Program-made: the position numbers and the translations under genes
Shown here: piece after piece, positions 1 through 64,000 of the stretch
Position numbering within the stretch: position 1 is the first letter of the stretch
Layout: each line of letters starts with the position of its first letter
Source of the DNA: Candidatus Omnitrophota bacterium
GTDB lineage: Bacteria; Omnitrophota; Gorgyraeia; Gygaellales; Profunditerraquicolaceae
Direction: 5' to 3'
Assembly (NCBI GenBank): GCA_030650425.1
Contig: JAUSED010000003.1
Coordinates: forward strand, 7,903 to 71,902
Length of the DNA stretch: 64,000 bases
Notes under the pieces: generated by a model
Seen by the model: the letters and a program-made list of their open reading frames with translations, nothing else
The model's database searches: none
What the model was told of the DNA's origin: nothing

Positions 1-35
1 CGACCAGCTTAGTCGAGGCAACCTCGGATTACAGC

Positions 36-1358
36 GTGAAGAGCGCCTTTGTTTATGATGAGAGTTCGGATAAGCTTTCGATCAGGTTATGGCTGGAGAA
101 ACGCGGGAAGCTGGTGCTTAACGATGATGTGAATAAATTAGGCGCGGCTACGGTGCAGATTTTTAACGATACTACCGGCGTATGGCTTACCGATATTACG
201 ATAACCGCGCCAACCGGAACGACTAATGGTGTCTATAATAAAGATTTGACGGGAGTTATCGCTACCGCCGGAGATATTGATTTAACTTCGGGTAAGACTT
301 ATTACTCCAAGGTGAAGATAAATTACGGCGGCACGGCCGGAGACGCGCGCACCTATGAAGGCGGCACCACCTTTAGCGTAACGGTTAATGAATCCTTAAA
401 GACTGTAACCAGCGCCATTCAGACAGTAACGACTAATATTGCCGGACAGACTGCCGAGATCAAGACTGTGGTTAAAGACGAGATCAAAAAGCAGGTTGAT
501 GAGGTGGTGGTGCCTAAGATTACGGATGTGAAGGCCGAGACAGCCAAGATCCTTACTGCCACCGCCGAAACCCTGCCGGGCAAGATTACCGAAGCCAAGG
601 ATCAGATGGTCACCAAGCTTACCGAGGTTCAGGATCAGGTAGTTACGGAGATTCAACCGTCGGTAAAGAGCGGCATCCTTAACCGCGAGAACTCGGTTAA
701 ACAAGGAGGGACAGTAGTCATCCGTTACCGCACGACTACCGGCTTGTCTCCAGCCTTAAATGTTTACAGCCCGAAGGGCGCTTTACTTCTGGGAAGCAAG
801 GCGATGAAAGAGGTTGGCGCAACCGGTGTCTATGAATATAGCGTGACTTTCGCCGCTAGCTGGGGCACAGGAGATTTCTCGGTGGTTTGCAGTGAGGCCA
901 GCCAAGGAACCGCGGATGCCTTGGTGATGAGCGTTATGCAAACGGATATCGACACTGTTTCCGGTAATGTCTCAGCGGTATTGGGGAACACCGGCGGCTT
1001 GAGCAACTTAAAGAACGTTACCAATAATATCAGCACGCAATTCAATGATATGGATCGCGTGTTGGCTAAGATCAGCAAGGATATTTCCGGAAAGCTCGGA
1101 GAGGCAAAGAGCGTGGTTAATGATTTGGCCAGTACCTTTAAACAGCTGGAAGAGATGAGCAAGCAGATTAAGGATATCGGCGGGACCACAGGAATCAACC
1201 TTGAGAAACTCTATGAGGTTTCCAAGGATAAGAGAGAAGACATAACCTATATTAAGAATAAGAGCGAAGAGCTGAAGGCCGCGATGGAGCTGAACCAGAA
1301 GATGATCGAAAACGTAGCCAAGAAACCGGTCGTCCAGAGCTGGTTCGAATTCAAATAA
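36..1358 (+). CDS. Hypothetical protein, probably 5'-truncated at the window edge. The N-terminal region is Gly/Thr-rich and beta-strand-like, followed by a long coiled-coil-like C-terminal half.
   Basis: Long ORF from the six-frame track. There is no in-frame stop between position 3 and 36, so the gene may begin upstream of the window. I recognise no motif. The stop lies 2 nt before REP array 1. Confidence 0.5.
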   Translation: MKSAFVYDESSDKLSIRLWLEKRGKLVLNDDVNKLGAATVQIFNDTTGVWLTDITITAPTGTTNGVYNKDLTGVIATAGDIDLTSGKTYYSKVKINYGGTAGDARTYEGGTTFSVTVNESLKTVTSAIQTVTTNIAGQTAEIKTVVKDEIKKQVDEVVVPKITDVKAETAKILTATAETLPGKITEAKDQMVTKLTEVQDQVVTEIQPSVKSGILNRENSVKQGGTVVIRYRTTTGLSPALNVYSPKGALLLGSKAMKEVGATGVYEYSVTFAASWGTGDFSVVCSEASQGTADALVMSVMQTDIDTVSGNVSAVLGNTGGLSNLKNVTNNISTQFNDMDRVLAKISKDISGKLGEAKSVVNDLASTFKQLEEMSKQIKDIGGTTGINLEKLYEVSKDKREDITYIKNKSEELKAAMELNQKMIENVAKKPVVQSWFEFK

Positions 1359-1360
1359 AC

Positions 1361-1465
1361 CGAAACTGTTTCCAATCCGTGAAGGAAACTGTTTCCAAGT
1401 CAATCGGGAAACTGTTTCCGCTTTAGGTCGGAAACAGTTTCCCGATTAGAATGGAAACAGTTTCT
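1361..1465. repeat. REP array 1: five units of the 13-nt palindrome GGAAAC-N-GTTTCC, starting at 1361, 1384, 1407, 1430 and 1453.
   Basis: Read directly: cgaaactgtttcc / ggaaactgtttcc x2 / ggaaacagtttcc / ggaaacagtttct, with an exact 23-nt period. Linkers are aatccgtgaa, aagtcaatcg, gctttaggtc and cgattagaat. Confidence 0.9.
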
Positions 1466-1514
1466 ATTCAATTAATTTATTGAATACTAAAATTTATCTG
1501 CTAAAATATAAACT

Positions 1515-2225
1515 ATGGATATGAAAATGCGGGTCACATTTTTAATCCTCTTTTTACTTTTGTTTTGTTCCTCAATAGCGCAAGCAGCGGGCACGATTAC
1601 TTTACGCCTGATGGCGGTAAACCCGGCGGATTCGGAACAGACGGTCCCGGTGAAAGTTTACCTGCCGATGGAAGTAAAGCCCGAAGATATTATTTATAAA
1701 GGTGACCTCGGAGTCGCTTACGACGCCCAGCAGGGAAATTATTATGTTTTCGGCGAATACCAGCTTCAGCCTAAAGAGACCCTTGAAAAAGAAATAGAGA
1801 TCAAGGATGTCTGGGTGATTGATTCGACCCAGATAGGCTTGACCCGGCAGGAAGCAAAAGAGACGCTTGAGCAATTCAAGAAGACAAATTATGTCGAGAG
1901 GGCTAACCTTCTCTACGCCGGGATAGATAAGAAACTCAAAGAAGTTGAAGAGATGCAGGATATGTCTTCGGCCAGCCCGAGTTACAAAATATCCAATTAC
2001 CGCAACGCCTTAAGTTTATTGAATTCAGCGAAAGCCGACCTGCTGGCGGCCAAGACCCTGCTCTCGGAAGTGGCGCCTAAAGGGCTTGCTGGGCTTACTT
2101 GGAAGATTATCCTGTTTATTATTATTTTTCTTGGCGTGCTTGGTTTTGGTTTCTTTTTTATCTGGCAGCGCCAGATGAAGATGGAAGCGGAGCAGCAAAA
2201 AGACCAGCAGCCGCCGCAGGAATAA
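1515..2225 (+). CDS. Hypothetical secreted or membrane-anchored protein with an N-terminal signal peptide and a C-terminal TM helix.
   Basis: Hydrophobic N-terminus MRVTFLILFLLLFCSSIAQA, and C-terminal WKIILFIIIFLGVLGFGFFFIW. The true start may be ATG 1521 or 1527. Confidence 0.55.
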   Translation: MDMKMRVTFLILFLLLFCSSIAQAAGTITLRLMAVNPADSEQTVPVKVYLPMEVKPEDIIYKGDLGVAYDAQQGNYYVFGEYQLQPKETLEKEIEIKDVWVIDSTQIGLTRQEAKETLEQFKKTNYVERANLLYAGIDKKLKEVEEMQDMSSASPSYKISNYRNALSLLNSAKADLLAAKTLLSEVAPKGLAGLTWKIILFIIIFLGVLGFGFFFIWQRQMKMEAEQQKDQQPPQE

Positions 2226-2232
2226 TTTAGAG

Positions 2233-2276
2233 AGGGACGGTTCTATGCTCAACGGTTTAAAATAATAGAACCGTCC
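2233..2276 (+). terminator. Stem-loop (agggacggttctat ... atagaaccgtcc) following the stop of the 1515..2225 gene.
   Basis: 12-bp inverted repeat with an 18-nt loop, followed by T-rich sequence (ttattgtt). Confidence 0.4.
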
Positions 2277-2284
2277 TTATTGTT

Positions 2285-3070
2285 ATGACAAAACTTAAAT
2301 TAATTTTTTCATTTTTATTTCTTAGCTTATTCATATTCGCTTCGGCCCGGGCGGAAGTGATCAGTTCCTTCTGGCGGACGGAAAAATCCCAGCACTTTAT
2401 CGTTTATTATCAGCAGGCCAATCCCACTTTTGTCAGCGAGCTGATCAATAAGGCCGAGGATTATTATAACGGCATAATGGAAGAGCTGGGTTACCGCAGG
2501 TTTGATTTTTGGAGCTGGGATAACCGCGCCAAAATTTACCTTTATGATAATGCCGACGATTTCCATAAGGAAACGCAGCGCGAGGGTTGGACCGGGGCAA
2601 TAGTTTCCGTCCCGAACAGGACCATTCAAAGTTACGTGGGCCAGAGCGGTTTTTTTGATTCCCTGCTTCCCCATGAAATGACCCATATCATCTTTCGGGA
2701 GTTCATCGGTAAGCAGATCGCGCTTCCTCTCTGGATTGATGAGGGCGTTGCCTGCTCTCAAGAGAAGAGCAGCCTCCTGGCGCGTATGCGCATAGCCACG
2801 GAGTTGGTTACCCAAGGCCAATACCTGACTCTTGATGAGCTTTCGAAAGTGAGCAAATTAGACGACAAAATAACTCCCCGCGTTTTTTATTCAGAGGCAG
2901 CCTCAATCATCGTTTTCCTGATCCAAAAAGAGGGCAAGACAGGGTTTCTGGATTTTAGCCGGGCCCTGCGCGACGGGACAGATTGGAAAAAAGCGCTATT
3001 GAAGACGTATAATTTCTCCAGCCTCCAAGAGATGGAAGAGAAGTGGAAGGAGATGCTATGCAAGATGTAA
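2285..3070 (+). CDS. Secreted zinc-metallopeptidase-like protein (HExxH gluzincin-type motif).
   Basis: Signal peptide, motif PHEMTHIIF with a downstream IDEG glutamate. Resembles the peptidase MA superfamily. Confidence 0.5.
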   Translation: MTKLKLIFSFLFLSLFIFASARAEVISSFWRTEKSQHFIVYYQQANPTFVSELINKAEDYYNGIMEELGYRRFDFWSWDNRAKIYLYDNADDFHKETQREGWTGAIVSVPNRTIQSYVGQSGFFDSLLPHEMTHIIFREFIGKQIALPLWIDEGVACSQEKSSLLARMRIATELVTQGQYLTLDELSKVSKLDDKITPRVFYSEAASIIVFLIQKEGKTGFLDFSRALRDGTDWKKALLKTYNFSSLQEMEEKWKEMLCKM

Positions 3071-3933
3071 ATATTCTGGTTTTTGAAGAAGATGCCCAAG
3101 CAGCAAAAACAATCGAGGCTGTTTTGAAATCGGCAGGTTACCATGTCTGGTTAGCCTCAAGCCCCGCTGAAGCGCTTACTTCATTGCGCTCCAATGTTTT
3201 TCCCGCGGCGATTGCCGAGGTGCATTCGGCTAAAATGAATGGCACCCATTTTACGCAAGAAGTGCATAAAATATCCGCGGGGACGAATGTCTTGGTGATC
3301 ACGCTCTATTCTTTTATTAATTCAGCCATTGAAGCAATGGAAGCCGGAGCCTATGCCTATATTACCAAACCCTTCAACAGTTCAGAGATCCGTATCGTGG
3401 TTGAGCGGGCGGTGGAGAGGTATTTCCTGCTTTCGACCAGCGATGAAAAGGACTATTTTGTGGATTTGGCCGTGCGCGACGGCCTGACCGGTCTTTTTAA
3501 CCGCCGTTATTTCAATGAGTTAATCAATATGGAAATTAACCGTTTAAAAAGAGCGCCGAGTTCACTATCCCTACTAATGCTTGACATCGATAATTTTAAA
3601 ATCTATAATGATACGCAAGGGCATCCGGCGGGCGATGAATTACTCAAGAAATGCGCCAAGGTCTTCAAGAATTCCGTGCGCGCGGTGGATATAATTTGCC
3701 GCTATGGAGGGGAAGAGTTTATTATTATGCTTCCTCAGACAGATAAACCGGGAGCGCAGATTATCGCCGAGCGCCTGCGTATGCAGGCAGAACTTTTCTT
3801 ACCGACGACGATCAGCGTGGGAATTGCCACGCTTCCGCAAGACGCGCAGAGTGTTGAGGACTTGATTCAAAAGGCGGATGATGCTCTTTATCAGGCTAAA
3901 AAAAGCGGAAAAAATAAGTGGTGTGCGGCATAA
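3058..3933 (+). CDS. Response-regulator receiver fused to a GGDEF (diguanylate cyclase) domain. The receiver appears atypical.
   Basis: GGDEF signature RYGGEEFIIMLP. The receiver has K (YITKPF) and T/S positions but EE in place of the acidic DD pair, and Glu (AIAEVH) where the phospho-Asp is expected. Start moved to ATG 3058, which has an upstream GGAGA RBS. Confidence 0.8.
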   Translation: MQDVNILVFEEDAQAAKTIEAVLKSAGYHVWLASSPAEALTSLRSNVFPAAIAEVHSAKMNGTHFTQEVHKISAGTNVLVITLYSFINSAIEAMEAGAYAYITKPFNSSEIRIVVERAVERYFLLSTSDEKDYFVDLAVRDGLTGLFNRRYFNELINMEINRLKRAPSSLSLLMLDIDNFKIYNDTQGHPAGDELLKKCAKVFKNSVRAVDIICRYGGEEFIIMLPQTDKPGAQIIAERLRMQAELFLPTTISVGIATLPQDAQSVEDLIQKADDALYQAKKSGKNKWCAA

Positions 3934-4158
3934 ATGCAGTTATCCATACTTGATCCTAAAAAAGCCATCTGGCAGGGGATGAGTAAAGAAGTTAAATTGC
4001 CGACTGCCGACGGAGAAATGTGCGTGCTTGATTTCCACCAGTCTTTCGTGGTCAGGTTAGCCAGAGGCAGTATAATTTTTTCGGAGACGCGTATACCAAT
4101 AAAGGACGGTATTGCTTTTATGCGCTCAAACAGTTTGACTGTTTTCGCGCAGACGTAA
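3934..4158 (+). CDS. atpC: F-type ATP synthase epsilon subunit, N-terminal beta-sandwich domain only.
   Basis: Pattern L.I..P...IW.G....V.LPT.DGE..VL..H.....L..G.I.F matches the epsilon N-domain. At 74 aa it lacks the C-terminal helical hairpin. Confidence 0.6.
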   Translation: MQLSILDPKKAIWQGMSKEVKLPTADGEMCVLDFHQSFVVRLARGSIIFSETRIPIKDGIAFMRSNSLTVFAQT

Positions 4159-4167
4159 AATTAATCT

Positions 4168-4380
4168 ATGTCCACATTCGCATTAGCGCTGGTGATGATT
4201 CTAAGTACCGCCGGGCCTGCCGCGGTGATTGCCTTTGTAGGATATTCTGCGGTTAAATCAATAGCGCGTAACCCCTCCGCTTCCTCAAAAATATTCATCG
4301 TTATGATTCTGGCTTTTATTTTTTCAGAAGCAATCGCGATTTTAGCGCTTCTGATTTTATATAATCTTTTCGCCAAATAG
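4168..4380 (+). CDS. atpE: ATP synthase c subunit (proteolipid).
   Basis: Two-helix hairpin with a conserved loop (VKSIARNPSAS) and a carboxylate in helix 2 (FIFSEAIAILAL). Confidence 0.75.
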   Translation: MSTFALALVMILSTAGPAAVIAFVGYSAVKSIARNPSASSKIFIVMILAFIFSEAIAILALLILYNLFAK

Positions 4381-4393
4381 GAGCTCGGGTCTT

Positions 4394-5107
4394 ATGCTCA
4401 TCCAGCTTTTAGTCATCCAAGTAGTCACATTCATCGGTATTATCTTCTTAATGCGCTTTCTTTTCTCCCGGCATCTTAAAGTTGCCCTAGAGAGGCTGAA
4501 TACTTTACACGAGGAGAATCTGGCTAAAGAGGAAGAGCTTAATGAAGAGCTTAAGCGCGCCAAGGAAGAAAGCCATGCGCAAATAGAGAAGGGCAAGGAA
4601 GAAGCGGAGCTTATTGTTGAAGAGGCCAAGAAAGACGCGTTGCGGCTGCGTTCAGCGCTTGAGGAAGAAGCTAAGGCGCAGGCAGATAAAATTGTGGCTG
4701 GCGGGAAGATTGACGCAGAGAAACTGAAGGAAAAGTGCTCGCAAGATATACAGGCTCAAAGCGTCGAACTGGCTTCAAGGATGATTTCCGAGCTGTTGAT
4801 TGAGGCGGACAAAATCGCCCTGCAGTATCAATTTACCAATGAAATAATCGAAGAGATTGCCCGCCTGCCGAAAGAGCAGTTTAATGTCCAATCCAAAGAT
4901 ATAAAAGTCACCTCGAGTTTCCCGCTTCTAGATAGGCAGAGGGAAGAGCTTAAGAAGGCCTTGACTGAAAAGCTGGGGAGCGCGCCTGAAATAAAAGAGC
5001 AAATAGATGCCCGGCTTATCGGCGGCCTGATCGTCGAAATAGGCGGTATGGTTATCGACGGAACGTTAAGAAATAAACTGCAAAGAATCATTCCTTATTT
5101 GAAATAA
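4394..5107 (+). CDS. ATP synthase b subunit fused to a delta/OSCP-like C-terminal segment.
   Basis: N-terminal TM helix, long charged coiled coil, and a C-terminus (ARLIGGLIVEIGGMVIDGTLRNKLQRI) matching the delta-subunit C-terminal motif. Confidence 0.6.
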   Translation: MLIQLLVIQVVTFIGIIFLMRFLFSRHLKVALERLNTLHEENLAKEEELNEELKRAKEESHAQIEKGKEEAELIVEEAKKDALRLRSALEEEAKAQADKIVAGGKIDAEKLKEKCSQDIQAQSVELASRMISELLIEADKIALQYQFTNEIIEEIARLPKEQFNVQSKDIKVTSSFPLLDRQREELKKALTEKLGSAPEIKEQIDARLIGGLIVEIGGMVIDGTLRNKLQRIIPYLK

Positions 5108-5137
5108 GAAGCAAAAGAGACATACCGCAATTGTAGT

Positions 5138-5242
5138 AGGGGACACTTTCCAACCTCTGCAGAAAGGGACACTTTCCGTCAGGGCCTAACTAGAACTTCA
5201 AAAGGAAAATGTCCCTTTCTGACGCAAAGGAAAGTGTCCCCT
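5138..5242. repeat. Family-2 palindromic element as a nested double copy. Layout is A(5138-5151) A(5165-5177) loop A'(5204-5216) A'(5229-5242), with A = GGGGACACTTTCC.
   Basis: Read directly. The same stems and loop (gtcagggcctaactagaacttcaaaa) recur at 34171-34225 and, with the loop inverted, at 59843-59898. Confidence 0.85.
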
Positions 5243-5254
5243 AGCATTGAGAAA

Positions 5255-6715
5255 ATGAAAATTAACGCATTAGACATCCGGGAAGTCGGCAGAATAGAAG
5301 AGCTTAAGCAGGGAATTGTCAAGATCAGCGGCCTGCCTAATTGTTCGTACGGAGAAGTGATTGAATTTGAGAACGGGCTAAAAGGGATGATCGTTGAATT
5401 TAACCCTGAATGCGCTTACGGTATTATTTTCGGTGATGAACACAAGGTTAAGGTTGGGGATGTGGTCTCCAGCCGCGGAGGCCTGCTCAATGTTCCGGTG
5501 GGAAGCGCCTTTGTCGGCAGGGTAGTCGATTCTCTGGCCCGGCCAATAGACGGAAAAGGGCATATTGAAGCGGCGGATACTTATTCGGTTTTTCGCGAGG
5601 CAGCCGGAGTAATGGAGAGGGAGCCGATCAGCGAAACCCTGCATACAGGGATAAAGATTATCGATATGCTGATCCCCTTGGGTAAGGGCCAGCGCGAACT
5701 TGTCGTCGGAGACCGCCAGATTGGCAAGACTTCTATCGGCCTCGATACGATCATCAATCAAAAAGGTAAAAATGTCATTTGCATATATTGCTGGATAGGA
5801 GGGAGCAGCGCCGCTTTTAATAAAATCATCCAAACCCTGCGCCAGCACGGAGCAATGGATTATTTTCTGGGCGTTTCGGCGCCGGCAGGCGCCTCCACCT
5901 CCGAACAATACATCTGCCCTTATACCGCCGCTGCCCTCGGCGAATATTTTATGTATAACGGCAAGGATGTTTTGATTATTTTTGACGATTTAACCAAACA
6001 TAGCTGGGTTTATCGTCAGATGTCTTTGCTCCTTGAGCGCGCCCCGGGAAGAGAGGCGTACCCCGGAGATATATTCTTTCTGCATTCGCAGCTAATGGAA
6101 CGCGCGGGCAGGTTAAAGAAAGAATTCGGCGGAGGGTCAATGACCTTTTTTCCTTTAGCCGAGACACTACAAGGCGATATTACCGGATACATTTGTTCCA
6201 ATATCGTCTCGATGACTGACGGCCAAATTTATTTAAACACCGGGCTTTTCCAAGAAGGCTTTAAACCGGCGATCGATCTGGAGTTATCCGTCTCGCGTAT
6301 CGGAAGCAAGGTGCAGTGTCCGGCAATCCGTCAATTAAGCGCGGGGCTGCGCTACGAATACGTGCGCTTCCGTTCGTTGCTCAGGCTTACCCGCTTAAGG
6401 ACTAAGCTTAGCCCGGAGGCAGCTGAACAGCTGCAAAGGGGCAAGGTCCTCTATGAGCTTTTAATTCAGGAGAATAGCGTCCCTCTTTCTCAGGCGGAAG
6501 AGATCGCTCTTTTTTACGCTTTTTACCAGAAGATACTGGAGGCTCTCAGCATAGAGCAGGTGAAATATTTTAAAATTAACTTTTTTAATTATTTGTCTAA
6601 TCATTACGGGGAATTAGTCAATGAGCTTAACACAAAAGGCGAACTGGGAGACGAGATTAAGGCGCAATTAGATAAAGCAATCAAGGATTTCTTCCGCAGC
6701 GCGAAGATAGGGTAG
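5255..6715 (+). CDS. atpA: F1 ATP synthase alpha subunit.
   Basis: Walker A GDRQIGKTSIGLDTI, ERAPGREAYPGDIFFLHSQLMERA, and C-terminal LRYEYVRFRSL-like region. The track start at GTG 5234 lies inside the repeat element; ATG 5255 is preferred. Confidence 0.9.
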   Translation: MKINALDIREVGRIEELKQGIVKISGLPNCSYGEVIEFENGLKGMIVEFNPECAYGIIFGDEHKVKVGDVVSSRGGLLNVPVGSAFVGRVVDSLARPIDGKGHIEAADTYSVFREAAGVMEREPISETLHTGIKIIDMLIPLGKGQRELVVGDRQIGKTSIGLDTIINQKGKNVICIYCWIGGSSAAFNKIIQTLRQHGAMDYFLGVSAPAGASTSEQYICPYTAAALGEYFMYNGKDVLIIFDDLTKHSWVYRQMSLLLERAPGREAYPGDIFFLHSQLMERAGRLKKEFGGGSMTFFPLAETLQGDITGYICSNIVSMTDGQIYLNTGLFQEGFKPAIDLELSVSRIGSKVQCPAIRQLSAGLRYEYVRFRSLLRLTRLRTKLSPEAAEQLQRGKVLYELLIQENSVPLSQAEEIALFYAFYQKILEALSIEQVKYFKINFFNYLSNHYGELVNELNTKGELGDEIKAQLDKAIKDFFRSAKIG

Positions 6716-6720
6716 AATAA

Positions 6721-7560
6721 ATGATCCCCATAGGCAAGTTAAAGACGAATATGCTGTTTAATAAAAACCTCGAGGATTTAATCGAGGTAATGAAACTGGC
6801 GGCGACTACGCAGTTTAACCAGTTTCGTTCGCGCCAAGAGCCTTCCGCGGATTTCATCCGTCAGCTCGACGAAGTGTTTGAGGTTTTATTTTCTTCAGGG
6901 ATCCCCAAAGATTTGCTTGTCTCTGAAGAATCCCTCCCGGCGCTCATCCTCTTGGTCTCCTCCGACGAAGGCTTCTTGGGGGAATTGAATTTTCTTTTGG
7001 TGAATAAACTTTTGGATATAAAAAGGCCGCAGGATACGGTTCTTTGTGTGGGTAATCAAGGCGCTAATTACCTGAAGGAAACTGAGATAAATTTTTCATT
7101 CCTTGATTCGCCGGGCGAAAAGATTGACAGCGAAAACCTGGGTAAAATATGTGATAGTATTTTCAAGCAATACCTGAAGCGCTCCGTCGGCAGGGTTTAT
7201 GTGATCTATTCGCGTTTTATCAATATCACCGCGCAGCAGATCGAACTGGAGAGCCTGCTTCCTTTAGAGAAGACATCTTCTTCCACTAAGCCTGTACGCG
7301 ATCTTTTGGTTGAGCCTTCCAGCCGCGCTGTAATTGAGGGATGGATTAAGCAATGGCTGAGTTTTCGGCTTTATCATATATTCTGGTCGAGTAAGTTGGC
7401 AGAATTTGCCGCGCGGATTATGCATCTTGAGGGAAGCGTACAGGAGTTAGGAAAAATAAACAGCCATTTGCGTATGGAGTATTTTAAGTATTTGCACGGG
7501 CTTTCCGATAAATCCATCCGCGAACTTACCGCGGCGCGCTTGTTGGAGAAGAATAAGTAA
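6721..7560 (+). CDS. atpG: F1 ATP synthase gamma subunit (divergent).
   Basis: Position between alpha and beta, N-terminal LEDLIEVMKLAATTQFNQFR helix, and size of about 279 aa. Confidence 0.6.
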   Translation: MIPIGKLKTNMLFNKNLEDLIEVMKLAATTQFNQFRSRQEPSADFIRQLDEVFEVLFSSGIPKDLLVSEESLPALILLVSSDEGFLGELNFLLVNKLLDIKRPQDTVLCVGNQGANYLKETEINFSFLDSPGEKIDSENLGKICDSIFKQYLKRSVGRVYVIYSRFINITAQQIELESLLPLEKTSSSTKPVRDLLVEPSSRAVIEGWIKQWLSFRLYHIFWSSKLAEFAARIMHLEGSVQELGKINSHLRMEYFKYLHGLSDKSIRELTAARLLEKNK

Positions 7561-10678
<3,118 letters not shown>

Positions 10679-10679
10679 T

Positions 10680-10784
10680 GGAAACTGTTTCCGGTCCAAA
10701 GCGGAAACAGTTTCCGTTTCAATCGGGAAACAGTTTCCCGATTAGCTTGGAAACAGTTTCCTTCACGAATTGGAAACAGTTTCC
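10680..10784. repeat. REP array 3: five units starting at 10680, 10703, 10726, 10749 and 10772. It begins 2 nt after the pilB/gspE stop.
   Basis: 23-nt phasing. Unit 3 plus its arms forms the 26-nt palindrome tcaatcGGGAAACAGTTTCCcgatta. Confidence 0.9.
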
Positions 10785-10811
10785 ACTATGCTATGGCGGG
10801 GAGAATAGATT

Positions 10812-12047
10812 ATGAAATTTTTATACAAGGCTAAAAAGAGCTTAAACGAGATTGCTGAAGGAATCATTGAGAAAGATAGTATTGAGCAGGCTATCGAGGA
10901 ACTGCAGGCAAAAGGCCTTACCCCGATTTCTATCGAACCGCAAAGCCCAATTGTTTCTCCCGGAGCCCCTAGCGCTAAAGTCGTCAAGAAGAACAACCTA
11001 AGGTTTACCTCCGGAAAATGGGGGCTAAAACAACTGAGCCTTTTTACCCAGAAGTTATACAACTTAATCAATACCCGCGTTGAGCTGCTTAACGCGCTGC
11101 GGCTCTTAGAAAAAAATTGCGAGAACCAGACGGAAAAAATCCTTCTCGGAGAGATCATTAAAAATATTAAGGATGGTATGTCTTTTTCCGAATGCCTGAA
11201 CTGCTATCCTAAATATTTCCCCGAGCTTTACGTGCATATAATACACACCGGAGAGTCAACGGGGAAATTAAAGGATGCCCTTCTTCAACTGTTGGATTAT
11301 CTGCGCCGGCTTGAAGATTTGAAGCTGAAAGTAAAACAGGCGCTGGCCTATCCTATATTTATGACCGTAGTCGGCATAGGCACGATAGGCGTAATGCTCA
11401 CCTTTGTTTTACCGCGGCTTGCCGGGATGTTTGACGATTTTCACGCCCAGCTTCCTATGCCCACGCTTATCCTGCTGAATACCGCGAATTTCATCAAGCA
11501 GTATTGGTTTTTTATAATTATATTTTTTGCCCTGTTGATTTCCGCGTTAAGATTCCGGCTTCAGGGAAAAGAAAGTTTATTCGGACGCCTGAAATACCAT
11601 ATTCCCATAGCCAAGGGGATTATTTATAAACAGTCGGTAGCAAATTTCTCAAGGAGTATATCGCTGCTGCTAAAAAGCGGAGTCACTTTAATGGCCGCGC
11701 TTGGCGACGCCGCGTTTGTGATTGGAAATCCGGTTTACATCCAGCAGTTGGGAGAGGTGCGCAAGGATATAGCCGGAGGCGTTACTTTCTCTGATTCGCT
11801 GGCTAAATTCAAGATCTTTCCGGATTTTTTTGTGCAGATGATCCGCGTAGGTGAAGAGGGAGGGAGGCTGGATCAGGTCCTTTCGGATATAGCGGAATCT
11901 TACGATAACGAGATTGAAGCTGACCTGAAGACGATCAGTTCCCTGATCGAGCCGGCGATCATCCTGATTTTAGGTTCGGTGATCGGCAGTATGGTTATTG
12001 CTATGCTTTTGCCTATCTTTAACATGAGCAGCCTGTTCGGAACTTAA
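10812..12047 (+). CDS. Type IV pilus / T2SS inner-membrane platform protein (PilC/GspF family).
   Basis: Duplicated GspF domain architecture with 3 TM segments, typical length of 411 aa, and position after the ATPase. Confidence 0.85.
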   Translation: MKFLYKAKKSLNEIAEGIIEKDSIEQAIEELQAKGLTPISIEPQSPIVSPGAPSAKVVKKNNLRFTSGKWGLKQLSLFTQKLYNLINTRVELLNALRLLEKNCENQTEKILLGEIIKNIKDGMSFSECLNCYPKYFPELYVHIIHTGESTGKLKDALLQLLDYLRRLEDLKLKVKQALAYPIFMTVVGIGTIGVMLTFVLPRLAGMFDDFHAQLPMPTLILLNTANFIKQYWFFIIIFFALLISALRFRLQGKESLFGRLKYHIPIAKGIIYKQSVANFSRSISLLLKSGVTLMAALGDAAFVIGNPVYIQQLGEVRKDIAGGVTFSDSLAKFKIFPDFFVQMIRVGEEGGRLDQVLSDIAESYDNEIEADLKTISSLIEPAIILILGSVIGSMVIAMLLPIFNMSSLFGT

Positions 12048-12053
12048 ATAATA

Positions 12054-13427
12054 ATGAAAACCAAGGTAATCATTGAATTATCAGAGCGTTGGCTTAAGGT
12101 CGCGGTTGGCCGTAGGCTAGCCGTAGAGGCGGTAACCAGCAGCGACCCGGCGAGCTTAGCCGGTTCCATCAGCGCGATCCTGAAACAGAACAGGTGCGGG
12201 AAGGATGTGGAAGTCCTTGTAGTCTTATCCCGCAACAAGATCACTGTCCGGCGCGTAGACCTGCCTTCGCAAGACCCCAAAGAAATAGAGCAGATGCTTG
12301 GGCTCTATCTTATCCGTCAGATTCCTTATCGCAAAGAAGAGGTTTTCTGGGCCTACCAGAATTTAGGCTTTGACGGAATAAGTAACAGCCACATACTGCT
12401 GGCTATCGCGTTAAAGAATATGTTCAAGGATATTGTTAATTCATTCCTCCCTCTGAATTTGCTCCCCGAATCTATTCTAATGAGTTCGCAAGGGTTGATC
12501 CACTATATAAACGACGCGGTCAAGGAAAAAAGTATTTTACAGGCGCCCTATTTAGTCCTGGATATAGATGCTAATTACAGTGAGTTGATCCTAGTGAGCA
12601 AGCAGAAATTAAATTCCAGCGTAGTCATCGCGCAAGGGGTAGAGCAGCTCAAGAATGATCAGGAAAAAGAGAGGTTTATCGTTGAGCTTAAACAAGCCTT
12701 GGTCGCCTTGAACAGCGAAGCTCCTGACGCCCGGGTTGAAAGATTATTCTTAAGCGGCGCCTCTGAAGAACACTTGGTTCTGGTCGAGGGAGCCTTGGCC
12801 AGAGATACCAGCATCAAAGCGCAGTATGTATCTAACAAGGATTATGATAATTTCGGTTCGGGCCGGCCTAAAGATGTTTCCATGTCAGCGGTGCTGGGAT
12901 TTGCCTCTCAGGTAGCTAAGGATGACATAAAGTTTATCCTTCCCGAGCTGCAGATAAAGAAAGAGATGCAAGCCAAGGCCCGGCAGCTGATGATTTTAGG
13001 GGTAAGCCTTGTCTATATATTGATCATGCTGGTAGCGATTGCCCTGGTAAGGCTGGCGCAGAAACAATCTTATGCCACTGACCTTAAGGCTAAAGTAAAG
13101 AGTTTGTCCAAGAATACGCAGGAGCTGGAGGATATCGTCAATAAACTCAAAGTAGCCAAACAGTATGTCGACCCCAAGGCCTCGGCGCTTACGGCGCTTT
13201 ATGAGCTTACCCGGCTTTGCCCCGAGGGTATAACGATTACCAACTTTAACTGGGAGTGGCAGAAGAGCTTTTCTTTTAGAGGCTACGCGCAGCAGATACC
13301 GGATATTTTGGCTTTTACCAATACCTTAGGTAATTCCGAATATTTTAAAGGCGCGCAAAACCGTTATACCCGCAGGCGGAATGTCAAAGATAAAGAAATA
13401 GTTGATTTTGAGATTGTGGTAAAATGA
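12054..13427 (+). CDS. PilM-like actin-fold protein fused to a PilN-like TM and periplasmic segment.
   Basis: N-terminal ~300 aa cytoplasmic domain, an internal TM helix LMILGVSLVYILIMLVAIALV, and a C-terminal periplasmic coiled coil. Confidence 0.55.
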   Translation: MKTKVIIELSERWLKVAVGRRLAVEAVTSSDPASLAGSISAILKQNRCGKDVEVLVVLSRNKITVRRVDLPSQDPKEIEQMLGLYLIRQIPYRKEEVFWAYQNLGFDGISNSHILLAIALKNMFKDIVNSFLPLNLLPESILMSSQGLIHYINDAVKEKSILQAPYLVLDIDANYSELILVSKQKLNSSVVIAQGVEQLKNDQEKERFIVELKQALVALNSEAPDARVERLFLSGASEEHLVLVEGALARDTSIKAQYVSNKDYDNFGSGRPKDVSMSAVLGFASQVAKDDIKFILPELQIKKEMQAKARQLMILGVSLVYILIMLVAIALVRLAQKQSYATDLKAKVKSLSKNTQELEDIVNKLKVAKQYVDPKASALTALYELTRLCPEGITITNFNWEWQKSFSFRGYAQQIPDILAFTNTLGNSEYFKGAQNRYTRRRNVKDKEIVDFEIVVK

Positions 13428-13954
13428 TAAAATTAAATAATAAAGAGAAGATATTAGCCGCAGCAGTAGGTTTAATCATGGCCCTTTTTATGCTTAAAAC
13501 CTTCGTCTTCGGGCCGATCTATGAAAAAATCTCCGGCTATGATCAGGAGATCGAGCAGTCGAAGATGGCCATCCGTAAATTTATGGCCTTTGAACATAAC
13601 CGGCCCGAGATACTTAAAGCGCAGAAAAAGATCGAAGGATATTCGAGCCTTAAGGGTTCTGACGAAGATAAAAGCGCGATGGTGATGAGCAAGGTTGAGG
13701 CGCTTGGCCGCAACGCTAAGCTGCAGATTTCAGATATGAGCCCGGCCGGTTCCGCCAAGATAAAGGGAGGAGCGACGATTTACCGGATACAGTTACGCGG
13801 AGAGGCCCAGATGAAAAATATTTTGGATTTTATGTCGGAGGTTGAAAATGCCAATACCCTCTTACAGATTGAGAAGATAACCTTGGCGATTAAAGATGAA
13901 TCGAGCAACGTGTTGAAGATGGAAGTGACTGTGCTGGGGGTGTCATTTTCATAA
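13424..13954 (+). CDS. PilO/GspM-like bitopic pilus assembly protein.
   Basis: N-terminal TM helix plus a periplasmic domain. Start overlaps the previous stop (ATGA). Call rests on context. Confidence 0.45.
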   Translation: MIKLNNKEKILAAAVGLIMALFMLKTFVFGPIYEKISGYDQEIEQSKMAIRKFMAFEHNRPEILKAQKKIEGYSSLKGSDEDKSAMVMSKVEALGRNAKLQISDMSPAGSAKIKGGATIYRIQLRGEAQMKNILDFMSEVENANTLLQIEKITLAIKDESSNVLKMEVTVLGVSFS

Positions 13955-13966
13955 CTAACCGCTAAC

Positions 13967-14041
13967 CGAAACTGTTTCCAATTTGTGAGGGAAACTGTTT
14001 CCATTCCAAAGCGGAAACTGTTTCCGAGTCAATCGGGAAAC
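13967..14041. repeat. REP array 4: three units at 13967, 13990 and 14013, plus a degenerate fourth at 14036.
   Basis: 23-nt phasing. Linkers are aatttgtgag, attccaaagc and gagtcaatcg. Confidence 0.85.
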
Positions 14042-14061
14042 GGGGCATAAGGAGGAGATCG

Positions 14062-14457
14062 ATGAAAAGAGGGTTTACCTTAATCGAATTGATGCTCGTC
14101 GTGATTATTATCGGCGTTCTGTCGGCAATGGTCGTGCCGCGGCTTGCCGGGCGCTCGGAGCAGGCGCGCGCGCAGGCGGCCAAGACAGATATTAATTCCA
14201 GCATTCCTTTAGCGCTTGACCTCTATGAAATGGATATGGGTAAGTATCCGGAGAGCCTTGATTATTTGAAGACCAGGCCGGCAGACGGGGACAGCTGGCG
14301 CGGCCCGTATTTGAAAAAAAAGCCGCTTGACCCTTGGGGAAAATCATATATTTACAAGGCTCCGGGTGAGCATAATCAGGATGGGTATGATCTTTCTTCC
14401 TCAGGCCCTGATGGCCAGCCGGCCACAGCGGATGATATTACGAACTGGAGCGAGTAG
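14062..14457 (+). CDS. Major pseudopilin (GspG/PulG-like) with a prepilin N-terminal methylation motif.
   Basis: N-terminus MKRGFTLIELMLVVIIIGVLSAMVVP, and a C-terminal WRGPYLKKKPLDPWGKSYIY typical of GspG. Confidence 0.85.
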   Translation: MKRGFTLIELMLVVIIIGVLSAMVVPRLAGRSEQARAQAAKTDINSSIPLALDLYEMDMGKYPESLDYLKTRPADGDSWRGPYLKKKPLDPWGKSYIYKAPGEHNQDGYDLSSSGPDGQPATADDITNWSE

Positions 14458-14458
14458 C

Positions 14459-14863
14459 TTGAAAGGTTTCACTTTGGTCGAGGTGATGATCAGCGTGGCT
14501 ATCCTCGGGATCGGCCTTTCGATCGTCGCTAATTCGTATTTGGTCTGCCTGCGGGGGATCAATGCCAGCCAGAATAATATTCAGGCGCAGCTTCTGGCAA
14601 AAGCAAAACTGGATGAGCTGGAAGCCTTAAGTATTACGCGCAACGGGCTTACCTCTTTTTCCGAGCAGAATGTTATGCGATCATCCGGCAGGGATTATAA
14701 TTACAACCTGAAGATTACAGAGATAGCCAGCCCTGAATATATCGCTAAGCACTTTCTGCAAGCCTGTTTGAGCTATAGCTGGCAGGAGCAGAATGCCTCT
14801 AAAAGCGTTGCCTTTTCCACCTATTTCCCCAAACATGAAGAAGAAAAGCCTAAAAGCATTTAG
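14459..14863 (+). CDS. Minor pseudopilin (GspH/I-like).
   Basis: Prepilin motif KGFTLVEVMISVAILGIGLS. A TTG start at 14459 is needed to include the cleavage motif; the track start 14327 lies inside the previous gene. Confidence 0.65.
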   Translation: MKGFTLVEVMISVAILGIGLSIVANSYLVCLRGINASQNNIQAQLLAKAKLDELEALSITRNGLTSFSEQNVMRSSGRDYNYNLKITEIASPEYIAKHFLQACLSYSWQEQNASKSVAFSTYFPKHEEEKPKSI

Positions 14864-15404
14864 CCTGGTAGAGCTGCTTATCGCCTTATCCATCTTCGCC
14901 GTGGTGAGTATCGCCATTTATTCCACTTTTAATTCGGGCTTTAAGGTATTACACAAAGTTAAAGACATTGACCTTGCCCAGCAAAGTTTTATCTTTAAAG
15001 TAGAGAGGCTTGCTAAAGAGTTAAGGCAGGCAACTCATTTACGTAAACTTTTGTTGACCGGCGCTAAAACAAGCGTAAGTTTTGGGGGGATTGTTGATGA
15101 TCAGCCCTCCCGCGTAACTTATTATTTCGATAAATCATCCCAGAATTTTATACGGCAAGCCGATCATCTGGCGGATATTATTACTGACGAGAAAAAGATT
15201 GACCCGGAGTTGAAATCCAAAGGGGCAGTTTTCTTAAAAAAGGTTAACGAAATTAAATTTGCGTACTTATACCGTGATTTGAAGAAAAACATTTACGCCT
15301 GGGCCGAGGAATGGAAAGAGGATTTTCTTCCCTTGGCAATACAGGTAACTATCTCTACCGATAAACAAAACTATGTTACGACCATCTTCTTGCCCACAGC
15401 CTAA
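14835..15404 (+). CDS. Minor pseudopilin (GspJ-like).
   Basis: N-terminus KAFSLVELLIALSIFAVVSIAIYS. ATG 14835 is preferred over the track start 14793. Confidence 0.6.
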   Translation: MKKKSLKAFSLVELLIALSIFAVVSIAIYSTFNSGFKVLHKVKDIDLAQQSFIFKVERLAKELRQATHLRKLLLTGAKTSVSFGGIVDDQPSRVTYYFDKSSQNFIRQADHLADIITDEKKIDPELKSKGAVFLKKVNEIKFAYLYRDLKKNIYAWAEEWKEDFLPLAIQVTISTDKQNYVTTIFLPTA

Positions 15405-16290
15405 TCAAGGAAGCATACTGATCATCTGTCTTTGGACAGTGGTGATGCTTGCCATTTTAGGTATGGGGCTCACCGGGCTGGTATTTCAGGAAATAAAATC
15501 ATCCGTCATTATTTCCCGGTTGTACGGTTCTCTGCCTACGGCGGAAGCAGCCTTAAAATCGGTCTTATACGAAAGAGTTGAGGACCTGACTCCAACATAC
15601 GATACAATGGAGGAGTTAACGAGGGAGAATAACGTTGCTCTTTGCGGCACCAACTCCTATAAATATTATTTTACAGACAAGAAAGTGAATAAAGATTCCG
15701 TGGAGATTATCGACGAGAGCGCGCTAATCAACCTTAATACCGCCTCGTTAGATGTACTAAAGAGGCTTCCGGGAATGGATGAAGATTTAGCGGACAAGCT
15801 GGCTAATTTGGGGTTAAGGCCCTACATCTCCATTAACGAAGTTCTATTGGCAGAGGGGATGACGGTTGATAAATTCCGGCTTTTTAAAGATATGGTAACT
15901 GTTTACGGTAACGGTAAAGTAAATATTAATACCGTGAGCAAGGCTGTATTGGTCTGTCTTGGTTTAGACGAGGAATTAGCCGATAAGATCCTGCGTTTTC
16001 GCAAAGAGCATAAAATCGATCCGCCGAAAGATGATCAAGGCAATCCTATTATTAAAGAAGATGAATACGGCTTTTCTAGTGTTGCTTCGATGATCGCTGA
16101 GATGAATAGTTCTCTGGGGTTAAGCCTGCGTCAGGAACAGGATCTTATATCCGCGCAGAGTTATCTCTCCGTAAAATCAGAATACCTCAGGCTAAACATA
16201 ATCCCTCAAATCAATCACAAAGACGGCACCCGTTATTCAGCGGTCGTTCAACCTTCGACAAAAAAAATTCTTTCTTGGAAAGAGTATTAG
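15373..16290 (+). CDS. GspK-like pseudopilin with an internal helix-hairpin-helix segment.
   Basis: N-terminal hydrophobic segment ILIICLWTVVMLAILGMGLTG, and an HhH-like LNTASLDVLKRLPGM...LADKLANLG as in GspK/ComEA. Confidence 0.55.
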   Translation: MLRPSSCPQPNQGSILIICLWTVVMLAILGMGLTGLVFQEIKSSVIISRLYGSLPTAEAALKSVLYERVEDLTPTYDTMEELTRENNVALCGTNSYKYYFTDKKVNKDSVEIIDESALINLNTASLDVLKRLPGMDEDLADKLANLGLRPYISINEVLLAEGMTVDKFRLFKDMVTVYGNGKVNINTVSKAVLVCLGLDEELADKILRFRKEHKIDPPKDDQGNPIIKEDEYGFSSVASMIAEMNSSLGLSLRQEQDLISAQSYLSVKSEYLRLNIIPQINHKDGTRYSAVVQPSTKKILSWKEY

Positions 16291-16294
16291 AGGT

Positions 16295-16717
16295 TTATTG
16301 CAGGCTTTCTTTATTGGCAATAGCTTTTTCTATTTCCGATAAAACCGTTTTCATATCGAAGGGTTTGATCAGATAACCTACCACCCCAAGCTTGTAAGCC
16401 CTCTTGATATCCACCAGATCGCTTAAACCGGACATAATGATTATAGGCGTAGCTTGCGATTCCGGGTCATTGTTTAATATGCGGCAGATTTCGAATCCGT
16501 CTAAATCAGGCATGAGCAGGTCGAGGAGGATCAGGTCGGGTTGGAAGTGCTTAATTGATTTGATAAGTTCTTTGGGGTCTTTGGAGCCCATGACTTCGTA
16601 ACCTTTGGAAGTCAAGAAATCACTGAGCATTGAGAGTACATCTTCTTGATTATCTGCAACAAAAATTTTCTTTTTGGGCATCAAATTTAGTATAACTATA
16701 TTTTTATTCTTAGTCAA
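16295..16717 (-). CDS. Single-domain CheY-like response regulator.
   Basis: Phospho-acceptor context LILLDLLMPDLDG, and lysine motif YLIKPF. Confidence 0.85.
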   Translation of the reverse strand: MTKNKNIVILNLMPKKKIFVADNQEDVLSMLSDFLTSKGYEVMGSKDPKELIKSIKHFQPDLILLDLLMPDLDGFEICRILNNDPESQATPIIIMSGLSDLVDIKRAYKLGVVGYLIKPFDMKTVLSEIEKAIANKESLQ

Positions 16718-16724
16718 TAAAAAT

Positions 16725-16760
16725 AAAGGGGACGGTTGGGACGGTTGTCCCCTTTATTTT
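16725..16760. terminator. Strong GC stem-loop aaaggggacggttgggacggttgtcccctttatttt, lying between divergent gene starts.
   Basis: 9-bp GGGGAC stem flanked by an A-run and a T-run, so it is symmetric. It sits upstream of both 16717(-) and 16780(+), which is odd for a terminator. Confidence 0.4.
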
Positions 16761-16779
16761 TGTATGATATAATTAAATT

Positions 16780-18399
16780 ATGATTGAACGATTACGAATT
16801 CCCATGCCACTGCGAAAATCGCCTAAAGTTACTGCTGGAGGCAATTTTCTTGATATTGAAGTTATTTGTTGGGTTATGCTCTTGCTAACTTTGTCAGTGG
16901 TGTTGATCGTGAGGCTGAGGCTGTTGGGGATTCCCCTTGAGCGGGATGAGGGAGAATACGCCTATCTCGGCCAGCTTTTATTGCAGGGCGTGCCTCCTTA
17001 TAAGCTCGCTTATAGTATGAAGCTTCCCGGCGCGTGCGCTGTTTACGCTTTGTTGATGGCGGTATTCGGGGAGACGATCAAGGGCATTCATTTAGGGTTC
17101 TTAATTATTAATTTCGCTTCAATTGCCTTAATATTTTTTATAGCTAAAAGATTATCCGGCACTCTAGCCGGAATTATTTCCGCAGCTGCTTACGCTGTTT
17201 TATCTGTTAGTCAATCAGTCCTCGGAGTCCAGGCGCATGCCACGCATTTAATAGTCTTGGCAGCCCTCTGCGGATCAATCTTACTTTTAAAAGCAGTTGA
17301 AAATGATCGAAAGAGTTTAATTTTCTTGAGCGGTTTATTTTTTGGGCTGGCCTTTCTGATGAAACAACAGGGAATATTTTTTATCCCCTTCGGCATCTTT
17401 TATCTTTCCTGGGCTTGCAAGAAACGATCTGTTTTAGCGGCTAATTTGATGGTTTATAGCTTGGGAGCGGCGTTACCTTTTGCACTAACCTGTTTAGTTC
17501 TTTTTTTTGCCGGCGTTTTCGATAAATTTTGGTTTTGGACGTTTCAATATGCATCCGGGTATTCTTCCGGCGCTCACGTTTATTTGGCGTTTCAAATTTT
17601 CAAAGCCCAATTGCTGGGGGCGATCAAACCATTTAAGCCGGTATGGTATATCGCGGCCGCGGGTTCTTTGTGCCTTTTTATCGACGCTAAAGTTAGAAAG
17701 AATATCTTTTTTGTCGCGGCTCTGTTGATTAGTTCTTTTCTGGCTCTCTGCCCGGGATTTATCTTCCGTGAGCATTATTTTGTGATGATATTGCCGGTAG
17801 TTTCTATATTATGCGGTATGTGCGTAAATTCGGCTGTTGAATTTATCAAGAATCGAAAATATCCGGCAGCTTTTCAATCCTTTCCGGTGATCATCTTTAC
17901 CGTTATTTTGGCGCTTTCTGTTTTTCAACAGAGGGATTACTTTTTTACAGCAACTCCGGAGAGGGTATCGCGGAAGGCTTACGCTGAAAATCCTTTTATC
18001 GAGTCCATCAGTATAGGAAATTACCTAAAAGCGCATTCATCTCCGGAGGATACGATCGCGGTATTGGGCTCAGAGCCCCAGATATATTTTTACGCGCGCA
18101 GGCGTTCGGCAACCGGCTATATTTATGCCTATCCTTTAATGGAAAACCAGCCTTATGCCTTAAAGATGCAGGAGGAGATGATTAGAGAAATCGAATTTCA
18201 AAAACCCCTCTACTTAGTTTTTGTCAAGGTTAACACTTCTTGGCTGCGGCACGGAGGTTCAGAAAATTTTATCTTCAGATGGGCCCAAAATTATATTACC
18301 GAGCATTACGATATTGCCGGGGCAACCTTTATTTCTAAGCAACCTTTTTCCTCTGTATTGGTCTATAAGCGAAAGGCGGAAACAGTTTCCAATTTGTGA
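16780..18399 (+). CDS. Polytopic membrane glycosyltransferase of the GT39/GT83 family (PMT/ArnT-like).
   Basis: About 12 TM helices in the N-terminal two-thirds and a soluble C-terminal domain. The last six codons and the stop (ETVSNL*) are supplied by REP array 5. Confidence 0.55.
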   Translation: MIERLRIPMPLRKSPKVTAGGNFLDIEVICWVMLLLTLSVVLIVRLRLLGIPLERDEGEYAYLGQLLLQGVPPYKLAYSMKLPGACAVYALLMAVFGETIKGIHLGFLIINFASIALIFFIAKRLSGTLAGIISAAAYAVLSVSQSVLGVQAHATHLIVLAALCGSILLLKAVENDRKSLIFLSGLFFGLAFLMKQQGIFFIPFGIFYLSWACKKRSVLAANLMVYSLGAALPFALTCLVLFFAGVFDKFWFWTFQYASGYSSGAHVYLAFQIFKAQLLGAIKPFKPVWYIAAAGSLCLFIDAKVRKNIFFVAALLISSFLALCPGFIFREHYFVMILPVVSILCGMCVNSAVEFIKNRKYPAAFQSFPVIIFTVILALSVFQQRDYFFTATPERVSRKAYAENPFIESISIGNYLKAHSSPEDTIAVLGSEPQIYFYARRRSATGYIYAYPLMENQPYALKMQEEMIREIEFQKPLYLVFVKVNTSWLRHGGSENFIFRWAQNYITEHYDIAGATFISKQPFSSVLVYKRKAETVSNL

Positions 18400-18459
18400 A
18401 GGAAACTGTTTCCATTCCGTGAAGGAAACTGTTTCCAGCCCAATTGGGAAACTGTCCCC
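18378..18459. repeat. REP array 5: three units at 18378, 18401 and 18424, plus a degenerate unit GGAAACTGTCCCC at 18447-18459 abutting the RAYT stop.
   Basis: 23-nt phasing. Linkers are aatttgtgaa, attccgtgaa and agcccaattg. Confidence 0.9.
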
Positions 18460-18941
18460 TAGAGCACGAGTTTATCTAGTAAAGCAAAATTATTTAAATA
18501 GGCTAGATTCCTTTCTGGATAACTGCTGAATTCATACTCTTTCATATTTTTGACTAAATTAGCCCGGATTGGATTCTGTTCTACATAAGCAATACAGTCT
18601 ATTAGGTATTGATCTCTAGCTATTACCTTTGCCTTGAATCTACCCTGCCACAAATGGCCTACCTTATTATATTTTTTGTTATAGTAAGCAGTGTATGATC
18701 GATGTAGGCCTTGCATAAAACTAGGAAGTTTACTCGGGTTTTTAGGCTCACCTATAATATGAATATGGTTTGGCATTAGGCAGTAACCGTACAGAAGCAG
18801 GGAGTGTTTTCTTTTGTAAAGCCTTAATTGGTGAAGATAAAATTCAAAATCTTCTTTACTTTTGAATATTAGTTGTTTTTGATTGCCTCTCGCATAGATA
18901 TGATAGCAGGCATTATTGATAAGTAATCGTGTTTTAGCCAT
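18459..18941 (-). CDS. REP-associated tyrosine transposase (RAYT, IS200/IS605-like Y1 HUH family).
   Basis: HUH motif CLMPNHIHII, catalytic Tyr region IAYVEQNPIRANLV, and GHLWQGRFK. At about 160 aa it is the typical size. Start set at ATG 18941, which has an AAGGAGG RBS 5 nt upstream on the minus strand. Confidence 0.8.
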   Translation of the reverse strand: MAKTRLLINNACYHIYARGNQKQLIFKSKEDFEFYLHQLRLYKRKHSLLLYGYCLMPNHIHIIGEPKNPSKLPSFMQGLHRSYTAYYNKKYNKVGHLWQGRFKAKVIARDQYLIDCIAYVEQNPIRANLVKNMKEYEFSSYPERNLAYLNNFALLDKLVL

Positions 18942-18954
18942 TTTTCCTCCTTTT

Positions 18955-19036
18955 AAGTCCACTTTCCCGATTGGCTCGGAAACAGTTTCCGCTTTGAGAT
19001 GGAAACAGTTTCCCGATTAGGATGGAAACTGTTTCC
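18955..19036. repeat. REP array 6: a degenerate unit at 18955 (gtccactttccc), then units at 18978, 19001 and 19024.
   Basis: 23-nt phasing. Linkers are cgattggctc, gctttgagat and cgattaggat. Confidence 0.9.
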
Positions 19037-19039
19037 ATA

Positions 19040-20566
19040 TTATAATCTCCTGTCTAGGCTTCTGTATTGCACTGCCTCTGAAATATGCTCAGCCAGAATA
19101 ACTTCCGACCCGGCTAGATCCGCGATAGTCCTGGAGATTTTAAGAATTTTATCAAATGCCCGGCCGGAAAATCCTAATTCCGTCATCGCTATTTTTAACA
19201 ATTCTTTTGCTTCATCTTCGAGGCCGCAATATTTTTTGATTAATTTGATGTTCATCCTTGCGTTATAAAAAATTCCGTCATTGGCAAAGCGCCTGTTTTG
19301 GATGGCGCGCGCTTTTTCTACCCTTGTTTTAATCACGGTTGAAGACTCGGCATCCTTTGTATCGACGAGCTCTTGATATTTTATGGAAGGCAGCTCGATA
19401 TGGATATCTATTCTGTCTAATAATGGCCCGGATATTTTACCCATATATCCGGCTATCTTATGCGGATTACAGCGGCAGGCGCGATAAGGGTCAGTGTAAT
19501 AGCCGCAGGGACAGGGATTCATCGCAGCGACTAAAACAAAAGAAGCAGGAAAGATAAGAGATTTGAATATGCGCGATACGCGTATGCAGCCGTCTTCCAA
19601 CGGTTGACGCAAGGCTTCAAGGCAGTCGCGCCGGAATTCCGGAAGTTCATCCAGAAAAAGCACGCCTTGATGCGCTAAGCTAATTTCTCCCGGAACAGGT
19701 ATGGAGCCGCCTCCGACCATAGCTATAGTGGAGATGGTGTGGTGAAGGGAGCGGAATGGCCGGGTGATCATAATTCCGTCTTTATTGAGCAGGGTTCCGG
19801 CCACCGAATGTATTTTACTTACTTCTAATGTCTCTTGCAGAGTCAGGTCTGGCATAATCGTGGGGATTCTTTTAGCGAGCATAGTTTTGCCGCTCCCCGG
19901 CGGCCCAATCATCAGGATGTTGTGGCCTCCAGCTACAGCTATCTCTAAAGCTCTTTTCGCCAGAAATTGCCCTTTGACTTCCGAGAAGTCCAGACCATAA
20001 CAATCCTTACTTTGGTATAGACTGAACAGATCTGGTTTAGAAGGCTTAAAGCCGGCGGGATTATTTAAGAACTCAACAGTTGCGCGCAGCGTTTTAAGCG
20101 CGAAGACAGAGACTCCGGGTACGATAGCCGCTTCCTTAGCGTTTTGCTCGGGGGTAATCAGCGAGCCAAAGCCGGATTTCAGGGTAGCCATCGCTATCGG
20201 GAGCATCCCCCGCACCGGCCTAAGCGTTCCGTCCAAAGAGAGTTCTCCCAAGACAAAATATCCGGATAACCCGCAGCTATTTATCTGCTCGGTTGCCGCC
20301 AGTATCCCTAAGGCAATCCCGAGGTCGAAACAAGCGCCTTCTTTTTTGATTCCTGACGGCGCAAGGCTGATGGTCACCCTTTCCGATGGCCAATTAAACC
20401 CAGAGTTTTTGATCGCTGACTTCACCCGTTCCTTGCTTTCTTTTACCGCGGAATCCGGCAGCCCGACTACATTTACTGCTGGCAGGCCTCTACAGACATC
20501 TACTTCGATCTCCACAGGGTATGCCTCTATGCCCTGTAATCCAAAACTTAATACTTTAGCTAGCAT
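19040..20566 (-). CDS. comM: Mg-chelatase-like AAA+ ATPase ComM/YifB.
   Basis: N-terminal LAKVLSFGLQGIEAYPVEIEVDV (Lon-like domain), Walker A GPPGSGKTMLAKR, and a C-terminal ChlI-type domain. Confidence 0.85.
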   Translation of the reverse strand: MLAKVLSFGLQGIEAYPVEIEVDVCRGLPAVNVVGLPDSAVKESKERVKSAIKNSGFNWPSERVTISLAPSGIKKEGACFDLGIALGILAATEQINSCGLSGYFVLGELSLDGTLRPVRGMLPIAMATLKSGFGSLITPEQNAKEAAIVPGVSVFALKTLRATVEFLNNPAGFKPSKPDLFSLYQSKDCYGLDFSEVKGQFLAKRALEIAVAGGHNILMIGPPGSGKTMLAKRIPTIMPDLTLQETLEVSKIHSVAGTLLNKDGIMITRPFRSLHHTISTIAMVGGGSIPVPGEISLAHQGVLFLDELPEFRRDCLEALRQPLEDGCIRVSRIFKSLIFPASFVLVAAMNPCPCGYYTDPYRACRCNPHKIAGYMGKISGPLLDRIDIHIELPSIKYQELVDTKDAESSTVIKTRVEKARAIQNRRFANDGIFYNARMNIKLIKKYCGLEDEAKELLKIAMTELGFSGRAFDKILKISRTIADLAGSEVILAEHISEAVQYRSLDRRL

Positions 20567-20641
20567 ATTTACCTCCTCTAAGCTAATAGACGTAAGAAGG
20601 ATGTAAATCTAACGAAAATAATTGGATAGTTTTGACAAAAA

Positions 20642-20672
20642 AGGTGACAGCCACAAAATACGTGACTGTCAC
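20642..20672. repeat. Family-3 palindromic element ggtgacagCcac-aaaatac-gtgactgtcacc, flanked by an A-run and a T-run.
   Basis: Same architecture as the 54756-54796 element inside comEC. It sits between divergent gene starts. Confidence 0.6.
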
Positions 20673-20695
20673 CTTTTTCCGGAGATGAGAAAAGG

Positions 20696-20723
20696 CTTGC
20701 AATTTAAGGGCCTGATTATATAA
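20696..20723 (+). promoter_or_regulatory. Sigma70-like promoter TTGCAA-16-TATAAT for the 20733 gene.
   Basis: The -10 hexamer ends 9 nt before the ATG, which implies a near-leaderless transcript. Confidence 0.4.
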
Positions 20724-20732
20724 TATGCCATT

Positions 20733-21269
20733 ATGAGCAAAAGAATGCTCCTCAATATCTTTATTTTGCTCTTAGCGAGTTGCTCTATTTTCTTCGCCTT
20801 AAGGCATTTTTTTGCCTTAAAAGAGAATATCCTATTTTTGAGGGATAAACTCGCTACACTGGAAGACCAGAAGCAAAAACTCTTGCAGGAGCTAGAGAAA
20901 GAAAAAAATACTCTCCAGCAGCCTAATGCCAAAAACGCCGAGCTAAGGGCTTATCTCAAAAGCGCTCAAAATAGATTGAATGAGTCTTTTGAAACCTTAA
21001 GCAAAGCAGAAGAGAAGATTGATAAGCTTGGAGCGCAATTTTCCATACTTAAGGCGGAAAATAGCGCGCTTTTAGAAGATCGAGAAAAACTTACTAAAGA
21101 GATTGAGGCGATCAGAATAAGGTTAAATTCCGCGGATGAGCTTAAGAGAGCGCTGCGGAAGCTTAAGAAAGAAGAGCCAATAGAGAGTAACCGCGGTTTC
21201 TTGATTAAGGGCGGCCAACCGACTTCAACCGCAAAGATTCAAATAGAAGTTATACCTACCCCAAGGTAA
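20733..21269 (+). CDS. Hypothetical membrane-anchored coiled-coil protein.
   Basis: N-terminal TM helix, then heptad-rich LEDQKQKLLQELEKEKNTLQQ-like sequence. Confidence 0.45.
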   Translation: MSKRMLLNIFILLLASCSIFFALRHFFALKENILFLRDKLATLEDQKQKLLQELEKEKNTLQQPNAKNAELRAYLKSAQNRLNESFETLSKAEEKIDKLGAQFSILKAENSALLEDREKLTKEIEAIRIRLNSADELKRALRKLKKEEPIESNRGFLIKGGQPTSTAKIQIEVIPTPR

Positions 21270-21274
21270 TCATA

Positions 21275-21721
21275 ATGAAAGAAATATTCCTAGAGTTATC
21301 CCAAAATAAGATTCTTCTTACTACTCTTTCGGCTTGGTTGATTACTCAAGCGCTGAAAGTCTTTATCGGCGTTGTGCAAAAGAGAAGGTTTGATTTTCGT
21401 TTATTCGTGGGAACGGGAGGGATGCCTTCCAGCCATGTCGCTGGCGCCTCATGTCTGGCTACTGCCGTAGGCCTGGAGTGTGGCTTCGACAGCGTTTATT
21501 TTGCCTTGGCTGCTTCATTTGCCATTGTCGTTATGTTTGATGCTCAAGGCGTGCGCCGGGCGACCGGGAGACAGGCGCGCATTCTCAATAAAATAACCGA
21601 TGATATTTATTGGCAGGGTAAAATTCACGAAGGCCGTTTACGCGAACTTGTCGGGCATACGCCGCTTGAGGTAATCGCGGGTTTATTTGTCGGCGTGCTC
21701 ATAGCAATGTTGGCGCATTAA
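21275..21721 (+). CDS. Divergent PAP2 / DUF212 family membrane protein.
   Basis: GGMPSSHVAGASCLATAVGLE and FDAQGVRR match the acid-phosphatase/vanadium-haloperoxidase-related DUF212 family. Confidence 0.6.
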   Translation: MKEIFLELSQNKILLTTLSAWLITQALKVFIGVVQKRRFDFRLFVGTGGMPSSHVAGASCLATAVGLECGFDSVYFALAASFAIVVMFDAQGVRRATGRQARILNKITDDIYWQGKIHEGRLRELVGHTPLEVIAGLFVGVLIAMLAH

Positions 21722-21757
21722 TCAATAAAGTGTCCGTTACGATTGAGGAGGAATGCA

Positions 21758-22573
21758 GTGAATAAAAAAATTTTGCTTACAGCAGGTATAATACTGATAA
21801 TTTTAATTTTAATCATATCCTTTAGCTTAAAGAAAGGAAAAACGTCTTTTGCGGAAGGGAAAACAGCGGTTTTAAACGCGCAATCTCTATTGAATCAGGC
21901 AAGGGACCTGCAGACCAAAGGCGATTTATTGGGACTGGCGGCTCTCTATCAAAAATTAGTAAGTGATTTCCCTAACTCCGCCGAGGTAATGAATTGGCAG
22001 AAGAAAATAGACGATATCAACATCAGGCTTTTATTTTCTCCGACGTTGACTCCGAAGAGCGCTATTTATGAGATCAAGCCGGGGGACACATTAAGCAGGA
22101 TTGCCAAGGCATTTAAGACTACTCCCGAGTTAATTAAAAAGAGTAACAATCTAAAGAGTGATATGATCAGTCCGGGAAAGAAACTCAAGGTTTGGAACGC
22201 GCCTTTTAGCATTCTCGTGGATAAATCCCAGAATATCCTGATCCTTAAAAGTAATGAGGAGATCGTTAAAACCTATATTGTATCAACAGGAAAAGATAAT
22301 ACTTCTCCCGTAGGAAATTTTAAGATTACCTCTAAATTGGTAAATCCTACCTGGTTTAAGACCGGCGCGGTTATCCCGGCAGGCAGCCCGGAAAATGTAT
22401 TGGGGACGCGCTGGCTGGGTATAGACAAGCCCAGTTACGGCATACACGGCACGACTGACCCCCAAGATTTGGGCAAGCAGGTTACTCAAGGTTGTGTGCG
22501 TATGGCTAATTCGGACGTCGAAGAACTATATACTATTGTCCCCATTGGAACAGAAGTAGTTATTGTCGATTAA
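21758..22573 (+). CDS. L,D-transpeptidase with a LysM domain.
   Basis: LysM (IKPGDTLSRIAKAF...), YkuD catalytic HG...C (YGIHGT ... TQGCVRMAN). Start moved to GTG 21758, which lies behind a GAGGAGG RBS. Confidence 0.8.
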   Translation: MNKKILLTAGIILIILILIISFSLKKGKTSFAEGKTAVLNAQSLLNQARDLQTKGDLLGLAALYQKLVSDFPNSAEVMNWQKKIDDINIRLLFSPTLTPKSAIYEIKPGDTLSRIAKAFKTTPELIKKSNNLKSDMISPGKKLKVWNAPFSILVDKSQNILILKSNEEIVKTYIVSTGKDNTSPVGNFKITSKLVNPTWFKTGAVIPAGSPENVLGTRWLGIDKPSYGIHGTTDPQDLGKQVTQGCVRMANSDVEELYTIVPIGTEVVIVD

Positions 22574-22590
22574 TATAAAGTAAAATAAAG

Positions 22591-22695
22591 GAAACAGTTT
22601 CCAATCTGTGAAGGAAACTGTTTCCGGCTCAATCGGGAAACAGTTTCCGCTTTGGGTCGGAAACAGTTTCCGCTTTGAGATGGAAACAGTTTCCA
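22591..22695. repeat. REP array 7: five units at 22591, 22614, 22637, 22660 and 22683, between ldt and accA.
   Basis: 23-nt phasing. Linkers are aatctgtgaa, ggctcaatcg, gctttgggtc and gctttgagat. Confidence 0.9.
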
Positions 22696-22711
22696 GTTTG
22701 GTTTATCAAAT

Positions 22712-23659
22712 ATGGCCGGATTAGAATTTGAAAAACCTATCGTTGAATTAGAGAAGAAAATCCAGGAATTAAGGCGTTTTATCTCGGATAAAAAAATAGA
22801 CCTTTCTTCAGAAGTCAAGCGCTTAGAGGATAAGCTCGAACATCTCAAGAAAGAGACCTACGCCAATCTTAGCGCCTGGCAGAGAGTCCAGCTTGCCCGC
22901 CATCCGCAAAGGCCCTACACCTTAGATTACATCAACCTGATTATGTCGGATTTTATCGAATTACACGGAGACAGGTTATTTAGCGACGACAAGGCCGTCG
23001 TCTGCGGTTTAGCTAAATTAGATCAGCAAAAAATAGCGGTAATCGGGCATCAAAAGGGAAGAGATACCAAGGAAAATCTGAAACGTAATTTTGGCTGCGC
23101 CCATCCAGAAGGATACCGCAAGGCGCTTCGGATTATGCAACTGGCCGAAGAATTTAATTTAGCGGTAGTGGTTTTCATCGATACGCCCGGGGCATACCCG
23201 GGAATAGGCGCGGAAGAGCGCGGCCAAGCGCAGGCCATCGCGCTTAATTTAAGGGAAATGGCTTCTATAGCCACGCCAATAATCTCTATAGTAATCGGAG
23301 AGGGAGGTTCAGGCGGCGCTTTAGGCGTAGGCGTGGCTGACCGCGTAGCCGTATTAGAGAATGCTTATTATTCGGTTATTTCTCCTGAAGGCTGCGCGGC
23401 AATCTTGTGGAAAGACGGAGCAAAGGCTCCTCAAGCAGCCGAGGTTTTAAAATTAACTGGAGATGATTTATTGGCTCTCAAGGTGATTGATGAAGTGATC
23501 CCTGAACCTTTAGGCGGCGCGCATCGGGACGCGCAGAAAACAGCCCAAGCTCTAAAAGAATACATAGTCAGGAACCTCAAGGAATTAAGAACCAACGATA
23601 AAGAAGAGCTGCTTAAGTTAAGGTATAAAAAATTCCGCGAGATGGGCTTGGTAGCATGA
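22712..23659 (+). CDS. accA: Acetyl-CoA carboxylase carboxyltransferase alpha subunit.
   Basis: Full-length AccA signature region FIDTPGAYPGIGAEERGQAQAIA. Confidence 0.9.
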   Translation: MAGLEFEKPIVELEKKIQELRRFISDKKIDLSSEVKRLEDKLEHLKKETYANLSAWQRVQLARHPQRPYTLDYINLIMSDFIELHGDRLFSDDKAVVCGLAKLDQQKIAVIGHQKGRDTKENLKRNFGCAHPEGYRKALRIMQLAEEFNLAVVVFIDTPGAYPGIGAEERGQAQAIALNLREMASIATPIISIVIGEGGSGGALGVGVADRVAVLENAYYSVISPEGCAAILWKDGAKAPQAAEVLKLTGDDLLALKVIDEVIPEPLGGAHRDAQKTAQALKEYIVRNLKELRTNDKEELLKLRYKKFREMGLVA

Positions 23660-24171
23660 TTGAGCAAGAATTATTATTATTAGGCTTGCTTAAAGAGGGC
23701 CCCAAGCACGGCTATGATATCAAAACCAAGATCAAACAGATCCTTTTTCTCTTTGCCGGCGTAGAATTAAAATCCATATATTATCCGTTACGCATATTAG
23801 AAAAAAGAGGCCTGGTAGCCAAACGGACGCTTAAACCGGGGAAGAGGCCTGAGCGCATGGTCTACGCTTTGACTGCTAAGGGGCAAGTCCGTTTTAACGA
23901 GCTTTTAAATAAAAGCCTGCTTAATCTTAGGAGGCCGCAGTTTAGCCTGGATTTGAGTTTGTATTTCCTGCATTATATGAAACCCAGCGTTGCCTCTCGC
24001 CGCTTACGCGCAAGATTACATATGTTGAATAAGGTATCGGGCGGTTTGGCGCAGATGGTTAAAACCTCTTCCAAGGCTAAAACCGCTTCCTTAAACCGCA
24101 TCTTGGAGCATAATTTTAGTCTGCTTAAAGCAGAGTCCCAGTTTATCTCGCAGTTAATTAAGGGAATGTAG
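23656..24171 (+). CDS. PadR-family transcriptional regulator.
   Basis: N-terminal winged helix LLGLLKEGPKHGYDIKTKI ... YYPLRILEKRGLV. Confidence 0.65.
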   Translation: MIEQELLLLGLLKEGPKHGYDIKTKIKQILFLFAGVELKSIYYPLRILEKRGLVAKRTLKPGKRPERMVYALTAKGQVRFNELLNKSLLNLRRPQFSLDLSLYFLHYMKPSVASRRLRARLHMLNKVSGGLAQMVKTSSKAKTASLNRILEHNFSLLKAESQFISQLIKGM

Positions 24172-24173
24172 AA

Positions 24174-24201
24174 GAAAAAGTGACTGTCACTTTTTCTTTT
24201 T
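24174..24201. terminator. Perfect palindrome GAAAAAGTGAC-A-GTCACTTTTTC followed by a T-run. Candidate bidirectional intrinsic terminator.
   Basis: 11-bp perfect stem read directly. It shares the GTGACNGTCAC core with the family-3 elements. Confidence 0.55.
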
Positions 24202-24203
24202 GC

Positions 24204-24232
24204 TTGACACCTCGAAATTTAAATAGTAAAAT
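24204..24232 (+). promoter_or_regulatory. Sigma70-like promoter TTGACA-17-TAAAAT.
   Basis: The -10 hexamer ends 6 nt before ATG 24239, so the transcript would be leaderless. Confidence 0.45.
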
Positions 24233-24238
24233 TTTACT

Positions 24239-24520
24239 ATGTCATTAAAGGAATATGCTATGGAATGGGAGAGCTCTACACAGGAAAAACTTAAAGCGAT
24301 GGTCGCCAAGATCCCTGTTTTTCACCGCCGTATTACTGAAGAGGTAGTGACTAAAGGCGCCGAAAAGAGCGCGCGGACAAGGAATTCCGCCAAAGTAGAA
24401 GAAATAGACGTGCTCACTGCTTTTTTTTCGGATGTCCCGGCCGCGTTTTACAGCATGATGGTCAGGCTCTTGGAGCAGAGCGGGTTTGATTACAAGAAAT
24501 ATGGATTTCCCAAGCGGTAG
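24239..24520 (+). CDS. Small hypothetical protein.
   Basis: 93-aa ORF. I recognise no motif. Confidence 0.4.
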   Translation: MSLKEYAMEWESSTQEKLKAMVAKIPVFHRRITEEVVTKGAEKSARTRNSAKVEEIDVLTAFFSDVPAAFYSMMVRLLEQSGFDYKKYGFPKR

Positions 24521-24529
24521 GTTTTTAAT

Positions 24530-25537
24530 ATGAAGATAGCGGTGATTGGCGCAGGAGCCATCGGGAGTTTAGTTGCCGGTTACTTAAAATTACAAGGCGA
24601 AGATATATACCTGGTTGGAAACCCTGAAGCGGTTAAGTCGGTTTCTGAAAACGGCTGTAAGATTTCCGGGTGCCGAGGCGATTTTAAGGTCGATATCAGC
24701 ATATTTGAGATGCTTGTTTCCAAGCCTGAGCTTGTGATCCTGGCGACTAAAACGCAGGATATCGAGAGCGCGTTAAAGAATAACCTTAGTCTGCTTAAAG
24801 ATACGATTATTTTGACCACGCAGAACGGAGTTCAGGCTGAAAGAATAGCAGCCGGGTTTCTTCCTCAAGACAATATACTTTCGAGCATCGTCATGTTCGG
24901 CGCCACTTATTTGGAAGCAGGTAAGGTTATTCATAATTTTGAGGGAAGCTGGATTTTAGGTAATTTATTTTCCGAAGCCCCTGACCCGCGGGTACTTTCG
25001 ATCAGTATGATTTTAGATAAGGCATTTTCTACGGTTGTAAGCGACGATATCGCGGGGATGAAATATTTAAAGGTATTCGTGAATGCCAATAATTGCATCC
25101 CGGCGATATTAGGGATGAGCATGCAAGAGGCTTTTAGTGACCCGCAAATAAGCAGGATAAGTGTTAACATTTGGAAAGAAGGTTTCCAGATCATCGCGAA
25201 GGCCGGAATTAAGCTTGTTTCTTTACCGGGCTTTCCGCTAGAAAACGTAACTCGGCTCATCTCTATTCCACCGGAAGAAGCAGCGAATATTTTCTCAGGG
25301 ATTATGGGTAAGTTAAGCCGCGACCCGCTCTATGGTTCAATATTGCAGAGTATAAAAAGGGGAAGGTCGTCGGAGATTGATTATATCAACGGAGAATTTG
25401 TCAGCTTAGCTGAAAAATGCCGTTTAAACGCGGGGTTAAATAAAAGATTGGTGGAAATGGTGCACGAAGTTGAGAAGACAAATAAATTTTTTACTAAAAC
25501 TGAACTTTTAAATGCCGTACAAGGATTAGTAAGTTGA
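24530..25537 (+). CDS. 2-dehydropantoate 2-reductase family (ApbA/PanE-like NAD(P)H oxidoreductase).
   Basis: N-terminal Rossmann motif MKIAVIGAGAIGSLVAGYL, and size and fold typical of ketopantoate reductases. Confidence 0.65.
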   Translation: MKIAVIGAGAIGSLVAGYLKLQGEDIYLVGNPEAVKSVSENGCKISGCRGDFKVDISIFEMLVSKPELVILATKTQDIESALKNNLSLLKDTIILTTQNGVQAERIAAGFLPQDNILSSIVMFGATYLEAGKVIHNFEGSWILGNLFSEAPDPRVLSISMILDKAFSTVVSDDIAGMKYLKVFVNANNCIPAILGMSMQEAFSDPQISRISVNIWKEGFQIIAKAGIKLVSLPGFPLENVTRLISIPPEEAANIFSGIMGKLSRDPLYGSILQSIKRGRSSEIDYINGEFVSLAEKCRLNAGLNKRLVEMVHEVEKTNKFFTKTELLNAVQGLVS

Positions 25538-25538
25538 A

Positions 25539-26135
25539 ATGGTTGGAATAAATTCACCTTTTCCAAGGCTAAAACTTACCGTGAATAACGTTTACGGCGA
25601 ATGTTACCACGGTTATCAGGCAGGCGATGAGATTCTCCTCGAAGATTTTACTCATCCACCCAAGCATTTTTGCTTGGGGTTAGCCCACGCGCTTTTTCCG
25701 GTGATCTACGCCTTGAGTTTCGGCGCTAAGTTTGGTTTTCGCGATAACCAACGTTCGCTTTTGGTGACTTGTCCTGACGGCGGAAAGTTAGAGTTCAAAG
25801 CGGAAATTTTGGATAAAGAGGGCAAGGTAGAAACTCTCCCTAAAGATGCAAATCATAAATTTAATCCCAAAAAGATGGTGATTGAAGTGGTACAAGCCAA
25901 AGGAAAATGCACCTTTGGCTATAAAGTCGGAGATCAATGGGAGACGCTCGGGTTAAAATGTATTCCCGGTTTTTGCGGGGCGGCATTTCATACCGCGTTC
26001 CCGGCGCTCTTTGCCTTAAATTTTGGCGCCAAGTTTTTCTTTATGCAGAACCCTAATTCTATTGATACGGTGGCTTGCCCTGACGGAGGGAATATCGTAT
26101 TTAAGGTAAGCAGGATCGAGGAAGATAAAAAATGA
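25539..26135 (+). CDS. Small protein with an internally duplicated Cys/His-containing domain.
   Basis: Two repeats of a ~90-aa module (...HFCLGLAHALFPVIYALSFGAKFGF...CPDGG / ...GFCGAAFHTAFPALFALNFGAKFFF...CPDGG). Translationally coupled to the downstream KS. Confidence 0.45.
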   Translation: MVGINSPFPRLKLTVNNVYGECYHGYQAGDEILLEDFTHPPKHFCLGLAHALFPVIYALSFGAKFGFRDNQRSLLVTCPDGGKLEFKAEILDKEGKVETLPKDANHKFNPKKMVIEVVQAKGKCTFGYKVGDQWETLGLKCIPGFCGAAFHTAFPALFALNFGAKFFFMQNPNSIDTVACPDGGNIVFKVSRIEEDKK

Positions 26136-27391
26136 ACAAACGTAGAGTAGTGATTACCGGAATAGGCGTGGTTTCGCCTAACGGCATCGGCAAAGAAAAA
26201 GTTTATCAGGCGATGTGCAATGGCGTCTCCGGAATAAGGCGGGTGGATGGTTTTGATGTCTCGGTATTTAACACTAAGATTGCCGCGGAAGTGCGCGATT
26301 TCGATCCGTTTAAACTTGGCCTTACCCACGAAGAGGCTGTACGCATGGATAGATATGTGCAATTTGGCGTGGTCGCCGGAAATATGGCTCTTTGCGACAG
26401 CGGTTTGGATCTGGCGAAAGTTGACCCTGAACGTATCGGCGTCTGTCTGGCTAATGCTATCTGCGGGACAAAATATATGGAAGAGGAGTTTGCCTTGGTA
26501 ACTTGCGACGGGAAGAACCCTATTGATCCGTCAAAGGTACGTCCTGACCTTTATGACGCGGCGATGTTTAATACCCCTTCTATTGAATTGTCGGCTAAAT
26601 ATCACCTTAAAGGAATATGCAATACGCTTTCTACCGGCTGCACAGCCGGCACTGATTCTTTGGGGTTCGGATTAGAGACGATTCAAGATGGAGAGCAGGA
26701 GATTATGATTTGCGGGGCGGCGGAAGCGCCGATTACGCCGATTACTTTCGGTGCCTTTGATGTAGTCAATGTTTTGTCGGTGCGCAATGATCATCCGCAG
26801 GCCTCAAGCCGTCCTTTCGATAATAAGCGCGATGGCTTTGTCCTAAGCGAAGGCGCGGGTATTTTAATTTTAGAAGAATTGAATCACGCCTTAAAACGGA
26901 ATGCCCGGATTTATTGCGAAGTTTTAGGATTTGGCACCAGTTGTAACGCCTTTCATATGACCGATCTTCCGGGCGATGGACAGGCGATGACTACTTGTAT
27001 TGTCTTGGCTCTCAAAGATTCCGGGATCAAGCCGCAGGAGATAGATTATATCAGCGCCCATGGCTCAAGCACGAAAATGAACGATATATTCGAGACCAAC
27101 GCCTACAAGGCGGTTTTCGGCGATTACGCCTATAAACTTCCGATCAGTTCGCTTAAGTCGATGATCGGGCATCCCTTGGCCGCATCCAACGCCGTGGAGA
27201 TGACCGTCTGCTCGATGATCTTCGAAAGAAACATCCTTCCGCCGACGATCAATCAGGATGAAAAGGACCCTTTGTGCGACCTGAATTATATTCCCAACCA
27301 AGCGATTAGCAAAAAAGTAGATACGATTATTAAAACCAGCTCCGGTTTTTCAGGGATTCATTCTTCGTTAGTTTTAAGGAGATATAAATGA
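26132..27391 (+). CDS. Beta-ketoacyl synthase (KS alpha, FabF-like) with an intact Cys-His-His triad.
   Basis: Active-site TGCTAG, with His in NAFHMT and His in KSMIGHPLAASNA. Confidence 0.9.
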   Translation: MNKRRVVITGIGVVSPNGIGKEKVYQAMCNGVSGIRRVDGFDVSVFNTKIAAEVRDFDPFKLGLTHEEAVRMDRYVQFGVVAGNMALCDSGLDLAKVDPERIGVCLANAICGTKYMEEEFALVTCDGKNPIDPSKVRPDLYDAAMFNTPSIELSAKYHLKGICNTLSTGCTAGTDSLGFGLETIQDGEQEIMICGAAEAPITPITFGAFDVVNVLSVRNDHPQASSRPFDNKRDGFVLSEGAGILILEELNHALKRNARIYCEVLGFGTSCNAFHMTDLPGDGQAMTTCIVLALKDSGIKPQEIDYISAHGSSTKMNDIFETNAYKAVFGDYAYKLPISSLKSMIGHPLAASNAVEMTVCSMIFERNILPPTINQDEKDPLCDLNYIPNQAISKKVDTIIKTSSGFSGIHSSLVLRRYK

Positions 27392-27398
27392 AAAACAG

Positions 27399-27475
27399 CG
27401 AAACTGTTTCCATCTCAATCGGGAAACAGTTTCCGAGCCAATCGGGAAACTGTTTCCGAGCCAATCGGGAAAGTG
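27399..27475. repeat. REP array 8: units at 27399, 27422 and 27445, plus a degenerate unit at 27468, between the KS alpha and KS beta genes.
   Basis: 23-nt phasing. Linkers are atctcaatcg, gagccaatcg and gagccaatcg. Confidence 0.9.
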
Positions 27476-27496
27476 GGCATAGGAGAGGGAGGCTGT

Positions 27497-28735
27497 GTGG
27501 ATAAAATAGCGATTACGGGTATAGGTATCGTCAGCCCTTCCGGGATAAATAAGCGGCAGTTCTGGGCGAATATCAAAGCCGGACGCTCTTTTATCAAAGA
27601 GATTACCCGTTTTGACGCCTCAAAATACCCGTCGCATATTGCCGGCCAAATCGACGAACTAAATAAATATAGCAATTTCTCTGAGCGCCTGCTTAAAAAA
27701 ATCGACGCCTTTTCGCATATGGCCTTGATTGCTTCAGAATTGGCCCTGCAGGACGCCGGGATCGATATCAAGAACGAAGACCCAAATTTAGTCGGAATAT
27801 TCTTAGGCAATGCTATCGGCGGATGGCTTTACGCGGAGACAGAACTGCGCGATTTATATATCGAAGGCCGCGAAGGCGTTTCTCCTTATATGGCTTCAGC
27901 CTGGTTTCCGGCGGCGCCGCAAGGGCAGGTTTCTATTTATTACGGGATTAAAGGATTCTCCAAGACGATTGTCGCGGATAGAGCCAGCTCTTTGATGGCC
28001 TTAGGTTACGGCCGGAAGGTTTTAAATAAGAATAAGTTGAATATGATTTTAGCCGGCGGGATGGAAGCGCCGGTGACCCCTTACGCGCTTTTATGCTGCT
28101 CTACTTACGGCGCGCTCTCCAAAAATAATGCCAAACCTCAGGAAGCCTACCGGCCATTTGACAAAAAACGCGACGGGTGCGTAATCGGAGAAGGCGCGGG
28201 TATCGTGGTGATGGAGAGTATCGCGCGGGCAAATAAAAGAGGGGTTAGGCCTTTGGCTTATATTTCCGGATACGCGGCAAGCTGCGACGGAGTTGACCGG
28301 ATCAACTGCGGCGCAGACGGGAAAGAATTAGCCAGGGCAATTAAATTAGCGCTATCCGATGCCCAAACCAATATCGACGAAATCGACTACATTAGCTTAG
28401 ACGGTTTGGCCTTAAATTTATGGGATGATGCTGAGTTGAATGCGCTAAAGAGTGTTTTTAGTCAGAGGGTTAAGGATATTCCAATAAGTTGCCCAAAATC
28501 TATGTTTGGAAATTTACTGGGCGCATCCGGCGCTGTAGATATGATTACGACAATCTTAGCGATGGAACATAGCCTGGTTCCGGTTACCTTAAATTTAGAC
28601 GAACCAAGTATAAAAGATTTTAATTATGTTACTAAAGAAGCTAAGGAATACAAAATCAATAAGGCTTTGGTGATTTCGCGCGGCAGGGGCGGGATCAATT
28701 CAGTGTTGGTAGTCGAGAGTAACACCCCGCGCTAA
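27497..28735 (+). CDS. KS beta / chain-length-factor-like partner: a ketosynthase fold lacking Cys and both His residues.
   Basis: Aligns to the upstream KS, but the active-site Cys aligns to R/D (VADRASS), His1 to Asp (ASCDGV) and His2 to Asn (MFGNLLGAS). GTG 27497 follows a GGAGAGGGAGG RBS. Confidence 0.75.
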   Translation: MDKIAITGIGIVSPSGINKRQFWANIKAGRSFIKEITRFDASKYPSHIAGQIDELNKYSNFSERLLKKIDAFSHMALIASELALQDAGIDIKNEDPNLVGIFLGNAIGGWLYAETELRDLYIEGREGVSPYMASAWFPAAPQGQVSIYYGIKGFSKTIVADRASSLMALGYGRKVLNKNKLNMILAGGMEAPVTPYALLCCSTYGALSKNNAKPQEAYRPFDKKRDGCVIGEGAGIVVMESIARANKRGVRPLAYISGYAASCDGVDRINCGADGKELARAIKLALSDAQTNIDEIDYISLDGLALNLWDDAELNALKSVFSQRVKDIPISCPKSMFGNLLGASGAVDMITTILAMEHSLVPVTLNLDEPSIKDFNYVTKEAKEYKINKALVISRGRGGINSVLVVESNTPR

Positions 28736-28823
28736 TAAGAGGTGCCCGGCGCAATAGGTATGCGCCGGCATGCGCTTGTGCGCAAATTGCGCGGGTGTGC
28801 CCTTGTGGGCTAGGAGAAATTTA

Positions 28824-30284
28824 ATGAAGATTTTATTTGTTATGCCAAAGGTGGGCAGTTGGGCAACGCACGGAAAGCATGTCGCGCCGAATCAATTATA
28901 CGCGCATTGGGCTAGCTATGTCAGGGAAAAAGGTTACGCGGATGTTTCGGTTATCGACGGCAAGGCGATGGAAATCCCCATGGACGAGATGGTCCAGATG
29001 GTCAAAGATAAAAATCCGGATGTCGTGGTTATGGGTGAGCAGCTGCATTCTTATGGTGGATACGGGGTTTTGCGCCATTTTAACGAAGCCTCCAGAAAAA
29101 TAAAAGCTGCGCTTCCTAAAACTAAGCTTATTTTCGGCGGGCTTTGGTATTCGGCGATGCCGACGCAGACCTTGGATGAGAATCCCGCGGTAGATTATAT
29201 AGTGATGGGAGAAGAAGAGTCGTTTTTTGATTTACTTGAGGCGATTGCCAAGAATAAGCCGATTAAAGATGTTGCCGGCGTAGCTTCGCGCGTGGATGGC
29301 AAAGCGGTTTTGGGTCCGCATAAGCCGCTATTACAAGATTTGGATTCTTTACCGCTTCCAGCCTATGATTTATTCCCAATGGATAGATATGTAGGCCATA
29401 CCCACTGGAAACCGTTTGTGGATATGGTTACTTCGCGCGGCTGTCCCTCAGCCTGCACTTTTTGTTATGAATGGGATCAGTATGATCCGCGCCACCCGTC
29501 GGATTTTCTTACTTGGCGGGCAAAATCTCCGGAGAGAGTGATTGAAGAATTGAACCTTTTACATAATAAATATGGGGTCAAGGTCGTAGTGATCCAAGAT
29601 GATAATTTCAATGTTGACCCGGCGAGGGTGCAAAAATTCTGTGAGCTAAAAAAAGCATCGAACAACCCGATTAAATGGGTCTCTTTAGGCAGGGCAGTGG
29701 ATTGGGTTAATTGTGAAAAGATCCTACCTTTAATGAAAGAGACAGGGCTATTCACCGGCGTCTTTGGGATCGAAGTAACTACCCCGGAGGAACTAAAAAA
29801 GATTGCCAAGGGGATTACCATTGAACAGATCAAAAAGACGATCGAAATCCTGCGTAAGAATGATATTGCCGTGGTGGCGGATATCATGATGGGTTTTGAT
29901 TATGATACCGAGGCGATTATCAAGCAAAGATACGAATTTACCGATATGGTTGACCCGGATATCCTTTGGATCGGCTATGTCACTCCCGCGCCGAACTCTC
30001 CGATGTGGAAGATGTCTTTAAAAAAGAATTGGATCGACCCTAAAAAAGTGGATTTTTCACAATGGGATTTCCTGCATCCGGTTATACCCACCGACCATTT
30101 GAGCATCGAAGAATTAGGCCGCCTTGGGTCTTGGTGTATGCGTGAATTCTTCTCCAAGCCCGGCAGGATTAACCGGATTATGGAGAGTGATTTCGATATT
30201 TTAGCTAAACTCTGTTTTCAGGATGTGATGGCCGGCGTCGGAAAATGGGAAGCAGGCGCGACTAAGGGGGAAGTGCACGTATAG
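28824..30284 (+). CDS. B12-binding-domain radical SAM enzyme (class B rSAM).
   Basis: N-terminal cobalamin-binding Rossmann-like domain, and radical SAM cluster motif RGCPSACTFC. ATG 28824 with an AGGAG RBS is preferred over track start 28770. Confidence 0.8.
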   Translation: MKILFVMPKVGSWATHGKHVAPNQLYAHWASYVREKGYADVSVIDGKAMEIPMDEMVQMVKDKNPDVVVMGEQLHSYGGYGVLRHFNEASRKIKAALPKTKLIFGGLWYSAMPTQTLDENPAVDYIVMGEEESFFDLLEAIAKNKPIKDVAGVASRVDGKAVLGPHKPLLQDLDSLPLPAYDLFPMDRYVGHTHWKPFVDMVTSRGCPSACTFCYEWDQYDPRHPSDFLTWRAKSPERVIEELNLLHNKYGVKVVVIQDDNFNVDPARVQKFCELKKASNNPIKWVSLGRAVDWVNCEKILPLMKETGLFTGVFGIEVTTPEELKKIAKGITIEQIKKTIEILRKNDIAVVADIMMGFDYDTEAIIKQRYEFTDMVDPDILWIGYVTPAPNSPMWKMSLKKNWIDPKKVDFSQWDFLHPVIPTDHLSIEELGRLGSWCMREFFSKPGRINRIMESDFDILAKLCFQDVMAGVGKWEAGATKGEVHV

Positions 30285-30299
30285 GTTAGCGGAGGGAAA

Positions 30300-30533
30300 A
30301 TGGATATAAAAATAAAAGTCAAAGAGATATTGAGTAATCTTCTAAAAGTAAAAATCGATGAATTAAAAGATAACTCTTCTCTAGAGGCAAGCATCGGAGT
30401 GGATTCTACCGAGATGGTCGAATCAGTGATTGCTTTGGAAAAGGCGTTCGGAGTAAAACTAAGTCCCAAAGAGATTACCAAGTCTTCGAGTATTGAAGAC
30501 ATTGAAAAAGTTATCCACTCAAAAATTGGCTAA
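30300..30533 (+). CDS. Acyl carrier protein.
   Basis: 77 aa with a phosphopantetheine-attachment Ser in GVDSTEMVESV. Confidence 0.8.
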   Translation: MDIKIKVKEILSNLLKVKIDELKDNSSLEASIGVDSTEMVESVIALEKAFGVKLSPKEITKSSSIEDIEKVIHSKIG

Positions 30534-31331
30534 ATGAAAATAATTGACCTAAGCCTTCCTATAGACGACAAGGCATTTGAGGTGCACAAGGTTGCTATTG
30601 AGCGGGTGACCCATCAAGCGGGTGTCGAGAAATTTAACCGCCTGATTATGGGTAAAACCCTGCTAGGTAAAATTAAATACCTTTTGGGCCAGCGTATTCT
30701 CAAAAAAGAAGATTTACCTGATGAAGAATTCCTTTCTTTGGAAATCGTGCACTCTCCGGTGCATATCGGCACCCACCTTGATTATTCTTTCCACTATGGC
30801 TCAACTTCTGAAGGCCGCCCGTCAAAGACAGCGGAAGAAATCCCGCTGGAATATTGTTATCAAGACGGAGTGAAACTCGAGCTTACCCATAAGCAGCCCA
30901 ATGAGAAGATTATCGCCGCGGATATCACAGCCGCGCTTACCAAGATTAATTATAAATTAAAACCCTTAGATATTGTTTTCCTGCATACCGGCGCGGATAA
31001 ACTTTACGGTTCTTCCAAGTATTTCTCGGATTATCCGGGCGTAGATACCTCGGCGATAGATTATCTATTGGACCGCGGGGTTAAAATCTTCGGCGTGGAT
31101 ACGATGGGCATAGACCGGCCGTATAGATTTATGCTGAAGGAATTTTTGGATAATAAAGACACGCAAGCTTTGTATCCGGCGCATTTTTACGGTAGGAAAA
31201 GAGAATTTATCCATATTGAGAGGCTGGCGAACCTGGAGAAACTTCCGGAAACCGGATTTAAGGTCATTTGTTTTCCGGTGAAAATTAAGAGGACCGGTGC
31301 TGCCTGGGCAAGGGTGGTTGCAATTATCTAA
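30534..31331 (+). CDS. Cyclase-family protein (PF04199-like; kynurenine formamidase / putative polyketide cyclase fold).
   Basis: Metal-binding motif SPVHIGTHLDYSFHYG. Confidence 0.6.
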   Translation: MKIIDLSLPIDDKAFEVHKVAIERVTHQAGVEKFNRLIMGKTLLGKIKYLLGQRILKKEDLPDEEFLSLEIVHSPVHIGTHLDYSFHYGSTSEGRPSKTAEEIPLEYCYQDGVKLELTHKQPNEKIIAADITAALTKINYKLKPLDIVFLHTGADKLYGSSKYFSDYPGVDTSAIDYLLDRGVKIFGVDTMGIDRPYRFMLKEFLDNKDTQALYPAHFYGRKREFIHIERLANLEKLPETGFKVICFPVKIKRTGAAWARVVAII

Positions 31332-31336
31332 AAAAT

Positions 31337-31367
31337 GAGGGACCGTTTCCTGAAAGGAAACGGTCCC
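31337..31367. terminator. Intra-cluster hairpin gagggaccgtttcc-tgaaa-ggaaacggtccctag.
   Basis: 13-bp stem with a 5-nt loop immediately after the cyclase stop. There is no T-run, so it is more likely an attenuator or processing structure than a terminator. Confidence 0.35.
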
Positions 31368-31386
31368 TAGATTCTAGGAGGCCATT

Positions 31387-31827
31387 ATGGGACATACCTG
31401 TAATTCAGTTATAATTAACGCGCCCTATGATTTAGTTTTTGATATTTCCAATGATATCCCCCGCTGGACGGAATTATTCGGGAGTGAATACAAAAAAGCA
31501 GAAGTGGTGAAGAAGGAAGCAAATAAAATTACCTTCCGCCTGACTGATGACGAAGGTAAGTCTTGGCAGTCATGGAGATTACTTTTTAAGCAGAATAATT
31601 TTACTTACGCCGAAAGAGAAGAGCCGAAATTCCCTTTTCAATACATGAAAATCATCTGGCTTTATACGCTTAAACCGGAAGGGGTGGAATTAACCTGGAT
31701 CCAGCATTTTGCAATGGATGCAAAAGCCAAATTCAACGATGAGCAGGTCGAAGGTTTTATTAATAAGCATTCTAAGGATAATCTTTTAATTTTTAAGCGG
31801 GTAATCGAGCAGGCAGCAGGTAAGTAA
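31387..31827 (+). CDS. SRPBCC / Bet v1-fold polyketide cyclase-dehydratase-like protein.
   Basis: At 146 aa the pattern is typical of polyketide_cyc2 aromatase/cyclases (INAPYDLVFDISNDIPRWTELF ...). Confidence 0.55.
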   Translation: MGHTCNSVIINAPYDLVFDISNDIPRWTELFGSEYKKAEVVKKEANKITFRLTDDEGKSWQSWRLLFKQNNFTYAEREEPKFPFQYMKIIWLYTLKPEGVELTWIQHFAMDAKAKFNDEQVEGFINKHSKDNLLIFKRVIEQAAGK

Positions 31828-31842
31828 TTCTAGGAGGTTAAG

Positions 31843-32619
31843 ATGAATGAGCAATTAAAAGGTAAGGTTGCGATTGTGACGGGCGCCAGCCGCGGCATAG
31901 GTAAAGCCTTGGCTTCTACAGCAGCAAGTTTAGGGATTAATCTGGCGATAGCCGCGCGTCAAGAAGGCCCATTAAAAGAAACAGCCGAGGAGATCGCCAA
32001 GAAATATAAAGTTACTGTTTTAGCTATCCCTTGCGATGTCACCAAACTCGAAGATTTAGAGAATCTGGTGAATAAAACCAAGGAGAAATTCGGTAGAATT
32101 GATATTTTAATTAATAATGCCGGGGTTTCCTCGCAATATCCGTTTCAGGAGCAGCCGATTGAGGATTTCGAACGGCTGGCCCACACAAATTATTTGGGTT
32201 ATGTGCGCCTGATCCGCTTAGTGATCAACGATATGATTAAAAATAAAAGCGGCGCGATTATCAACATGGTCTCCGGTTCAACCCTCTGCGACCCGCTTCC
32301 ACGGAATTTTATTGTTTATAGCTCGCTTAAAGTCGGCCTGCGCGCATTTTCCAAGGGGCTTTTTTGGGAATTACGCGACCACGGAATAAAGGTAACCTCT
32401 ATATTACCCGGAGTGACAGATACGGATTTGACCGGGAAATTAAAAGAAATTACCGCAGATACCTCGCGGCTAATGACCACCGAGGCGATTGAAAACGCGG
32501 TAAGGTTTGCTTTAACTGTGCCGCAGAATGTTTGCCCGTTAGAAATAGCAGTAATTAACCAGCAGACGCCTTGGACTGCTCCGGTTATTCCATTTAAGCA
32601 GCAGCATCCGGGCAAGTGA
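31843..32619 (+). CDS. Short-chain dehydrogenase/reductase (candidate ketoreductase).
   Basis: Cofactor motif TGASRGIGKALA, NNAG, and a catalytic YSSLK-type tetrad region. Confidence 0.85.
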   Translation: MNEQLKGKVAIVTGASRGIGKALASTAASLGINLAIAARQEGPLKETAEEIAKKYKVTVLAIPCDVTKLEDLENLVNKTKEKFGRIDILINNAGVSSQYPFQEQPIEDFERLAHTNYLGYVRLIRLVINDMIKNKSGAIINMVSGSTLCDPLPRNFIVYSSLKVGLRAFSKGLFWELRDHGIKVTSILPGVTDTDLTGKLKEITADTSRLMTTEAIENAVRFALTVPQNVCPLEIAVINQQTPWTAPVIPFKQQHPGK

Positions 32620-32659
32620 CAAAATATTAAATACAGGTAGAGCAAGAAAGGGGATAAAG

Positions 32660-33268
32660 ATGAAAAAAATATTTTTGGTAATAGCGTTATTCTTCGGCGC
32701 AATGGGGATAAGCTTTGCCGCAGCTGAAAATTTGTTAGTCGACGATTTTGAAATTAGCGTATCCAGCGGCCCGAACGGCACAGTTGATTTTGGCGCGGGG
32801 AATGGCTCTACTGTAAACGTTACCGCAGCTGCCGAAGTTAAAAATACCGGGAAGCAGGCCCTTAAGGTAGATTTTGACGCGGTTACCGGCGGCTATATGT
32901 ACGTTGCCCGGGGAGAAGGATTGGACGCTCATAATACCGGATGGTTGGTTAGTCCCGAGGATATCAAGTGGCATGATTATAAGGCATTTTCTTTCTACAT
33001 GTATGGCTCGGATTCCAAAGGTAAGGTAGCTTTTGATATTAAAGATAATGCTAATGAAGTTTGGCGTTTTATCGTTGAGGATAATTTTGAGGGCTGGAGG
33101 CAGATTATTTGTAATTTCGAGCAATTTACCGCCAGAGGAGATTGGCAGCCGCAAAACGCCGATAATAACGCTGTGCTTAATTTTCCGGTGAGGTCTTTTC
33201 AATTCGAACCGCTTCCTCCGTTAAAAGGGACCATTTATCTTGATACTGTGGAATTAGTTAAAAAATGA
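32660..33268 (+). CDS. Secreted hypothetical protein with a beta-sandwich-like sequence.
   Basis: Signal peptide MKKIFLVIALFFGAMGISFAAA. No recognised motif. Confidence 0.45.
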   Translation: MKKIFLVIALFFGAMGISFAAAENLLVDDFEISVSSGPNGTVDFGAGNGSTVNVTAAAEVKNTGKQALKVDFDAVTGGYMYVARGEGLDAHNTGWLVSPEDIKWHDYKAFSFYMYGSDSKGKVAFDIKDNANEVWRFIVEDNFEGWRQIICNFEQFTARGDWQPQNADNNAVLNFPVRSFQFEPLPPLKGTIYLDTVELVKK

Positions 33269-34197
33269 TCATTGACGCGCATAGCCATTGGCTGCCGGAA
33301 GAAATAATTTCCAATGCCCATTTTTTTTCCAAAAGCTGGGGTGAGATCGAGCATCAGCTTGAGGCAATGGATGAAGCAGGGATTGATCAAGCCGTTCTCT
33401 CATATCCTACTTCCGACGCCCATCTTAAGTTAGGGAGTATTTCACTGGTTGCCCGGATTTTTAATGATAATGTAGCCAAAATCCTCAAAAAATATCCGGA
33501 CAGATTTATTGGCGCGGCAGTCCTGCCAGTGGACAACGGGAAGGATATGCAAGAGGAGGCTAAGCGGGCTATAGAAAAACTAGGGTTTAAGGCCTTCTCT
33601 TTGGCGAGCAGCTACAATGCTGTATATCTGGACGATCAGATCTTCTTACCTATATATAAGCTGGCGCAGGATGAGCATATACCGATTTTTGTGCATTCTC
33701 AGATTGTTAAGCCCATTGGCATCGAGCGCGTAAACGACCCGCTGCTTACCCCGGTAATCGAATATGTTTTTGATATGACGGTGTGTATTGGTAAGCTGCT
33801 GATGTCGGATATTTTACGCGATTATAAAACGAAATTTATCTTTGCATCTTTTGGCGGGGTAATTCCGTTTATAGCGCATAGGTTTGACGCGACCTACCAG
33901 ATGCTGCGGGGGATTAATTTTGTCAAAGACCTGCAAGCAATGCCTACAGAATTATTGAAGTATATTTATGTGGATACCAGCGGAGATAAGACCAAGGCGA
34001 ATTTTCAGGCAGCCTTGGAGTTACTCGGGCCAAAACATATTCTCTGGGGAAGCGATTGGCCAGCCAAAAAAGATATCGCCGCAGGAATGCAGGCGGTTAA
34101 AAATTTAGATATATCTAACGAAGACAAGCATAATATTTTAGGCGGTAATTTAGAACAGTTCTTGAACAGTAGGGGACATTTTCCGTCAGGGCTCTAA
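33265..34197 (+). CDS. Amidohydrolase-2 family enzyme (ACMSD-type metal-dependent decarboxylase/hydrolase).
   Basis: N-terminal MIIDAHSHWLPEE and a TIM-barrel hydrolase pattern. The last ~8 codons and the stop are encoded within a family-2 repeat element. Confidence 0.65.
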   Translation: MIIDAHSHWLPEEIISNAHFFSKSWGEIEHQLEAMDEAGIDQAVLSYPTSDAHLKLGSISLVARIFNDNVAKILKKYPDRFIGAAVLPVDNGKDMQEEAKRAIEKLGFKAFSLASSYNAVYLDDQIFLPIYKLAQDEHIPIFVHSQIVKPIGIERVNDPLLTPVIEYVFDMTVCIGKLLMSDILRDYKTKFIFASFGGVIPFIAHRFDATYQMLRGINFVKDLQAMPTELLKYIYVDTSGDKTKANFQAALELLGPKHILWGSDWPAKKDIAAGMQAVKNLDISNEDKHNILGGNLEQFLNSRGHFPSGL

Positions 34198-34225
34198 GAG
34201 GAGCCTCAAAAGGAAAGTGTCCTCT
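34171..34225. repeat. Family-2 palindromic element copy B: AGGGGACATTTTCC - loop - GGAAAGTGTCCTCT.
   Basis: Diverged copy. The loop is gtcagggctctaagaggagcctcaaaa versus gtcagggcctaactagaacttcaaaa at 5178. Confidence 0.75.
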
Positions 34226-34261
34226 ACTGACTCAAACGGAAATTCATTAAGAGAAAACATT

Positions 34262-34636
34262 ATGACTAAATTTTTTAATTTGATTATCGGCGGGGCGGTG
34301 GGAACAATTGCCAGATATCTCTTGGCCGGTGTTGTGTATAGGTATATGGGGACGAGTTTTCCTTACGGGACGCTGATAGTAAATATTTCCGGATGTTTTA
34401 TCTTAGGGGTTTTGGCATCTTTGGCGGATAAGAAATTTATCCTCGGGCCTGACGCCCGAATTTTACTGATGATTGGTTTTTGCGGCGCGTTTACTACTTT
34501 TTCAACCTTGATCTTTGAGACGGATAATCTTGTCAGGAATGGCCAGGCAATGCGTGCTTTTACCAATATCTTTGTGAGCGTGATTTTAGGCTTTATTTTA
34601 TTTAGGGTTGGTTCTTTAATCGGCGAAATTATTTAA
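34262..34636 (+). CDS. crcB: Fluoride channel CrcB/Fluc.
   Basis: N-terminus NLIIGGAVGTIARYLLAG and four TM helices, about 124 aa. The track start GTG 34217 lies inside the repeat element; ATG 34262 is preferred. Confidence 0.8.
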   Translation: MTKFFNLIIGGAVGTIARYLLAGVVYRYMGTSFPYGTLIVNISGCFILGVLASLADKKFILGPDARILLMIGFCGAFTTFSTLIFETDNLVRNGQAMRAFTNIFVSVILGFILFRVGSLIGEII

Positions 34637-34649
34637 ATAGGGGGTAAAG

Positions 34650-34979
34650 ATGAAAATTCCTGCGGACGGTAAACTCTTAAGGATTTTTGTGGGCGAAGCG
34701 GATAAGTGGAATGGCAAGCCGCTTTATGAGGAAATTGTACTTTTGGCTAAAAAAGAAGGCTTAGCCGGCGCAACCGCGCTAAAAGGGTTTATGGGTTTTG
34801 GATGTAAGAGCCATATGCATACCGCCAACCTGCTTAGGCTCTCCGAAGACCTACCGATTATTATTGAAATCGTAGATAGCGAGGATAAAATTAACCGTTT
34901 TATACCGCAACTGGATAAAATGGTCAAAGAAGGTCTGATTACTCTGGAAAAGGCTAACGTAATTATGTATCGCGCGTAA
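34650..34979 (+). CDS. DUF190-family protein, commonly co-located with crcB.
   Basis: LRIFVGEADKWNGKPLYEEIV...GATALKGFMGFG is characteristic of DUF190. Confidence 0.65.
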   Translation: MKIPADGKLLRIFVGEADKWNGKPLYEEIVLLAKKEGLAGATALKGFMGFGCKSHMHTANLLRLSEDLPIIIEIVDSEDKINRFIPQLDKMVKEGLITLEKANVIMYRA

Positions 34980-34997
34980 AAATAAGGAGAAATAAAT

Positions 34998-35747
34998 ATG
35001 CAAATGATTAAAGATGTGCATTTGACAGGAAAAGATTTGACGGAGATGGTGCAGCTGAGGCCGCAGGATGTCGCTAAATATGCGATTGTCCCCGGGCCAA
35101 GGGATAGGCTGGATGTCTTAATCAAAAAGATAGAAAATCCGGTGCGTAATTTTTCATTCATGGAGTACACGATGTATACCGGGACCTACCAAGGAATAAA
35201 AGTAACCGCAATTAACGGCGGCAGGTTCTCAACGGATACCTCGATTACCACCGAAGTAATCTGTAACGCGAAAATTGAAAACATCATTCGTGTAGGCACC
35301 GCCGGCAGTTTGGATGAAAATATAAAAGTAGGGGATTTGTTCGTGGTGGATGAAGTAATTCGCGGAGACGGGGTTACGCCATATTACGTGGATAAGAATT
35401 TTAAGACCGTAGCGGATAAGCAAATCGCCGATACCCTCTATGGAATCGGTAAAGATATGGGCTTAAACATCCATCGGGGTAAGGCTTGGACTACGGACGC
35501 GCTTTTACGCGAGACCAGAGAAATTGTCGAAGCCAAGCGTAAAGAGGGGGCAAGGGCGGTTGATATGGTCTCTTCAACACTGTTGACCATTGCCCAGACT
35601 TATAATATTAAAGCCGGCTCAATTTTAGCGGTCAGTGATAATGTTATTACGGGCGAAATGGGCTTTATGAACCCCCTTTATTATATGGCGGAGTCAAATA
35701 TTTTGAAAATAGCTTTAGAGGCAGTGGTAAAATTAGAGGGAAAATGA
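34998..35747 (+). CDS. Nucleoside phosphorylase, PNP/UDP family 1 (candidate 5'-deoxyadenosine/MTA phosphorylase).
   Basis: The phosphorylase fold has RVGTAGSL at the phosphate site. Context with the isomerase and aldolase genes downstream supports the call. Confidence 0.6.
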   Translation: MQMIKDVHLTGKDLTEMVQLRPQDVAKYAIVPGPRDRLDVLIKKIENPVRNFSFMEYTMYTGTYQGIKVTAINGGRFSTDTSITTEVICNAKIENIIRVGTAGSLDENIKVGDLFVVDEVIRGDGVTPYYVDKNFKTVADKQIADTLYGIGKDMGLNIHRGKAWTTDALLRETREIVEAKRKEGARAVDMVSSTLLTIAQTYNIKAGSILAVSDNVITGEMGFMNPLYYMAESNILKIALEAVVKLEGK

Positions 35748-36670
35748 AATTTTCTCCGTTATTTTGGCCGATTCAGTTCAAGAATGGCGTAATTTATATC
35801 CTTGATGAAACTCTCCTTCCGCATAAGCTTGCCTATATAAAGGCCAGAAACTATCAGCAGGCCTGCCGCGCGATCAAAGAGATGAAGACCCGCGCCGTTG
35901 GGCAAGTGCTCTTAGTGATGTATATTTTCCTGCAGTTAATTAAGCAGAAAAAGCAGAAAGATTTAGCCAAAGTAACCAAAGCCATTAACGCCACCCGGCC
36001 AACCTTATCTTTTAAATTTTTAACCGACATGGTTTTAGGTTGGGCTAAAGGCAAGGCGCCTTTAGAAAAATGTATTTTAGGATTTTTGGAAGGATTAAGA
36101 TGCAGCCGTATTCAACAGGCGGAAGAAGCAGCTAAGTTAATTAAAAACGGTGATTGCATACTGACGCATTGCAATGTCAGCGGCCTTATGCCTTTGATTG
36201 GAGAAATTTGCCGTAAGCAGGGGAAGAAGGTAAGTTTCTTTACCACCGAGACCCGTCCGTATCTGCAGGGTTCACGTTTAACTGCTTGGGAATTGCAAAA
36301 CGCGGGATTTGAGGTAACGATCATCACCGATGGGATGGTCGCCGCGGTTATGTCGCAGGGTAAAGTGAACAGAGTCATTGTCGGAGCGGATCATTTGGCG
36401 CGAAACGGCGATATTGCCAATAAAGTCGGCACCTACGCCATCGCGGTATTAGCCAGGCATTTCAAGCTTCCTTTTTATGTTTTATGCCCGCCGGCATCGC
36501 AATTAAAGAGCGGCAAAGAGATAAAGATAGAAATCCGTCCGGATAAAGAAATGTTGGAGTATCAGGGATTGAGGCTTGCGCCCAAAGGCGTAAAAGGGTA
36601 TTATCCGGCATTTGATATTACGCCTAGTAAATTAATTACCAAACATATACCTTTGGAGATCAAAAGATGA
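35744..36670 (+). CDS. eIF-2B-like (e2b2) sugar-phosphate isomerase; MtnA-like 5-(methylthio/deoxy)ribose-1-phosphate isomerase.
   Basis: VIVGADHLARNGDIANKVGTYAIAVLARHFKLPFYVL is the hallmark of the MtnA / R15P isomerase family. Confidence 0.7.
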   Translation: MKFSPLFWPIQFKNGVIYILDETLLPHKLAYIKARNYQQACRAIKEMKTRAVGQVLLVMYIFLQLIKQKKQKDLAKVTKAINATRPTLSFKFLTDMVLGWAKGKAPLEKCILGFLEGLRCSRIQQAEEAAKLIKNGDCILTHCNVSGLMPLIGEICRKQGKKVSFFTTETRPYLQGSRLTAWELQNAGFEVTIITDGMVAAVMSQGKVNRVIVGADHLARNGDIANKVGTYAIAVLARHFKLPFYVLCPPASQLKSGKEIKIEIRPDKEMLEYQGLRLAPKGVKGYYPAFDITPSKLITKHIPLEIKR

Positions 36671-37668
36671 TTTTCTGCAAAGAAAAGTCGATAAAAAAAG
36701 AAATTATCAAGATCGGCGCGCGGCTCTATCAAACCGGCTTGGCTGTGGCTAAGTCCGGGAATATCAGCAGCCGGCTTGACGATAAGAATATACTGATTAC
36801 CGCGACCGGGACATCTTTGGGGAATTTAAAATATCAGGATATCGTAAAAGTAAATTCGAATTCCTTAAGCTCGTCTGGCGTAAGTAAGCCAAGTTCAGAA
36901 TTGCCCTTGCACGCGTTAATCCATAAAAACTTTAGCGCTAAAACCATTCTCCACGCTCACCCTCCCTTAATCAACGGATATTTTGCGGTTTATTCCGAGA
37001 TCAAAGCGCTTACCTTTGAAACCAAGCTTTATCTGGGGAATGTTCCGGTTGTGCCTCAGGAGACTCCGGCGGTAACTAATCCGGAAGCAGTGGTTGAGGC
37101 CTTAAAATCCAGCAATCTGGTAGTCTTAAAAAATCATGGGGTAATCGCTGTCACGGATCAATTTTCTGACGGATTGAATCTAATCGAAGCCTTAGAAGAG
37201 GCAGTGCGGAGCGCGGCAGTAGCGAGAATTTTTAATAAAACAGCTCTGGACGATTTGGACAAGGCGTTCAAACAGGACATTACCCAGAATGCCGCGTTCC
37301 CGATGTTTTCCAAGGAGCATATTCAGGCAATCGTAGAGCTGGTAAATAAAGATGAATTTATCGCTCAAAAGGGAAAAGAACTGGATTTAACGGTGCAGCT
37401 GGCTATAAAATTAGACGAAAGTGATCAGGCCTATAAATTTAATTTTGAGCAAGGCAAAATCATTCGTTTAGATTCTGATATTGACGCGCCGTTTGTGATT
37501 TCTGCTCCGGGGCAGGTCTGGGAACTGGTATTTTTGGGGAAATTAGATTCATTTGTCGCGGTCACACAAGGAAAGATGAAATTAAAGGGTGATCTGGGTA
37601 AACTTTCTCGTTGGTATGTGCCTTTTACCCGTTTATTTGAATTATTCAGGCAGGTGAGGATAAAATAG
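36667..37668 (+). CDS. Class II aldolase/adducin-family protein (Ald2/MtnB-like) fused to a C-terminal SCP2-like domain.
   Basis: N-terminus GARLYQTGLAVAKSGNISSRL, and metal-binding HAHPP. The C-terminal ~110 aa (GKMKLKGDLGKLSRW) resembles an SCP2 sterol-carrier fold. Confidence 0.55.
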   Translation: MIFCKEKSIKKEIIKIGARLYQTGLAVAKSGNISSRLDDKNILITATGTSLGNLKYQDIVKVNSNSLSSSGVSKPSSELPLHALIHKNFSAKTILHAHPPLINGYFAVYSEIKALTFETKLYLGNVPVVPQETPAVTNPEAVVEALKSSNLVVLKNHGVIAVTDQFSDGLNLIEALEEAVRSAAVARIFNKTALDDLDKAFKQDITQNAAFPMFSKEHIQAIVELVNKDEFIAQKGKELDLTVQLAIKLDESDQAYKFNFEQGKIIRLDSDIDAPFVISAPGQVWELVFLGKLDSFVAVTQGKMKLKGDLGKLSRWYVPFTRLFELFRQVRIK

Positions 37669-37678
37669 GAGGTAGGAA

Positions 37679-38476
37679 ATGGATTGGGGAATGAAGAATC
37701 GCCTTAGCAGATTAATTCAACCGGATGGCCGCTGTTTTTTTATGCCTATCGATCACGGTTATTTTCAGGGCCCGACCAGCTGCTTGGAAAAACCCGCGCA
37801 AACAATTAAACCTTTGCTTCCTTATTTTGACGCGCTTTTTGTTACCCGCGGAGTTTTACGTTCGGTAATCGATCCGGGTTTCAATAAGCCAATCATTTTA
37901 AGGGTTTCCGGAGGAACGAGTATGGTGGGAAAAGATTTAGCCAATGAAGAGATCACCACTTCCATCGAGGAAATTATCCGGCTTAACGCGGCCGCGGTAG
38001 GCGTATCTATTTTTGTCGGGAGCGACTACGAAAAACAGACCTTGCTTAATCTGGCAAAATTAGTTAATGAATGCGGAAATTATGGTATTCCGGTAATGGC
38101 CGTTACTGCCGTGGGTAAGGAACTCGAAAAGAGGGATGCCCGCTATCTGGGTTTGTGCTGCCGGATTGCCGCGGAATTAGGCGCGGCCGTAGTCAAAACC
38201 TACTGGTGCGAGAAAGATTTTGATAAGGTAGTCAAGGGCTGCCCTGTTCCGGTGGTGATTGCCGGCGGCCCAAAATGCGCGTCCGAGGTTGATGTATTTA
38301 AATTTGTCTATGACGGAATGCAGAAGGGGGCGATCGGGATAAATTTAGGAAGGAATGTCTGGCAGAGCCCTCATCCGGAAGCTGTTGCAGCGGCGCTGCG
38401 GGCGATTATCCACGAAAAAGCGGATGTAAAAAAGGCGGGGAAAATTTTCGACGAAATTAAAAATAAAAATAAGTAA
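37679..38476 (+). CDS. Class I aldolase of the DhnA/FbaB (archaeal-type) family.
   Basis: TIM-barrel DeoC/FbaB-like pattern (FFMPIDHGYFQGP ... AVVKTYW). Confidence 0.5.
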   Translation: MDWGMKNRLSRLIQPDGRCFFMPIDHGYFQGPTSCLEKPAQTIKPLLPYFDALFVTRGVLRSVIDPGFNKPIILRVSGGTSMVGKDLANEEITTSIEEIIRLNAAAVGVSIFVGSDYEKQTLLNLAKLVNECGNYGIPVMAVTAVGKELEKRDARYLGLCCRIAAELGAAVVKTYWCEKDFDKVVKGCPVPVVIAGGPKCASEVDVFKFVYDGMQKGAIGINLGRNVWQSPHPEAVAAALRAIIHEKADVKKAGKIFDEIKNKNK

Positions 38477-38489
38477 GGAGTTCAGGGGT

Positions 38490-39509
38490 ATGCGCGTAGC
38501 GATGTATTACAATAACAGGGATGTTAGGATCGAAGACCTGCCTGAGCCTAAGATCAGCGACACCGAGTTATTGGTTAAGGTAAAGGCAAGCGGAATCTGC
38601 GGGAGCGATGTTTTGGAATGGTACAGGGTAAAAAAAGCGCCGCTTGTCCTCGGCCATGAGATCGCCGGAGAAATTGCTAAAATAGGCAAAGATGTAAAAG
38701 GCTTTCAAATCGGTGACCGGGTTTTTGTTTCGCACCATGTGCCCTGCAACACCTGTTACTATTGCCTAAATGGGAATCATACTGTTTGCGAAACTTTGCA
38801 TACGACCAATTATTATCCCGGGGGGTTTGCGGAATATATCAGAGTTCCGTCAATTAATGTTGAGCGGGGAGTATTTTTACTGCCGGATGAAATATCTTTT
38901 GAAGAGGGGACTTTTGTCGAACCGCTCGCCTGCGTTTTGCGCGGGCAGAGGATGATCAACATTAAACCCGGGCAAAGCATACTTATTTTAGGAGGAGGCA
39001 TTTCCGGATTATTGCACCTTTTGGCTGCGCGCGCTCAGGGAGCCGGCCGGATCATCGTAACGGATATCAGCGAATACCGCCTGAAAATGGCTAAAAGCCT
39101 GGGGGCTGATAGTGTGATTAATGCCAAAGAGGATGTTACGGTAATGCTGCGTAAGGCTAACCATAACCGTCTTAGTGATCAGGTGATTATTTGTACCGGA
39201 GCAACTTCGGCATTTATGCAATCTTTGCAATGCGTTGAGCGGGCAGGGACTATTTTGTGTTTCGCCGCAACTTTGCCGGGAGTAACTTTACCGGTTCCGG
39301 TGAATGATTTCTGGCGCAATAGCGTCAAGATTATGCATTCTTACGGCGCTGCGCCCGTAGATATAACGCAGGCAATAGAATTGTTACGCGCCAAAGTTGT
39401 GGAGGTCAAGAAGTTAATCACCCACTCTTTAGAGCTAGCGGAAGCAGCTAAAGGCTTTCAGCTGGCGGCCGAAGCAAAAGAATGCGTTAAGGTAATCCTT
39501 AAGCCATGA
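38490..39509 (+). CDS. Zinc-dependent medium-chain alcohol dehydrogenase.
   Basis: Catalytic Zn ligands GICGSDV and GHEIAGEI, structural-Zn cysteines CNTCYYCLNGNHTVC, and Rossmann motif LGGGISG. Confidence 0.9.
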   Translation: MRVAMYYNNRDVRIEDLPEPKISDTELLVKVKASGICGSDVLEWYRVKKAPLVLGHEIAGEIAKIGKDVKGFQIGDRVFVSHHVPCNTCYYCLNGNHTVCETLHTTNYYPGGFAEYIRVPSINVERGVFLLPDEISFEEGTFVEPLACVLRGQRMINIKPGQSILILGGGISGLLHLLAARAQGAGRIIVTDISEYRLKMAKSLGADSVINAKEDVTVMLRKANHNRLSDQVIICTGATSAFMQSLQCVERAGTILCFAATLPGVTLPVPVNDFWRNSVKIMHSYGAAPVDITQAIELLRAKVVEVKKLITHSLELAEAAKGFQLAAEAKECVKVILKP

Positions 39510-40987
39510 GTACGGATCTATTTATCAACGGTGAATTTAAAGAGGCAAAAGAAAAGCAGAATATCATTAATCCCTCTACCGGGAAGGCGATTGCGCAGGC
39601 AGGGGTTGCTTCTTTAAAAGATGTAGATTCAGCGATTGCCGGCGCCAGGGCCGCCTTTGATCAAGGAGAGTGGCCGCGATTATCATTAGCCGAACGCAAG
39701 GATTTTATTTCCAAGATTAGCCAAGGTATTTTAGATAACGCCGGAGAGCTGGCGGAGTTAGAGAGCCTAAACACCGGTAAGCCGATTAAAGAAACAACTT
39801 TTATGGATATTCCCTCGGCCGCGAAAACCTTTGAGTATGCCGCTAATAACTTTGAAAGATTCTTGAGCAGCGAGGAGTTGAATGTTTCAGGCAAAGCAAA
39901 GGCAGTTTTAAGGCGCGAGCCCGTCGGGGTCGTAGTTTTAATTGTCCCCTGGAATTATCCGCTTTTAATCGCCTGCTGGAAATTGGCGTCAGCTTTAGCC
40001 GCGGGAAATACGGTAATCCTTAAGCCCTCCAGCCTTACCCCGTTAAGCGCGCTTAAATTAGCCGGCATCGCGCATACTGCCGGTATTCCCGCCGGAGTGG
40101 TGAATGTGATCAATGGAAGCGGAGATAAAATCGGCGCAGCGCTTTGCGCGGATAGAAGAATAGATATGCTTTCTTTTACCGGTAGTAATGAGGTGGGGAG
40201 GAAAATTCTTGAATACTCTTCGCAGAATATAAAGAAATCGATTATGGAGTTGGGCGGAAAAAGCGCCAGTTTAATTTTTAACGATGCTGATTTAGATACC
40301 GCGGTGAACAGCTCGCTAGTATCAATATTTCTAAATCAGGGCCAGATGTGCACAGCGATGTCGCGCATCTTTGTTCAAGACAGCCTATATGATAAATTTG
40401 TAGTTAGTTTTGTAGAAAAGGCCAGGACCATAAAACTCGGTCCCGCGGATAGCCACGAAACTCAGATGGGCCCACTAATTAGCGAAAATCAGCGTAAAAG
40501 AGTGATTGCCTTTGTCGAAAAGGCTAAGGCCGAAGGCGCGCAGGTTTTGTGCGGCGGAAAAATCCCGCAAGATCCCGCGCTCAAAAATGGGTTTTTCTTT
40601 GAACCTACGGTGATCATTGATGTTAAGCCGCAAATGACTATATCCAAAGAAGAGGTTTTCGGCCCTGTTGTTACGATTAGCAGGTTTTCTAATAGCGATG
40701 AGGCAGTGAAGTTAGCTAACGCAAGCGATTTTGGATTAGCAGCCTGTATTTGGAGTAAAGATATAAATTTTGCTGAAAGAGTAGCCTGCCAGCTTAATAG
40801 CGGAACAGTCTGGATTAATACTTATGGCATGTTTTATAATCAGCTTCCTTACGGTGGATTCAAGCAGAGTGGTTTTGGTAAAGAATTAGGGAGGGAGGGG
40901 TTTCTCGAATATACCCGTCTTAAAAATATAATCATCGATCAGTCAGCCGATAGCAGGCCATTGGTCAATTACTGGTACGGTTTCTAA
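39506..40987 (+). CDS. NAD(P)-dependent aldehyde dehydrogenase.
   Basis: Catalytic Cys in LNQGQMCTAMSR, and Glu in IMELGGKSA. Confidence 0.9.
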   Translation: MSTDLFINGEFKEAKEKQNIINPSTGKAIAQAGVASLKDVDSAIAGARAAFDQGEWPRLSLAERKDFISKISQGILDNAGELAELESLNTGKPIKETTFMDIPSAAKTFEYAANNFERFLSSEELNVSGKAKAVLRREPVGVVVLIVPWNYPLLIACWKLASALAAGNTVILKPSSLTPLSALKLAGIAHTAGIPAGVVNVINGSGDKIGAALCADRRIDMLSFTGSNEVGRKILEYSSQNIKKSIMELGGKSASLIFNDADLDTAVNSSLVSIFLNQGQMCTAMSRIFVQDSLYDKFVVSFVEKARTIKLGPADSHETQMGPLISENQRKRVIAFVEKAKAEGAQVLCGGKIPQDPALKNGFFFEPTVIIDVKPQMTISKEEVFGPVVTISRFSNSDEAVKLANASDFGLAACIWSKDINFAERVACQLNSGTVWINTYGMFYNQLPYGGFKQSGFGKELGREGFLEYTRLKNIIIDQSADSRPLVNYWYGF

Positions 40988-40991
40988 AATA

Positions 40992-41711
40992 ATGAGGAAA
41001 TACATTTTATCTGTCTGGTTTTGGATAGGCAGCGCAATATTGACGATAATTTTATTTTTTGTCGTGCTGCTTCTTGCGGTCATTCTCCTTCCTTTTGATA
41101 AAAAAAGAAAAGTTGCTCACGCGCAATGTTTCTGGTGGTCGGATTGCGTAATCAAACTGAATCCCTATTGGAGATTGCGTGTTGAGGGCTTAGAGAATAT
41201 CGATCATCACAAGACATATGTGGTGATTGCCAATCATCAGAGTATGGCCGATATAGCTGTGCTTTATCAGACGCGCATGCAATTTAAGTGGGTCTCCAAA
41301 AAAAGCCTTTTCAATGTTCCTTTTATCGGGTGGTGCCTTACGCTCACTAAGCATATCAAGTTGGAGCGGGGAGAATTTTCCAGTATTAAAAAAGTATACC
41401 GCGAGGCGGCGGAATGGCTGAGAAAGGATATATCGGTATTATTTTTTCCGGAGGGGACACGCAGCGATACCGGCCAGATGAATGTCTTTCAAAACGGCGC
41501 CTTTAAGTTAGCGATAAAAGAAAAGAGGCCTATACTTCCTATCCGCATCCAGGGAACGCGCGAGGCCATTCCTAAAGGCAGCTGGGTTTTTAACGCGAAA
41601 GTTTTGGTGACCATTACTGTCCTCCCTGCTGTTGAAACAGGTTCATTAAATCCGGCTGATTTTGCCAGCCTTAGGGATACGGTTTTTAAGAGAATTAGTG
41701 GTATAATATAG
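40992..41711 (+). CDS. plsC: 1-acyl-sn-glycerol-3-phosphate acyltransferase (lysophospholipid acyltransferase).
   Basis: N-terminal TM segment, acyltransferase motifs HQSMADI (HxxxxD) and FPEGTRS. Confidence 0.85.
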   Translation: MRKYILSVWFWIGSAILTIILFFVVLLLAVILLPFDKKRKVAHAQCFWWSDCVIKLNPYWRLRVEGLENIDHHKTYVVIANHQSMADIAVLYQTRMQFKWVSKKSLFNVPFIGWCLTLTKHIKLERGEFSSIKKVYREAAEWLRKDISVLFFPEGTRSDTGQMNVFQNGAFKLAIKEKRPILPIRIQGTREAIPKGSWVFNAKVLVTITVLPAVETGSLNPADFASLRDTVFKRISGII

Positions 41712-41724
41712 AAAAGGGGCCAGA

Positions 41725-42567
41725 ATGGATACTTATATACTTTTATTCCAGTGCAGGGACCAAAGAGGGATTGTAGCCAAGATTTCTGATTTTATTTTCA
41801 AACATGGCGGGAACATTGTTACCGCTGATCAATACTCCACTGATTTCCAGAAAGGTTATTTCTTTATCAGGCTGGAATTTGTAGTAGGCACTAAACCCGG
41901 GATAAAAGCCGGCCTGGAAAGAGGTTTAGGCCTGATTGCCAAGGGCTTTAGCGCCAAGTTTTCGCTTCATGATAAAAATAAACCCCTGCGCATGGGGGTA
42001 TTGGTTTCCAAGCCCAGCCATTGCCTGGCCGAAATATTGTATTTATGGCAGGAGAAAGAACTGCGTTTGGAAATACCTTTTGTAATCAGTAATTTCGCGG
42101 GGCACGCTGAACTCGTCAAGCAATACAAGATCCCTTTTTATTTTATTCCGGCGGAAAGCAAGGACAGGAAAGAAGCTGAGTTATTGAAGTTAGTCTCAGA
42201 GAAAACCGACTTTCTGGTTTTAGCCCGTTATATGCTCCTGCTTTCCCGAAAATTCCTTGGCGCTTACGGTAAAGAGATCCTCAATATCCATCACGGATTC
42301 CTGCCTTCGTTTAAAGGGCGCAATCCTTATCGGCAGGCGCTTTCCAGCGGAGTGAAGATAATCGGAGCAACCAGCCATTTTGTGACTGAGAGACTTGACG
42401 AAGGCCCGATGATCGCCCAGGAGGTAGAGAGTATTTCGCATAAAGATAGCTTAGCTGACCTGACGCGCAAAGGGAAGAATTTGGAAAAGAAGGCCCTAAT
42501 TGACGCGATTTGCGCCTACGTGGATTACCGCGTGATTAAATTCGATAATAAAACCATAGTTTTTTAG
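41725..42567 (+). CDS. purU: Formyltetrahydrofolate deformylase (ACT domain plus formyltransferase).
   Basis: ACT domain ILLFQCRDQRGIVAKISDFI, formyltransferase motifs LNIHHGFLPSFKG and SHFVTERLDEGP. Confidence 0.85.
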   Translation: MDTYILLFQCRDQRGIVAKISDFIFKHGGNIVTADQYSTDFQKGYFFIRLEFVVGTKPGIKAGLERGLGLIAKGFSAKFSLHDKNKPLRMGVLVSKPSHCLAEILYLWQEKELRLEIPFVISNFAGHAELVKQYKIPFYFIPAESKDRKEAELLKLVSEKTDFLVLARYMLLLSRKFLGAYGKEILNIHHGFLPSFKGRNPYRQALSSGVKIIGATSHFVTERLDEGPMIAQEVESISHKDSLADLTRKGKNLEKKALIDAICAYVDYRVIKFDNKTIVF

Positions 42568-42584
42568 CTAGAGGGATTAACCCG

Positions 42585-43664
42585 ATGAGGAAAATTAATA
42601 AGATTCTATTGTGGATAATTGCCGTTTTTTTTACCCTTTTTATTATTGCCAATATCGCGGTTTCCTTATTTGCCAAACAAATTATAGTTAGGCAAATCGA
42701 AGAGAACCTTAAAGTTCCCGTAACCCTCGGCAGCATAAACGTCGGCCTGCCTCTTTCCATAAAACTAAGTAAACTTAGCGTCGGGGATTTATTTAAAGCC
42801 GATGAAGTTTCTGTTTCTCCTAACATCCTTGGATTTTTCGCGGGTAAGCTTGTGCTTAGTTCGGTGGACTTAGTTAATCCGTTGGTCAATCTTGAACGGT
42901 CAGCCGACGGAAGGCTCAACCTACCCAAATTAGATAATAATAAAGGAAAGCCACCCGCGATTTATCTGACTAGCCTGAGCGTAAGAAACGGAAAGCTTAT
43001 TTTTATCGATAGAAAGATAGATCCTTCCGGTTATAAAATTATTCTGGCAAATTTAAACAGCCACATTTCTAAAGTCATGCTTCCTCCGGCTTCGCTTAAG
43101 GTTAATTTTAAGCTGTCGGCGGATTTGTTGGCTCCAGATAGCCGGAAATTGGGAAGTACAGCGTTATCCGGCTGGCTGGATTTCGGGCCTAAGGATATGG
43201 ATGGGAACCTCATCATCAAAGACTTGGACCTGACTTATTTTTCTCCATACTACGGGAATTTTATCTCCGATAAGAAACTCCTTTCAGCCAAGCTCAATAT
43301 CAATACTAACCTTAAGGCCGAAAATAATAACCTAAAAATCTTGACTGATTTCAGGCTCTCTAATTTAACATATAGCCAAGAGGCACCTGTTGAAGGAACG
43401 CTGCCGGAGATAAATTTCGCGAAGAATGCCTTGGAGTTTTTTACCGATTCCAAAGGTAACCTGAATCTGGAATTTGAGATTAATACCCGATTGGACCATC
43501 CCAATGTCACTGTCGAGCAGCTTAAGAAGGTGATCTTAAAGGCGGCCAGCAAAAATCTCTCTAACCAATCTCCGGAAGAGCTGATGAAGAAAGTTAATGC
43601 TAATATCGACCAATTCAAGGCGATAGGCAAGACTTTGAAGAATATATTTAAAGGGAAAGAGTAA
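42585..43664 (+). CDS. Hypothetical membrane-anchored protein (AsmA/DUF748-like?).
   Basis: N-terminal TM helix followed by a soluble beta-rich region. The family call is weak. Confidence 0.4.
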   Translation: MRKINKILLWIIAVFFTLFIIANIAVSLFAKQIIVRQIEENLKVPVTLGSINVGLPLSIKLSKLSVGDLFKADEVSVSPNILGFFAGKLVLSSVDLVNPLVNLERSADGRLNLPKLDNNKGKPPAIYLTSLSVRNGKLIFIDRKIDPSGYKIILANLNSHISKVMLPPASLKVNFKLSADLLAPDSRKLGSTALSGWLDFGPKDMDGNLIIKDLDLTYFSPYYGNFISDKKLLSAKLNINTNLKAENNNLKILTDFRLSNLTYSQEAPVEGTLPEINFAKNALEFFTDSKGNLNLEFEINTRLDHPNVTVEQLKKVILKAASKNLSNQSPEELMKKVNANIDQFKAIGKTLKNIFKGKE

Positions 43665-44320
43665 TGCCAGCGAATAAATCTAAAAGCCTGCAAGATATCG
43701 AAGAAAAAATGGGATCTCTGGACGTAAATTCTTTACGTTATCATGTGCTGGAGAGCGCCAGGAATTTTAAAACCTCCTGGATTGAATTAGGACGCTCGCT
43801 TTATTCCGTCTGGAAAGATAAGATGTATAAGGAATGGGGTTTTGGGACGTTTGACGCCTACACCGCCAAAGAAATCGGGATCAAGAAGCCCACGGCGATG
43901 AAGCTACTGCGCTCATATTATTTTCTGGAAAAAGAAGAACCGGCATATTTGAAGGATGGTTATACTGAATCAGCTGATACGGCCAAGCTTCCCAGCTACG
44001 AAGCCGTGGATTTATTGCGCAAGGCAAAAGATAAGAAAACTCTGGATTCCCAAGATTATTCAAAATTGAAAAAGGAAATTTTTGAGGATGGTAAGGATGT
44101 GCAAACTGTAAAGCGGGATTTGACTTCTCTAGTCAGGCAGAGAGAAGAACTTGAACCTGAAGAGGCGTATAAAAAAAGACGGACAGCCATCTTAAGGAGA
44201 TTTATCGGCAGCCTTAAGGCCTTAAAGCAGGAGGCAGAAGTATCCAAATTGCTTCCGGCCCAGCTGATCAACGAAGCGCAGGAATTGATCCGCAAGATAG
44301 AGGAGCAAATTAAATTGTGA
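43664..44320 (+). CDS. Hypothetical protein.
   Basis: 218-aa ORF with no recognised motif. Its stop lies 1 nt before REP array 9. Confidence 0.45.
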   Translation: MPANKSKSLQDIEEKMGSLDVNSLRYHVLESARNFKTSWIELGRSLYSVWKDKMYKEWGFGTFDAYTAKEIGIKKPTAMKLLRSYYFLEKEEPAYLKDGYTESADTAKLPSYEAVDLLRKAKDKKTLDSQDYSKLKKEIFEDGKDVQTVKRDLTSLVRQREELEPEEAYKKRRTAILRRFIGSLKALKQEAEVSKLLPAQLINEAQELIRKIEEQIKL

Positions 44321-44321
44321 G

Positions 44322-44380
44322 GGAAACTGTTTCCAACTTGTGAAGGAAACTGTTTCCGGATCAATCGGGAAACAGTTTCC
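44322..44380. repeat. REP array 9: three units at 44322, 44345 and 44368.
   Basis: 23-nt phasing. Linkers are aacttgtgaa and ggatcaatcg. This is the last family-1 array in the window. Confidence 0.9.
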
Positions 44381-44387
44381 ATAGTAT

Positions 44388-45896
44388 ATGATGAATATAA
44401 TTGAAATATTAGATAAGCGGGCAAAGGATGCTCCGGATAAGCCGGCAGTAATTTTTAGAGATAAGGTTATTTCATTTGCTGACTTAGCGGATAAATCTTT
44501 ACGCCTAGAATCCGCGTTTAAAGAATTAGGCATAAATAAAGGCGACAAAATAGCCATCTATTTACCGAGTTGGCCGGAGTACATTTTTAGTTATTTGGCT
44601 ATCTGGCGTATCGGCGCGACAGCCGTACCTTTGGATTTTATGCTTACCGAAGATGAGTTAGTTTCCTGCCTTGCGCATTCCGAAGCCAAGATTTTAATTG
44701 CCAAGCCTAAGGCCAATCTTTCTTTAGCCGCGCTCAAACAAAGATGCCCGGGGCTAAAAGAAATCATTACCTGTCAGGATAAGGAAGAGGGATTTCTATT
44801 TTTTGATGAATGCCTGGAAAAATCCGGCGCAAGCGCTGTCAAAGCGGATACACAGGACAAAGATTACGCGATTATCTTCTATACCTCGGGGACAACCGGT
44901 AAGCCCAAGGGAGTGTTGATCAATTATTTGCAACTAAGCGCGCCGCCCAAGTCGATGGAATTTTTTGTGAACGCGGATTTAAGCGATAGAGACACTACTT
45001 TATGCGCTTTACCCTTCTCGCATTTGGGGGGCTTGATTTATATCCAAAATACAATAGTTTTTGGCTTAAAGTTAGTCTTAATGGAACGTTTTATTCCGTT
45101 AGAGTTCTTAAAGAATACCCAGCATCATAAGGTAAACTTTTTTTGGCTTGTTCCATCGATGTATTATGCCCTGCTGCAGCTAAAAGAATTTGAAACCTTT
45201 GACTTGGAGAGTCTGCGCTGGATAGTTACCTTTGGCGCCTCTAATTCTCCGGATGCCTTGCGCAGATTCCAACAATATTGTCCTAAAGCCAGCCTGTTGA
45301 ACGGCTGGGGCCTGACGGAGACCAACGCGCCGACAGTGGTTTCGGGGATGGGTTCCCAAAAAATCGAAAGCGTAGGCAGGCCTGCGCCATGGGTAGAGGT
45401 AAAGATTTTTAATGAAGAAGATAAAGAGGTTAGCATCGGGCTGGTAGGTGAGATCGTGGTTAAAGGTTGGGTAGTAACCGACGGGTATTATAAAGATGAT
45501 GCCTTGACCAATGAAACTTTAAGAAATGGATGGTTTCACACCGGAGATTTGGGAAAATTCGATACCGAAGGCGACCTTTATATCGTCGGCAGGAAGAAAG
45601 AGATGATTAAAGTCGGAGGAGAGATTGTTTTTGAGCCGGAGGTAGAATCGGTGATCTACCGGCATCCTGATATCGCTGAAGCCGCGGTGGTCGGGGTGGT
45701 AGATAAATTAAGGGGAGAGGTTCCTAAGGCTTGGGTGGTTTTAAAAGAAGGAAAGAATTTAAACGAAGAAGAACTGCGTTATTTCTTGCGGCAGCACTTG
45801 GCGCATTTTAAGATTCCGCATTATTTTGAATTTACCAATTCTCTTCCCAAAAATCGTACCGGAAAGATCGATAAAGAAAAATTAAGATGCTTGTAG
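44388..45896 (+). CDS. AMP-dependent synthetase/ligase (acyl-CoA synthetase family).
   Basis: AMP-binding motif IFYTSGTTGKPKGV, GWGLTETN, and a C-terminal GEIVFEPEVE...PKNRTGKIDK. Confidence 0.9.
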   Translation: MMNIIEILDKRAKDAPDKPAVIFRDKVISFADLADKSLRLESAFKELGINKGDKIAIYLPSWPEYIFSYLAIWRIGATAVPLDFMLTEDELVSCLAHSEAKILIAKPKANLSLAALKQRCPGLKEIITCQDKEEGFLFFDECLEKSGASAVKADTQDKDYAIIFYTSGTTGKPKGVLINYLQLSAPPKSMEFFVNADLSDRDTTLCALPFSHLGGLIYIQNTIVFGLKLVLMERFIPLEFLKNTQHHKVNFFWLVPSMYYALLQLKEFETFDLESLRWIVTFGASNSPDALRRFQQYCPKASLLNGWGLTETNAPTVVSGMGSQKIESVGRPAPWVEVKIFNEEDKEVSIGLVGEIVVKGWVVTDGYYKDDALTNETLRNGWFHTGDLGKFDTEGDLYIVGRKKEMIKVGGEIVFEPEVESVIYRHPDIAEAAVVGVVDKLRGEVPKAWVVLKEGKNLNEEELRYFLRQHLAHFKIPHYFEFTNSLPKNRTGKIDKEKLRCL

Positions 45897-45901
45897 GGGT
45901 T

Positions 45902-46933
45902 ATGCAAGATATTAAAGAACTAACCCTTAAAGAACTGGAAGAAACGCTCAAGTCCTTTGGCGCTAACGCCTATAATGCCCGGCAGATATTTTCCTGGATT
46001 TATAAGAAAGGCGTAAGCGAGTTCGCTCAGATGAGCGATTTGAGCCAAAGTTTAAGGGATAGCCTAAGTAAAAGTTTCTACATTTCCGGTTTAGCAATAG
46101 TCAAGAAGCTTAAATCCAGCGACGGAACTCAGAAATTACTTTTTAAGTTAAAAGACGCAAGTCTGATTGAAGCTGTGATCATTCCCGCTAAAGGCAGAAT
46201 TACGGGTTGTCTTTCGACGCAAGTCGGTTGTAAATTTGCCTGTCGGTTTTGCGCCAGCGGGATAAGCGGATTCAAACGCAATCTGACTTCTTCGGAGATA
46301 ATTGAAGAGGTTTTGTACCTAAAGAGAGAATCTTTGCCTGAAAGACTGACGCACCTGGTATTTATGGGCACAGGAGAGCCGTTGGATAATTACAATGAAA
46401 TAATCAGGGCAATAAGAATCATTAATTCTCCGGACGGATGTAATATCGGAGCGCGCAGGATTACCATATCCACCAGCGGAATTATCCCGGGTATTCAAAA
46501 ACTAGCAGGGGAAGGTTTACAGATAGAGCTATCTGTTTCTTTACACGCGGCTGGTGAGAAATTAAGAACCGAGATTATGCCCATTAATGAGAAATATCCG
46601 CTTAAGGAATTAATCGCAGCCTGTAAGGAGTATGTTGCCAAGACCAATCGCCAGATTACCTTTGAATATATTTTGATTAAAGGCCTGAATGCAGGTTTAA
46701 AAAATGCGCAGGAATTGAGTAAGTTATTAAGCGGCTGGAAGCTTGCTAAGGTGAATCTTATCCCGTCTAATCTTATCAGTGAGCTTAAAGCAGCGCCTCC
46801 GGAGAAAAAAGATATTCTTGCGTTTAGGGATTATTTAATTAAGCACAAAGTAAATGTTACTTTGCGCAAAGAGCGCGGAGAAGATATTAACGCGGCCTGT
46901 GGACAACTGAGGTTAACTTATGCTAAGGAATAG
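45902..46933 (+). CDS. rlmN: 23S rRNA m2A2503 / tRNA m2A37 methyltransferase, radical SAM.
   Basis: Radical SAM cluster CKFACRFCASG, LVFMGTGEPLDN, and a C-terminal GEDINAACGQL. Confidence 0.85.
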   Translation: MQDIKELTLKELEETLKSFGANAYNARQIFSWIYKKGVSEFAQMSDLSQSLRDSLSKSFYISGLAIVKKLKSSDGTQKLLFKLKDASLIEAVIIPAKGRITGCLSTQVGCKFACRFCASGISGFKRNLTSSEIIEEVLYLKRESLPERLTHLVFMGTGEPLDNYNEIIRAIRIINSPDGCNIGARRITISTSGIIPGIQKLAGEGLQIELSVSLHAAGEKLRTEIMPINEKYPLKELIAACKEYVAKTNRQITFEYILIKGLNAGLKNAQELSKLLSGWKLAKVNLIPSNLISELKAAPPEKKDILAFRDYLIKHKVNVTLRKERGEDINAACGQLRLTYAKE

Positions 46934-47552
46934 CCAAAAGATAATTTTATTAGCCGTCATCCTGACTTTATTGGGGTTTTGCGCTTTTGTCTTGTCTAGC
47001 TGCGTAAAAAAAGAGATTAAGAATACTAATTCCAGCGGCAAGAATATTATTTGTTTCGGCGACAGCATTACCTTTGGCTACGGAGTGAACCCGGGGCAGG
47101 ATTATCCAACTCACTTGGCAAAAATGGTGAATAGGCCGGTGATTAATGCCGGAGTTGACGGAGATACTTCTATCGAAGGCTCAAAAAGGATTAAAAGAGA
47201 CGTCTTAGATAAGCAGCCGTATCTAGTGCTGATTGAATTTACCGGGAATGACTTTTTAAAGAAGGTCCCGCTTTACACCACGATCGATAATCTAAAAGAA
47301 ATGATCCGGCAGATCCAAGGAGCAGGGGCAATCACTGCTATCGTTGATGTAAGCGCCGGATTATTCTTACTCGACTACCGAATACAACTTTCTAAGCTGG
47401 CCCGGGAAACCGAATCAATTTTTATCCCCGCCACCTTAAGCGGAATTATTACCAATCCGAGCATGAAAAGCGATTTTATGCATCCTAATGCCGGCGGCTA
47501 CGTGATCGTCGCCCAAAGGGTATGCCGCGGGATCGAGGATTATATAAAATGA
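46920..47552 (+). CDS. SGNH/GDSL-family hydrolase (lipoprotein).
   Basis: Block I IICFGDSITFGYG and block III-like TGNDF. N-terminal signal/lipobox LSSC. Confidence 0.75.
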   Translation: MLRNSQKIILLAVILTLLGFCAFVLSSCVKKEIKNTNSSGKNIICFGDSITFGYGVNPGQDYPTHLAKMVNRPVINAGVDGDTSIEGSKRIKRDVLDKQPYLVLIEFTGNDFLKKVPLYTTIDNLKEMIRQIQGAGAITAIVDVSAGLFLLDYRIQLSKLARETESIFIPATLSGIITNPSMKSDFMHPNAGGYVIVAQRVCRGIEDYIK

Positions 47553-47628
47553 ATAAGTTTTAATATTCGTTGTTTCCAAAGCCCGTCCATAACCATAAAA
47601 GACCAAGTTTATTCCCAACTTTACGCAT

Positions 47629-48255
47629 ATGAAAAAAGAAGATTATCTTGAAGAGTTATATAAGATTCAATGCCGCAATAACCGCGTTGCCAGGGTTACT
47701 GAATTGGCGCATGCGCTCAAAGTTTCCGATTCAAGCGTTTCTGAAATGATCAGAAGGCTCCAGAAGGAAAAATTGGTCACTTTCGAGCGTTTCGGAGGAA
47801 TCAGCCTTACTGCCGCGGGAATTAAGGAAGCCAGGAAAGTAATTAGAAAACATCAGCTCTTAGAAGTTTTTTTCAGCAAGGTGCTAAAAATAAAAACACA
47901 TTCCCATGAAGAAGCCCACCTCATGGAACACGTCCTCTCAGACGCGGCAACTGATAAGCTTGACAGTGTGCTTAAAAAACCCAAACTTTGCCCGGACGGT
48001 AATCCTATCCCGGAGAAGAATAGCGAAGTAGTAAGTCTAATTCAGCTCTCTGTAAAAAGTAAAGCAGAGGTTATCTTTGTAGCTAGCAAAAACAAGGCCT
48101 GCCTTGAACGCCTGAATTCACTCGGGCTTGTTCCCCAGGCAAAAGTCAGGGTAGTGCGTAAATTAAGCAGAGGGCCATTGATTTTGAATGTAAAAGGAAG
48201 CGAGATTGCCTTAGGGCCTGATGTTTGCGCGAGCATATTTGTGGAGAAAAAATGA
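47629..48255 (+). CDS. DtxR/MntR-family metal-dependent repressor with a C-terminal FeoA-like SH3 domain.
   Basis: DtxR HTH ARVTELAHALKVSDSSVSEMIRRL, metal-site H/E-rich helix HSHEEAHLMEH, and a C-terminal FeoA-like ~70 aa. Confidence 0.7.
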   Translation: MKKEDYLEELYKIQCRNNRVARVTELAHALKVSDSSVSEMIRRLQKEKLVTFERFGGISLTAAGIKEARKVIRKHQLLEVFFSKVLKIKTHSHEEAHLMEHVLSDAATDKLDSVLKKPKLCPDGNPIPEKNSEVVSLIQLSVKSKAEVIFVASKNKACLERLNSLGLVPQAKVRVVRKLSRGPLILNVKGSEIALGPDVCASIFVEKK

Positions 48256-50207
48256 GCTGTAATCCAAAGGCTTGTGGGGCAGATATCGCGCTTGTCGGAA
48301 ATCCAAATACAGGCAAGAGCTGCCTTTTTAATCAGCTTACTACCGCTGATGCGATAGTATCCAATTATCCGGGGACAACTGTGGAGATCCTCGAGGGCAA
48401 AACCGCAATTGATAATAAGGTTATGCATGTAGCTGACCTTCCGGGCATATATAATCTTGGTTCATCAAGCGATGATGAAAGAGCCGCCACTGATTATATC
48501 ATCGAGAAAAAGCCCGGGGTGATAGTAAATGTGGTGGATGCCGCGCTTTTAGAGCGCAATCTTTACCTGACCCTGCAATTGCTGGAGTTAGAGGTTCCCA
48601 TGGTTATAGCTTTAAATTTTTATGAAGAGTTAGAAGATAATGGCATTAGCATAGATTATAACAATCTAAGCGCCTTGCTGGGTGTGCCTGTTGTACCTAT
48701 TGACGCGTTGCGGGGAGCAGGTATAGATATACTGGTCAAAACAATAGACACGATTATGCAAGATAGTTACAAATTCGATTATTATCATCTTAAATATGAT
48801 GACCATATAGAAAAGGCGATTGATAAAATTACCGAGATTATTGAAGAGGAGAATATCCCAAAACGCACAGCGTCAATTAACCTGATTGAGGAAGACGATG
48901 TTGAATGGGGGAAAGCCGGGCATAAAGAAGAGGTGCGCAAGATTATAGATGAGCTTAGCAAAGAGCACGCCCTGAATACCGAAATTGCGCGGGAGCGCCA
49001 TGGCCAGGCGGCATTACTGGCCCAGAAAGTAATGATCCAGGGGAAGCCGAAAAAGCATTTTAAGGATTTTCTTGACAGATTTACGACCGAGCCCCTGACA
49101 GGCGGCATTTCACTTGTTTTTATCATGGGCCTTAGTTTCTTCTCCCTGTTTACAATTGGCAATTATCTTAGTGACTTAATGGGAAAATGGTTTGATCTGC
49201 TTATTGCTAATCCGCTGAATCCTTTGATCAAGGCAATTCCCAGCACAGCTTTACAAACAGTTCTGACTTGGGGCCTACAGGGTATAAACGCGGGGCTGCA
49301 GATAGCCTTGCCGTATATCTTTATATTTTATCTAGTACTGGGCGCATTGGAGGATACAGGATATCTGCCCCGCATGGCTTATCTTTTGGACAGGTTAATG
49401 CATAAGATGCACTTACATGGCAATGCCATCATACCGATGATGCTTGGATTTGGCTGCAGTGTTCCGGCGGTACTCGCAACGCGTATTTTGCCTAATAAGA
49501 AAGACAGGATATTGACATCTATTTTGATTTGTATGATTCCGTGTTCCGCGCGAACCGCTGTTATCTTTGGGGCAGTAGGGAAATTTATCGGCGCGGGTTA
49601 CGCGCTTTTGATTTTTGGGATTGTCTTATCGCTGATATTCGCAGTTGGTTATATCCTGGGCAGATTCCTTCCCGGAGAATCAACCGGGCTGATAATGGAA
49701 ATGTCGGAATATAGGCTGCCTCAGCTTAAGAATGTCTGGAAAAAAACATGGATGAGGGTAAAGGATTTTATTTGGGTCGCGTTCCCCTTGATTATCATAG
49801 GCTCTGTTGTCTTGGGCTTACTTAAGGTTTACGGGGTTCTCGAGATCATTACAAAACCTTTTGCTCCGATTATTAGCGGTTGGCTGATGCTTCCTGCTAT
49901 CGCGGGTATTACGCTAGTTTACGGAATCCTGAGAAAAGAGATGGCCTTGGAATTATTGTTTGTGCTTGGCGGAAGCTCAAGGCTGCTGAATTTTATGACT
50001 CCGTTACAGATATTTATATTTACTTTGGTTGTTGCCTTGTATTTTCCTTGTGTGGGGACCCTGGCAGTTTTAAAGCATGAGTTTGGCTGGAAGAAGAGCC
50101 TGGCGATATCGTTGTTTACGATTGCCCTGGCTGTCGCAATAGGCGGGTTCGTTGGGAGGTTATTTCTTATAATGGGAGTTCCCAATCATGGGAATCAATT
50201 AATTTAA
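48252..50207 (+). CDS. feoB: Ferrous iron transporter FeoB (G-domain plus polytopic membrane domain).
   Basis: G1 GNPNTGKS, G3 DLPG and G4 NFYE. Start ATG 48252 overlaps the previous stop (ATGA). Confidence 0.9.
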   Translation: MSCNPKACGADIALVGNPNTGKSCLFNQLTTADAIVSNYPGTTVEILEGKTAIDNKVMHVADLPGIYNLGSSSDDERAATDYIIEKKPGVIVNVVDAALLERNLYLTLQLLELEVPMVIALNFYEELEDNGISIDYNNLSALLGVPVVPIDALRGAGIDILVKTIDTIMQDSYKFDYYHLKYDDHIEKAIDKITEIIEEENIPKRTASINLIEEDDVEWGKAGHKEEVRKIIDELSKEHALNTEIARERHGQAALLAQKVMIQGKPKKHFKDFLDRFTTEPLTGGISLVFIMGLSFFSLFTIGNYLSDLMGKWFDLLIANPLNPLIKAIPSTALQTVLTWGLQGINAGLQIALPYIFIFYLVLGALEDTGYLPRMAYLLDRLMHKMHLHGNAIIPMMLGFGCSVPAVLATRILPNKKDRILTSILICMIPCSARTAVIFGAVGKFIGAGYALLIFGIVLSLIFAVGYILGRFLPGESTGLIMEMSEYRLPQLKNVWKKTWMRVKDFIWVAFPLIIIGSVVLGLLKVYGVLEIITKPFAPIISGWLMLPAIAGITLVYGILRKEMALELLFVLGGSSRLLNFMTPLQIFIFTLVVALYFPCVGTLAVLKHEFGWKKSLAISLFTIALAVAIGGFVGRLFLIMGVPNHGNQLI

Positions 50208-50290
50208 TGCCGAAGGAGGGAGTTGAACCCACATGGGCTTGCGCCCAACAGCTTTTGAGGCTGCCGCGTATGCCATTTCGCCACTTCGGC
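50208..50290 (-). tRNA. tRNA-Leu (anticodon CAA), class II with a long variable arm.
   Basis: Reverse complement is GCCGAAGTGGCGAAATGGCATACGCGGCAGCCTCAAAAGCTGTTGGGCGCAAGCCCATGTGGGTTCAACTCCCTCCTTCGGCA. The 7-bp acceptor stem and anticodon loop CUCAAAA read directly; the 5' half is near-identical to E. coli tRNA-Leu. Confidence 0.9.
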
Positions 50291-50358
50291 AGATAATTTT
50301 ACATTGACGTTAGTTATTTTATATTCTAAAATAGCAAAGGTCAATAGATATAATTTGA

Positions 50359-50434
50359 GGGGCTGTAGCTCAGCTGGGAGAGCACTTGCATGGCATGCAA
50401 GGGGTCAGGAGTTCAATCCTCCTCAGCTCCACCA
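50359..50434 (+). tRNA. tRNA-Ala (anticodon GGC), CCA encoded.
   Basis: GGGGCTGTAGCTCAGCTGGGAGAGC...anticodon loop AUGGCAU...TTCAATCC...CAGCTCCACCA. The G3:U70 Ala identity pair is present. Confidence 0.9.
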
Positions 50435-50463
50435 AATTTTTCTGACAAAGAAAAATTTGGTGG
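50430..50463 (+). terminator. Hairpin caccaaatttttc-tgacaaa-gaaaaatttggtg immediately after tRNA-Ala.
   Basis: 13-bp A/T-rich stem overlapping the tRNA 3' CCA. Confidence 0.4.
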
Positions 50464-50530
50464 CACTAAAGCGAGCGTAAAAAATCGCGGCAAGCGGTTT
50501 AGCGAGCGTAGTGCCTTCGGTAAATTCTCC

Positions 50531-50561
50531 ATAAAGGGACGGATAATATCCGTCCCTTTAT
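50531..50561 (+). terminator. Hairpin ataaagggacggat-aat-atccgtccctttat.
   Basis: 14-bp perfect stem. It belongs to the GGGAC(G/C)G-stem hairpin class that recurs at 2233, 16725, 31337 and 53881. Confidence 0.5.
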
Positions 50562-50587
50562 GGTAGAACAGTTTTAGAGAAGAGTTA

Positions 50588-50616
50588 TTGACGCTCAACT
50601 TGCGCAGAGGTATAAT
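50588..50616 (+). promoter_or_regulatory. Consensus-like sigma70 promoter TTGACG-17-TATAAT for nfo.
   Basis: The -10 hexamer ends 9 nt before ATG 50626, implying a leaderless or near-leaderless mRNA. Confidence 0.55.
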
Positions 50617-50625
50617 TTAAGCACG

Positions 50626-51471
50626 ATGATTCTAGGTGTGCATGTTTCCGGAGCAGGGAAGATTTATCAGACGCTGGATATCGCGCATCAGCTGAAGTGT
50701 CAGACGATGCAAATCTTCGCTCGCAACCCTCAGCAATGGCGCGCCGGCCCCTTGGACCCTAAAGATATTGCGGAATTTAAGCTCAGGCGCAAGAAATTTA
50801 AGATTGACCCGGTCTTTATCCATATTTCTTATTTGATTAATCTGGCTTCGCCTAATCCCCGGCTTTACCAAGGTTCAATTCGGGCTTATGTTGAGGATAT
50901 GCAGGACGCGGAAGCATTAAAAGCCGATTATATCGTTACGCATATGGGCAGCCATAAGGAAACTTCCGAAGAAGCCGGCATAAAAAGGTTAATCGCTGCT
51001 TTAAATAAAATCCTGGATGAAACCAAAGGTTCGAAAGTAGGGATATTATTGGAGAATACCTCAGGCAGCGGTTCGTGGCTGGGGTATAAGTTTGAGCATC
51101 AGCAAAAAATCATCGCCGGGATAAAAGAAAAGTCGCGCGTGGGCCTCTGTTTAGATACGGCGCATGCTTATCTAGCCGGTTATGACCTGGCCACTAAAGA
51201 AGGATTAGCTAAGATGTTGGATGAGATTGATACGCAAGTTGGCTTAAAATTAGTTAAATTGATTCATTTGAATGACGCCTACGGCGCGTTAGCTTCACAT
51301 TATGACCGGCATGACCATATTGGCAAAGGAAGTATAGGCTTAGCCGGAATGAAAAGGATTATTACGCACCCGAAGTTAAAGAATATCCCGATGATTTTAG
51401 AGACGCCCAAAGATGACGAAACCAGTGATCTGTTGAACCTAGCGTTAGTGCGAAAATTAAGCAAAAATTAG
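50626..51471 (+). CDS. nfo: Endonuclease IV (AP endonuclease family 2).
   Basis: TIM-barrel Nfo pattern: HVSYLINLASP, VTHMGS, LENTSG, and HLNDAYG. Confidence 0.85.
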   Translation: MILGVHVSGAGKIYQTLDIAHQLKCQTMQIFARNPQQWRAGPLDPKDIAEFKLRRKKFKIDPVFIHISYLINLASPNPRLYQGSIRAYVEDMQDAEALKADYIVTHMGSHKETSEEAGIKRLIAALNKILDETKGSKVGILLENTSGSGSWLGYKFEHQQKIIAGIKEKSRVGLCLDTAHAYLAGYDLATKEGLAKMLDEIDTQVGLKLVKLIHLNDAYGALASHYDRHDHIGKGSIGLAGMKRIITHPKLKNIPMILETPKDDETSDLLNLALVRKLSKN

Positions 51472-51477
51472 GAAACT

Positions 51478-53877
51478 ATGTTTTACGACTTTAAAAAAAT
51501 AGAAGAAAAGTGGCAGAAAAAGTGGCAGAAGGATAAAACCTTTCGCGCGCAAATAGCTCCCGCGCAGAAAAAATATTACCTGCTGGAGATGTTTCCTTAT
51601 CCATCGGGTAAAATCCATATGGGCCATGTGCGTAATTATACCATTGGGGATGTGGCAGCGCGTTTTAAGATGCTGGAGGGATATAATGTGCTGCATCCGA
51701 TGGGTTTTGACGCCTTTGGCCAGCCCGCCGAGAATGCCGCGATCAAAAATAAGACTAAGCCGGATGCCTGGACGCATAAATGTATCCGTGAAATGGAAGA
51801 CGAACTCAAAAAAATGGGCTTTGCTTATGATTGGGAGAGGGAAGTTTCCACTTGCGACAATTCTTACTATCGATGGAACCAATGGATCTTTCTGAAGATG
51901 TTTGAGCGAGGCCTGGCCTATAAAAAGGCTTCCAATGTGAATTGGTGTCCCGGCTGTCAGACGACTTTAGCCAATGAAGAGGTGATTGAAGGCGGCTGTT
52001 GGCGTTGCTCAGCCAAAGTAGAGCAAAAAGATCTAGAGCAATGGTATCTAAAAATTACCGAATATAGGGAGAGGCTTTTAGAAGACTTGCAGCAATTAGA
52101 AGATTGGCCTGAGCGCGTCTTAAGTATGCAGGCAAATTGGATCGGCAAAAGCCAAGGCGTGGAGATTTATTTTAAATTAAAAGGCCAAGATAAAGTGGTT
52201 CCGGTTTTTACTACCCGCGCGGATACGATTTTCGGCGCAACCTACATTGTTTTGGCTCCGGAACATCCTTTGGTTAAAGAATTAATTAAAGGTAAGGCGC
52301 AGGAAAATGAGGCCTTAAAGTTTATCGATAAGGTGGCTAAAGAAAGTAAAGTTGTGCGCGCCTCCTCGGATGTGAAGAAGGAGGGTGTTTTTACTGGAAG
52401 TTTAGCGGTTAATCCGGTGAATAATGAAGAGGTGCCGGTTTGGATCGCGGATTATGTTTTAATGGAATATGGAACCGGCGCGATTATGGCTGTGCCGACG
52501 CATGACCAGCGGGATTTCTTGTTCGCTAAAGAACATAAACTACCGATGAGAATAGTAATACAGAGGACAGAAGACAGAGGACAGAAGACAGAGGATTTAA
52601 CTGAAGCATATGAAGGGGATGGCATTCAGGTTAATTCCGGAGAATTTAACGACTTGCCTAACTCCGAAGCCAAAATTAGAATTGCCGAATGGATGGAGAC
52701 AAAAGGAATCGGTAAAATCCAGACGCATTGGCGTCTGCGCGACTGGCTGATTTCGCGGCAACGTTATTGGGGAACGCCCATTCCGATTATTTATTGTCCC
52801 AAATGCGGCGTTGTTCCTGTCCCTTACCAAAATCTGCCAGTGGAATTACCCAAAGACGCGCCCTTTACCGGAGAAGGAGGCAGTCCATTAGGTAAAGTAA
52901 AAAAATTTGTGCAAGTAAAGTGCCCGAAATGTAAGGCTTTAGCCCGCCGGGAAACCGACACCATGGCGACTTTTTTTGACTCGTCATGGTATTTCTTAAG
53001 ATTTTGTTCGCCCAAATTTAAGGATGGTCCATTTGGAGAGAAAGAAGCCGCATATTGGATGCCGGTTGACCAATACATCGGCGGGATTGAGCATGCCATC
53101 CTGCATCTTTTGTATGCACGTTTCTTTACTAAGTTCTTTAAAGATCTGGGGTTGATTGATTTTAATGAGCCTTTTAAGCGCCTGCTTACGCAAGGAATGG
53201 TTTTAAAAGATGGCGAGGTGATGTCTAAATCCAAGGGAAATATCGTTGACCCGGATACGATGATCAAAAAATACGGCGCCGATACTTTACGCTTATTTAT
53301 TTTATTTGCCGCGCCTCCGGAAACAGAATTAGAATGGGATGACCGGGGATTGGAAGGGGCGCATAAATTCCTCAACCGCGTCTGGCGCATTCAGGATAAT
53401 CTCAAGGATAAAGCTGACCCCGCGCTGCTGCGTATCTTGCATAAAACCATTAAAAAAGTAAGCGAAGACTTCCGGGAATTTAAATTTAATACGGCTATTG
53501 CCAGTCTTATGGAGTTGACTAACGCGGTTTATCAGTTGGGAGCGGATAAAGAGGTTTTTTCCAAGCTGATTATTATGCTTAGCCCGATTACCCCGCATTT
53601 TAGCGAAGAACTCTGGAAGATCTTGGGGAATAAAGATAGCGTGTTAAAAGCCGGCTGGCCGGAATACGATTCCAAAATACTTATCGAAGAGAATATTACT
53701 ATCGTCCTACAGGTTAATGGCAAGGTTCGTTCGAAAATCGAGGTAGCCGCGAATATCGCGGAAAGTAAGCTCAAAGAAATGGTTTTAGCTGATAAAAAAC
53801 TCTCCCCCTGGATTCAGGGTAAGCCCGTCAAAAATTTCATCCTCGTTCCAAATAAGCTTGTTAATATCGTAGTCTAG
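51478..53877 (+). CDS. leuS: Leucyl-tRNA synthetase.
   Basis: HIGH motif [21 protein letters not shown] motif [10 protein letters not shown]1 editing domain, and about 799 aa. Confidence 0.95.
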
Positions 53878-53880
53878 GAT

Positions 53881-53946
53881 AAATAGGGACAGCGCCAATT
53901 TTTTCAGTAAAAATATACGCAGAAAAAATGGGCGCTGTCCCTATTT
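53881..53946 (+). terminator. Long imperfect hairpin after leuS (aaatagggacagcgccaattttttc ... gaaaaaatgggcgctgtccctattt).
   Basis: About 25-bp interrupted stem, followed by T-rich sequence. Confidence 0.55.
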
Positions 53947-54016
53947 ATCTCTATTTATCTATTTATTTCAGTTAGATTCTGCCTCTCTCTGCGTCTATTA
54001 GGGTAGGAGGTGGGGA

Positions 54017-54346
54017 ATGCTTAATTTTACGCAGGAAGAGAGGAAGGTAATTTTGTTTCTGGTAATGCTGGCGTTCTTAGGGGCGGGGGTAAATTTTGCA
54101 GTTAAGCGGTTTGGCGGCGGGAAAAGCACTTTTTGTTTTGCTGATGATCTGGGGAAGGTGAATTTAAACAGCGCGGATAAAAGGCTGCTGATGAAAGTAT
54201 CTGGAATAGGGGAAAAGTTGGCTCAGCGTATCATCGATTATCGCGATAAAAGCCGCGGATTTAACGCCCTAGATGAGCTCAAGGAGATAGAGGGGATGAA
54301 CGACTCCAAATTTGCCAAATTAAAAGACTATCTAATGGTCAAATGA
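54017..54346 (+). CDS. comEA: ComEA-like competence protein with a helix-hairpin-helix DNA-binding domain.
   Basis: N-terminal TM helix. HhH motifs VNLNSADKRLLMKVSGIGEKLAQRII... Confidence 0.75.
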   Translation: MLNFTQEERKVILFLVMLAFLGAGVNFAVKRFGGGKSTFCFADDLGKVNLNSADKRLLMKVSGIGEKLAQRIIDYRDKSRGFNALDELKEIEGMNDSKFAKLKDYLMVK

Positions 54347-55761
54347 GCTGGCTGACTTTATATTTTTGCGCGGGGATAATTTTTGCGCATTTTTTTAAAG
54401 TTTATTTTTGGCCGCTTTATTCTCTCGGATTGGCCTTACTTGTTATCTGCACCATTTTTATCAAAAAAGATTTAATCTTCAAGAGATTCTCCTCTTGTTT
54501 AATTTTTATCTGCGGAGCAGTGTTGTTAACCAATACTTATATCCTGTCTAAAACTCATATCTCTAAATTTGTCTCCTATAAGAACGATACAGTTTTTACG
54601 GTTAAGGGATTTGTGAACAGCCAGCCGCAGTTAAAAGATAACCAGGTTTCATTTCTCTTGGCCGTGCAAGAATTGGAATTTAACCGCGCTCATTATAAAT
54701 CTTGCGGAGAGATTCTGGTTCATCTAAAAGAAATCAAAGAAGGGGAAGAAGGTCCCGAAGGTGACAGTCACGAAATGCGTGACTGTCACCTTCGGTACGG
54801 CGAGGCCTTAATCTTAAGAGGGACTATGCATAAGCCGTTTAAGTTATATAGTGACAGGATAGCTGCGATTATGCGGGTGAATATGCCCGGTTGCGTCATA
54901 AGATTAAATAGAAATTGTGGAAACCCCGTGCTTAGATTTGCCTATTTCCTTAAAGGAAAGATAGAGGAGGTAATTTATCAGAGGCTTTCTAAATTAGCCG
55001 CGGGCATCGCGAACGCCATGATTTTAGGAGAAGAGAGGGGTATCCCGGTTGCAGTTTATGACGCGATGGCCAAAAGCGGGACTGTGCATATCTTGGTGGT
55101 CAGCGGTTTTAATGTCGGAATAGTTGCCTTTATCATTATCTTGTTGTTTAAGGTCTTACGGGTTCCCCGCAAGCTTAGATATCTTCTAGCCATCCCTTGC
55201 CTAATAATATACTGCTTAGCTACAGGCGCTCAGGCTCCGGTGGCGCGCGCGACGATTATGGCGATATTTTTTCTCACGGGATTCCTTCTTAAAAGGGAGC
55301 CGGATATACGTAATTCTTTTTCTTTAGCCGCCCTCTTCATTCTTTTAATTAACCCGAGAGAAGTATTTTCCATCAGTTTCCAGCTTTCTTTTGCCAGCGT
55401 CGCGGCGATCATTTTTCTTGATCCTAAACTCAACGCGTTTTTTAAAACCGAATGCATAAAGCTGAAACTTTTAAGATTGATCACGGAAGGCGCCCTGGTA
55501 TCTCTATCTGCCTGGGTAGCTACTTTAGGGTTGATCGCTTATAATTTCAGGTTTCTCTCTCCGGTTACCGTATTAGCCAATATTTTTATTGTTCCTCTAG
55601 CCACTTTGATTACGCTCTCCGGATTTAGCTTGGTTATTATCTCCATAATTTTTCCTGTTTGGGCGGGATTCTTTGCTCGCGCCATCGAGTTCTTAGTGGT
55701 CGTACTTTTAAGCGTCAATAACCAGCTGGTTCAGTTCCCCTTGGCTTACCTACATTGGTAG
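54343..55761 (+). CDS. comEC: ComEC/Rec2-like DNA internalization channel, short form lacking the C-terminal metallo-beta-lactamase domain.
   Basis: N-terminal DUF4131-like OB region plus a multi-TM competence domain. The ORF ends before any MBL motif, 60 nt before the bamD-like gene. It contains a 41-nt perfect hairpin at 54756-54796. Confidence 0.65.
   Translation: MSWLTLYFCAGIIFAHFFKVYFWPLYSLGLALLVICTIFIKKDLIFKRFSSCLIFICGAVLLTNTYILSKTHISKFVSYKNDTVFTVKGFVNSQPQLKDNQVSFLLAVQELEFNRAHYKSCGEILVHLKEIKEGEEGPEGDSHEMRDCHLRYGEALILRGTMHKPFKLYSDRIAAIMRVNMPGCVIRLNRNCGNPVLRFAYFLKGKIEEVIYQRLSKLAAGIANAMILGEERGIPVAVYDAMAKSGTVHILVVSGFNVGIVAFIIILLFKVLRVPRKLRYLLAIPCLIIYCLATGAQAPVARATIMAIFFLTGFLLKREPDIRNSFSLAALFILLINPREVFSISFQLSFASVAAIIFLDPKLNAFFKTECIKLKLLRLITEGALVSLSAWVATLGLIAYNFRFLSPVTVLANIFIVPLATLITLSGFSLVIISIIFPVWAGFFARAIEFLVVVLLSVNNQLVQFPLAYLHW
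54756..54796. repeat. Intragenic family-3 palindromic element CCGAAGGTGACAGTCAC-gaaatgc-GTGACTGTCACCTTCGG, a perfect 17-bp stem.
   Basis: Read directly, inside the comEC coding sequence (encodes ..PEGDSHEMRDCHLRY..). The homologous copy is at 20642-20672. Confidence 0.85.
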
Positions 55762-55821
55762 ATAAAATGGGTTCTTAATCTGTTTGACAAAGCAGTTTTC
55801 GTGTGATAAAGTTGTAATATT

Positions 55822-56763
55822 ATGCGACGGATAATCTTAAGTCTCTGTGTTATTTTTGCCCTAGCGGTTAACCCGGCCTATTCCTTCTGGATCTGGACGC
55901 CGAAAACCGGCAAATGGGTTAACCCTAAGAATCTCCCTAAAGATAATCCCAAGGCCCAGTTTGATTATGCCAAAGGCTTTTATGATGAAAAGAAATATGA
56001 TGAGGCTATCCGTGAATTCAGGAAGCTCCTTAAGGCTTACCCCAAAGCCTTTGAGGCTTCGGAATCCCAATATTATTTAGGGGTAATTGAGGAAGAAAGA
56101 GGGAATCTTTATGAGGCCTATCTGGCCTATCAGAAGGTGGTGGATAAATACCCCTTTTCCGAGCGGATTAAAGAAATCATTGAAAAAGAATACCATATTG
56201 CCGAGCAATTCATCGCGGGCTATAAACGTAAAGCGCTGGGGGTAACCTTACCGGTTGAGGATCCTTCTATAGAAATACTCACCAAAGTGGTAGAGAATTC
56301 GACTTATGGGCCGCTGGCGTCCAAGGCAGAGTATAAATTAGGTTTAGTTTTAAAGGGCCTGCAACGTTATTATGAGGCCGAGGATGCCTTTAATAAGGTA
56401 ATCTCCAATTATCCGGATAGCGAATGGGTTGAACCATCCAAATTTCAGATCGCCTCTTGCCGCGCCGCGGTATCGCGCGGCCCGGATTATGATCAAGGGG
56501 CGATGCAGGAGGCTAAGCAAAAATTCGAAGAATTTGTCAGAGAGCATCCAGACGCTGTATTATCTAAAGACGCCCAGCAGAATATCAGTAAGTTAAAAGA
56601 AAAAGAAGCCGCCTCCAGCTACAATATCGCGGTATTTTATGAAAAACAAAAGGCTTATAAGGCTGCTAAGATTTATTATGAAAACGTGATTAATAATTAC
56701 TCCGGGTCTGTCTGGGCGGCTAAGGCCTTGGAGAGCCTGCAATTAATGGAGAAGAAAAAATGA
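55822..56763 (+). CDS. TPR-repeat periplasmic protein, BamD/YbgF-like.
   Basis: Signal peptide followed by multiple TPR-like repeats. Lies in a neighbourhood of envelope-biogenesis genes. Confidence 0.45.
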   Translation: MRRIILSLCVIFALAVNPAYSFWIWTPKTGKWVNPKNLPKDNPKAQFDYAKGFYDEKKYDEAIREFRKLLKAYPKAFEASESQYYLGVIEEERGNLYEAYLAYQKVVDKYPFSERIKEIIEKEYHIAEQFIAGYKRKALGVTLPVEDPSIEILTKVVENSTYGPLASKAEYKLGLVLKGLQRYYEAEDAFNKVISNYPDSEWVEPSKFQIASCRAAVSRGPDYDQGAMQEAKQKFEEFVREHPDAVLSKDAQQNISKLKEKEAASSYNIAVFYEKQKAYKAAKIYYENVINNYSGSVWAAKALESLQLMEKKK

Positions 56764-57323
56764 AGAAAAGAATAAGCCGGATTTTTCTGTTTTCTGTCCT
56801 CTGTTTTCTGTCCTCCGCGCTAGCCGGTTGCGGCTATACTACCCGTTCCATGGTCGGAAGTAAATACAGGACCATCTACATAACACCTTTCGTAAATAAA
56901 ATAAATATTACTACTCAGACTGACGCGGCCAATAAATACAGATTGTACAGGCCGATGATCGAGACCGATATTACCAGATCCGTAAATAACCGCTACCTCT
57001 TTGATGGAAATTTAAGGCCGCTAAAAGAAGAGTCGGCGGATGTTATTTTAAAGGGCGAGGTGTTAGATTTCCGCCGTGATCCTTTACGTTACGATGCTAA
57101 CGGCAATGTCACCGAATACCGTATTAATCTAGTGGTCAATATCAGCCTCTGGGAGAGGGCAGAGAATAAATTAATCTGGCAGGAGAATAGTTTTACCGGA
57201 GATACCACCTATTTTACCTCGTCTTCCGGAAACCCTCAGGCAAAGAGCGAAGATACGGCGGTAACTGACGCCCTGACTGACCTTAGCCGCCGGATTGTCG
57301 AGCGGACAGTTGAACAATGGTAA
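56760..57323 (+). CDS. lptE: LptE-like LPS-assembly lipoprotein.
   Basis: Lipobox LAGC followed by GYTTRS (compare LptE CGWHLRG). About 185 aa. Conserved leuS...lptE-holA neighbourhood. Confidence 0.55.
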   Translation: MKKRISRIFLFSVLCFLSSALAGCGYTTRSMVGSKYRTIYITPFVNKINITTQTDAANKYRLYRPMIETDITRSVNNRYLFDGNLRPLKEESADVILKGEVLDFRRDPLRYDANGNVTEYRINLVVNISLWERAENKLIWQENSFTGDTTYFTSSSGNPQAKSEDTAVTDALTDLSRRIVERTVEQW

Positions 57324-57324
57324 G

Positions 57325-57996
57325 ATGATTTATTTATTTGTCGGCCAGGACTCTACCCTTAAAGATTCTCCTCTGAGCGTCAAAGATACCCAGCTAAAAC
57401 AGATCAAAGAAGTATTCCTTCCTAAAAAAGTAGAGCAGTTTAATTATGATTGCCTTTACGCGGAAACGCTGAAGCTTACAGACTTGCAGGAAAGACTGCT
57501 CTGTCTCCCGGTGAACTCGCCTAAAAGAATGATTGTGGTAAGGAACGTTCAGGAATTAGCCGCGGATATAGAGGCCTTTATTTTAGAGTGGGCAAAATCA
57601 GGGGAGCGTTCAATCCTTCTGCTTTTAGATATAGAAGACGCGGGGAAAAAAGATGATTTTCTGAAGAAGATCCATCAATACGCTAAAGTATTTCGTTTTA
57701 AAGAAACAACCAGCCTGAATACCTTTAATCTTACCCGTTCGATAGAAGAGCGAAGGCCGGATCACGCGCTGAGGATATTGGATCAGCTTTTAAAAGACGG
57801 GGAGAGGCCGGAGAGGATCATGGGTGGATTAAGGTATGCCTTGGAGAAAAGCCGGTTAAACCCACTGGAAATAAAGCGCAGGCTTAGGCTGTTGATCGAT
57901 AGCGATATCGAAATTAAAACAGGGAGGGTTAAACCTGTTTTGGCCTTGGAAAAATTAATTGTGCGGTTATGCGCCCTTGTTCAACCGTTTCATTAA
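57325..57996 (+). CDS. holA: DNA polymerase III delta subunit (short).
   Basis: N-terminus MIYLFVGQDSTL ... KRMIVVRNVQEL typical of HolA, with synteny after lptE. ATG 57325 follows the lptE stop. Confidence 0.55.
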   Translation: MIYLFVGQDSTLKDSPLSVKDTQLKQIKEVFLPKKVEQFNYDCLYAETLKLTDLQERLLCLPVNSPKRMIVVRNVQELAADIEAFILEWAKSGERSILLLLDIEDAGKKDDFLKKIHQYAKVFRFKETTSLNTFNLTRSIEERRPDHALRILDQLLKDGERPERIMGGLRYALEKSRLNPLEIKRRLRLLIDSDIEIKTGRVKPVLALEKLIVRLCALVQPFH

Positions 57997-58230
57997 GCGG
58001 GATTTCCTGCGGTTAGCTGTGGCGGGGTGGATGGTTCTTTTTTTAGCCGCTTTATCCAATTGTGAAAATACCTGAACCAGTATTTTTTTAGCCTCGGTAA
58101 TATTCTTTGCCGTAAGCAGGCCTTGAAACTGTTTGACCGTCTTCTTAAGCTGTTGTTTGATTTTCAGGTTTTGCAGGTGTTTTTTCTTATCCTGCCGCGT
58201 TTTTTTAACCGATGTTCTACGTCTTGGCAT
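57967..58230 (-). CDS. rpsT: Ribosomal protein S20.
   Basis: Basic 87-aa protein MPRRRTSVKKTRQDKKKHLQNL...ANRRKSRLMKRLN. An AAGGAG RBS lies upstream on the minus strand. Confidence 0.7.
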   Translation of the reverse strand: MPRRRTSVKKTRQDKKKHLQNLKIKQQLKKTVKQFQGLLTAKNITEAKKILVQVFSQLDKAAKKRTIHPATANRRKSRLMKRLNKGA

Positions 58231-58272
58231 ATTAGTTTCTCCTTTTAAATAAATTAGCATAATTCATTATTT

Positions 58273-59835
58273 ATGTCAACAGCCAAATATCCGCATCACT
58301 CTAACCGTAGAGTAGCTAAATCCGCCAGCGTCATCGGCCTGGCCACGCTTATCTCTCGCCTATTAGGATTCTTGCGGGATATTGTGATTGCCCGGCTTTT
58401 CGGGGTCTATGTCTACGCGCAGGCATTTGTGATTGCCTTCAGGATACCCAATCTCTTCCGGGACCTAGTCGGAGAAGGAGCGACCAACGCCGCCTTTGTT
58501 CCGGTATTCAGCGAATACGCTGAGCGCCATAGCCAAGAGGAATTTTGGGAGCTGGCTAATGTTGTGCTTAACCTGCTCTTGATCATACTGATGGCCATTA
58601 CCATTCTGGGCATAATATTTTCTCCAGTGATTGTGCGCTTAATCGCTCCCGGGTTTAGCGCTTCTCCGGAGAAATTAGCCGCGACCATCAAACTTAACCG
58701 GATTATTTTTCCTTACATCTTGCTAATAAGTTTAAGCGCCTATTCTATGGGCCTGCTGAATTCTCTCAAAGATTTCACTGTCTCTGCTTTTGCTCCCTGC
58801 CTTTTGAATATCTCCATTATTATCTTTGCCATGCTTTTTGGAGAAGGGATTAAGGGTTTGGCTTTAGGCGTTTTAACCGGCGGCGTTCTGCAACTAGCCG
58901 TGCAGATACCGGTGTTGTATAAAAAGGGTTTCCGCCTCAAAAGACCTAAAACCCTGAATCATCCGGCTGCTCAAACTATCGGCAAGTTAATGCTGCCGCG
59001 GCTTTTAAGCTCCTGTATTTATCAGCTGAATAATTTTGTCGATTCGATTTTCGGCTCATTGGCTTGGATCGTCGGAGAGGGAGGGGTGGCAGTTTTATAT
59101 TTTTCGTACAGGCTGATTCAATTTCCTTTGGGAGTTTTTAGCAACGCGTTATCTCAGGCAATCCTGCCGGCTTTTTCTACGCACGCCTTGGAAGAATCGC
59201 CTGATAAGTTGAAACATGCCCTATCCTGGGGCTTACGCGCGGTATTCTTTGTGATGCTCCCTGCCTCCGCGGGCTTTATGGTTTTAGCTAAACCATTGAT
59301 CTGGACGCTCTTTGGAGGAGGCCGCTTCGACAGCTACGCCAGTAATCTTACCGCCAGCGCTTTATTCTATTATAGCTTGGGATTATCCGCTTACGGCGGA
59401 ACCAAAATATTACAATCATGTTTTTTTAGCCTTAAAGATACAGTCACGCCTACTAAAACTGCCGCCTTATCTTTGATCTTAAATATTATCTTTATCATTA
59501 TTTTTATCTACCCTTTAAAGATTGCCGGGATTGCCTTGGCTACATCCTTATCCGGGATAATTACCTTTTTGGTTTTATTTTCTATTCTTAAAAAAAAGAT
59601 AGGGGATTTTGGAGTGGGCCAGATTGGCGCTTCTTTTCTGCGCGTCCTGCTGGCGAGCCTTGCTATGGGGGTCGTTTGTTATTTTACATCCCAGTTGCGT
59701 ATTAATCGATTCCTGAATTTAAGCGTTAGCGTTCTGGCGGGCCTATCTTCTTATGTAATTTTTTGTTTTATATTTAAGGTTAGCGAAATGCGCCAGCTCT
59801 GGAGCTGGGTGGTGCATAAAGAAAGAATAGGATAA
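58273..59835 (+). CDS. murJ: Lipid II flippase MurJ (MviN).
   Basis: N-terminus SVIGLATLISRLLGFLRDIVIARLFG, and 14 TM helices. Confidence 0.9.
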   Translation: MSTAKYPHHSNRRVAKSASVIGLATLISRLLGFLRDIVIARLFGVYVYAQAFVIAFRIPNLFRDLVGEGATNAAFVPVFSEYAERHSQEEFWELANVVLNLLLIILMAITILGIIFSPVIVRLIAPGFSASPEKLAATIKLNRIIFPYILLISLSAYSMGLLNSLKDFTVSAFAPCLLNISIIIFAMLFGEGIKGLALGVLTGGVLQLAVQIPVLYKKGFRLKRPKTLNHPAAQTIGKLMLPRLLSSCIYQLNNFVDSIFGSLAWIVGEGGVAVLYFSYRLIQFPLGVFSNALSQAILPAFSTHALEESPDKLKHALSWGLRAVFFVMLPASAGFMVLAKPLIWTLFGGGRFDSYASNLTASALFYYSLGLSAYGGTKILQSCFFSLKDTVTPTKTAALSLILNIIFIIIFIYPLKIAGIALATSLSGIITFLVLFSILKKKIGDFGVGQIGASFLRVLLASLAMGVVCYFTSQLRINRFLNLSVSVLAGLSSYVIFCFIFKVSEMRQLWSWVVHKERIG

Positions 59836-59842
59836 TTAAGCA

Positions 59843-59898
59843 GTAGGGGACACTTTCCTTTTGAAGTTCTAGTTAGAACCCTGACGGAAAGTGTCCCC
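59843..59898. repeat. Family-2 palindromic element copy C: AGGGGACACTTTCC - loop - GGAAAGTGTCCCCT, with the loop inverted relative to the 5165-5216 copy.
   Basis: The loop ttttgaagttctagttagaaccctgac is the reverse complement of the loop at 5178-5203, allowing 2 mismatches. Confidence 0.85.
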
Positions 59899-59909
59899 TT
59901 ACCCGAAAG

Positions 59910-61145
59910 ATGATGCCTAATTTAAGAGAGATTATCGCGCGGGCGCCGGATACCTCCGGCGTATATTTGATGAAGGATAAGGCTGGCCGGGTGATTTACG
60001 TAGGCAAAGCCAAGTCTTTAAAAAAGCGGTTATTAAATTATCTGGGAAGAAACCTGGATACTAAAACCGTGATCTTAATCTCGAATGTGGCTGATATTGA
60101 ATATCGGCTTGCTCCAACCGAAAGCCTCGCCTTATTATTGGAAGCAAGCCTGATACATAAATATGATCCGAAATACAACGTTTCTTTACGCGATGATAAG
60201 AGCTTCCCGCTAGTCAAGATCACTAATGAAGAATTTCCGGCGATTTGTATTACGCGTAAGAGGGAGGATGATGGAGCCCGCTATTTCGGCCCTTACACCA
60301 GCGCGTCGCTTTTGAGAGAGGCATTAAAGATTATCCGTAAGCGTTTTCCTTACCGTTCTTGTAAACAGATGCCGCGCGAGGCTTGCCTGTATTACCGCAT
60401 CGGCCTGTCTCCCGCGCCTTGTGTCGGTAAAATAAATAAGCGGGAATATGCTAGAACCATAAAAAATATTTCTTTGATTTTAGAAGGTAAGACCGACGCG
60501 CTGATGAAGAAATTACTGACTGAAATGAAATTACGGGCTAAAAAGCACGATTTTGAAGAGGCGGCTAAAATCCGGGATCAGCTAAATGCCTTAAGCGCCA
60601 TAGCCGAAAATTACGCAGGCGCGCCTAATCAAGGCGATTTAGAAGACTTAAAGAATCTTTTACAGCTGAAGAAGCTTCCTGAAAGGATAGAGGCCTTTGA
60701 TATTTCCAATATTTCCGGTAAAGAGGCTACCGGTTCCATGGTAAGTTTCTATCGAGGTTTGCCGGATAAGAATAATTATCGCAGGTTTCGGATTAAAACG
60801 GTTAAGGCTATCGATGATTACGGGATGCTGGCGGAAGTAGTCCAGAGGCGTTATCTCCGGCTGATGAAAGAGAAACTTCCCTTGCCGGACTTAATTATTA
60901 TTGACGGAGGAAGGGCGCATTTGGCGACTGCCGCCAGAGTGCTGGCCGGACTCGGCTTAAACATTCCTTTAACGAGTATCGCCAAAGAAGAGGAGTATAT
61001 CTATTTGGGTGGAACTTTAAAACCGATAAAATTATCATTCGATACCCCGGCTCTGAATTTAATCCGGCGTATCCGCGACGAAGCGCACAGGTTTGCATTG
61101 GCCTATCATCATATATTGAGAAGAAAAAAGTTAATAGGAAGATAA
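59910..61145 (+). CDS. UvrC-family excinuclease homolog (GIY-YIG plus endonuclease V-like domain), shorter than canonical UvrC.
   Basis: GIY-YIG motif GVYLMKDKAGRVIYVGKAKSLKKRLLNY, and a UvrC-like region IEAFDISNISGKEATGSMVSF. At 411 aa it is well short of about 600. Confidence 0.65.
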   Translation: MMPNLREIIARAPDTSGVYLMKDKAGRVIYVGKAKSLKKRLLNYLGRNLDTKTVILISNVADIEYRLAPTESLALLLEASLIHKYDPKYNVSLRDDKSFPLVKITNEEFPAICITRKREDDGARYFGPYTSASLLREALKIIRKRFPYRSCKQMPREACLYYRIGLSPAPCVGKINKREYARTIKNISLILEGKTDALMKKLLTEMKLRAKKHDFEEAAKIRDQLNALSAIAENYAGAPNQGDLEDLKNLLQLKKLPERIEAFDISNISGKEATGSMVSFYRGLPDKNNYRRFRIKTVKAIDDYGMLAEVVQRRYLRLMKEKLPLPDLIIIDGGRAHLATAARVLAGLGLNIPLTSIAKEEEYIYLGGTLKPIKLSFDTPALNLIRRIRDEAHRFALAYHHILRRKKLIGR

Positions 61146-61423
61146 TGAAACCTTTTACTAAAAAAGTTTACCAGGCAGTTTTAAGCATACCGCTGGGCGA
61201 GGTGCGCAGCTATAAATGGGTAGCTCACCAAGCCGGTAATAGGAAAGCTTACCGGGCCGTAGGAACGATTTTAAATAAGAACCCTTTTCCTATAATGATT
61301 CCTTGTCATCGGGTGATAAAGAGTAATAATATCTTAGGCGGATATATCTTCGGCCAGAAGAGGAAAAAAGAAATCCTGGATTTAGAAAGGGAACTCAAGC
61401 AATGTCTAACGAACAAAGAATAA
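61145..61423 (+). CDS. Methylated-DNA-protein-cysteine methyltransferase DNA-binding domain protein (MGMT/Ogt family).
   Basis: Active-site motif IPCHRVI. Start overlaps the uvrC-like stop (ATGA). Confidence 0.8.
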   Translation: MKPFTKKVYQAVLSIPLGEVRSYKWVAHQAGNRKAYRAVGTILNKNPFPIMIPCHRVIKSNNILGGYIFGQKRKKEILDLERELKQCLTNKE

Positions 61424-62349
61424 GAGGGGCCTTATTCTATTTGAGCGTGGCGGTATTTCTTACCGGATTACCGCTTATTTTGTCCTTTGCTTTAGGTTAC
61501 AAGTTTAACCCGCGTACCTTTAAATTCACCAAGACCGGTATTATCAGTTTAAAGACCCAGCCTCAAGGCGCGGATGTTTATCTGGATGGAAAATTATTAA
61601 ATGATAAAACCCCGGTGACGATCAATGAGCTTCTTCCCGGCCCATACAGCCTTAAGATAGAGTTAAAAAGGCATTATCCCTGGGTTGCCCAGGTTAACGT
61701 CGAACCGCGTAAGGTGGCGCGCTTTGAGAGGATCATACTCTTTCCTGACCGGCCGAATATCAAGCAGCTGAATCAGGATAAGGTATCTTCTTTTTGGGTA
61801 GATAAGGAGGGTGGGAGGGTTTATTATTTTAATCAGGAAGAAAACATCCTTTATAAATCTAATCTGGAAGGGGAAAAGTTCGAAGAGATTGGCAGCATCC
61901 CGCAGGGATTCTCTTCATTGCCCAAGGAACTAAAAATATCCCACGATAGGCAACAGATGCTCATTTTTAGCGCTCATCAGATTTGCGCGCTAACCCTGAA
62001 GGGCCAGGGGGATTTAGCTTATCTTAAGGCCCCGGTTATCTTGAAGTTTCCAAATAAGCAGGTCAATAATGTGTTTTGGCATTCGGATAGTTACCATCTT
62101 ATTTTGGTTACTGATAAGGATGTGGAAGTCCTGGAAAGCGACGAAAATTCCAAGCCGGTAATTCTGGTAAGTTTAAACAGTAAGAATCCCGGTATTTTTT
62201 ACGATACGGATAAGGACGCGCTTTATTTTATGGATTCCCAGAGAGGCGAGGATGGTATTTTGTACAATAATACCTATAAACTCGAATTAAGCAACAAAGA
62301 AAATCTTTTGGATGATCTAATCAAGTTGAGACAAAATGCGCAAGATTAA
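61402..62349 (+). CDS. PEGA-domain membrane-anchored protein.
   Basis: N-terminal TM helix. PEGA-like motif QGADVYLDGKLLNDKTPVTINELLPGPYSLKIE. Confidence 0.55.
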   Translation: MSNEQRIRGALFYLSVAVFLTGLPLILSFALGYKFNPRTFKFTKTGIISLKTQPQGADVYLDGKLLNDKTPVTINELLPGPYSLKIELKRHYPWVAQVNVEPRKVARFERIILFPDRPNIKQLNQDKVSSFWVDKEGGRVYYFNQEENILYKSNLEGEKFEEIGSIPQGFSSLPKELKISHDRQQMLIFSAHQICALTLKGQGDLAYLKAPVILKFPNKQVNNVFWHSDSYHLILVTDKDVEVLESDENSKPVILVSLNSKNPGIFYDTDKDALYFMDSQRGEDGILYNNTYKLELSNKENLLDDLIKLRQNAQD

Positions 62350-63829
62350 AAAAATAAAAAGAGTTTTAGAGATCATCCCGGGAGCTTTATCTTGGGGGAT
62401 GATCATCGGGTTAATCTTGTTGGCTGTATTTCACCCTATTTCCTGCGCTATTATAATTATCGTATTTGATTTTTATTGGATCATCAGGACAGTCTATCTT
62501 ACCACCTTGTTGGTTATGGCGCACCAACAGCTCTACCGGCAAAAGGATATCAATTGGCTGGTTAAATGCCGCAGAATTGGCAAACAATCCGGATTGGAAA
62601 AACTAAAGCACCTGGTCATCTTTCCGGTATATAAAGAGGGCTTGGATATTTTACGGCCCTCTTTAAAAGCTATCCAGGAATGTAACTATTCAAAAGATAA
62701 AATGATTGTAGTCGTAGCCTTTGAGGAGCGCAACCCCGCTTCCCGAGAGAACGCCCAAAAGCTGGAATCCGAATTTAAGGATAAATTTTTCCGCTATCTC
62801 TCCACTTTCCATCCCGATGGCATTAGCGGAGAGGCCCGCACCAAAGGCGCTAACGCTACCTGGGCAGCCAAAAGAGCGAAAGAATTATTAACATCCGAAG
62901 GGATTAACGATGAAGAGGTGATTGTTTCTTGTTTTGACGCGGATACCTGCGTGGCTAAGGAGTATTTCAGCTGCCTGAGTTATCATTTTCTGACTTCGCC
63001 GAATCCTCATCAGGCCAGCTACCAACCGATTCCGGTCTATAATAATAATATCTGGCAGGCGCCTTCGTTCGCGCGCCTGGTTGAAATAAGCTCCTCTTTC
63101 TGCCAGATGATTGAAAGCATGCGCTTGGAGAAATTCGTTACCTTCTCCAGCCACAGTATGAGCTTCAAGACTTTAGTCGCTATAGATTATTGGCCCGTGG
63201 ATATGGTCTCGGATGATTCAGTGATTTACTGGAAAGCGTACCTGTTTTATCAAGGCGATTACCGGGTGGTGCCTTTATATATCACGGTTTCTATGGACGT
63301 CGCTTATTCCAGTAATTTCTTTAAGACCATCCAAATGCAATATAAGCAGAAGAGAAGGTGGGCCTGGGGAGTAGAGAATTTTCCGTTTTTAGTCAGCGCT
63401 TTTTTGGGCGAAGCGCGGATTCCTTTAACTAAAAAAATACGCCGGTCTTTCCATCTTTTGGAAAGCCACGTAACTTGGGCGGTTTGGGCGATTATACTGG
63501 TTTTTATCGGGCCCCTGCCGATCATCGCCGGCGGAACCTTTTTTAATCAAATGTCCATTGGTTATAACCTGCCTAAGATAACCGGTTTGCTTTTTAATTT
63601 TACTTTTGGGGCCAGCCTTGCCTGGATCGTCTTAAGCCGCATCATTTTGCCTCCCCGGCCAAAAGGGGTCAGCTGGCTAAAAAACATAACCATGATCGTC
63701 GAATGGATGATGGTTCCTTTTATCATACTCATACTCGGGTCTTTGCCTGCTTTGGATGCCCAGACGCACCTGTTATTGGGAAAATACATGGAATTTAATC
63801 CTACTCAAAAAAACAAGAGAGTGGTATAA
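62336..63829 (+). CDS. Membrane-embedded family-2 glycosyltransferase (processive synthase-like).
   Basis: N-terminal TM helices, GT-A features (DAD-like FDADTC, QxxRW-like KQKRRWAWG), and C-terminal TM helices. Confidence 0.65.
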   Translation: MRKIKKIKRVLEIIPGALSWGMIIGLILLAVFHPISCAIIIIVFDFYWIIRTVYLTTLLVMAHQQLYRQKDINWLVKCRRIGKQSGLEKLKHLVIFPVYKEGLDILRPSLKAIQECNYSKDKMIVVVAFEERNPASRENAQKLESEFKDKFFRYLSTFHPDGISGEARTKGANATWAAKRAKELLTSEGINDEEVIVSCFDADTCVAKEYFSCLSYHFLTSPNPHQASYQPIPVYNNNIWQAPSFARLVEISSSFCQMIESMRLEKFVTFSSHSMSFKTLVAIDYWPVDMVSDDSVIYWKAYLFYQGDYRVVPLYITVSMDVAYSSNFFKTIQMQYKQKRRWAWGVENFPFLVSAFLGEARIPLTKKIRRSFHLLESHVTWAVWAIILVFIGPLPIIAGGTFFNQMSIGYNLPKITGLLFNFTFGASLAWIVLSRIILPPRPKGVSWLKNITMIVEWMMVPFIILILGSLPALDAQTHLLLGKYMEFNPTQKNKRVV

Positions 63830-63880
63830 TTATTATAAATAAAGATAGCGCAGGGTATAAGCAGCAGGGTGGAGGGTAAA

Positions 63881-64000
63881 ATGAGCATTAAGCAATTAAT
63901 GCGGGAGATGAGCATCTGTAATGCCTCGGATTTGTTCTATCGCGCCGGAGGAAAAGCGCGTTTAAGAATTGACGGAAAACTGGCGCCGGCGGGTGAAAAA
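63881..64000 (+). CDS. pilT: Twitching-motility ATPase PilT, 5' fragment running off the window.
   Basis: N-terminus MSIKQLMREMSICNASDLFYRAGGKARLRIDG matches the PilT N-terminus (...ASDLHL.AG.PP..R.DG). Confidence 0.6.
   Translation, partial: MSIKQLMREMSICNASDLFYRAGGKARLRIDGKLAPAGEK

Follow-up and report, generated by a model that had tools for sequence, protein, structure and literature searches.

The window analysed here, 64,000 nucleotides of chromosomal DNA from a Candidatus Omnitrophota bacterium, contains a block of genes that we consider likely to encode an aromatic type II polyketide synthase (PKS), fixed in the chromosome and of the 'ancestral' type found outside the actinomycetes. 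Among systems that have been studied, the clostrubin (clr) genes of Clostridium appear to be nearest to it. A first-pass annotation had proposed a type II PKS-like cluster of ten genes, from 25539 to 34197. The open reading frames are all present there on the + strand, and profile searches agree with the family given to each of the ten. Chance cannot account for these genes, since other Omnitrophota contain hundreds of homologs of each one at 76-93% identity.

Organization of the locus

The conserved unit begins further upstream, at 24239, with two additional genes. The first (24239..24520) encodes a conserved 93-aa protein with faint DUF2621/PCP_red similarity only (E 0.002-0.006). The second (24530..25537) encodes an ApbA/PanE-family NAD(P)H ketoreductase (PF02558 and PF08546; TIGR00745, 166 bits), which had been seen as a PanE-like reductase lying just upstream of the cluster. 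In 61 loci, some of them without accA and PadR, the 93-aa gene immediately precedes PanE. All genes described here are on the + strand.

A promoter-like site, TTGACA-17-TAAAAT (24204..24232, + strand), precedes the first conserved gene. It has 11 of 12 consensus matches and is the top-scoring + strand site within 23500-38600; since the total number of promoter-like sites is not above shuffle expectation, it can be called suggestive at most. The product of the PadR-family gene (23656..24171; PF03551, in the identical gene of relative L006 and in L001) may regulate the cluster; this gene is directly upstream in 37 of the best 80 Omnitrophota loci.

Translational coupling of many genes, as first proposed, holds in part. 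The genes overlap or are separated by 0-1 nt at four junctions (PanE/TIGR04076, TIGR04076/KS-alpha, ACP/cyclase and CBM11/amidohydrolase), and the remaining junctions have spacers of 15-85 nt. The block lacks genes for a phosphopantetheinyl transferase, a malonyl transferase, an exporter and resistance, which counts against the explanation we prefer.

The gene that opens the originally proposed set (25539..26135) encodes a tandem fusion of two TIGR04076 domains (95 bits), each with a conserved Cys-Cys-His-Cys. The domain pair goes with this PKS subtype in four lineages, all of them apparently anaerobic.

The radical SAM enzyme and the downstream trio

The gene at 28770..30284 encodes a cobalamin-binding (class B type) radical SAM enzyme (PF02310 and PF04055) with a CxxxCxxC motif (GCPSACTFC). 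The true start is probably the ATG at 28824, because homologs are 486 aa long. Among curated models it scores highest with BchE (207 bits) and HpnJ (152 bits), both below cutoff, and the PDB offers weak matches only, to AprD4 and TokK. It had been proposed as a B12 radical SAM C-methyltransferase. The B12-binding radical SAM assignment stands, but because the protein is closer to BchE and HpnJ than to characterised C-methylases, methyl transfer is only one option.

Downstream of the block, three adjoining genes (34998..37668) form a trio resembling 5'-deoxyadenosine salvage: a nucleoside phosphorylase (34998-35747; PF01048), an MtnA-like sugar-1-phosphate isomerase (35744-36670; PF01008; TIGR00524, 195 bits, above its cutoff) and a class II aldolase with a fused SCP2 domain (36667-37668; PF00596 and PF02036). 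A PNP_UDP_1 phosphorylase/nucleosidase, an MtnA-type isomerase and a class II aldolase also stand in a row in the DHAP shunt or 5-deoxyribose salvage (PMC6079011, PMC10986504). Compared with that system, all three proteins here fall below the equivalog cutoffs, the phosphorylase is closer to the uridine/DeoD type, the aldolase has its SCP2 domain at the C-terminus, and in two phyla the three genes keep synteny with a PKS cluster. It comes after the cluster in most Omnitrophota loci (in L083 it is upstream yet adjacent) and in the Deltaproteobacteria MAG L002. The trio would most likely clear 5'-deoxyadenosine produced by the radical SAM enzyme.

Conservation across Omnitrophota

The order 93aa-PanE-TIGR04076x2-KSa-KSb-rSAM-ACP-cyc-SRPBCC-SDR-(CBM11)-amidohydrolase shows no rearrangement in 80 of the 80 Omnitrophota species genomes retrieved; these are the best 80 loci, judged as far as each contig extends, with short contigs truncating the block. 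Mean pairwise identity among 24 genomes is 84.6% for KS-alpha, 81.8% for KS-beta, 89.6% for the radical SAM enzyme and 84.4% for the TIGR04076 protein, against 80.4% for AccA, a reference gene that is physically linked to the cluster. KS-beta and AccA distances are correlated in these genomes (r=0.87, Mantel p=0.001). Gene order and sequence identity speak for the explanation we prefer, as does a GC content that matches the rest of the window. Conservation at the level of a housekeeping gene or above is, however, atypical of a secondary-metabolite cluster and counts against it.

A different emphasis would be that the product is a conserved redox-active aromatic polyketide of the quinone or polyphenol type, primary-metabolism-like in Omnitrophota and not an antibiotic. 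We regard this as rather unlikely, and it refines the aromatic type II PKS explanation rather than excluding it. The product might carry electrons in the membrane, defend against oxygen as a pigment or act as a cofactor, and the BchE-like radical SAM enzyme would give oxygen-independent oxidation or cyclisation. The invariant gene order in the genomes retrieved speaks for it, as do cluster enzymes whose conservation exceeds that of AccA and whose divergence tracks it. Base composition gives no sign of recent transfer, and housekeeping genes surround the block. The closeness of the radical SAM enzyme to BchE, an anaerobic oxidative cyclase, points the same way. Polyketide quinones are reportedly alternative electron carriers in mycobacteria, and clostrubin is said to aid the oxygen tolerance of anaerobes. 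On the other side, no prenyltransferase or membrane-anchoring enzyme is found in or near the block, the distribution is that of the best 80 loci, and the AccA yardstick is itself a linked gene.

The ketosynthase pair

Both ketosynthase genes encode ketoacyl-synt N and C domains. KS-alpha (26132..27391) has the features of a catalytically competent ketosynthase, and the Cys-His-His triad read in it earlier is intact (STGCTAG / SAHGS / MIGHPL). Against the PDB it scores highest with actinorhodin KS-alpha (364 bits) and AntD (362 bits); the best FabF reaches 337 bits. The first-pass annotation had left it to phylogeny whether the pair belongs with FabF/FabB. In a neighbour-joining tree of 29 sequences, which left out actinorhodin CLF, AntE, the aryl-polyene ApeO/ApeC, Iga12 and the anammox pair, KS-alpha forms a clade with the actinorhodin, AntD and Clostridium KS-alphas at 100% bootstrap, and FabF falls outside.

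KS-beta, the chain-length factor (CLF; 27473..28735), lacks all three catalytic residues, as had been noticed (VADRASS / SLDGL / MFGNLL): the Cys is replaced by Arg with Asp before it, one His by Asp and the other by Asn. The R/D reading of the active-site position was correct, Asp-Arg being at the site of the active Cys. Since the canonical CLF glutamine is absent, the priming chemistry may be different. The GTG at 27497 is the probable true start, because homologs are 408-412 aa long. Taken alone, KS-beta scores higher with FabF (266 bits) than with actinorhodin CLF (235 bits), a point against the type II PKS reading. When 1.84 billion representatives were searched, its top single-domain relatives were nearly all Cys-less, most with the 'DRAS' motif. 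They come from C. beijerinckii/puniceum (CLF identity 43%), Ktedonobacter, Archangium and Deltaproteobacteria MAGs (57% for the CLF of one MAG), and every context fetched is a type II PKS-type cluster with KS-KS-ACP-PF04199-SRPBCC.

The two genes are held apart by an insertion (27399..27457) in which the GGAAACWGTTTCC palindrome is repeated three times at a period of 23 bp. The relative L001 has no such array, and the genes overlap at that junction. The array has no part in the pathway.

Carrier, cyclases and tailoring enzymes

A free-standing acyl carrier protein (ACP; 30300..30533; PF00550, 42.6 bits) carries the serine motif GVDST. It is followed by a PF04199 metal-dependent cyclase (30534..31331; 93.7 bits; motif HIGTHLDYSFH), probably of the OxyN type, whose counterpart in the Clostridium cluster is 47% identical and whose counterparts in Ktedonobacter and Archangium are 38-40% identical. 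The SRPBCC-fold protein (31387..31827; Polyketide_cyc/cyc2) could have been a cyclase or a lipid-transfer protein. It matches the aromatase/cyclases WhiE (3tl1, E 3e-26) and TcmN (2rez, E 1e-23) and no lipid-transfer protein, and keeps the equivalents of TcmN W28, F32, Y35, W63/W65, S67, R69, W108, Q110 and N136; it is a single-domain TcmN/WhiE-type aromatase/cyclase. Of the two results that were first named as able to overturn the type II PKS reading, the placement of the KS pair and the SRPBCC subfamily, both speak for it.

The gene at 31843..32619, first called a KR, does encode a reductase, a classical SDR oxidoreductase (adh_short, 179 bits), but a generic one. Its best PDB matches are clavaldehyde dehydrogenase and FabG. 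It is not an ActIII-type C-9 ketoreductase, a further point against the explanation we prefer. Across Omnitrophota loci no other cluster gene reaches so high a median identity to the window (89%), and the SDR has no ortholog in the non-Omnitrophota relatives L002, L004 and L087. The secreted protein of the first-pass annotation is CBM11-like (32660..33268; PF03425, 69 bits) with a signal-peptide-like N-terminus. Its gene is detected in 30 of the 80 loci, compared with 48 that show the amidohydrolase just downstream, and is the least conserved of the block (median identity 61%); the protein is a variable passenger. The last gene (33265..34197) encodes an Amidohydrolase_2 enzyme (PF04909, 87 bits; N-terminal HxH). 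The decarboxylase-type reading is borne out by its best PDB matches, LigW 5-carboxyvanillate decarboxylase (2.5e-19), ACMSD and gamma-resorcylate decarboxylase, which put it in the non-oxidative aromatic-acid decarboxylase group. Orthologs are found in L002 (48%), L087 (43%) and L004 (33%).

These genes bear on a second alternative, a reducing fatty-acid-like type II system (ladderane-, aryl-polyene-, ishigamide- or alkylresorcinol-like) whose lipid is then altered by the radical SAM enzyme. The anammox ladderane clusters have a KS/CLF-like FabF heterodimer beside radical SAM genes (bioRxiv 10.64898/2026.05.19.726425). The two reductases, the SCP2 lipid-binding domain of the nearby aldolase, the accA gene upstream in many loci and the FabF score of KS-beta are in keeping with such a system. 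It is nevertheless improbable. The block has neither a FabZ/FabA-type dehydratase nor an enoyl reductase, and it does have the PF04199 cyclase and an aromatase/cyclase whose pocket residues are preserved. In the tree, KS-alpha falls among aromatic type II PKS enzymes; its scores with Iga11 (238 bits) and with the PDB KS pair 9s5h (272/200 bits), which may or may not be the anammox pair, are below that with actinorhodin KS-alpha, and the DarB model gives 18 bits only. Gene content lends no support to the aryl-polyene or resorcinol-lipid product first offered as an alternative. It is very improbable that the KS pair is just a set of FabF/FabB housekeeping paralogs with unrelated neighbours, for although accA is close by and the FabF model TIGR03150 is strong on both (445 and 359 bits), both scores are below its 494-bit equivalog cutoff, KS-beta has lost the triad, the twelve-gene order is invariant over 80 species and recurs in other phyla, and the tree splits KS-alpha from FabF.

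Relationship to known systems

The Clostridium loci L004 and L005 are probably the clostrubin cluster, judging by their species and by ClrB/ClrB_Cp, the former placed as a clostridial CLF (PMC7693217). The same paper describes the KS-CLF-ACP-TcmN-OxyN architecture as ancestral for non-actinomycete systems. Seven gene families are common to the Clostridium cluster (presumably ClrA/ClrB) and the window, with identities of 43% for KS-alpha, 43% for KS-beta, 47% for the cyclase, 39% for the SRPBCC protein and 33% for the amidohydrolase. Both have an ACP, two TIGR04076 domains, a PF04199 cyclase, a single-domain TcmN-type SRPBCC protein and an Amidohydro_2 enzyme, and in both CLFs Asp-Arg replaces the active Cys. 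The Clostridium host is an anaerobe. Its cluster differs in lacking the cobalamin radical SAM gene, the PanE-like reductase, the SDR ortholog and the 93-aa gene, and in having KAS III, two FrsA-like hydrolases, two ACPS genes, CMD, DUF362 and DUF169. The TIGR04076 domains are fused to each other in the window, whereas one of them is fused to the ACP in Clostridium. A DDE transposase gene lies a few kb upstream of the Clostridium KS pair, in contrast to the housekeeping surroundings in Omnitrophota.

Deltaproteobacteria (Desulfobacterota) MAGs L002 and L003 and MAG GCA_021812725.1 (L087) have the order of the window, ApbA-TIGR04076(x2)-KSa-KSb-ACP-cyclase-SRPBCC-...-Amidohydro_2, at 41-64% identity. 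PanE orthologs adjoin the KS pair in L002 (51%) and L087 (41%). L002 shares the B12 radical SAM gene (51%), which is upstream there, and the phosphorylase/isomerase/aldolase-SCP2 trio. It adds two aldehyde:ferredoxin oxidoreductases, an MFS transporter and an amine-oxidase-type flavoprotein, and lacks the SDR and CBM11. In L087 the TIGR04076 halves are separate genes, with FMN_red and two amine oxidases in addition.

The actinobacterial minimal type II PKS (actinorhodin KS-alpha/CLF, 1TQY) likewise has a KS/CLF pair and a discrete ACP, and the TcmN/WhiE ARO/CYC is homologous to the single-domain one here, pocket residues kept. The window departs from these systems in the CLF, where Arg replaces the conserved Gln and the FabF score exceeds the actinorhodin CLF score, and in lacking an ActIII-type ketoreductase, an oxygenase and an O-methyltransferase. 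Its tailoring enzymes make up an anaerobic-type set (B12 radical SAM, TIGR04076). The view that such systems are rare outside Actinobacteria is dated, as KS-CLF pairs of Candidatus Omnitrophica were catalogued in 2023 (PMC10132072). Compared by description, anammox ladderane 'Cluster I' (amxFabF2/amxFabF-mut) also belongs to an anaerobe and combines an active KS with a triad-less paralog, a dedicated ACP and radical SAM enzymes (bioRxiv 10.64898/2026.05.19.726425), but is fatty-acid-like, with FabZ and without aromatase/cyclase genes.

Proposed pathway

From the families present, a heterodimer of KS-alpha and the Cys-less KS-beta would join malonyl units into a poly-beta-keto chain carried by the free-standing ACP. 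The TcmN/WhiE-type enzyme would close and aromatise the first ring of the unreduced chain, and the PF04199 cyclase would close a further ring. The PanE-like reductase and the SDR may reduce carbonyl groups, and the LigW/ACMSD-like amidohydrolase would take the carboxyl group off an aromatic acid. The cobalamin radical SAM enzyme could provide oxygen-independent C-H functionalisation, either methylation or a BchE-like oxidation or cyclisation, and the paired TIGR04076 domains may be a metal- or cofactor-binding accessory acting with the ACP. What sets the cluster apart is that it is fixed in the chromosome of an uncultured phylum, the Omnitrophota, and is as conserved there as a housekeeping gene.

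Organization and setting of the gene block

From 24.2 to 34.2 kb of the window the genes run unbroken on the + strand, and together they probably specify an aromatic type II polyketide synthase (PKS) pathway. Every domain call of the first-pass annotation was borne out by Pfam and NCBIfam. A 93-aa protein (24239-24520) is followed, all on the + strand, by an ApbA/PanE-type reductase (24530-25537), a 198-aa protein of two TIGR04076 repeats (25539-26135), the full-length ketosynthase KS-alpha (26132-27391), KS-beta with a full-length ketosynthase fold (27473-28735), a B12-binding radical SAM enzyme (28770-30284), a 77-aa ACP (30300-30533), a PF04199 cyclase (30534-31331), an SRPBCC 'polyketide cyclase' protein (31387-31827), an SDR (31843-32619), a CBM11-like protein with a signal-peptide-like N-terminus (32660-33268) and an Amidohydro_2 enzyme (33265-34197). 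The annotation had placed the cluster at 25539-34197; its genes stand, but the conserved block begins at 24239. The translational coupling described for many of the genes holds for four junctions, where they overlap or abut, and not for the remaining ones. Homolog lengths point to GTG 27497 and ATG 28824 as the likely starts of KS-beta and the radical SAM gene, respectively.

At the KS-alpha/KS-beta junction three copies of a 13-bp palindrome are inserted, whereas in the close relative L001 the two genes overlap. The palindrome, GGAAACWGTTTCC, occurs 35 times in the window (0.06 expected), in arrays where three to five copies recur every 23 bp exactly, the 10-bp spacers being variable (1361-1465, 7563-7667, 10680-10784, 13967-14025, 18378-18436, 18978-19036, 22590-22694, 27399-27457 and 44322-44380). 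The arrays are mostly intergenic with respect to predicted genes, although two overlap a listed ORF at its start or its end; the one between KS-alpha and KS-beta parts the two genes. The two-copy pattern is near-absent among the 86 other loci (one match, in L084), and the arrays resemble miniature repeats or hairpin arrays specific to this genome. A perfect hairpin with a 14-bp stem (31338-31368; AGGGACCGTTTCC TTTCA GGAAACGGTCCCT) lies within the 55 nt that separate the cyclase gene from the SRPBCC gene, and its core is similar to the dispersed palindrome.

Elsewhere the window holds the genes of an ordinary chromosome, among them those for ATP synthase, type II secretion/pilus, LeuRS, FeoB, RlmN and PurU, and GC content is uniform throughout the window. 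Homologs that share 80-100% identity with KS-beta or with the TIGR04076 protein carry the name Candidatus Omnitrophota or Omnitrophica. Exact-sequence look-ups with the KS-alpha and KS-beta of the window returned no match; the TIGR04076 protein is 100% identical to an NCBI Omnitrophota MAG protein, the DNA context being a 3.8-kb Logan contig. Promoter and terminator scans were overall at background level, with one good match to a promoter-like site immediately 5′ of the 93-aa gene. A PadR regulator is often found 5′ of this site.

Conservation and spread

When one genome per GTDB species was scanned, at least 524 genomes had a KS-beta relative, and the best 80 were all Omnitrophota. Contig extent permitting, the gene order in these 80 is the same: 93aa-PanE-TIGR04076x2-KSa-KSb-rSAM-ACP-cyclase-SRPBCC-SDR-(CBM11)-amidohydrolase. 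Pairs drawn from 24 species genomes, which represent one sub-lineage, share on average 84.6% identity in KS-alpha, 81.8% in KS-beta, 89.6% in the radical SAM enzyme and 84.4% in the TIGR04076 protein, as against 80.4% in the neighboring AccA, itself physically linked to the cluster. Distances in KS-beta and AccA are strongly correlated (r=0.87, Mantel p=0.001). The cluster is conserved at the housekeeping level. The same gene order in at least 80 species, together with conservation equal to that of acetyl-CoA carboxylase, points to a product on which the cells depend. The conservation data favor a product with a primary-metabolite-like role, a view that is compatible with the core mechanism and unproven; candidates would be a quinone or polyphenol that carries electrons, or a molecule for oxygen defense.

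Some GTDB species with the syntenic cluster (KS-beta identity 77-81%) are labeled 'uncultured Planctomycetales bacterium' (loci L016-L018, L024, L026, L033, L034, L037, L038, L044, L067, L074, L080 and L085). These genomes are probably Omnitrophota whose NCBI label is outdated or wrong.

The matches listed in the homolog searches and the genome scan were filled by Omnitrophota at 76% identity or above, so that the spread beyond the phylum rests on five contexts: a Deltaproteobacteria MAG (L002), Clostridium beijerinckii and C. puniceum (L004/L005), MAG GCA_021812725.1 (L087), and two further relatives' loci, L088 and L089. In Omnitrophota the 93-aa protein always heads the cluster (61 loci); no homolog of it was detected in L002, L004 or L087-L089. 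Its sequence resembles only DUF2621 and the PCP_red domain from subunit B of protochlorophyllide reductase, both faintly; the second resemblance is curious beside a BchE-like radical SAM enzyme.

Identity of the ketosynthase pair

The first pass had read the first ketosynthase as catalytically intact and the second as devoid of all three catalytic residues, and alignment agrees on both counts. At the three aligned positions of the Cys-His-His triad KS-alpha has STGCTAG, SAHGS and MIGHPL, whereas KS-beta has VADRASS (Cys to Arg, with Asp before it), SLDGL (His to Asp) and MFGNLL (His to Asn). Canonical actinobacterial chain-length factors (CLFs) have a conserved Gln where ketosynthases have Cys. 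In KS-beta that Gln is absent and Arg follows Asp, the R/D already remarked upon at first pass. Since Asp-Arg is common to the CLF homologs of C. beijerinckii, Ktedonobacter and Archangium, it is a trait of the clade and no ground for exclusion.

The grouping of KS-alpha is with the KS-alphas of type II PKSs and not with FabF, as the first-pass proposal implied. Its top matches among solved structures, actinorhodin KS-alpha (364 bits) and AntD, an anthraquinone KS of Photorhabdus (362 bits), outscore the best FabF (337 bits), the heterodimeric PDB pair 9s5h (272/200) and the ishigamide KS Iga11 (238). In a neighbor-joining tree it belongs to a clade of 100% bootstrap with actinorhodin KS-alpha, AntD and the C. 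beijerinckii, Ktedonobacter and Archangium KS-alphas, FabF lying outside. KS-beta taken alone is ambiguous (FabF 266 bits vs. actinorhodin CLF 235). In a search of 1.84 billion cluster representatives, nearly all of its closest relatives lack the Cys and the majority have the same Asp-Arg-Ala-Ser motif; the named ones are from C. beijerinckii and C. puniceum (44% identity), Ktedonobacter, Archangium and Deltaproteobacteria MAGs (57%). Each relative that was fetched lies immediately 3′ of a KS-alpha, and its cluster also encodes an ACP together with cyclases of the PF04199 and SRPBCC types. The ACP of the window matches PF00550 (42.6 bits) and has the phosphopantetheine-attachment serine in a GVDST motif.

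C. beijerinckii and C. puniceum are the species that produce clostrubin. The clostrubin CLFs, ClrB and ClrB_Cp, fall in an ancestral clostridial clade, and KS-CLF-ACP-TcmN-OxyN is described as the ancestral architecture outside actinomycetes (Ishida et al., 2020; PMC7693217). From the species and this study, rather than from an accession, we infer that L004/L005 carry the clostrubin (clr) cluster. The window cluster is of a known type II PKS kind, and its nearest counterpart is probably clr. A 2023 catalog of type II PKS clusters lists Candidatus Omnitrophica KS-CLF pairs without analyzing content, conservation or product (PMC10132072); beyond it, a literature search for Omnitrophota with ketosynthase or BGC gave nothing relevant.

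Cyclases and tailoring enzymes

The sole PDB matches of the SRPBCC protein are the aromatase/cyclases WhiE (E 3e-26) and TcmN (1e-23), which settles in favor of a cyclase, as against a lipid-transfer, subfamily the choice that the first-pass annotation had posed. It retains the equivalents of TcmN W28, F32, Y35, W63/W65, S67, R69, W108, Q110 and N136, pocket residues whose roles were reportedly worked out by Ames et al. in 2008. The PF04199 protein (93.7 bits) keeps the metal motif HxGTHxDxxxH as HIGTHLDYSFH and is 38-47% identical to the cyclases of the Clostridium, Ktedonobacter and Archangium clusters. The amidohydrolase was rightly called decarboxylase-type: its nearest relatives are the 5-carboxyvanillate decarboxylase LigW, ACMSD and gamma-resorcylate decarboxylase, and because of this a role in carboxyl loss from an aromatic acid would fit. 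Terminal decarboxylation has been proposed for dendrubin and pyxidicycline intermediates (PMC7693217).

The gene put forward as a ketoreductase does encode an SDR, albeit a generic one: in the PDB it is most similar to clavaldehyde dehydrogenase, gluconate 5-dehydrogenase and FabG, the matches at E<=1e-25 include no PKS ketoreductase, and no ortholog was found in L002, L004 or L087. For these reasons the name ActIII-type C-9 ketoreductase does not seem justified.

A reducing lipid-type system, making a ladderane-, aryl-polyene- or resorcinol-like product, is disfavored. Anammox bacteria do have a KS/CLF-like FabF pair beside radical SAM genes, but no gene in 24239-34197 encodes a FabZ/FabA/ApeI-P-type dehydratase or an enoyl reductase, two aromatic cyclases are in the block, and KS-alpha is placed with type II PKS enzymes. 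The aryl-polyene or resorcinol-type lipid entertained at first pass does not survive, the missing dehydratase counting against the aryl polyene and ladderane types and a score of 18 bits against the DarB resorcinol type. Also rejected are the cispentacin AmcF type (160 and 146 bits vs. a cutoff of 325) and housekeeping FabF paralogs, given that neither ketosynthase reaches the equivalog cutoff, the triad is missing from KS-beta and the tree leaves FabF out.

The radical SAM enzyme and the adjacent trio

The radical SAM enzyme has the two parts expected of the class-B, B12-binding type to which it had been assigned, an N-terminal B12 domain (PF02310, 42.5 bits) and a radical SAM core (PF04055, 78.5 bits) with CxxxCxxC as GCPSACTFC. 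Among curated models it is matched best by BchE (207 bits) and HpnJ (152), ahead of the methylase models (74-109), all of these scores being below their cutoffs. The enzyme may carry out methylation or an oxygen-independent, BchE-like oxidation or cyclization.

From 34998 on there is a trio of genes, of which the first encodes a nucleoside phosphorylase, the second an MtnA-like isomerase and the third a class II aldolase that carries an SCP2 lipid-binding domain as a fusion. The trio is 3′ of the cluster in most Omnitrophota loci (in L083 it is upstream yet adjoining) and also in L002 of the Deltaproteobacteria MAG. Of its subfamily models eIF-2B_rel alone exceeds the cutoff, the phosphorylase and the aldolase falling below theirs. 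The DHAP shunt is built from these three families and clears 5′-deoxyadenosine, an inhibitory by-product of radical SAM enzymes (PMC6079011, PMC10986504). By analogy, the conservative reading is that the trio may provide salvage backing the radical SAM enzyme of the cluster. A bolder sub-variant, drawn from the logic of HpnH/HpnG and MqnE/MqnB, is that the radical SAM enzyme might adenosylate the polyketide and the trio then cut the ribose to a two-carbon aldehyde side chain.

Further 3′, up to 40987, are an LsrF-equivalog DhnA-type aldolase (356 bits, above cutoff), a Zn-alcohol dehydrogenase and an aldehyde dehydrogenase; 34998-40987 as a whole looks like DHAP-shunt-type 5′-deoxynucleoside salvage with downstream aldehyde handling. 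The trio genes adjoin the PKS cluster across phyla.

The TIGR04076 pair and a proposed subtype

Each TIGR04076 domain has an invariant Cys-Cys-His-Cys set, which suggests that the domain may bind a metal or cofactor. The two halves, separate genes in L087, form a single protein in the Deltaproteobacteria MAG, as they do in the window. Clostridium has one copy N-terminal of an ACP domain in a fusion and a second that is free-standing. The fusion is the 175-aa gene after the CLF (L004 11260-11787), without a recorded Pfam match, and the second gene is further along (L004 15656-15946, 96 aa); L005 has both likewise. Our literature search found no mention of such a fusion in the clostrubin cluster, nor any link of TIGR04076 to polyketide synthesis; the papers that name TIGR04076 make no polyketide connection.

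Two TIGR04076 domains, a decarboxylase-type Amidohydro_2 enzyme and KSa-KSb-ACP-PF04199-SRPBCC occur together in the window, L002, L087 and L004/L005. The aerobic Ktedonobacter and Archangium clusters have no TIGR04076 domains and lack the combination of the pair with Amidohydro_2. We propose here a clostrubin-like subtype, of which TIGR04076 would be the hallmark. It is so far confined to apparently anaerobic lineages, and a B12 radical SAM gene is sometimes also present. L002 is a variant, where an amine-oxidase-type flavoprotein and two aldehyde:ferredoxin oxidoreductases (4851-6824, 14177-16156) are found in place of the Omnitrophota SDR; this hints at carboxylate-to-aldehyde reduction.

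Proposed pathway and its meaning

Going by what is known of the enzyme families, the aromatic type II pathway would proceed as follows. The KS-alpha/KS-beta heterodimer is predicted to assemble an unreduced poly-beta-keto chain on the ACP, the TcmN-type protein to close and aromatize the first ring, and the PF04199 cyclase to close a further ring. The amidohydrolase would then decarboxylate the product, the PanE-like reductase and the SDR would reduce carbonyls, and the cobalamin radical SAM enzyme would carry out oxygen-independent C-H functionalization. The TIGR04076 pair may help at the ACP.

Compared with described type II PKS systems, the window cluster adds the TIGR04076 pair and the BchE-like cobalamin radical SAM enzyme, and combines a decarboxylase-type amidohydrolase with a PanE-type reductase. 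It also differs in that the Omnitrophota cluster is fixed, vertically inherited and strongly constrained across a candidate phylum. To our knowledge, nearly all aromatic type II polyketides come from aerobic actinomycetes, in which they serve as dispensable antibiotics and pigments and owe their shape to oxygenases. Here a type II PKS core is chromosomally fixed in an uncultured phylum, apparently mostly anaerobic and of very small cells.

It is conceivable, although we think it unlikely, that Omnitrophota and the other inferred anaerobes share a vertically inherited, O2-independent type II PKS whose aromatic product is primary-metabolite-like. If true, paired TIGR04076 metal-binding domains would be an obligatory partner of the ACP, and a BchE-like cobalamin radical SAM enzyme would stand in for oxygenases in ring oxidation or cyclization, both new to polyketide enzymology. 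The proposed subtype would give the uncharacterized TIGR04076 family its first pathway context. The cluster is compact (~10 kb) and lends itself to heterologous expression, and the subtype would offer a concrete system for the oxygen-free tailoring of aromatic polyketides.

What the first reader, a model, noticed from the sequence alone, without database searches (positions are those of the whole stretch)
34998..40987. Compact DHAP-shunt-like cluster for salvage of 5'-deoxyadenosine / methylthioadenosine, extended with aldehyde-handling enzymes
The run is nucleoside phosphorylase, then an MtnA-like 5-deoxy(or methylthio)ribose-1-P isomerase, then a class II aldolase. This is exactly the three-step route that converts radical-SAM by-products 5'-dAdo and MTA into DHAP plus acetaldehyde or (methylthio)acetaldehyde. 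It is followed by a second (class I, DhnA-type) aldolase, a Zn-ADH and an ALDH, which could reduce or oxidise the released aldehyde. The class II aldolase carries an unusual C-terminal SCP2-like domain. The cluster lies directly downstream of a locus encoding a B12-radical SAM enzyme, and rlmN is nearby, so the cell plausibly has the radical-SAM burden that would need it.
Basis: partly seen in the sequence, partly recalled or inferred. Interest (0 to 1): 0.6.

Follow-up and report, generated by a model that had tools for sequence, protein, structure and literature searches.

The report
Radical-SAM-linked deoxynucleoside-to-DHAP operon, Omnitrophota
Six tightly packed genes in an uncultured Omnitrophota bacterium encode an unusual version of the pathway that turns the adenosine-derived leftovers of radical-SAM enzymes into a glycolytic sugar phosphate plus a small acid, and this module is kept next to a vitamin-B12 radical-SAM enzyme and lipid-handling genes in at least two bacterial phyla, so it is either a dedicated recycling line or part of an undescribed lipid pathway.

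Summary
The six ORFs are real, co-directional, and overlapping or at most 13 bp apart. The window is from a Candidatus Omnitrophota MAG.

[quoted passage not shown] Three corrections apply.
- The phosphorylase is a divergent DeoD/uridine-phosphorylase-type purine enzyme, not MtnP.
- The "DhnA aldolase" is an LsrF-type thiolase homologue, and the Zn-ADH is a polyol/threonine-dehydrogenase type. These two form an accessory pair, present in 12 of 80 related loci. I infer that they oxidise 5-deoxyribulose-1-P to the LsrF substrate and split it into DHAP plus acetyl-CoA.
- The module is not free-standing. PNP, MtnA, aldolase-SCP2, ALDH, a fatty-acyl-type AMP ligase and a B12 radical-SAM enzyme stay together in shuffled order across Omnitrophota lineages. 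They also form one 11-gene operon in Candidatus Desulfofervidus auxilii. Their neighbours are ketosynthase pairs or hydrophobe-transport genes.

Best reading (0.45): dedicated salvage of 5'-deoxyadenosine made by the clustered radical-SAM enzyme. Main rival (0.3): the radical-SAM enzyme makes a 5'-adenosylated hydrophobic intermediate that this module trims to a two-carbon-extended acid. I class it as a new variant of a known kind.

The parts
34998..35747 (+). Divergent DeoD/uridine-phosphorylase-type (hexameric NP-I family) purine nucleoside phosphorylase. It is the inferred first step: nucleoside + Pi gives adenine + (5-substituted) ribose-1-P.
   Evidence: - Pfam PNP_UDP_1, 114.8 bits.
- Best NCBIfam matches are uridine phosphorylase (107.9 bits) and DeoD (94.4 bits), all far below their cut-offs. 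MTAP scores 16.8 bits.
- Best PDB matches are 3qpb (uridine phosphorylase) and 2ac7 (Bacillus cereus PNP).
- Residue mapping: the phosphate residues G33, R37 and the R87 equivalent are kept. The purine Ser-Asp pair is kept as S213-D214. The uridine-phosphorylase-specific insertion is absent. The ribose Glu181 is replaced (motif DMV, V191).
- Identity is 77-91% across 66 Omnitrophota loci.
- Only 23 clusters at the 50% identity level have E<=1e-30 among 1.84 billion representatives.
35744..36670 (+). Short-form MtnA-like aldose-1-P to ketose-1-P isomerase (eIF2B-related family).
   Evidence: - Pfam IF-2B, 180.3 bits.
- NCBIfam MtnA models score 239.3 (cut-off 271) and 228.2 (cut-off 279). The subfamily model TIGR00524 scores 194.7, above its cut-off of 185.85. 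The R15P isomerase model scores only 110.3 (cut-off 314).
- The top PDB hits are all MtnA (1t9k, 176 bits). The THCN Cys and GAD Asp motifs are present. There is a 5-aa deletion after THCN.
36667..37668 (+). Class II (metal-dependent) aldolase domain (aa 12-181 = 36700-37209) fused to a C-terminal SCP2 lipid-binding-fold domain (aa ~207-333 = 37285-37665). It is inferred to cleave the ketose-1-P into DHAP plus an aldehyde.
   Evidence: - Pfam Aldolase_II 113.4 bits and SCP2 26.9 bits.
- E78, H96, H98 and H157 are invariant, which I map from memory of the E. coli enzyme (not aligned here) to the FucA metal ligands E73/H92/H94/H155. The Ser/Asn/Thr positions I take to be the phosphate-binding residues (same basis) are conserved.
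- The full-length model has pLDDT 83.4 with a disordered linker at 190-208.
- Foldseek matches are YgbL/OtnC, FucA and DrdA 6btd at 24-29% identity.
- The SCP2 domain model has pLDDT 90.7 and TM 0.83 to 2cx7.
- The fusion is found in at least 182 GTDB species representatives, all Omnitrophota. It is also found in Candidatus Desulfofervidus auxilii.
37679..38476 (+). LsrF-type class I (Schiff-base) enzyme, a homologue of 3-hydroxy-5-phosphonooxypentane-2,4-dione thiolase. It is an accessory gene, always paired with the next gene.
   Evidence: - NCBIfam NF006081 scores 356.4 bits, above the cut-off of 297. The ADH-synthase models score only 192-197 bits.
- E. coli LsrF 3gkf matches at E 2.9e-74, with 44.7% identity over 253 aa. 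Lys203 corresponds to K173, which is conserved.
- Present in 12 of 80 related loci, in three different positions within the block.
- Also found away from the PNP genes in L082 and L083.
38490..39509 (+). NAD-type zinc dehydrogenase of the polyol/threonine-dehydrogenase clade. It is an accessory partner of the LsrF homologue and is inferred to be a 5-deoxyribulose-1-P 4-dehydrogenase.
   Evidence: - Pfam ADH_N plus ADH_zinc_N.
- Best NCBIfam matches are Tdh, IolM, galactitol-1-P 5-dehydrogenase and idonate 5-dehydrogenase, all below their cut-offs.
- Best PDB matches are sorbitol dehydrogenase, ketose reductase, Tdh, arabinitol-4-dehydrogenase and xylitol dehydrogenase.
- The Cys37/His56/Glu57/Glu144 'EPLAC' zinc site and the 'VTD' motif were read from the sequence.
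- It immediately follows the LsrF homologue in all 10 species-representative loci (L002-L081) where the contig allows the test.
39506..40987 (+). Non-acylating NAD(P)+ aldehyde dehydrogenase (ALDH1/2/BADH type). It is a core partner of the aldolase and is inferred to oxidise the released aldehyde to the acid.
   Evidence: - Pfam Aldedh, 567.8 bits.
- No NCBIfam equivalog cut-off is reached.
- PDB neighbours are hydroxymuconic-semialdehyde, betaine-aldehyde, retinal, phenylacetaldehyde and mitochondrial aldehyde dehydrogenases.
- It lies within 3.5 kb downstream of the aldolase in 63 of 64 loci. It also follows the aldolase in Desulfofervidus.
28770..30284 (+). B12-binding radical-SAM enzyme (BchE/HpnJ-like). 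It is the conserved partner of the module and the presumed source of the 5'-deoxyadenosyl compound.
   Evidence: - Pfam Radical_SAM plus B12-binding.
- NCBIfam BchE 207 bits and HpnJ 152 bits, both below their cut-offs.
- About 81% identity in 37 loci.
- Homologues at 35-66% identity lie directly beside or inside the PNP/MtnA/aldolase run in other lineages: L093, L096, L119, L137, L140, L144 and L176.
44388..45896 (+). Fatty-acyl/aryl-type AMP-forming CoA ligase. It is a conserved member of the gene set and is inferred to activate the acid made by ALDH.
   Evidence: - Pfam AMP-binding plus AMP-binding_C.
- The best NCBIfam match is the long-chain-fatty-acid-CoA ligase model NF004837 at 431 bits (cut-off 476).
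- It directly follows ALDH in most Omnitrophota loci.
- It precedes PNP or the radical-SAM gene in other lineages. It is in the Desulfofervidus operon.
45887..46933 (+). RlmN (radical-SAM rRNA/tRNA methyltransferase), a recurrent downstream neighbour.
   Evidence: - Pfam RlmN_N plus Radical_SAM.
- It is adjacent in most Omnitrophota loci.
- It sits next to PNP/aldolase pairs in the distant loci L089 and L091.
22712..34197 (+). Rest of the extended gene set that travels with the module. Members are AccA (22712), PadR (23656), p93 (24239), an ApbA/PanE-like reductase (24530), p198 (25539), two beta-ketoacyl synthases (26132, 27473), a cyclase PF04199 (30534), an SRPBCC protein (31387), a FabG-like SDR (31843), a CBM_11 protein (32660) and Amidohydro_2 (33265).
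   Evidence: - Pfam.
- The same genes are found in other orders relative to PNP/MtnA/aldolase/ALDH/AMP ligase in L100, L103, L109, L113, L126, L142, L144, L148 and L153.

Best explanation
The six genes are an Omnitrophota-type variant of the DHAP shunt. This variant is hard-wired to a cobalamin radical-SAM enzyme.

Proposed steps (all inferred from enzyme family and gene context; none shown experimentally):
1. 5'-deoxyadenosine, and possibly methylthioadenosine, released by the co-clustered B12 radical-SAM enzyme and by RlmN is phosphorolysed by the divergent DeoD-type phosphorylase to adenine plus 5-deoxyribose-1-P.
2. The MtnA-like isomerase makes 5-deoxyribulose-1-P.
3. The class II aldolase-SCP2 protein cleaves it to DHAP plus acetaldehyde, or (methylthio)acetaldehyde. 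DHAP can enter the lower glycolysis that is reported in all 176 complete Omnitrophota genomes of one survey.
4. The adjacent ALDH oxidises the aldehyde to the acid. The nearby AMP ligase probably converts the acid to a CoA thioester.

In this genome and about 15% of relatives, an accessory pair provides a second exit. The polyol-type Zn dehydrogenase oxidises C4 of 5-deoxyribulose-1-P. The product is 3-hydroxy-2,4-dioxopentyl phosphate, which is exactly the substrate of LsrF. The LsrF homologue cleaves it with CoA to DHAP plus acetyl-CoA. This avoids free acetaldehyde and allows ATP gain through acetate kinase.
For: - Enzyme families and order match the known shunt: phosphorylase, MtnA-like isomerase, class II aldolase (pathway definitions in PMC6079011, and PMC10986504).
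- Catalytic residues are conserved in the isomerase, aldolase, LsrF homologue and PNP.
- The module is near-universal in 80 Omnitrophota species loci.
- It is always close to radical-SAM genes, even after rearrangement. Examples are B12-rSAM-PNP-MtnA in L093, rSAM-PNP in L096/L119/L137/L176, MtnA-rSAM-aldolase in L140, and PNP/aldolase-RlmN in L089 and L091, which lack the lipid genes.
- ALDH follows the aldolase in 63 of 64 loci, which argues for an aldehyde product and therefore for an aldolase rather than an MtnB-type dehydratase.
- LsrF needs a methyl ketone, which only a 5-deoxy sugar supplies. Its partner dehydrogenase is of the secondary-alcohol polyol/threonine type.
- The LsrF/ADH pair has inserted at three different places inside this block.
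- Omnitrophota are reported as fermentative, with universal lower glycolysis, acetate kinase in most, and no aerobic oxidase (bioRxiv 10.64898/2026.06.07.730766).
Against: - No enzyme reaches an equivalog cut-off for MtnP, MtnA or a named aldolase.
- The phosphorylase is not MtnP-like, and its ribose pocket is remodelled: Glu181 is lost and Phe159/Tyr160 are replaced by Leu/Leu.
- A canonical MTAP is reported in 70-99% of class Gorgyraeia genomes, so a second enzyme for plain 5'-dAdo/MTA would be partly redundant.
- Plain salvage gives no role to the strongly conserved SCP2 domain.
- Plain salvage does not explain why the ligase is of the fatty-acyl type rather than an acetyl-CoA synthetase.
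- Plain salvage does not explain why five 'salvage' genes sit in one operon with a single radical-SAM gene and a hydrophobe-transport cassette in Desulfofervidus.
- The LsrF homologue is only 44.7% identical to E. coli LsrF.
- No paper in the searched library links LsrF to 5-deoxyribulose.
Confidence: 0.45

Rival explanations
1. Adduct-processing pathway. The B12 radical-SAM enzyme attaches the 5'-deoxyadenosyl group to a hydrophobic substrate such as a lipid, olefin or polyketide intermediate.

The module would then work as a linear pathway:
1. The phosphorylase removes adenine.
2. The MtnA-like enzyme isomerises the 5-alkyl-ribose-1-P.
3. The aldolase holds the tail in its SCP2 domain and releases DHAP plus R-CH2-CHO.
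4. ALDH makes R-CH2-COOH.
5. The fatty-acyl-type AMP ligase activates the acid, either as a ketosynthase starter or for degradation.

The net result is an oxygen-independent two-carbon carboxymethyl extension.
For: - It gives every conserved gene a role: the SCP2 domain, the FACS-like ligase, and ALDH next to the aldolase.
- The radical-SAM gene is interleaved with PNP, MtnA and the aldolase in several orders.
- The 11-gene Desulfofervidus operon has an MMPL/HAE3 transporter, a LolA-like DUF1329 protein and a DUF1302 protein. This cassette type handles hydrophobic compounds (PMC6394551; bioRxiv 10.1101/2020.07.04.188060).
- Ketosynthase pair, ketoreductase, cyclase and PlsC genes are present in Omnitrophota.
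- The phosphorylase belongs to a small subfamily with a remodelled ribose pocket and a hydrophobic residue at position 17.
- From my own knowledge, there is precedent: both known adenosylating radical-SAM enzymes (HpnH, MqnE) are followed by a PNP_UDP_1-family base-removing enzyme (HpnG, MqnB/MTAN).
Against: - The radical-SAM enzyme resembles BchE/HpnJ and B12 methyltransferases. No HpnH or MqnE model appears among its hits.
- From my own knowledge, no B12-domain radical-SAM enzyme is known to adenosylate a substrate.
- The PNP/aldolase pair also occurs next to RlmN without a ligase, ALDH, B12-rSAM or lipid genes (L089, L091).
- The aldolase lacks the SCP2 domain in L091 and L092.
- HpnG similarity is weak: 48 bits against a cut-off of 187.
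Confidence: 0.3
2. General purine-nucleoside (ribose) catabolism for carbon and energy. Adenosine or inosine gives ribose-1-P, then ribulose-1-P, then DHAP plus glycolaldehyde, then glycolate. This would be a kinase-free relative of the haloarchaeal non-carboxylating pentose bisphosphate pathway.
For: - The phosphorylase groups with DeoD/uridine-phosphorylase-type enzymes and keeps the purine Asp.
- The haloarchaeal pathway also uses a 'uridine phosphorylase'-annotated enzyme, an eIF2B-family isomerase and a FucA-like aldolase (PMC9700705).
- Omnitrophota are reported as host-dependent, with universal lower glycolysis but patchy hexose entry.
- PNP is very highly conserved, at about 85% identity.
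Against: - The isomerase scores as MtnA, not as R15P isomerase.
- There is no ribose-1-P kinase or RuBP phosphatase in the window.
- The Ru1P-aldolase model scores 60 against a cut-off of 300.
- This reading does not explain the persistent linkage to radical-SAM genes, the LsrF methyl-ketone chemistry, the SCP2 domain or the fatty-acyl-type ligase.
Confidence: 0.1
3. Methionine salvage. In this reading the class II aldolase-fold protein acts as an MtnB-type dehydratase. A class IV aminotransferase regenerates methionine.
For: - MtnB belongs to the same fold family. The MtnB models give weak hits of 52-63 bits.
- A class IV aminotransferase sits next to MtnA or the aldolase in several lineages: L020, L064, L091 and L092.
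- A HAD hydrolase is present in L085.
Against: - MtnB TIGR03328 scores 52 against a cut-off of 137, and the aldolase-type models score higher.
- No MtnC, MtnD, MtnW or MtnX is present in the window.
- ALDH is coupled to the aldolase in 63 of 64 loci.
- Omnitrophota are reported to lack aerobic oxidases, so an O2-dependent MtnD route is unlikely.
Confidence: 0.04
4. The LsrF homologue serves autoinducer-2 (AI-2) degradation, as in the enterobacterial lsr operon. Its position in the cluster would then be coincidental.
For: It passes the NCBIfam LsrF equivalog cut-off, and the Schiff-base Lys is conserved.
Against: - No LsrK, LsrG, LsrB or LsrACD is present in the 64-kb window.
- The gene is always paired with a polyol-type dehydrogenase, not with lsr genes.
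- It has inserted repeatedly inside the same block.
Confidence: 0.02

Closest known systems
DHAP shunt (MtnP, or MtnN plus MtnK; MtnA; Ald2) of Rhodospirillum rubrum and extraintestinal pathogenic E. coli, and the DrdK/DrdI/DrdA 5-deoxyribose pathway of Bacillus thuringiensis
   Same: - It has the same three-step logic and the same fold families for the isomerase (MtnA/eIF2B-related) and the aldolase (class II, FucA-like).
- The products are DHAP plus an aldehyde.
- A phosphorylase-initiated variant is already known (PMC6079011; PMC10986504).
   Different: - The phosphorylase is a divergent DeoD/uridine-phosphorylase-type enzyme, not MtnP.
- The isomerase is a short form, below the MtnA equivalog cut-offs.
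- The aldolase is only 24-25% identical to DrdA and carries an SCP2 domain.
- A dedicated ALDH and an AMP ligase follow the aldolase.
- An accessory LsrF/dehydrogenase pair is present.
- The whole module is embedded with a B12 radical-SAM enzyme and lipid-type genes. The known shunts are stand-alone three-gene clusters that use host housekeeping dehydrogenases for the aldehyde.
LsrF, 3-hydroxy-5-phosphonooxypentane-2,4-dione thiolase of the E. coli/Salmonella AI-2 (lsr) system
   Same: - It passes the NCBIfam equivalog cut-off and is 44.7% identical.
- It has the same class I aldolase fold, and the Schiff-base lysine is conserved.
- The product is DHAP.
   Different: - There is no lsr kinase, isomerase or transporter.
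- It lacks the N-terminal ~31 residues of the E. coli protein.
- It is always paired with a polyol-type Zn dehydrogenase.
- The substrate is inferred to come from oxidation of 5-deoxyribulose-1-P rather than from AI-2.
Threonine dehydrogenase plus 2-amino-3-ketobutyrate CoA ligase (Tdh/Kbl). This is a mechanistic analogy taken from my own knowledge.
   Same: A Zn dehydrogenase of the same clade oxidises a CH3-CHOH- group to a methyl ketone. The ketone is then cleaved with CoA to acetyl-CoA plus the remaining fragment.
   Different: The second enzyme here is a Schiff-base LsrF-type enzyme, not a PLP enzyme. The substrate is a sugar phosphate.
Non-carboxylating pentose bisphosphate pathway of halophilic archaea (PMC9700705)
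   Same: It uses a nucleoside phosphorylase annotated as uridine phosphorylase, an eIF2B-family isomerase, and a FucA-like aldolase that gives DHAP plus an aldehyde.
   Different: - That pathway needs a ribose-1-P kinase, an R15P isomerase and a RuBP phosphatase.
- None of these three features is met here.
Adenosylation-then-base-removal pathways: HpnH/HpnG (hopanoid side chain) and MqnE/MqnB (futalosine route to menaquinone). Taken from my own knowledge.
   Same: A radical-SAM gene is directly followed by a PNP_UDP_1-family gene. The context is hydrophobic, and an HAE3/HpnN-related transporter is present.
   Different: - The radical-SAM enzyme here is BchE/HpnJ-like with a B12 domain, not HpnH- or MqnE-like.
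- The downstream steps (isomerase, aldolase, ALDH, ligase) have no counterpart in those pathways.
Fluoroacetate pathway of Streptomyces cattleya (5'-FDA phosphorylase, isomerase, aldolase, aldehyde dehydrogenase)
   Same: It has the same four-step logic, including the aldehyde dehydrogenase (described in PMC6079011 and PMC6302742). A CrcB fluoride channel gene lies just upstream in this window.
   Different: - No fluorinase (SAM hydroxide adenosyltransferase family) is present in the window.
- CrcB-DUF190 is a sporadic insertion, seen in about 12 of 80 loci.
- No fluoride riboswitch was found.

Membership tests
DHAP shunt / 5-deoxyribose disposal pathway | The first enzyme is an MtnP (MTAP-family) phosphorylase, or MtnN nucleosidase plus MtnK kinase | tested here: not met
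   TIGR01694 MTAP scores 16.8 bits against a cut-off of 274.85, and the MTA/SAH nucleosidase models are all below their cut-offs. A DeoD/uridine-phosphorylase-type phosphorylase stands in its place.
DHAP shunt / 5-deoxyribose disposal pathway | MtnA/DrdI-type 5-(methylthio/deoxy)ribose-1-P isomerase | tested here: inconclusive
   - NF004326 scores 239.3 against 271, and TIGR00512 scores 228.2 against 279, so both are below cut-off.
- TIGR00524 (MtnA/eIF-2B-related subfamily) scores 194.7 against 185.85, so it passes.
- The catalytic Cys and Asp motifs are present, and the top PDB hits are all MtnA.
DHAP shunt / 5-deoxyribose disposal pathway | Class II metal-dependent aldolase (Ald2/DrdA) adjacent to the isomerase | tested here: inconclusive
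   - The Pfam Aldolase_II cut-off is passed.
- The metal ligands and phosphate site are invariant.
- The gene is adjacent to the isomerase.
- Identity to DrdA 6btd is only 24-25%, and no named aldolase equivalog cut-off is reached.
DHAP shunt / 5-deoxyribose disposal pathway | Conversion of 5'-deoxyadenosine or MTA to DHAP plus acetaldehyde or (methylthio)acetaldehyde | not testable with these tools
   This needs enzyme assays.
LsrF (EC 2.3.1.245) | Sequence membership (NCBIfam equivalog NF006081) and the Schiff-base lysine | tested here: met
   The score is 356.4 bits against a cut-off of 297. K173 aligns with E. coli Lys203 and is conserved in 17 sequences (window plus relatives).
LsrF (EC 2.3.1.245) | Lsr context: LsrK kinase, LsrG isomerase and the LsrACDB transporter | tested here: not met
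   None was found among the ORFs of at least 90 aa that were scanned, which is nearly all of them in the window, or in the related loci.
LsrF (EC 2.3.1.245) | CoA-dependent cleavage of P-HPD to DHAP plus acetyl-CoA | not testable with these tools
   This needs an enzyme assay.
Non-carboxylating pentose bisphosphate pathway | Ribose-1,5-bisphosphate isomerase | tested here: not met
   TIGR00511 scores 110.3 against a cut-off of 314.1. PDB R15P isomerases score 89 bits against 176 for MtnA.
Non-carboxylating pentose bisphosphate pathway | Ribose-1-P kinase and RuBP phosphatase encoded with the isomerase | tested here: not met
   No sugar kinase or HAD phosphatase is present in the window. A HAD gene is seen only in one relative, L085.
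Non-carboxylating pentose bisphosphate pathway | Ribulose-1-P aldolase equivalog | tested here: not met
   NF053831 scores 60.1 against a cut-off of 300.
Methionine salvage pathway | MtnB dehydratase, plus MtnC/MtnD or MtnW/MtnX | tested here: not met
   TIGR03328 scores 52.1 against a cut-off of 137.05. No MtnC, MtnD, MtnW or MtnX family is present in the window. The rest of the genome could not be read.
SCP2 (sterol carrier protein 2) domain | Pfam membership and the alpha/beta SCP2 fold | tested here: met
   PF02036 scores 26.9 against a gathering score of 21.3. The model has pLDDT 90.7, and Foldseek gives 2cx7 at TM 0.83 and E 2.8e-8, followed by UbiJ-SCP2 and the alkylsulfatase C-terminal domains.
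Radical-SAM adenosylation systems (HpnH/HpnG, MqnE/MqnB) | Radical-SAM enzyme of the HpnH or MqnE family | tested here: not met
   The best hits are BchE, HpnJ and B12 methyltransferases. No HpnH or MqnE model appears among the 17 hits.
Radical-SAM adenosylation systems (HpnH/HpnG, MqnE/MqnB) | PNP_UDP_1-family base-removing enzyme encoded next to the radical-SAM gene | tested here: inconclusive
   - The family-level feature and adjacency are met in L093, L096, L119, L137 and L176.
- HpnG TIGR03468 scores only 48.1 against 187.1, and futalosine hydrolase scores 26.8 against 124.7.
Fluorometabolite (5'-FDA) pathway | Fluorinase (5'-fluoro-5'-deoxyadenosine synthase) | tested here: not met
   No such family was found among the window ORFs scanned with Pfam.

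The most novel reading that the evidence does not exclude
The module is not a waste-recycling line. It would be the working half of a new oxygen-independent C2-extension chemistry.

In this reading, a B12-domain radical-SAM enzyme adenosylates a hydrophobic substrate. The PNP, MtnA-like enzyme, aldolase-SCP2 and ALDH then strip the nucleoside down to a -CH2-COOH group, releasing adenine and DHAP. The fatty-acyl-type ligase hands the new acid to ketosynthases (Omnitrophota) or to degradation or export (Desulfofervidus). This is a futalosine/hopanoid-like logic extended by an aldolase step.

Within the same picture, the LsrF plus polyol-dehydrogenase pair would be the first physiological role for an LsrF homologue outside AI-2 quenching: 5-deoxyribulose-1-P to DHAP plus acetyl-CoA.
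Probability: 0.3. Interest if true: 0.9.

Novelty: new variant of a known kind. Interest (0 to 1): 0.65.

Why it matters
- **By-product disposal.** Radical-SAM enzymes are inhibited by their by-product 5'-deoxyadenosine. How anaerobes with many such enzymes dispose of it is only partly known. Here a complete disposal route is genetically welded to one B12 radical-SAM enzyme in two phyla (Omnitrophota and Thermodesulfobacteriota). Its enzyme variants are a new phosphorylase subfamily, an SCP2-fused aldolase and a dedicated ALDH plus ligase. I found none of these described in the papers I searched or read.
- **A testable new reaction.** The accessory pair suggests a 5-deoxyribulose-1-P 4-dehydrogenase feeding an LsrF-type thiolase. 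This would yield acetyl-CoA instead of toxic acetaldehyde. It would also explain why LsrF homologues occur in bacteria without an AI-2 uptake system.
- **The alternative reading.** If the adduct-processing reading is right, this would be a new way to functionalise hydrophobic molecules without oxygen.
- **A biochemical handle.** Either way, the cluster marks a conserved, uncharacterised lipid or polyketide-type pathway in a largely uncultured, host-dependent phylum.

Tried and rejected
- **Riboswitch search.** Rfam at gathering threshold over the whole window, and at E-value threshold over 28-47.5 kb, found only two tRNAs and one chance-level folP hit. No SAM, SAH or fluoride riboswitch is available to name a ligand.
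- **Promoter and terminator scan.** The scan of 28-47.5 kb found no more sites than in shuffled sequence. It does not define the operon ends.
- **Fluorometabolite idea.** This was prompted by CrcB-DUF190 lying just upstream of a PNP-isomerase-aldolase-ALDH run. It was rejected because there is no fluorinase, CrcB is a sporadic insertion, and there is no fluoride riboswitch.
- **AI-2/Lsr reading of the LsrF homologue.** Rejected for lack of any lsr partner.
- **5'-substituent inferred from the phosphorylase pocket.**
  - The canonical His4 position is Met17, and Met64 maps to Arg76.
  - The wider subfamily alignment shows a conserved His8 nine residues upstream that could replace His4. Arg76 is not conserved outside close relatives.
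  - I therefore withdrew both the 'hydrophobic 5' pocket' argument and the 'anionic 5' substituent (SAH/AMP)' argument.
- **SAH-phosphorolysis route to P-DPD/P-HPD.** Considered and kept only as a remote idea.
- **Contexts of two distant PNP relatives.** P0250 sits with an Opp-type transporter and P0248 has nothing relevant nearby. Both were uninformative.
- **AlphaFold-database fold search.** This was not available.
- **Literature searches.** Searches for LsrF with 5-deoxyribulose or deoxyadenosine, for SCP2 with class II aldolase, and for Omnitrophota with methylthioadenosine found no description of this cluster.
- **Rest of the source genome.** It could not be read, so the presence of a canonical MtnP/MtnN or of mtnB/C/D in this organism is unknown. 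It rests only on a survey of other Omnitrophota.

Full report
**Observation**

Three junctions overlap by 4 bp (PNP/isomerase, isomerase/aldolase, ADH/ALDH). The other two gaps are 10 and 13 bp. Translational coupling of the whole run is therefore likely, which I infer from the sequence. GC content is unremarkable for the window.

Pfam assigns the six proteins as follows:
- PNP_UDP_1
- IF-2B
- Aldolase_II plus SCP2
- the DeoC/LacD class I aldolase fold
- a two-domain Zn-ADH
- Aldedh

**Family placement**

- **Phosphorylase.** It scores best against uridine phosphorylase and DeoD purine phosphorylase models but is far below every cut-off. It has essentially no MTAP signal: 16.8 bits against 274.85. 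Its PDB neighbours are uridine and DeoD-type purine phosphorylases at roughly 25-30% identity.
- **Isomerase.** It is clearly nearer to MtnA than to ribose-1,5-bisphosphate isomerase: 239 versus 110 bits in NCBIfam, and 176 versus 89 bits against PDB. It keeps the THCN cysteine and the GAD aspartate. It is a short form with a 5-residue deletion after the cysteine, and it misses the MtnA equivalog cut-offs.
- **Aldolase domain.** E78, H96, H98 and H157 are invariant. From memory of the E. coli enzyme (no FucA alignment was made here) I map them to the FucA metal ligands E73, H92, H94 and H155, with the presumed Ser/Asn/Thr phosphate site also conserved. It is about equally distant (24-29% identity) from YgbL/OtnC, FucA and the 5-deoxyribulose-1-P aldolase DrdA.
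- **Fourth protein.** It is not a generic DhnA aldolase. It passes the NCBIfam equivalog cut-off for LsrF, the 3-hydroxy-5-phosphonooxypentane-2,4-dione thiolase (356 against 297). It is 44.7% identical to E. coli LsrF, and the Schiff-base lysine is conserved.
- **Zn-ADH.** It carries the Cys/His/Glu/Glu zinc site of the polyol-dehydrogenase clade. Its nearest structures are sorbitol, threonine, arabinitol and xylitol dehydrogenases.
- **ALDH.** It is a generic non-acylating ALDH1/2/BADH-type enzyme.

**Source and conservation**

The aldolase-SCP2 protein is 100% identical to a protein of a Candidatus Omnitrophota MAG. A genome scan found at least 182 species representatives carrying the fusion, all Omnitrophota. 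A few of those records are labelled Planctomycetales.

In the 80 loci kept, the counts are as follows:
- MtnA is adjacent to the aldolase in 56 of 64 loci with enough upstream sequence.
- PNP is within 1.5 kb in 57 of those 64.
- ALDH is within 3.5 kb in 63 of 64 loci with enough downstream sequence.
- In most loci ALDH is followed directly by a roughly 500-aa AMP-forming ligase and then by RlmN.

Mean identity to the window is 85% for PNP, 72% for MtnA, 68% for the aldolase and ALDH, and 61% for RlmN.

**The LsrF/dehydrogenase pair**

These two genes are accessory. They occur in 12 of the 80 loci. The dehydrogenase immediately follows the LsrF homologue in all 10 of these species-representative loci where the contig allows the test. 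The pair sits in three different positions: between the aldolase and ALDH, after ALDH, or after the ligase. It also occurs without the PNP genes:
- in a Firestonebacteria-labelled MAG, beside a convergent rlmN;
- beside an AMP ligase and an MMPL/DUF1329/DUF1302 cassette.

Chemically, 5-deoxy-D-ribulose-1-phosphate is CH3-CHOH-CHOH-CO-CH2OP. Oxidising its C4 hydroxyl gives CH3-CO-CHOH-CO-CH2OP, which is the LsrF substrate. A threonine-dehydrogenase-like enzyme acts on exactly this CH3-CHOH- motif. The sequence would parallel Tdh/Kbl. This is an inference from structures and established enzymology, not a result. No paper in the searched library links LsrF with 5-deoxyribulose.

The proposed route would give acetyl-CoA and NADH instead of free acetaldehyde. 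That matters for fermentative bacteria that have acetate kinase. E. coli cannot ferment 5-deoxyribose, for redox and ATP reasons.

**The phosphorylase subfamily**

Only 23 clusters at the 50% identity level reach E<=1e-30 among 1.84 billion representatives. Members share these motifs:
- an N-terminal xxH(L/I)T motif
- WTTDA(L/V)LRET
- DM(V/I/A)(S/T)S, in which the ribose-binding Glu181 of E. coli PNP is lost
- AVSDNL, in which the purine-protonating Asp is kept

The uridine-phosphorylase-specific insertion is absent, so this is a purine-type enzyme with a remodelled ribose pocket. My first inferences about the 5' pocket (His4 to Met17, Met64 to Arg76) did not survive the wider alignment, and I do not rely on them.

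**The SCP2 fusion**

The full-length model has two confident domains joined by a disordered linker. The isolated C-terminal domain models at pLDDT 90.7. It matches bacterial and archaeal SCP2 proteins, UbiJ-SCP2 and the alkylsulfatase C-terminal domains. The domain is almost invariant within Omnitrophota. It is also present in the Desulfofervidus homologue and probably in L089. It is absent from the 189-197-aa aldolases of L091 and L092.

**The wider gene set (the main new result)**

A metagenome scan seeded with distant PNP relatives, combined with ORF comparison and Pfam, shows that the module belongs to a larger set of genes. The set stays together while its order changes.

- **Window type:** AccA-PadR-p93-ApbA-like reductase-p198-KS-KS-B12 rSAM-cyclase-SRPBCC-SDR-CBM11-Amidohydro_2-(CrcB-DUF190)-PNP-MtnA-aldolase/SCP2-(LsrF-ADH)-ALDH-(PlsC-PurU-DUF748-p218)-ligase-RlmN.
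- **A second Omnitrophota lineage:** ligase and PNP sit at the opposite end, giving ligase-PNP-p93-ApbA-p198-KS-KS-cyclase-SRPBCC-SDR (L103, L109, L113, L126). In the genome-derived loci that appear to belong to the same lineage (L020, L064, L074), the corresponding run continues B12 rSAM-Amidohydro_2-class IV aminotransferase-MtnA-aldolase/SCP2-ALDH. Joining these two halves into one cluster is my inference. It rests on a 62%-identical PNP in Candidatus Susulua stagnicola.
- **Other lineages:**
  - PadR-ligase-PNP-MtnA-(IF-2B-like fragment)-aldolase/SCP2-ALDH-B12 rSAM-p93-ApbA-KS (L144, L148, L153)
  - AccA-PadR-methyltransferase-ligase-B12 rSAM-PNP-MtnA-x-aldolase-ALDH-MMPL-LolA-like-DUF1302 (L119)
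  - ligase-PNP-MtnA-B12 rSAM-x-aldolase (L140)
- **Candidatus Desulfofervidus auxilii (Thermodesulfobacteriota):** one 11-gene co-directional operon reads MMPL-B12 rSAM-PNP-MtnA-IF-2B-like-aldolase/SCP2-ALDH-DUF1329-DUF1302-ligase-unknown. There are no ketosynthases within 10 kb.

The MMPL(HAE3)/DUF1329/DUF1302 cassette is the type implicated in handling monoterpenes and fatty esters. It is related to the hopanoid transporter HpnN.

In still more distant contigs, the PNP/aldolase pair lies next to rlmN without any of the lipid genes (L089, L091). B12 rSAM-PNP-MtnA occurs on its own in L093.

**Interpretation**

The biochemical logic is well supported by family, conserved residues and gene order. 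I put it at about 0.7. The logic is:
1. Phosphorolysis of a purine nucleoside.
2. Aldose-to-ketose isomerisation of the sugar-1-phosphate.
3. Metal-dependent retro-aldol cleavage to DHAP plus an aldehyde.
4. Oxidation of the aldehyde to an acid.
5. Probable thioesterification of the acid.

What the 5' substituent is cannot be settled by sequence.

- **Reading A (0.45).** The substrate is free 5'-deoxyadenosine, perhaps also MTA, from the clustered radical-SAM enzymes. The points in its favour:
  - Radical-SAM genes are the only neighbours common to all contexts, including the RlmN-only ones.
  - LsrF needs a 5-deoxy methyl ketone.
  - The enzyme types are those of the known shunt.
- **Reading B (0.3).** The B12 radical-SAM enzyme makes a 5'-adenosyl adduct of a hydrophobic molecule, and the module trims it. 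This reading explains the SCP2 domain, the fatty-acyl-type ligase, the transporter cassette, the interleaving of the radical-SAM gene with the module, and the apparent redundancy with the canonical MTAP reported for most Gorgyraeia. It requires an activity not known for B12-domain radical-SAM enzymes. The enzyme here resembles BchE/HpnJ, not HpnH or MqnE.
- **Minor readings.** Plain ribose catabolism, methionine salvage, AI-2 degradation and a fluorometabolite route each fail defining features. These are listed in the membership table.

**Comparison with what is known, and novelty**

The nearest described system is the DHAP shunt, also known as the Drd pathway. This locus shares its logic and two of its three fold families. 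It differs in these respects:
- the phosphorylase family
- the SCP2 fusion
- the dedicated ALDH and ligase
- the accessory LsrF/dehydrogenase pair
- its fixed association with a B12 radical-SAM enzyme and lipid-type genes across two phyla

I therefore class it as a new variant of a known kind. There is a substantial chance that it is something categorically new.

**Limits**

All functions are inferred. The rest of the source genome could not be inspected. The taxonomy of most metagenomic loci is unknown. The Pfam, homologue-search and contig look-up quotas were exhausted before the unknown ORFs of the extended cluster (p93, p198, the 153-aa IF-2B-like protein, the 367-aa Desulfofervidus protein) could be studied further.

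Noticed in passing
window 22712-34197, and loci L103, L126, L144, L119: The upstream genes look like an uncharacterised type II PKS/FAS-like lipid or polyketide system. Members are AccA, PadR, a 93-aa protein, an ApbA/PanE-like reductase, a 198-aa internally duplicated Cys-rich protein, two ketosynthases (a KS/CLF-like pair), the B12 radical-SAM enzyme, a PF04199 cyclase, an SRPBCC protein and a FabG-like SDR. The second ketosynthase is 80-90% identical across Omnitrophota. The product is unknown.
   Followed up: partly
L176 6230-19329 (Candidatus Desulfofervidus auxilii, JAJSZS010000002.1): This is an 11-gene operon in a different phylum: MMPL-B12 rSAM-PNP-MtnA-IF-2B-like(152 aa)-aldolase/SCP2-ALDH-DUF1329-DUF1302-AMP ligase-367 aa unknown. 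It contains the same module without ketosynthases.
   Followed up: partly
L096 5346-5807; L119 9631-10089; L144 9643-10185; L176 11621-12079: A small (~150-180 aa) protein with weak similarity to the C-terminal half of IF-2B/MtnA lies between MtnA and the aldolase in several lineages. It is absent from the window lineage. Its function is unknown.
   Followed up: partly
L020 8192-9004; L064 8246-9052; L091 4559-5359; L092 6375-7190: A class IV aminotransferase (BCAT/aminodeoxychorismate-lyase-like) recurs next to MtnA or the aldolase in lineages where PNP is not adjacent. Neither main reading explains it.
   Followed up: partly
window 34217-34979: A CrcB fluoride channel gene plus DUF190 are inserted between Amidohydro_2 and PNP. 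They are present in only about 12 of 80 related loci. No fluoride riboswitch is detected upstream.
   Followed up: yes
window 31338-31368: A perfect 14-bp-stem palindromic hairpin (AGGGACCGTTTCCT...AGGAAACGGTCCCT) lies in the 55-bp gap between the cyclase and SRPBCC genes. It could be a terminator or attenuator inside the long co-directional gene run.
   Followed up: no
window 40992-44320: PlsC-PurU-DUF748-p218 is a lineage-specific insertion between ALDH and the AMP ligase, seen in about 14 of 80 loci. In other genomes ALDH is followed directly by the ligase.
   Followed up: partly
window 33265-34197: An Amidohydro_2 (ACMSD/decarboxylase-lactonase family) gene almost always precedes PNP, or precedes the aminotransferase in the other lineage. 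In that lineage a diverged copy is 38-41% identical. No function is assigned.
   Followed up: no
window 32660-33268; L083 7302-7910; L137 3588-4187: A secreted 202-aa CBM_11-like protein travels with the cluster, including next to the LsrF/ADH pair in L083. It is odd company for cytosolic enzymes.
   Followed up: no
L089 8008-9405; L092 4790-6316: Two unrelated proteins of 465 and 508 aa with no Pfam match lie between the PNP/aldolase genes and rlmN or the aminotransferase in distant lineages. One has a signal-peptide-like N-terminus and the other a membrane-like N-terminus.
   Followed up: no
window 18459-18962 (-), 50208-50290 (-), 50359-50431 (+): An IS200-like Y1 transposase gene and two tRNA genes are present. 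They are unrelated to the finding.
   Followed up: no
window 4394-9075: In an ATP synthase operon, the beta-like subunit carries a V/A-type C-terminal domain (PF22919). This fits reports of unusual ATPases in Omnitrophota.
   Followed up: no
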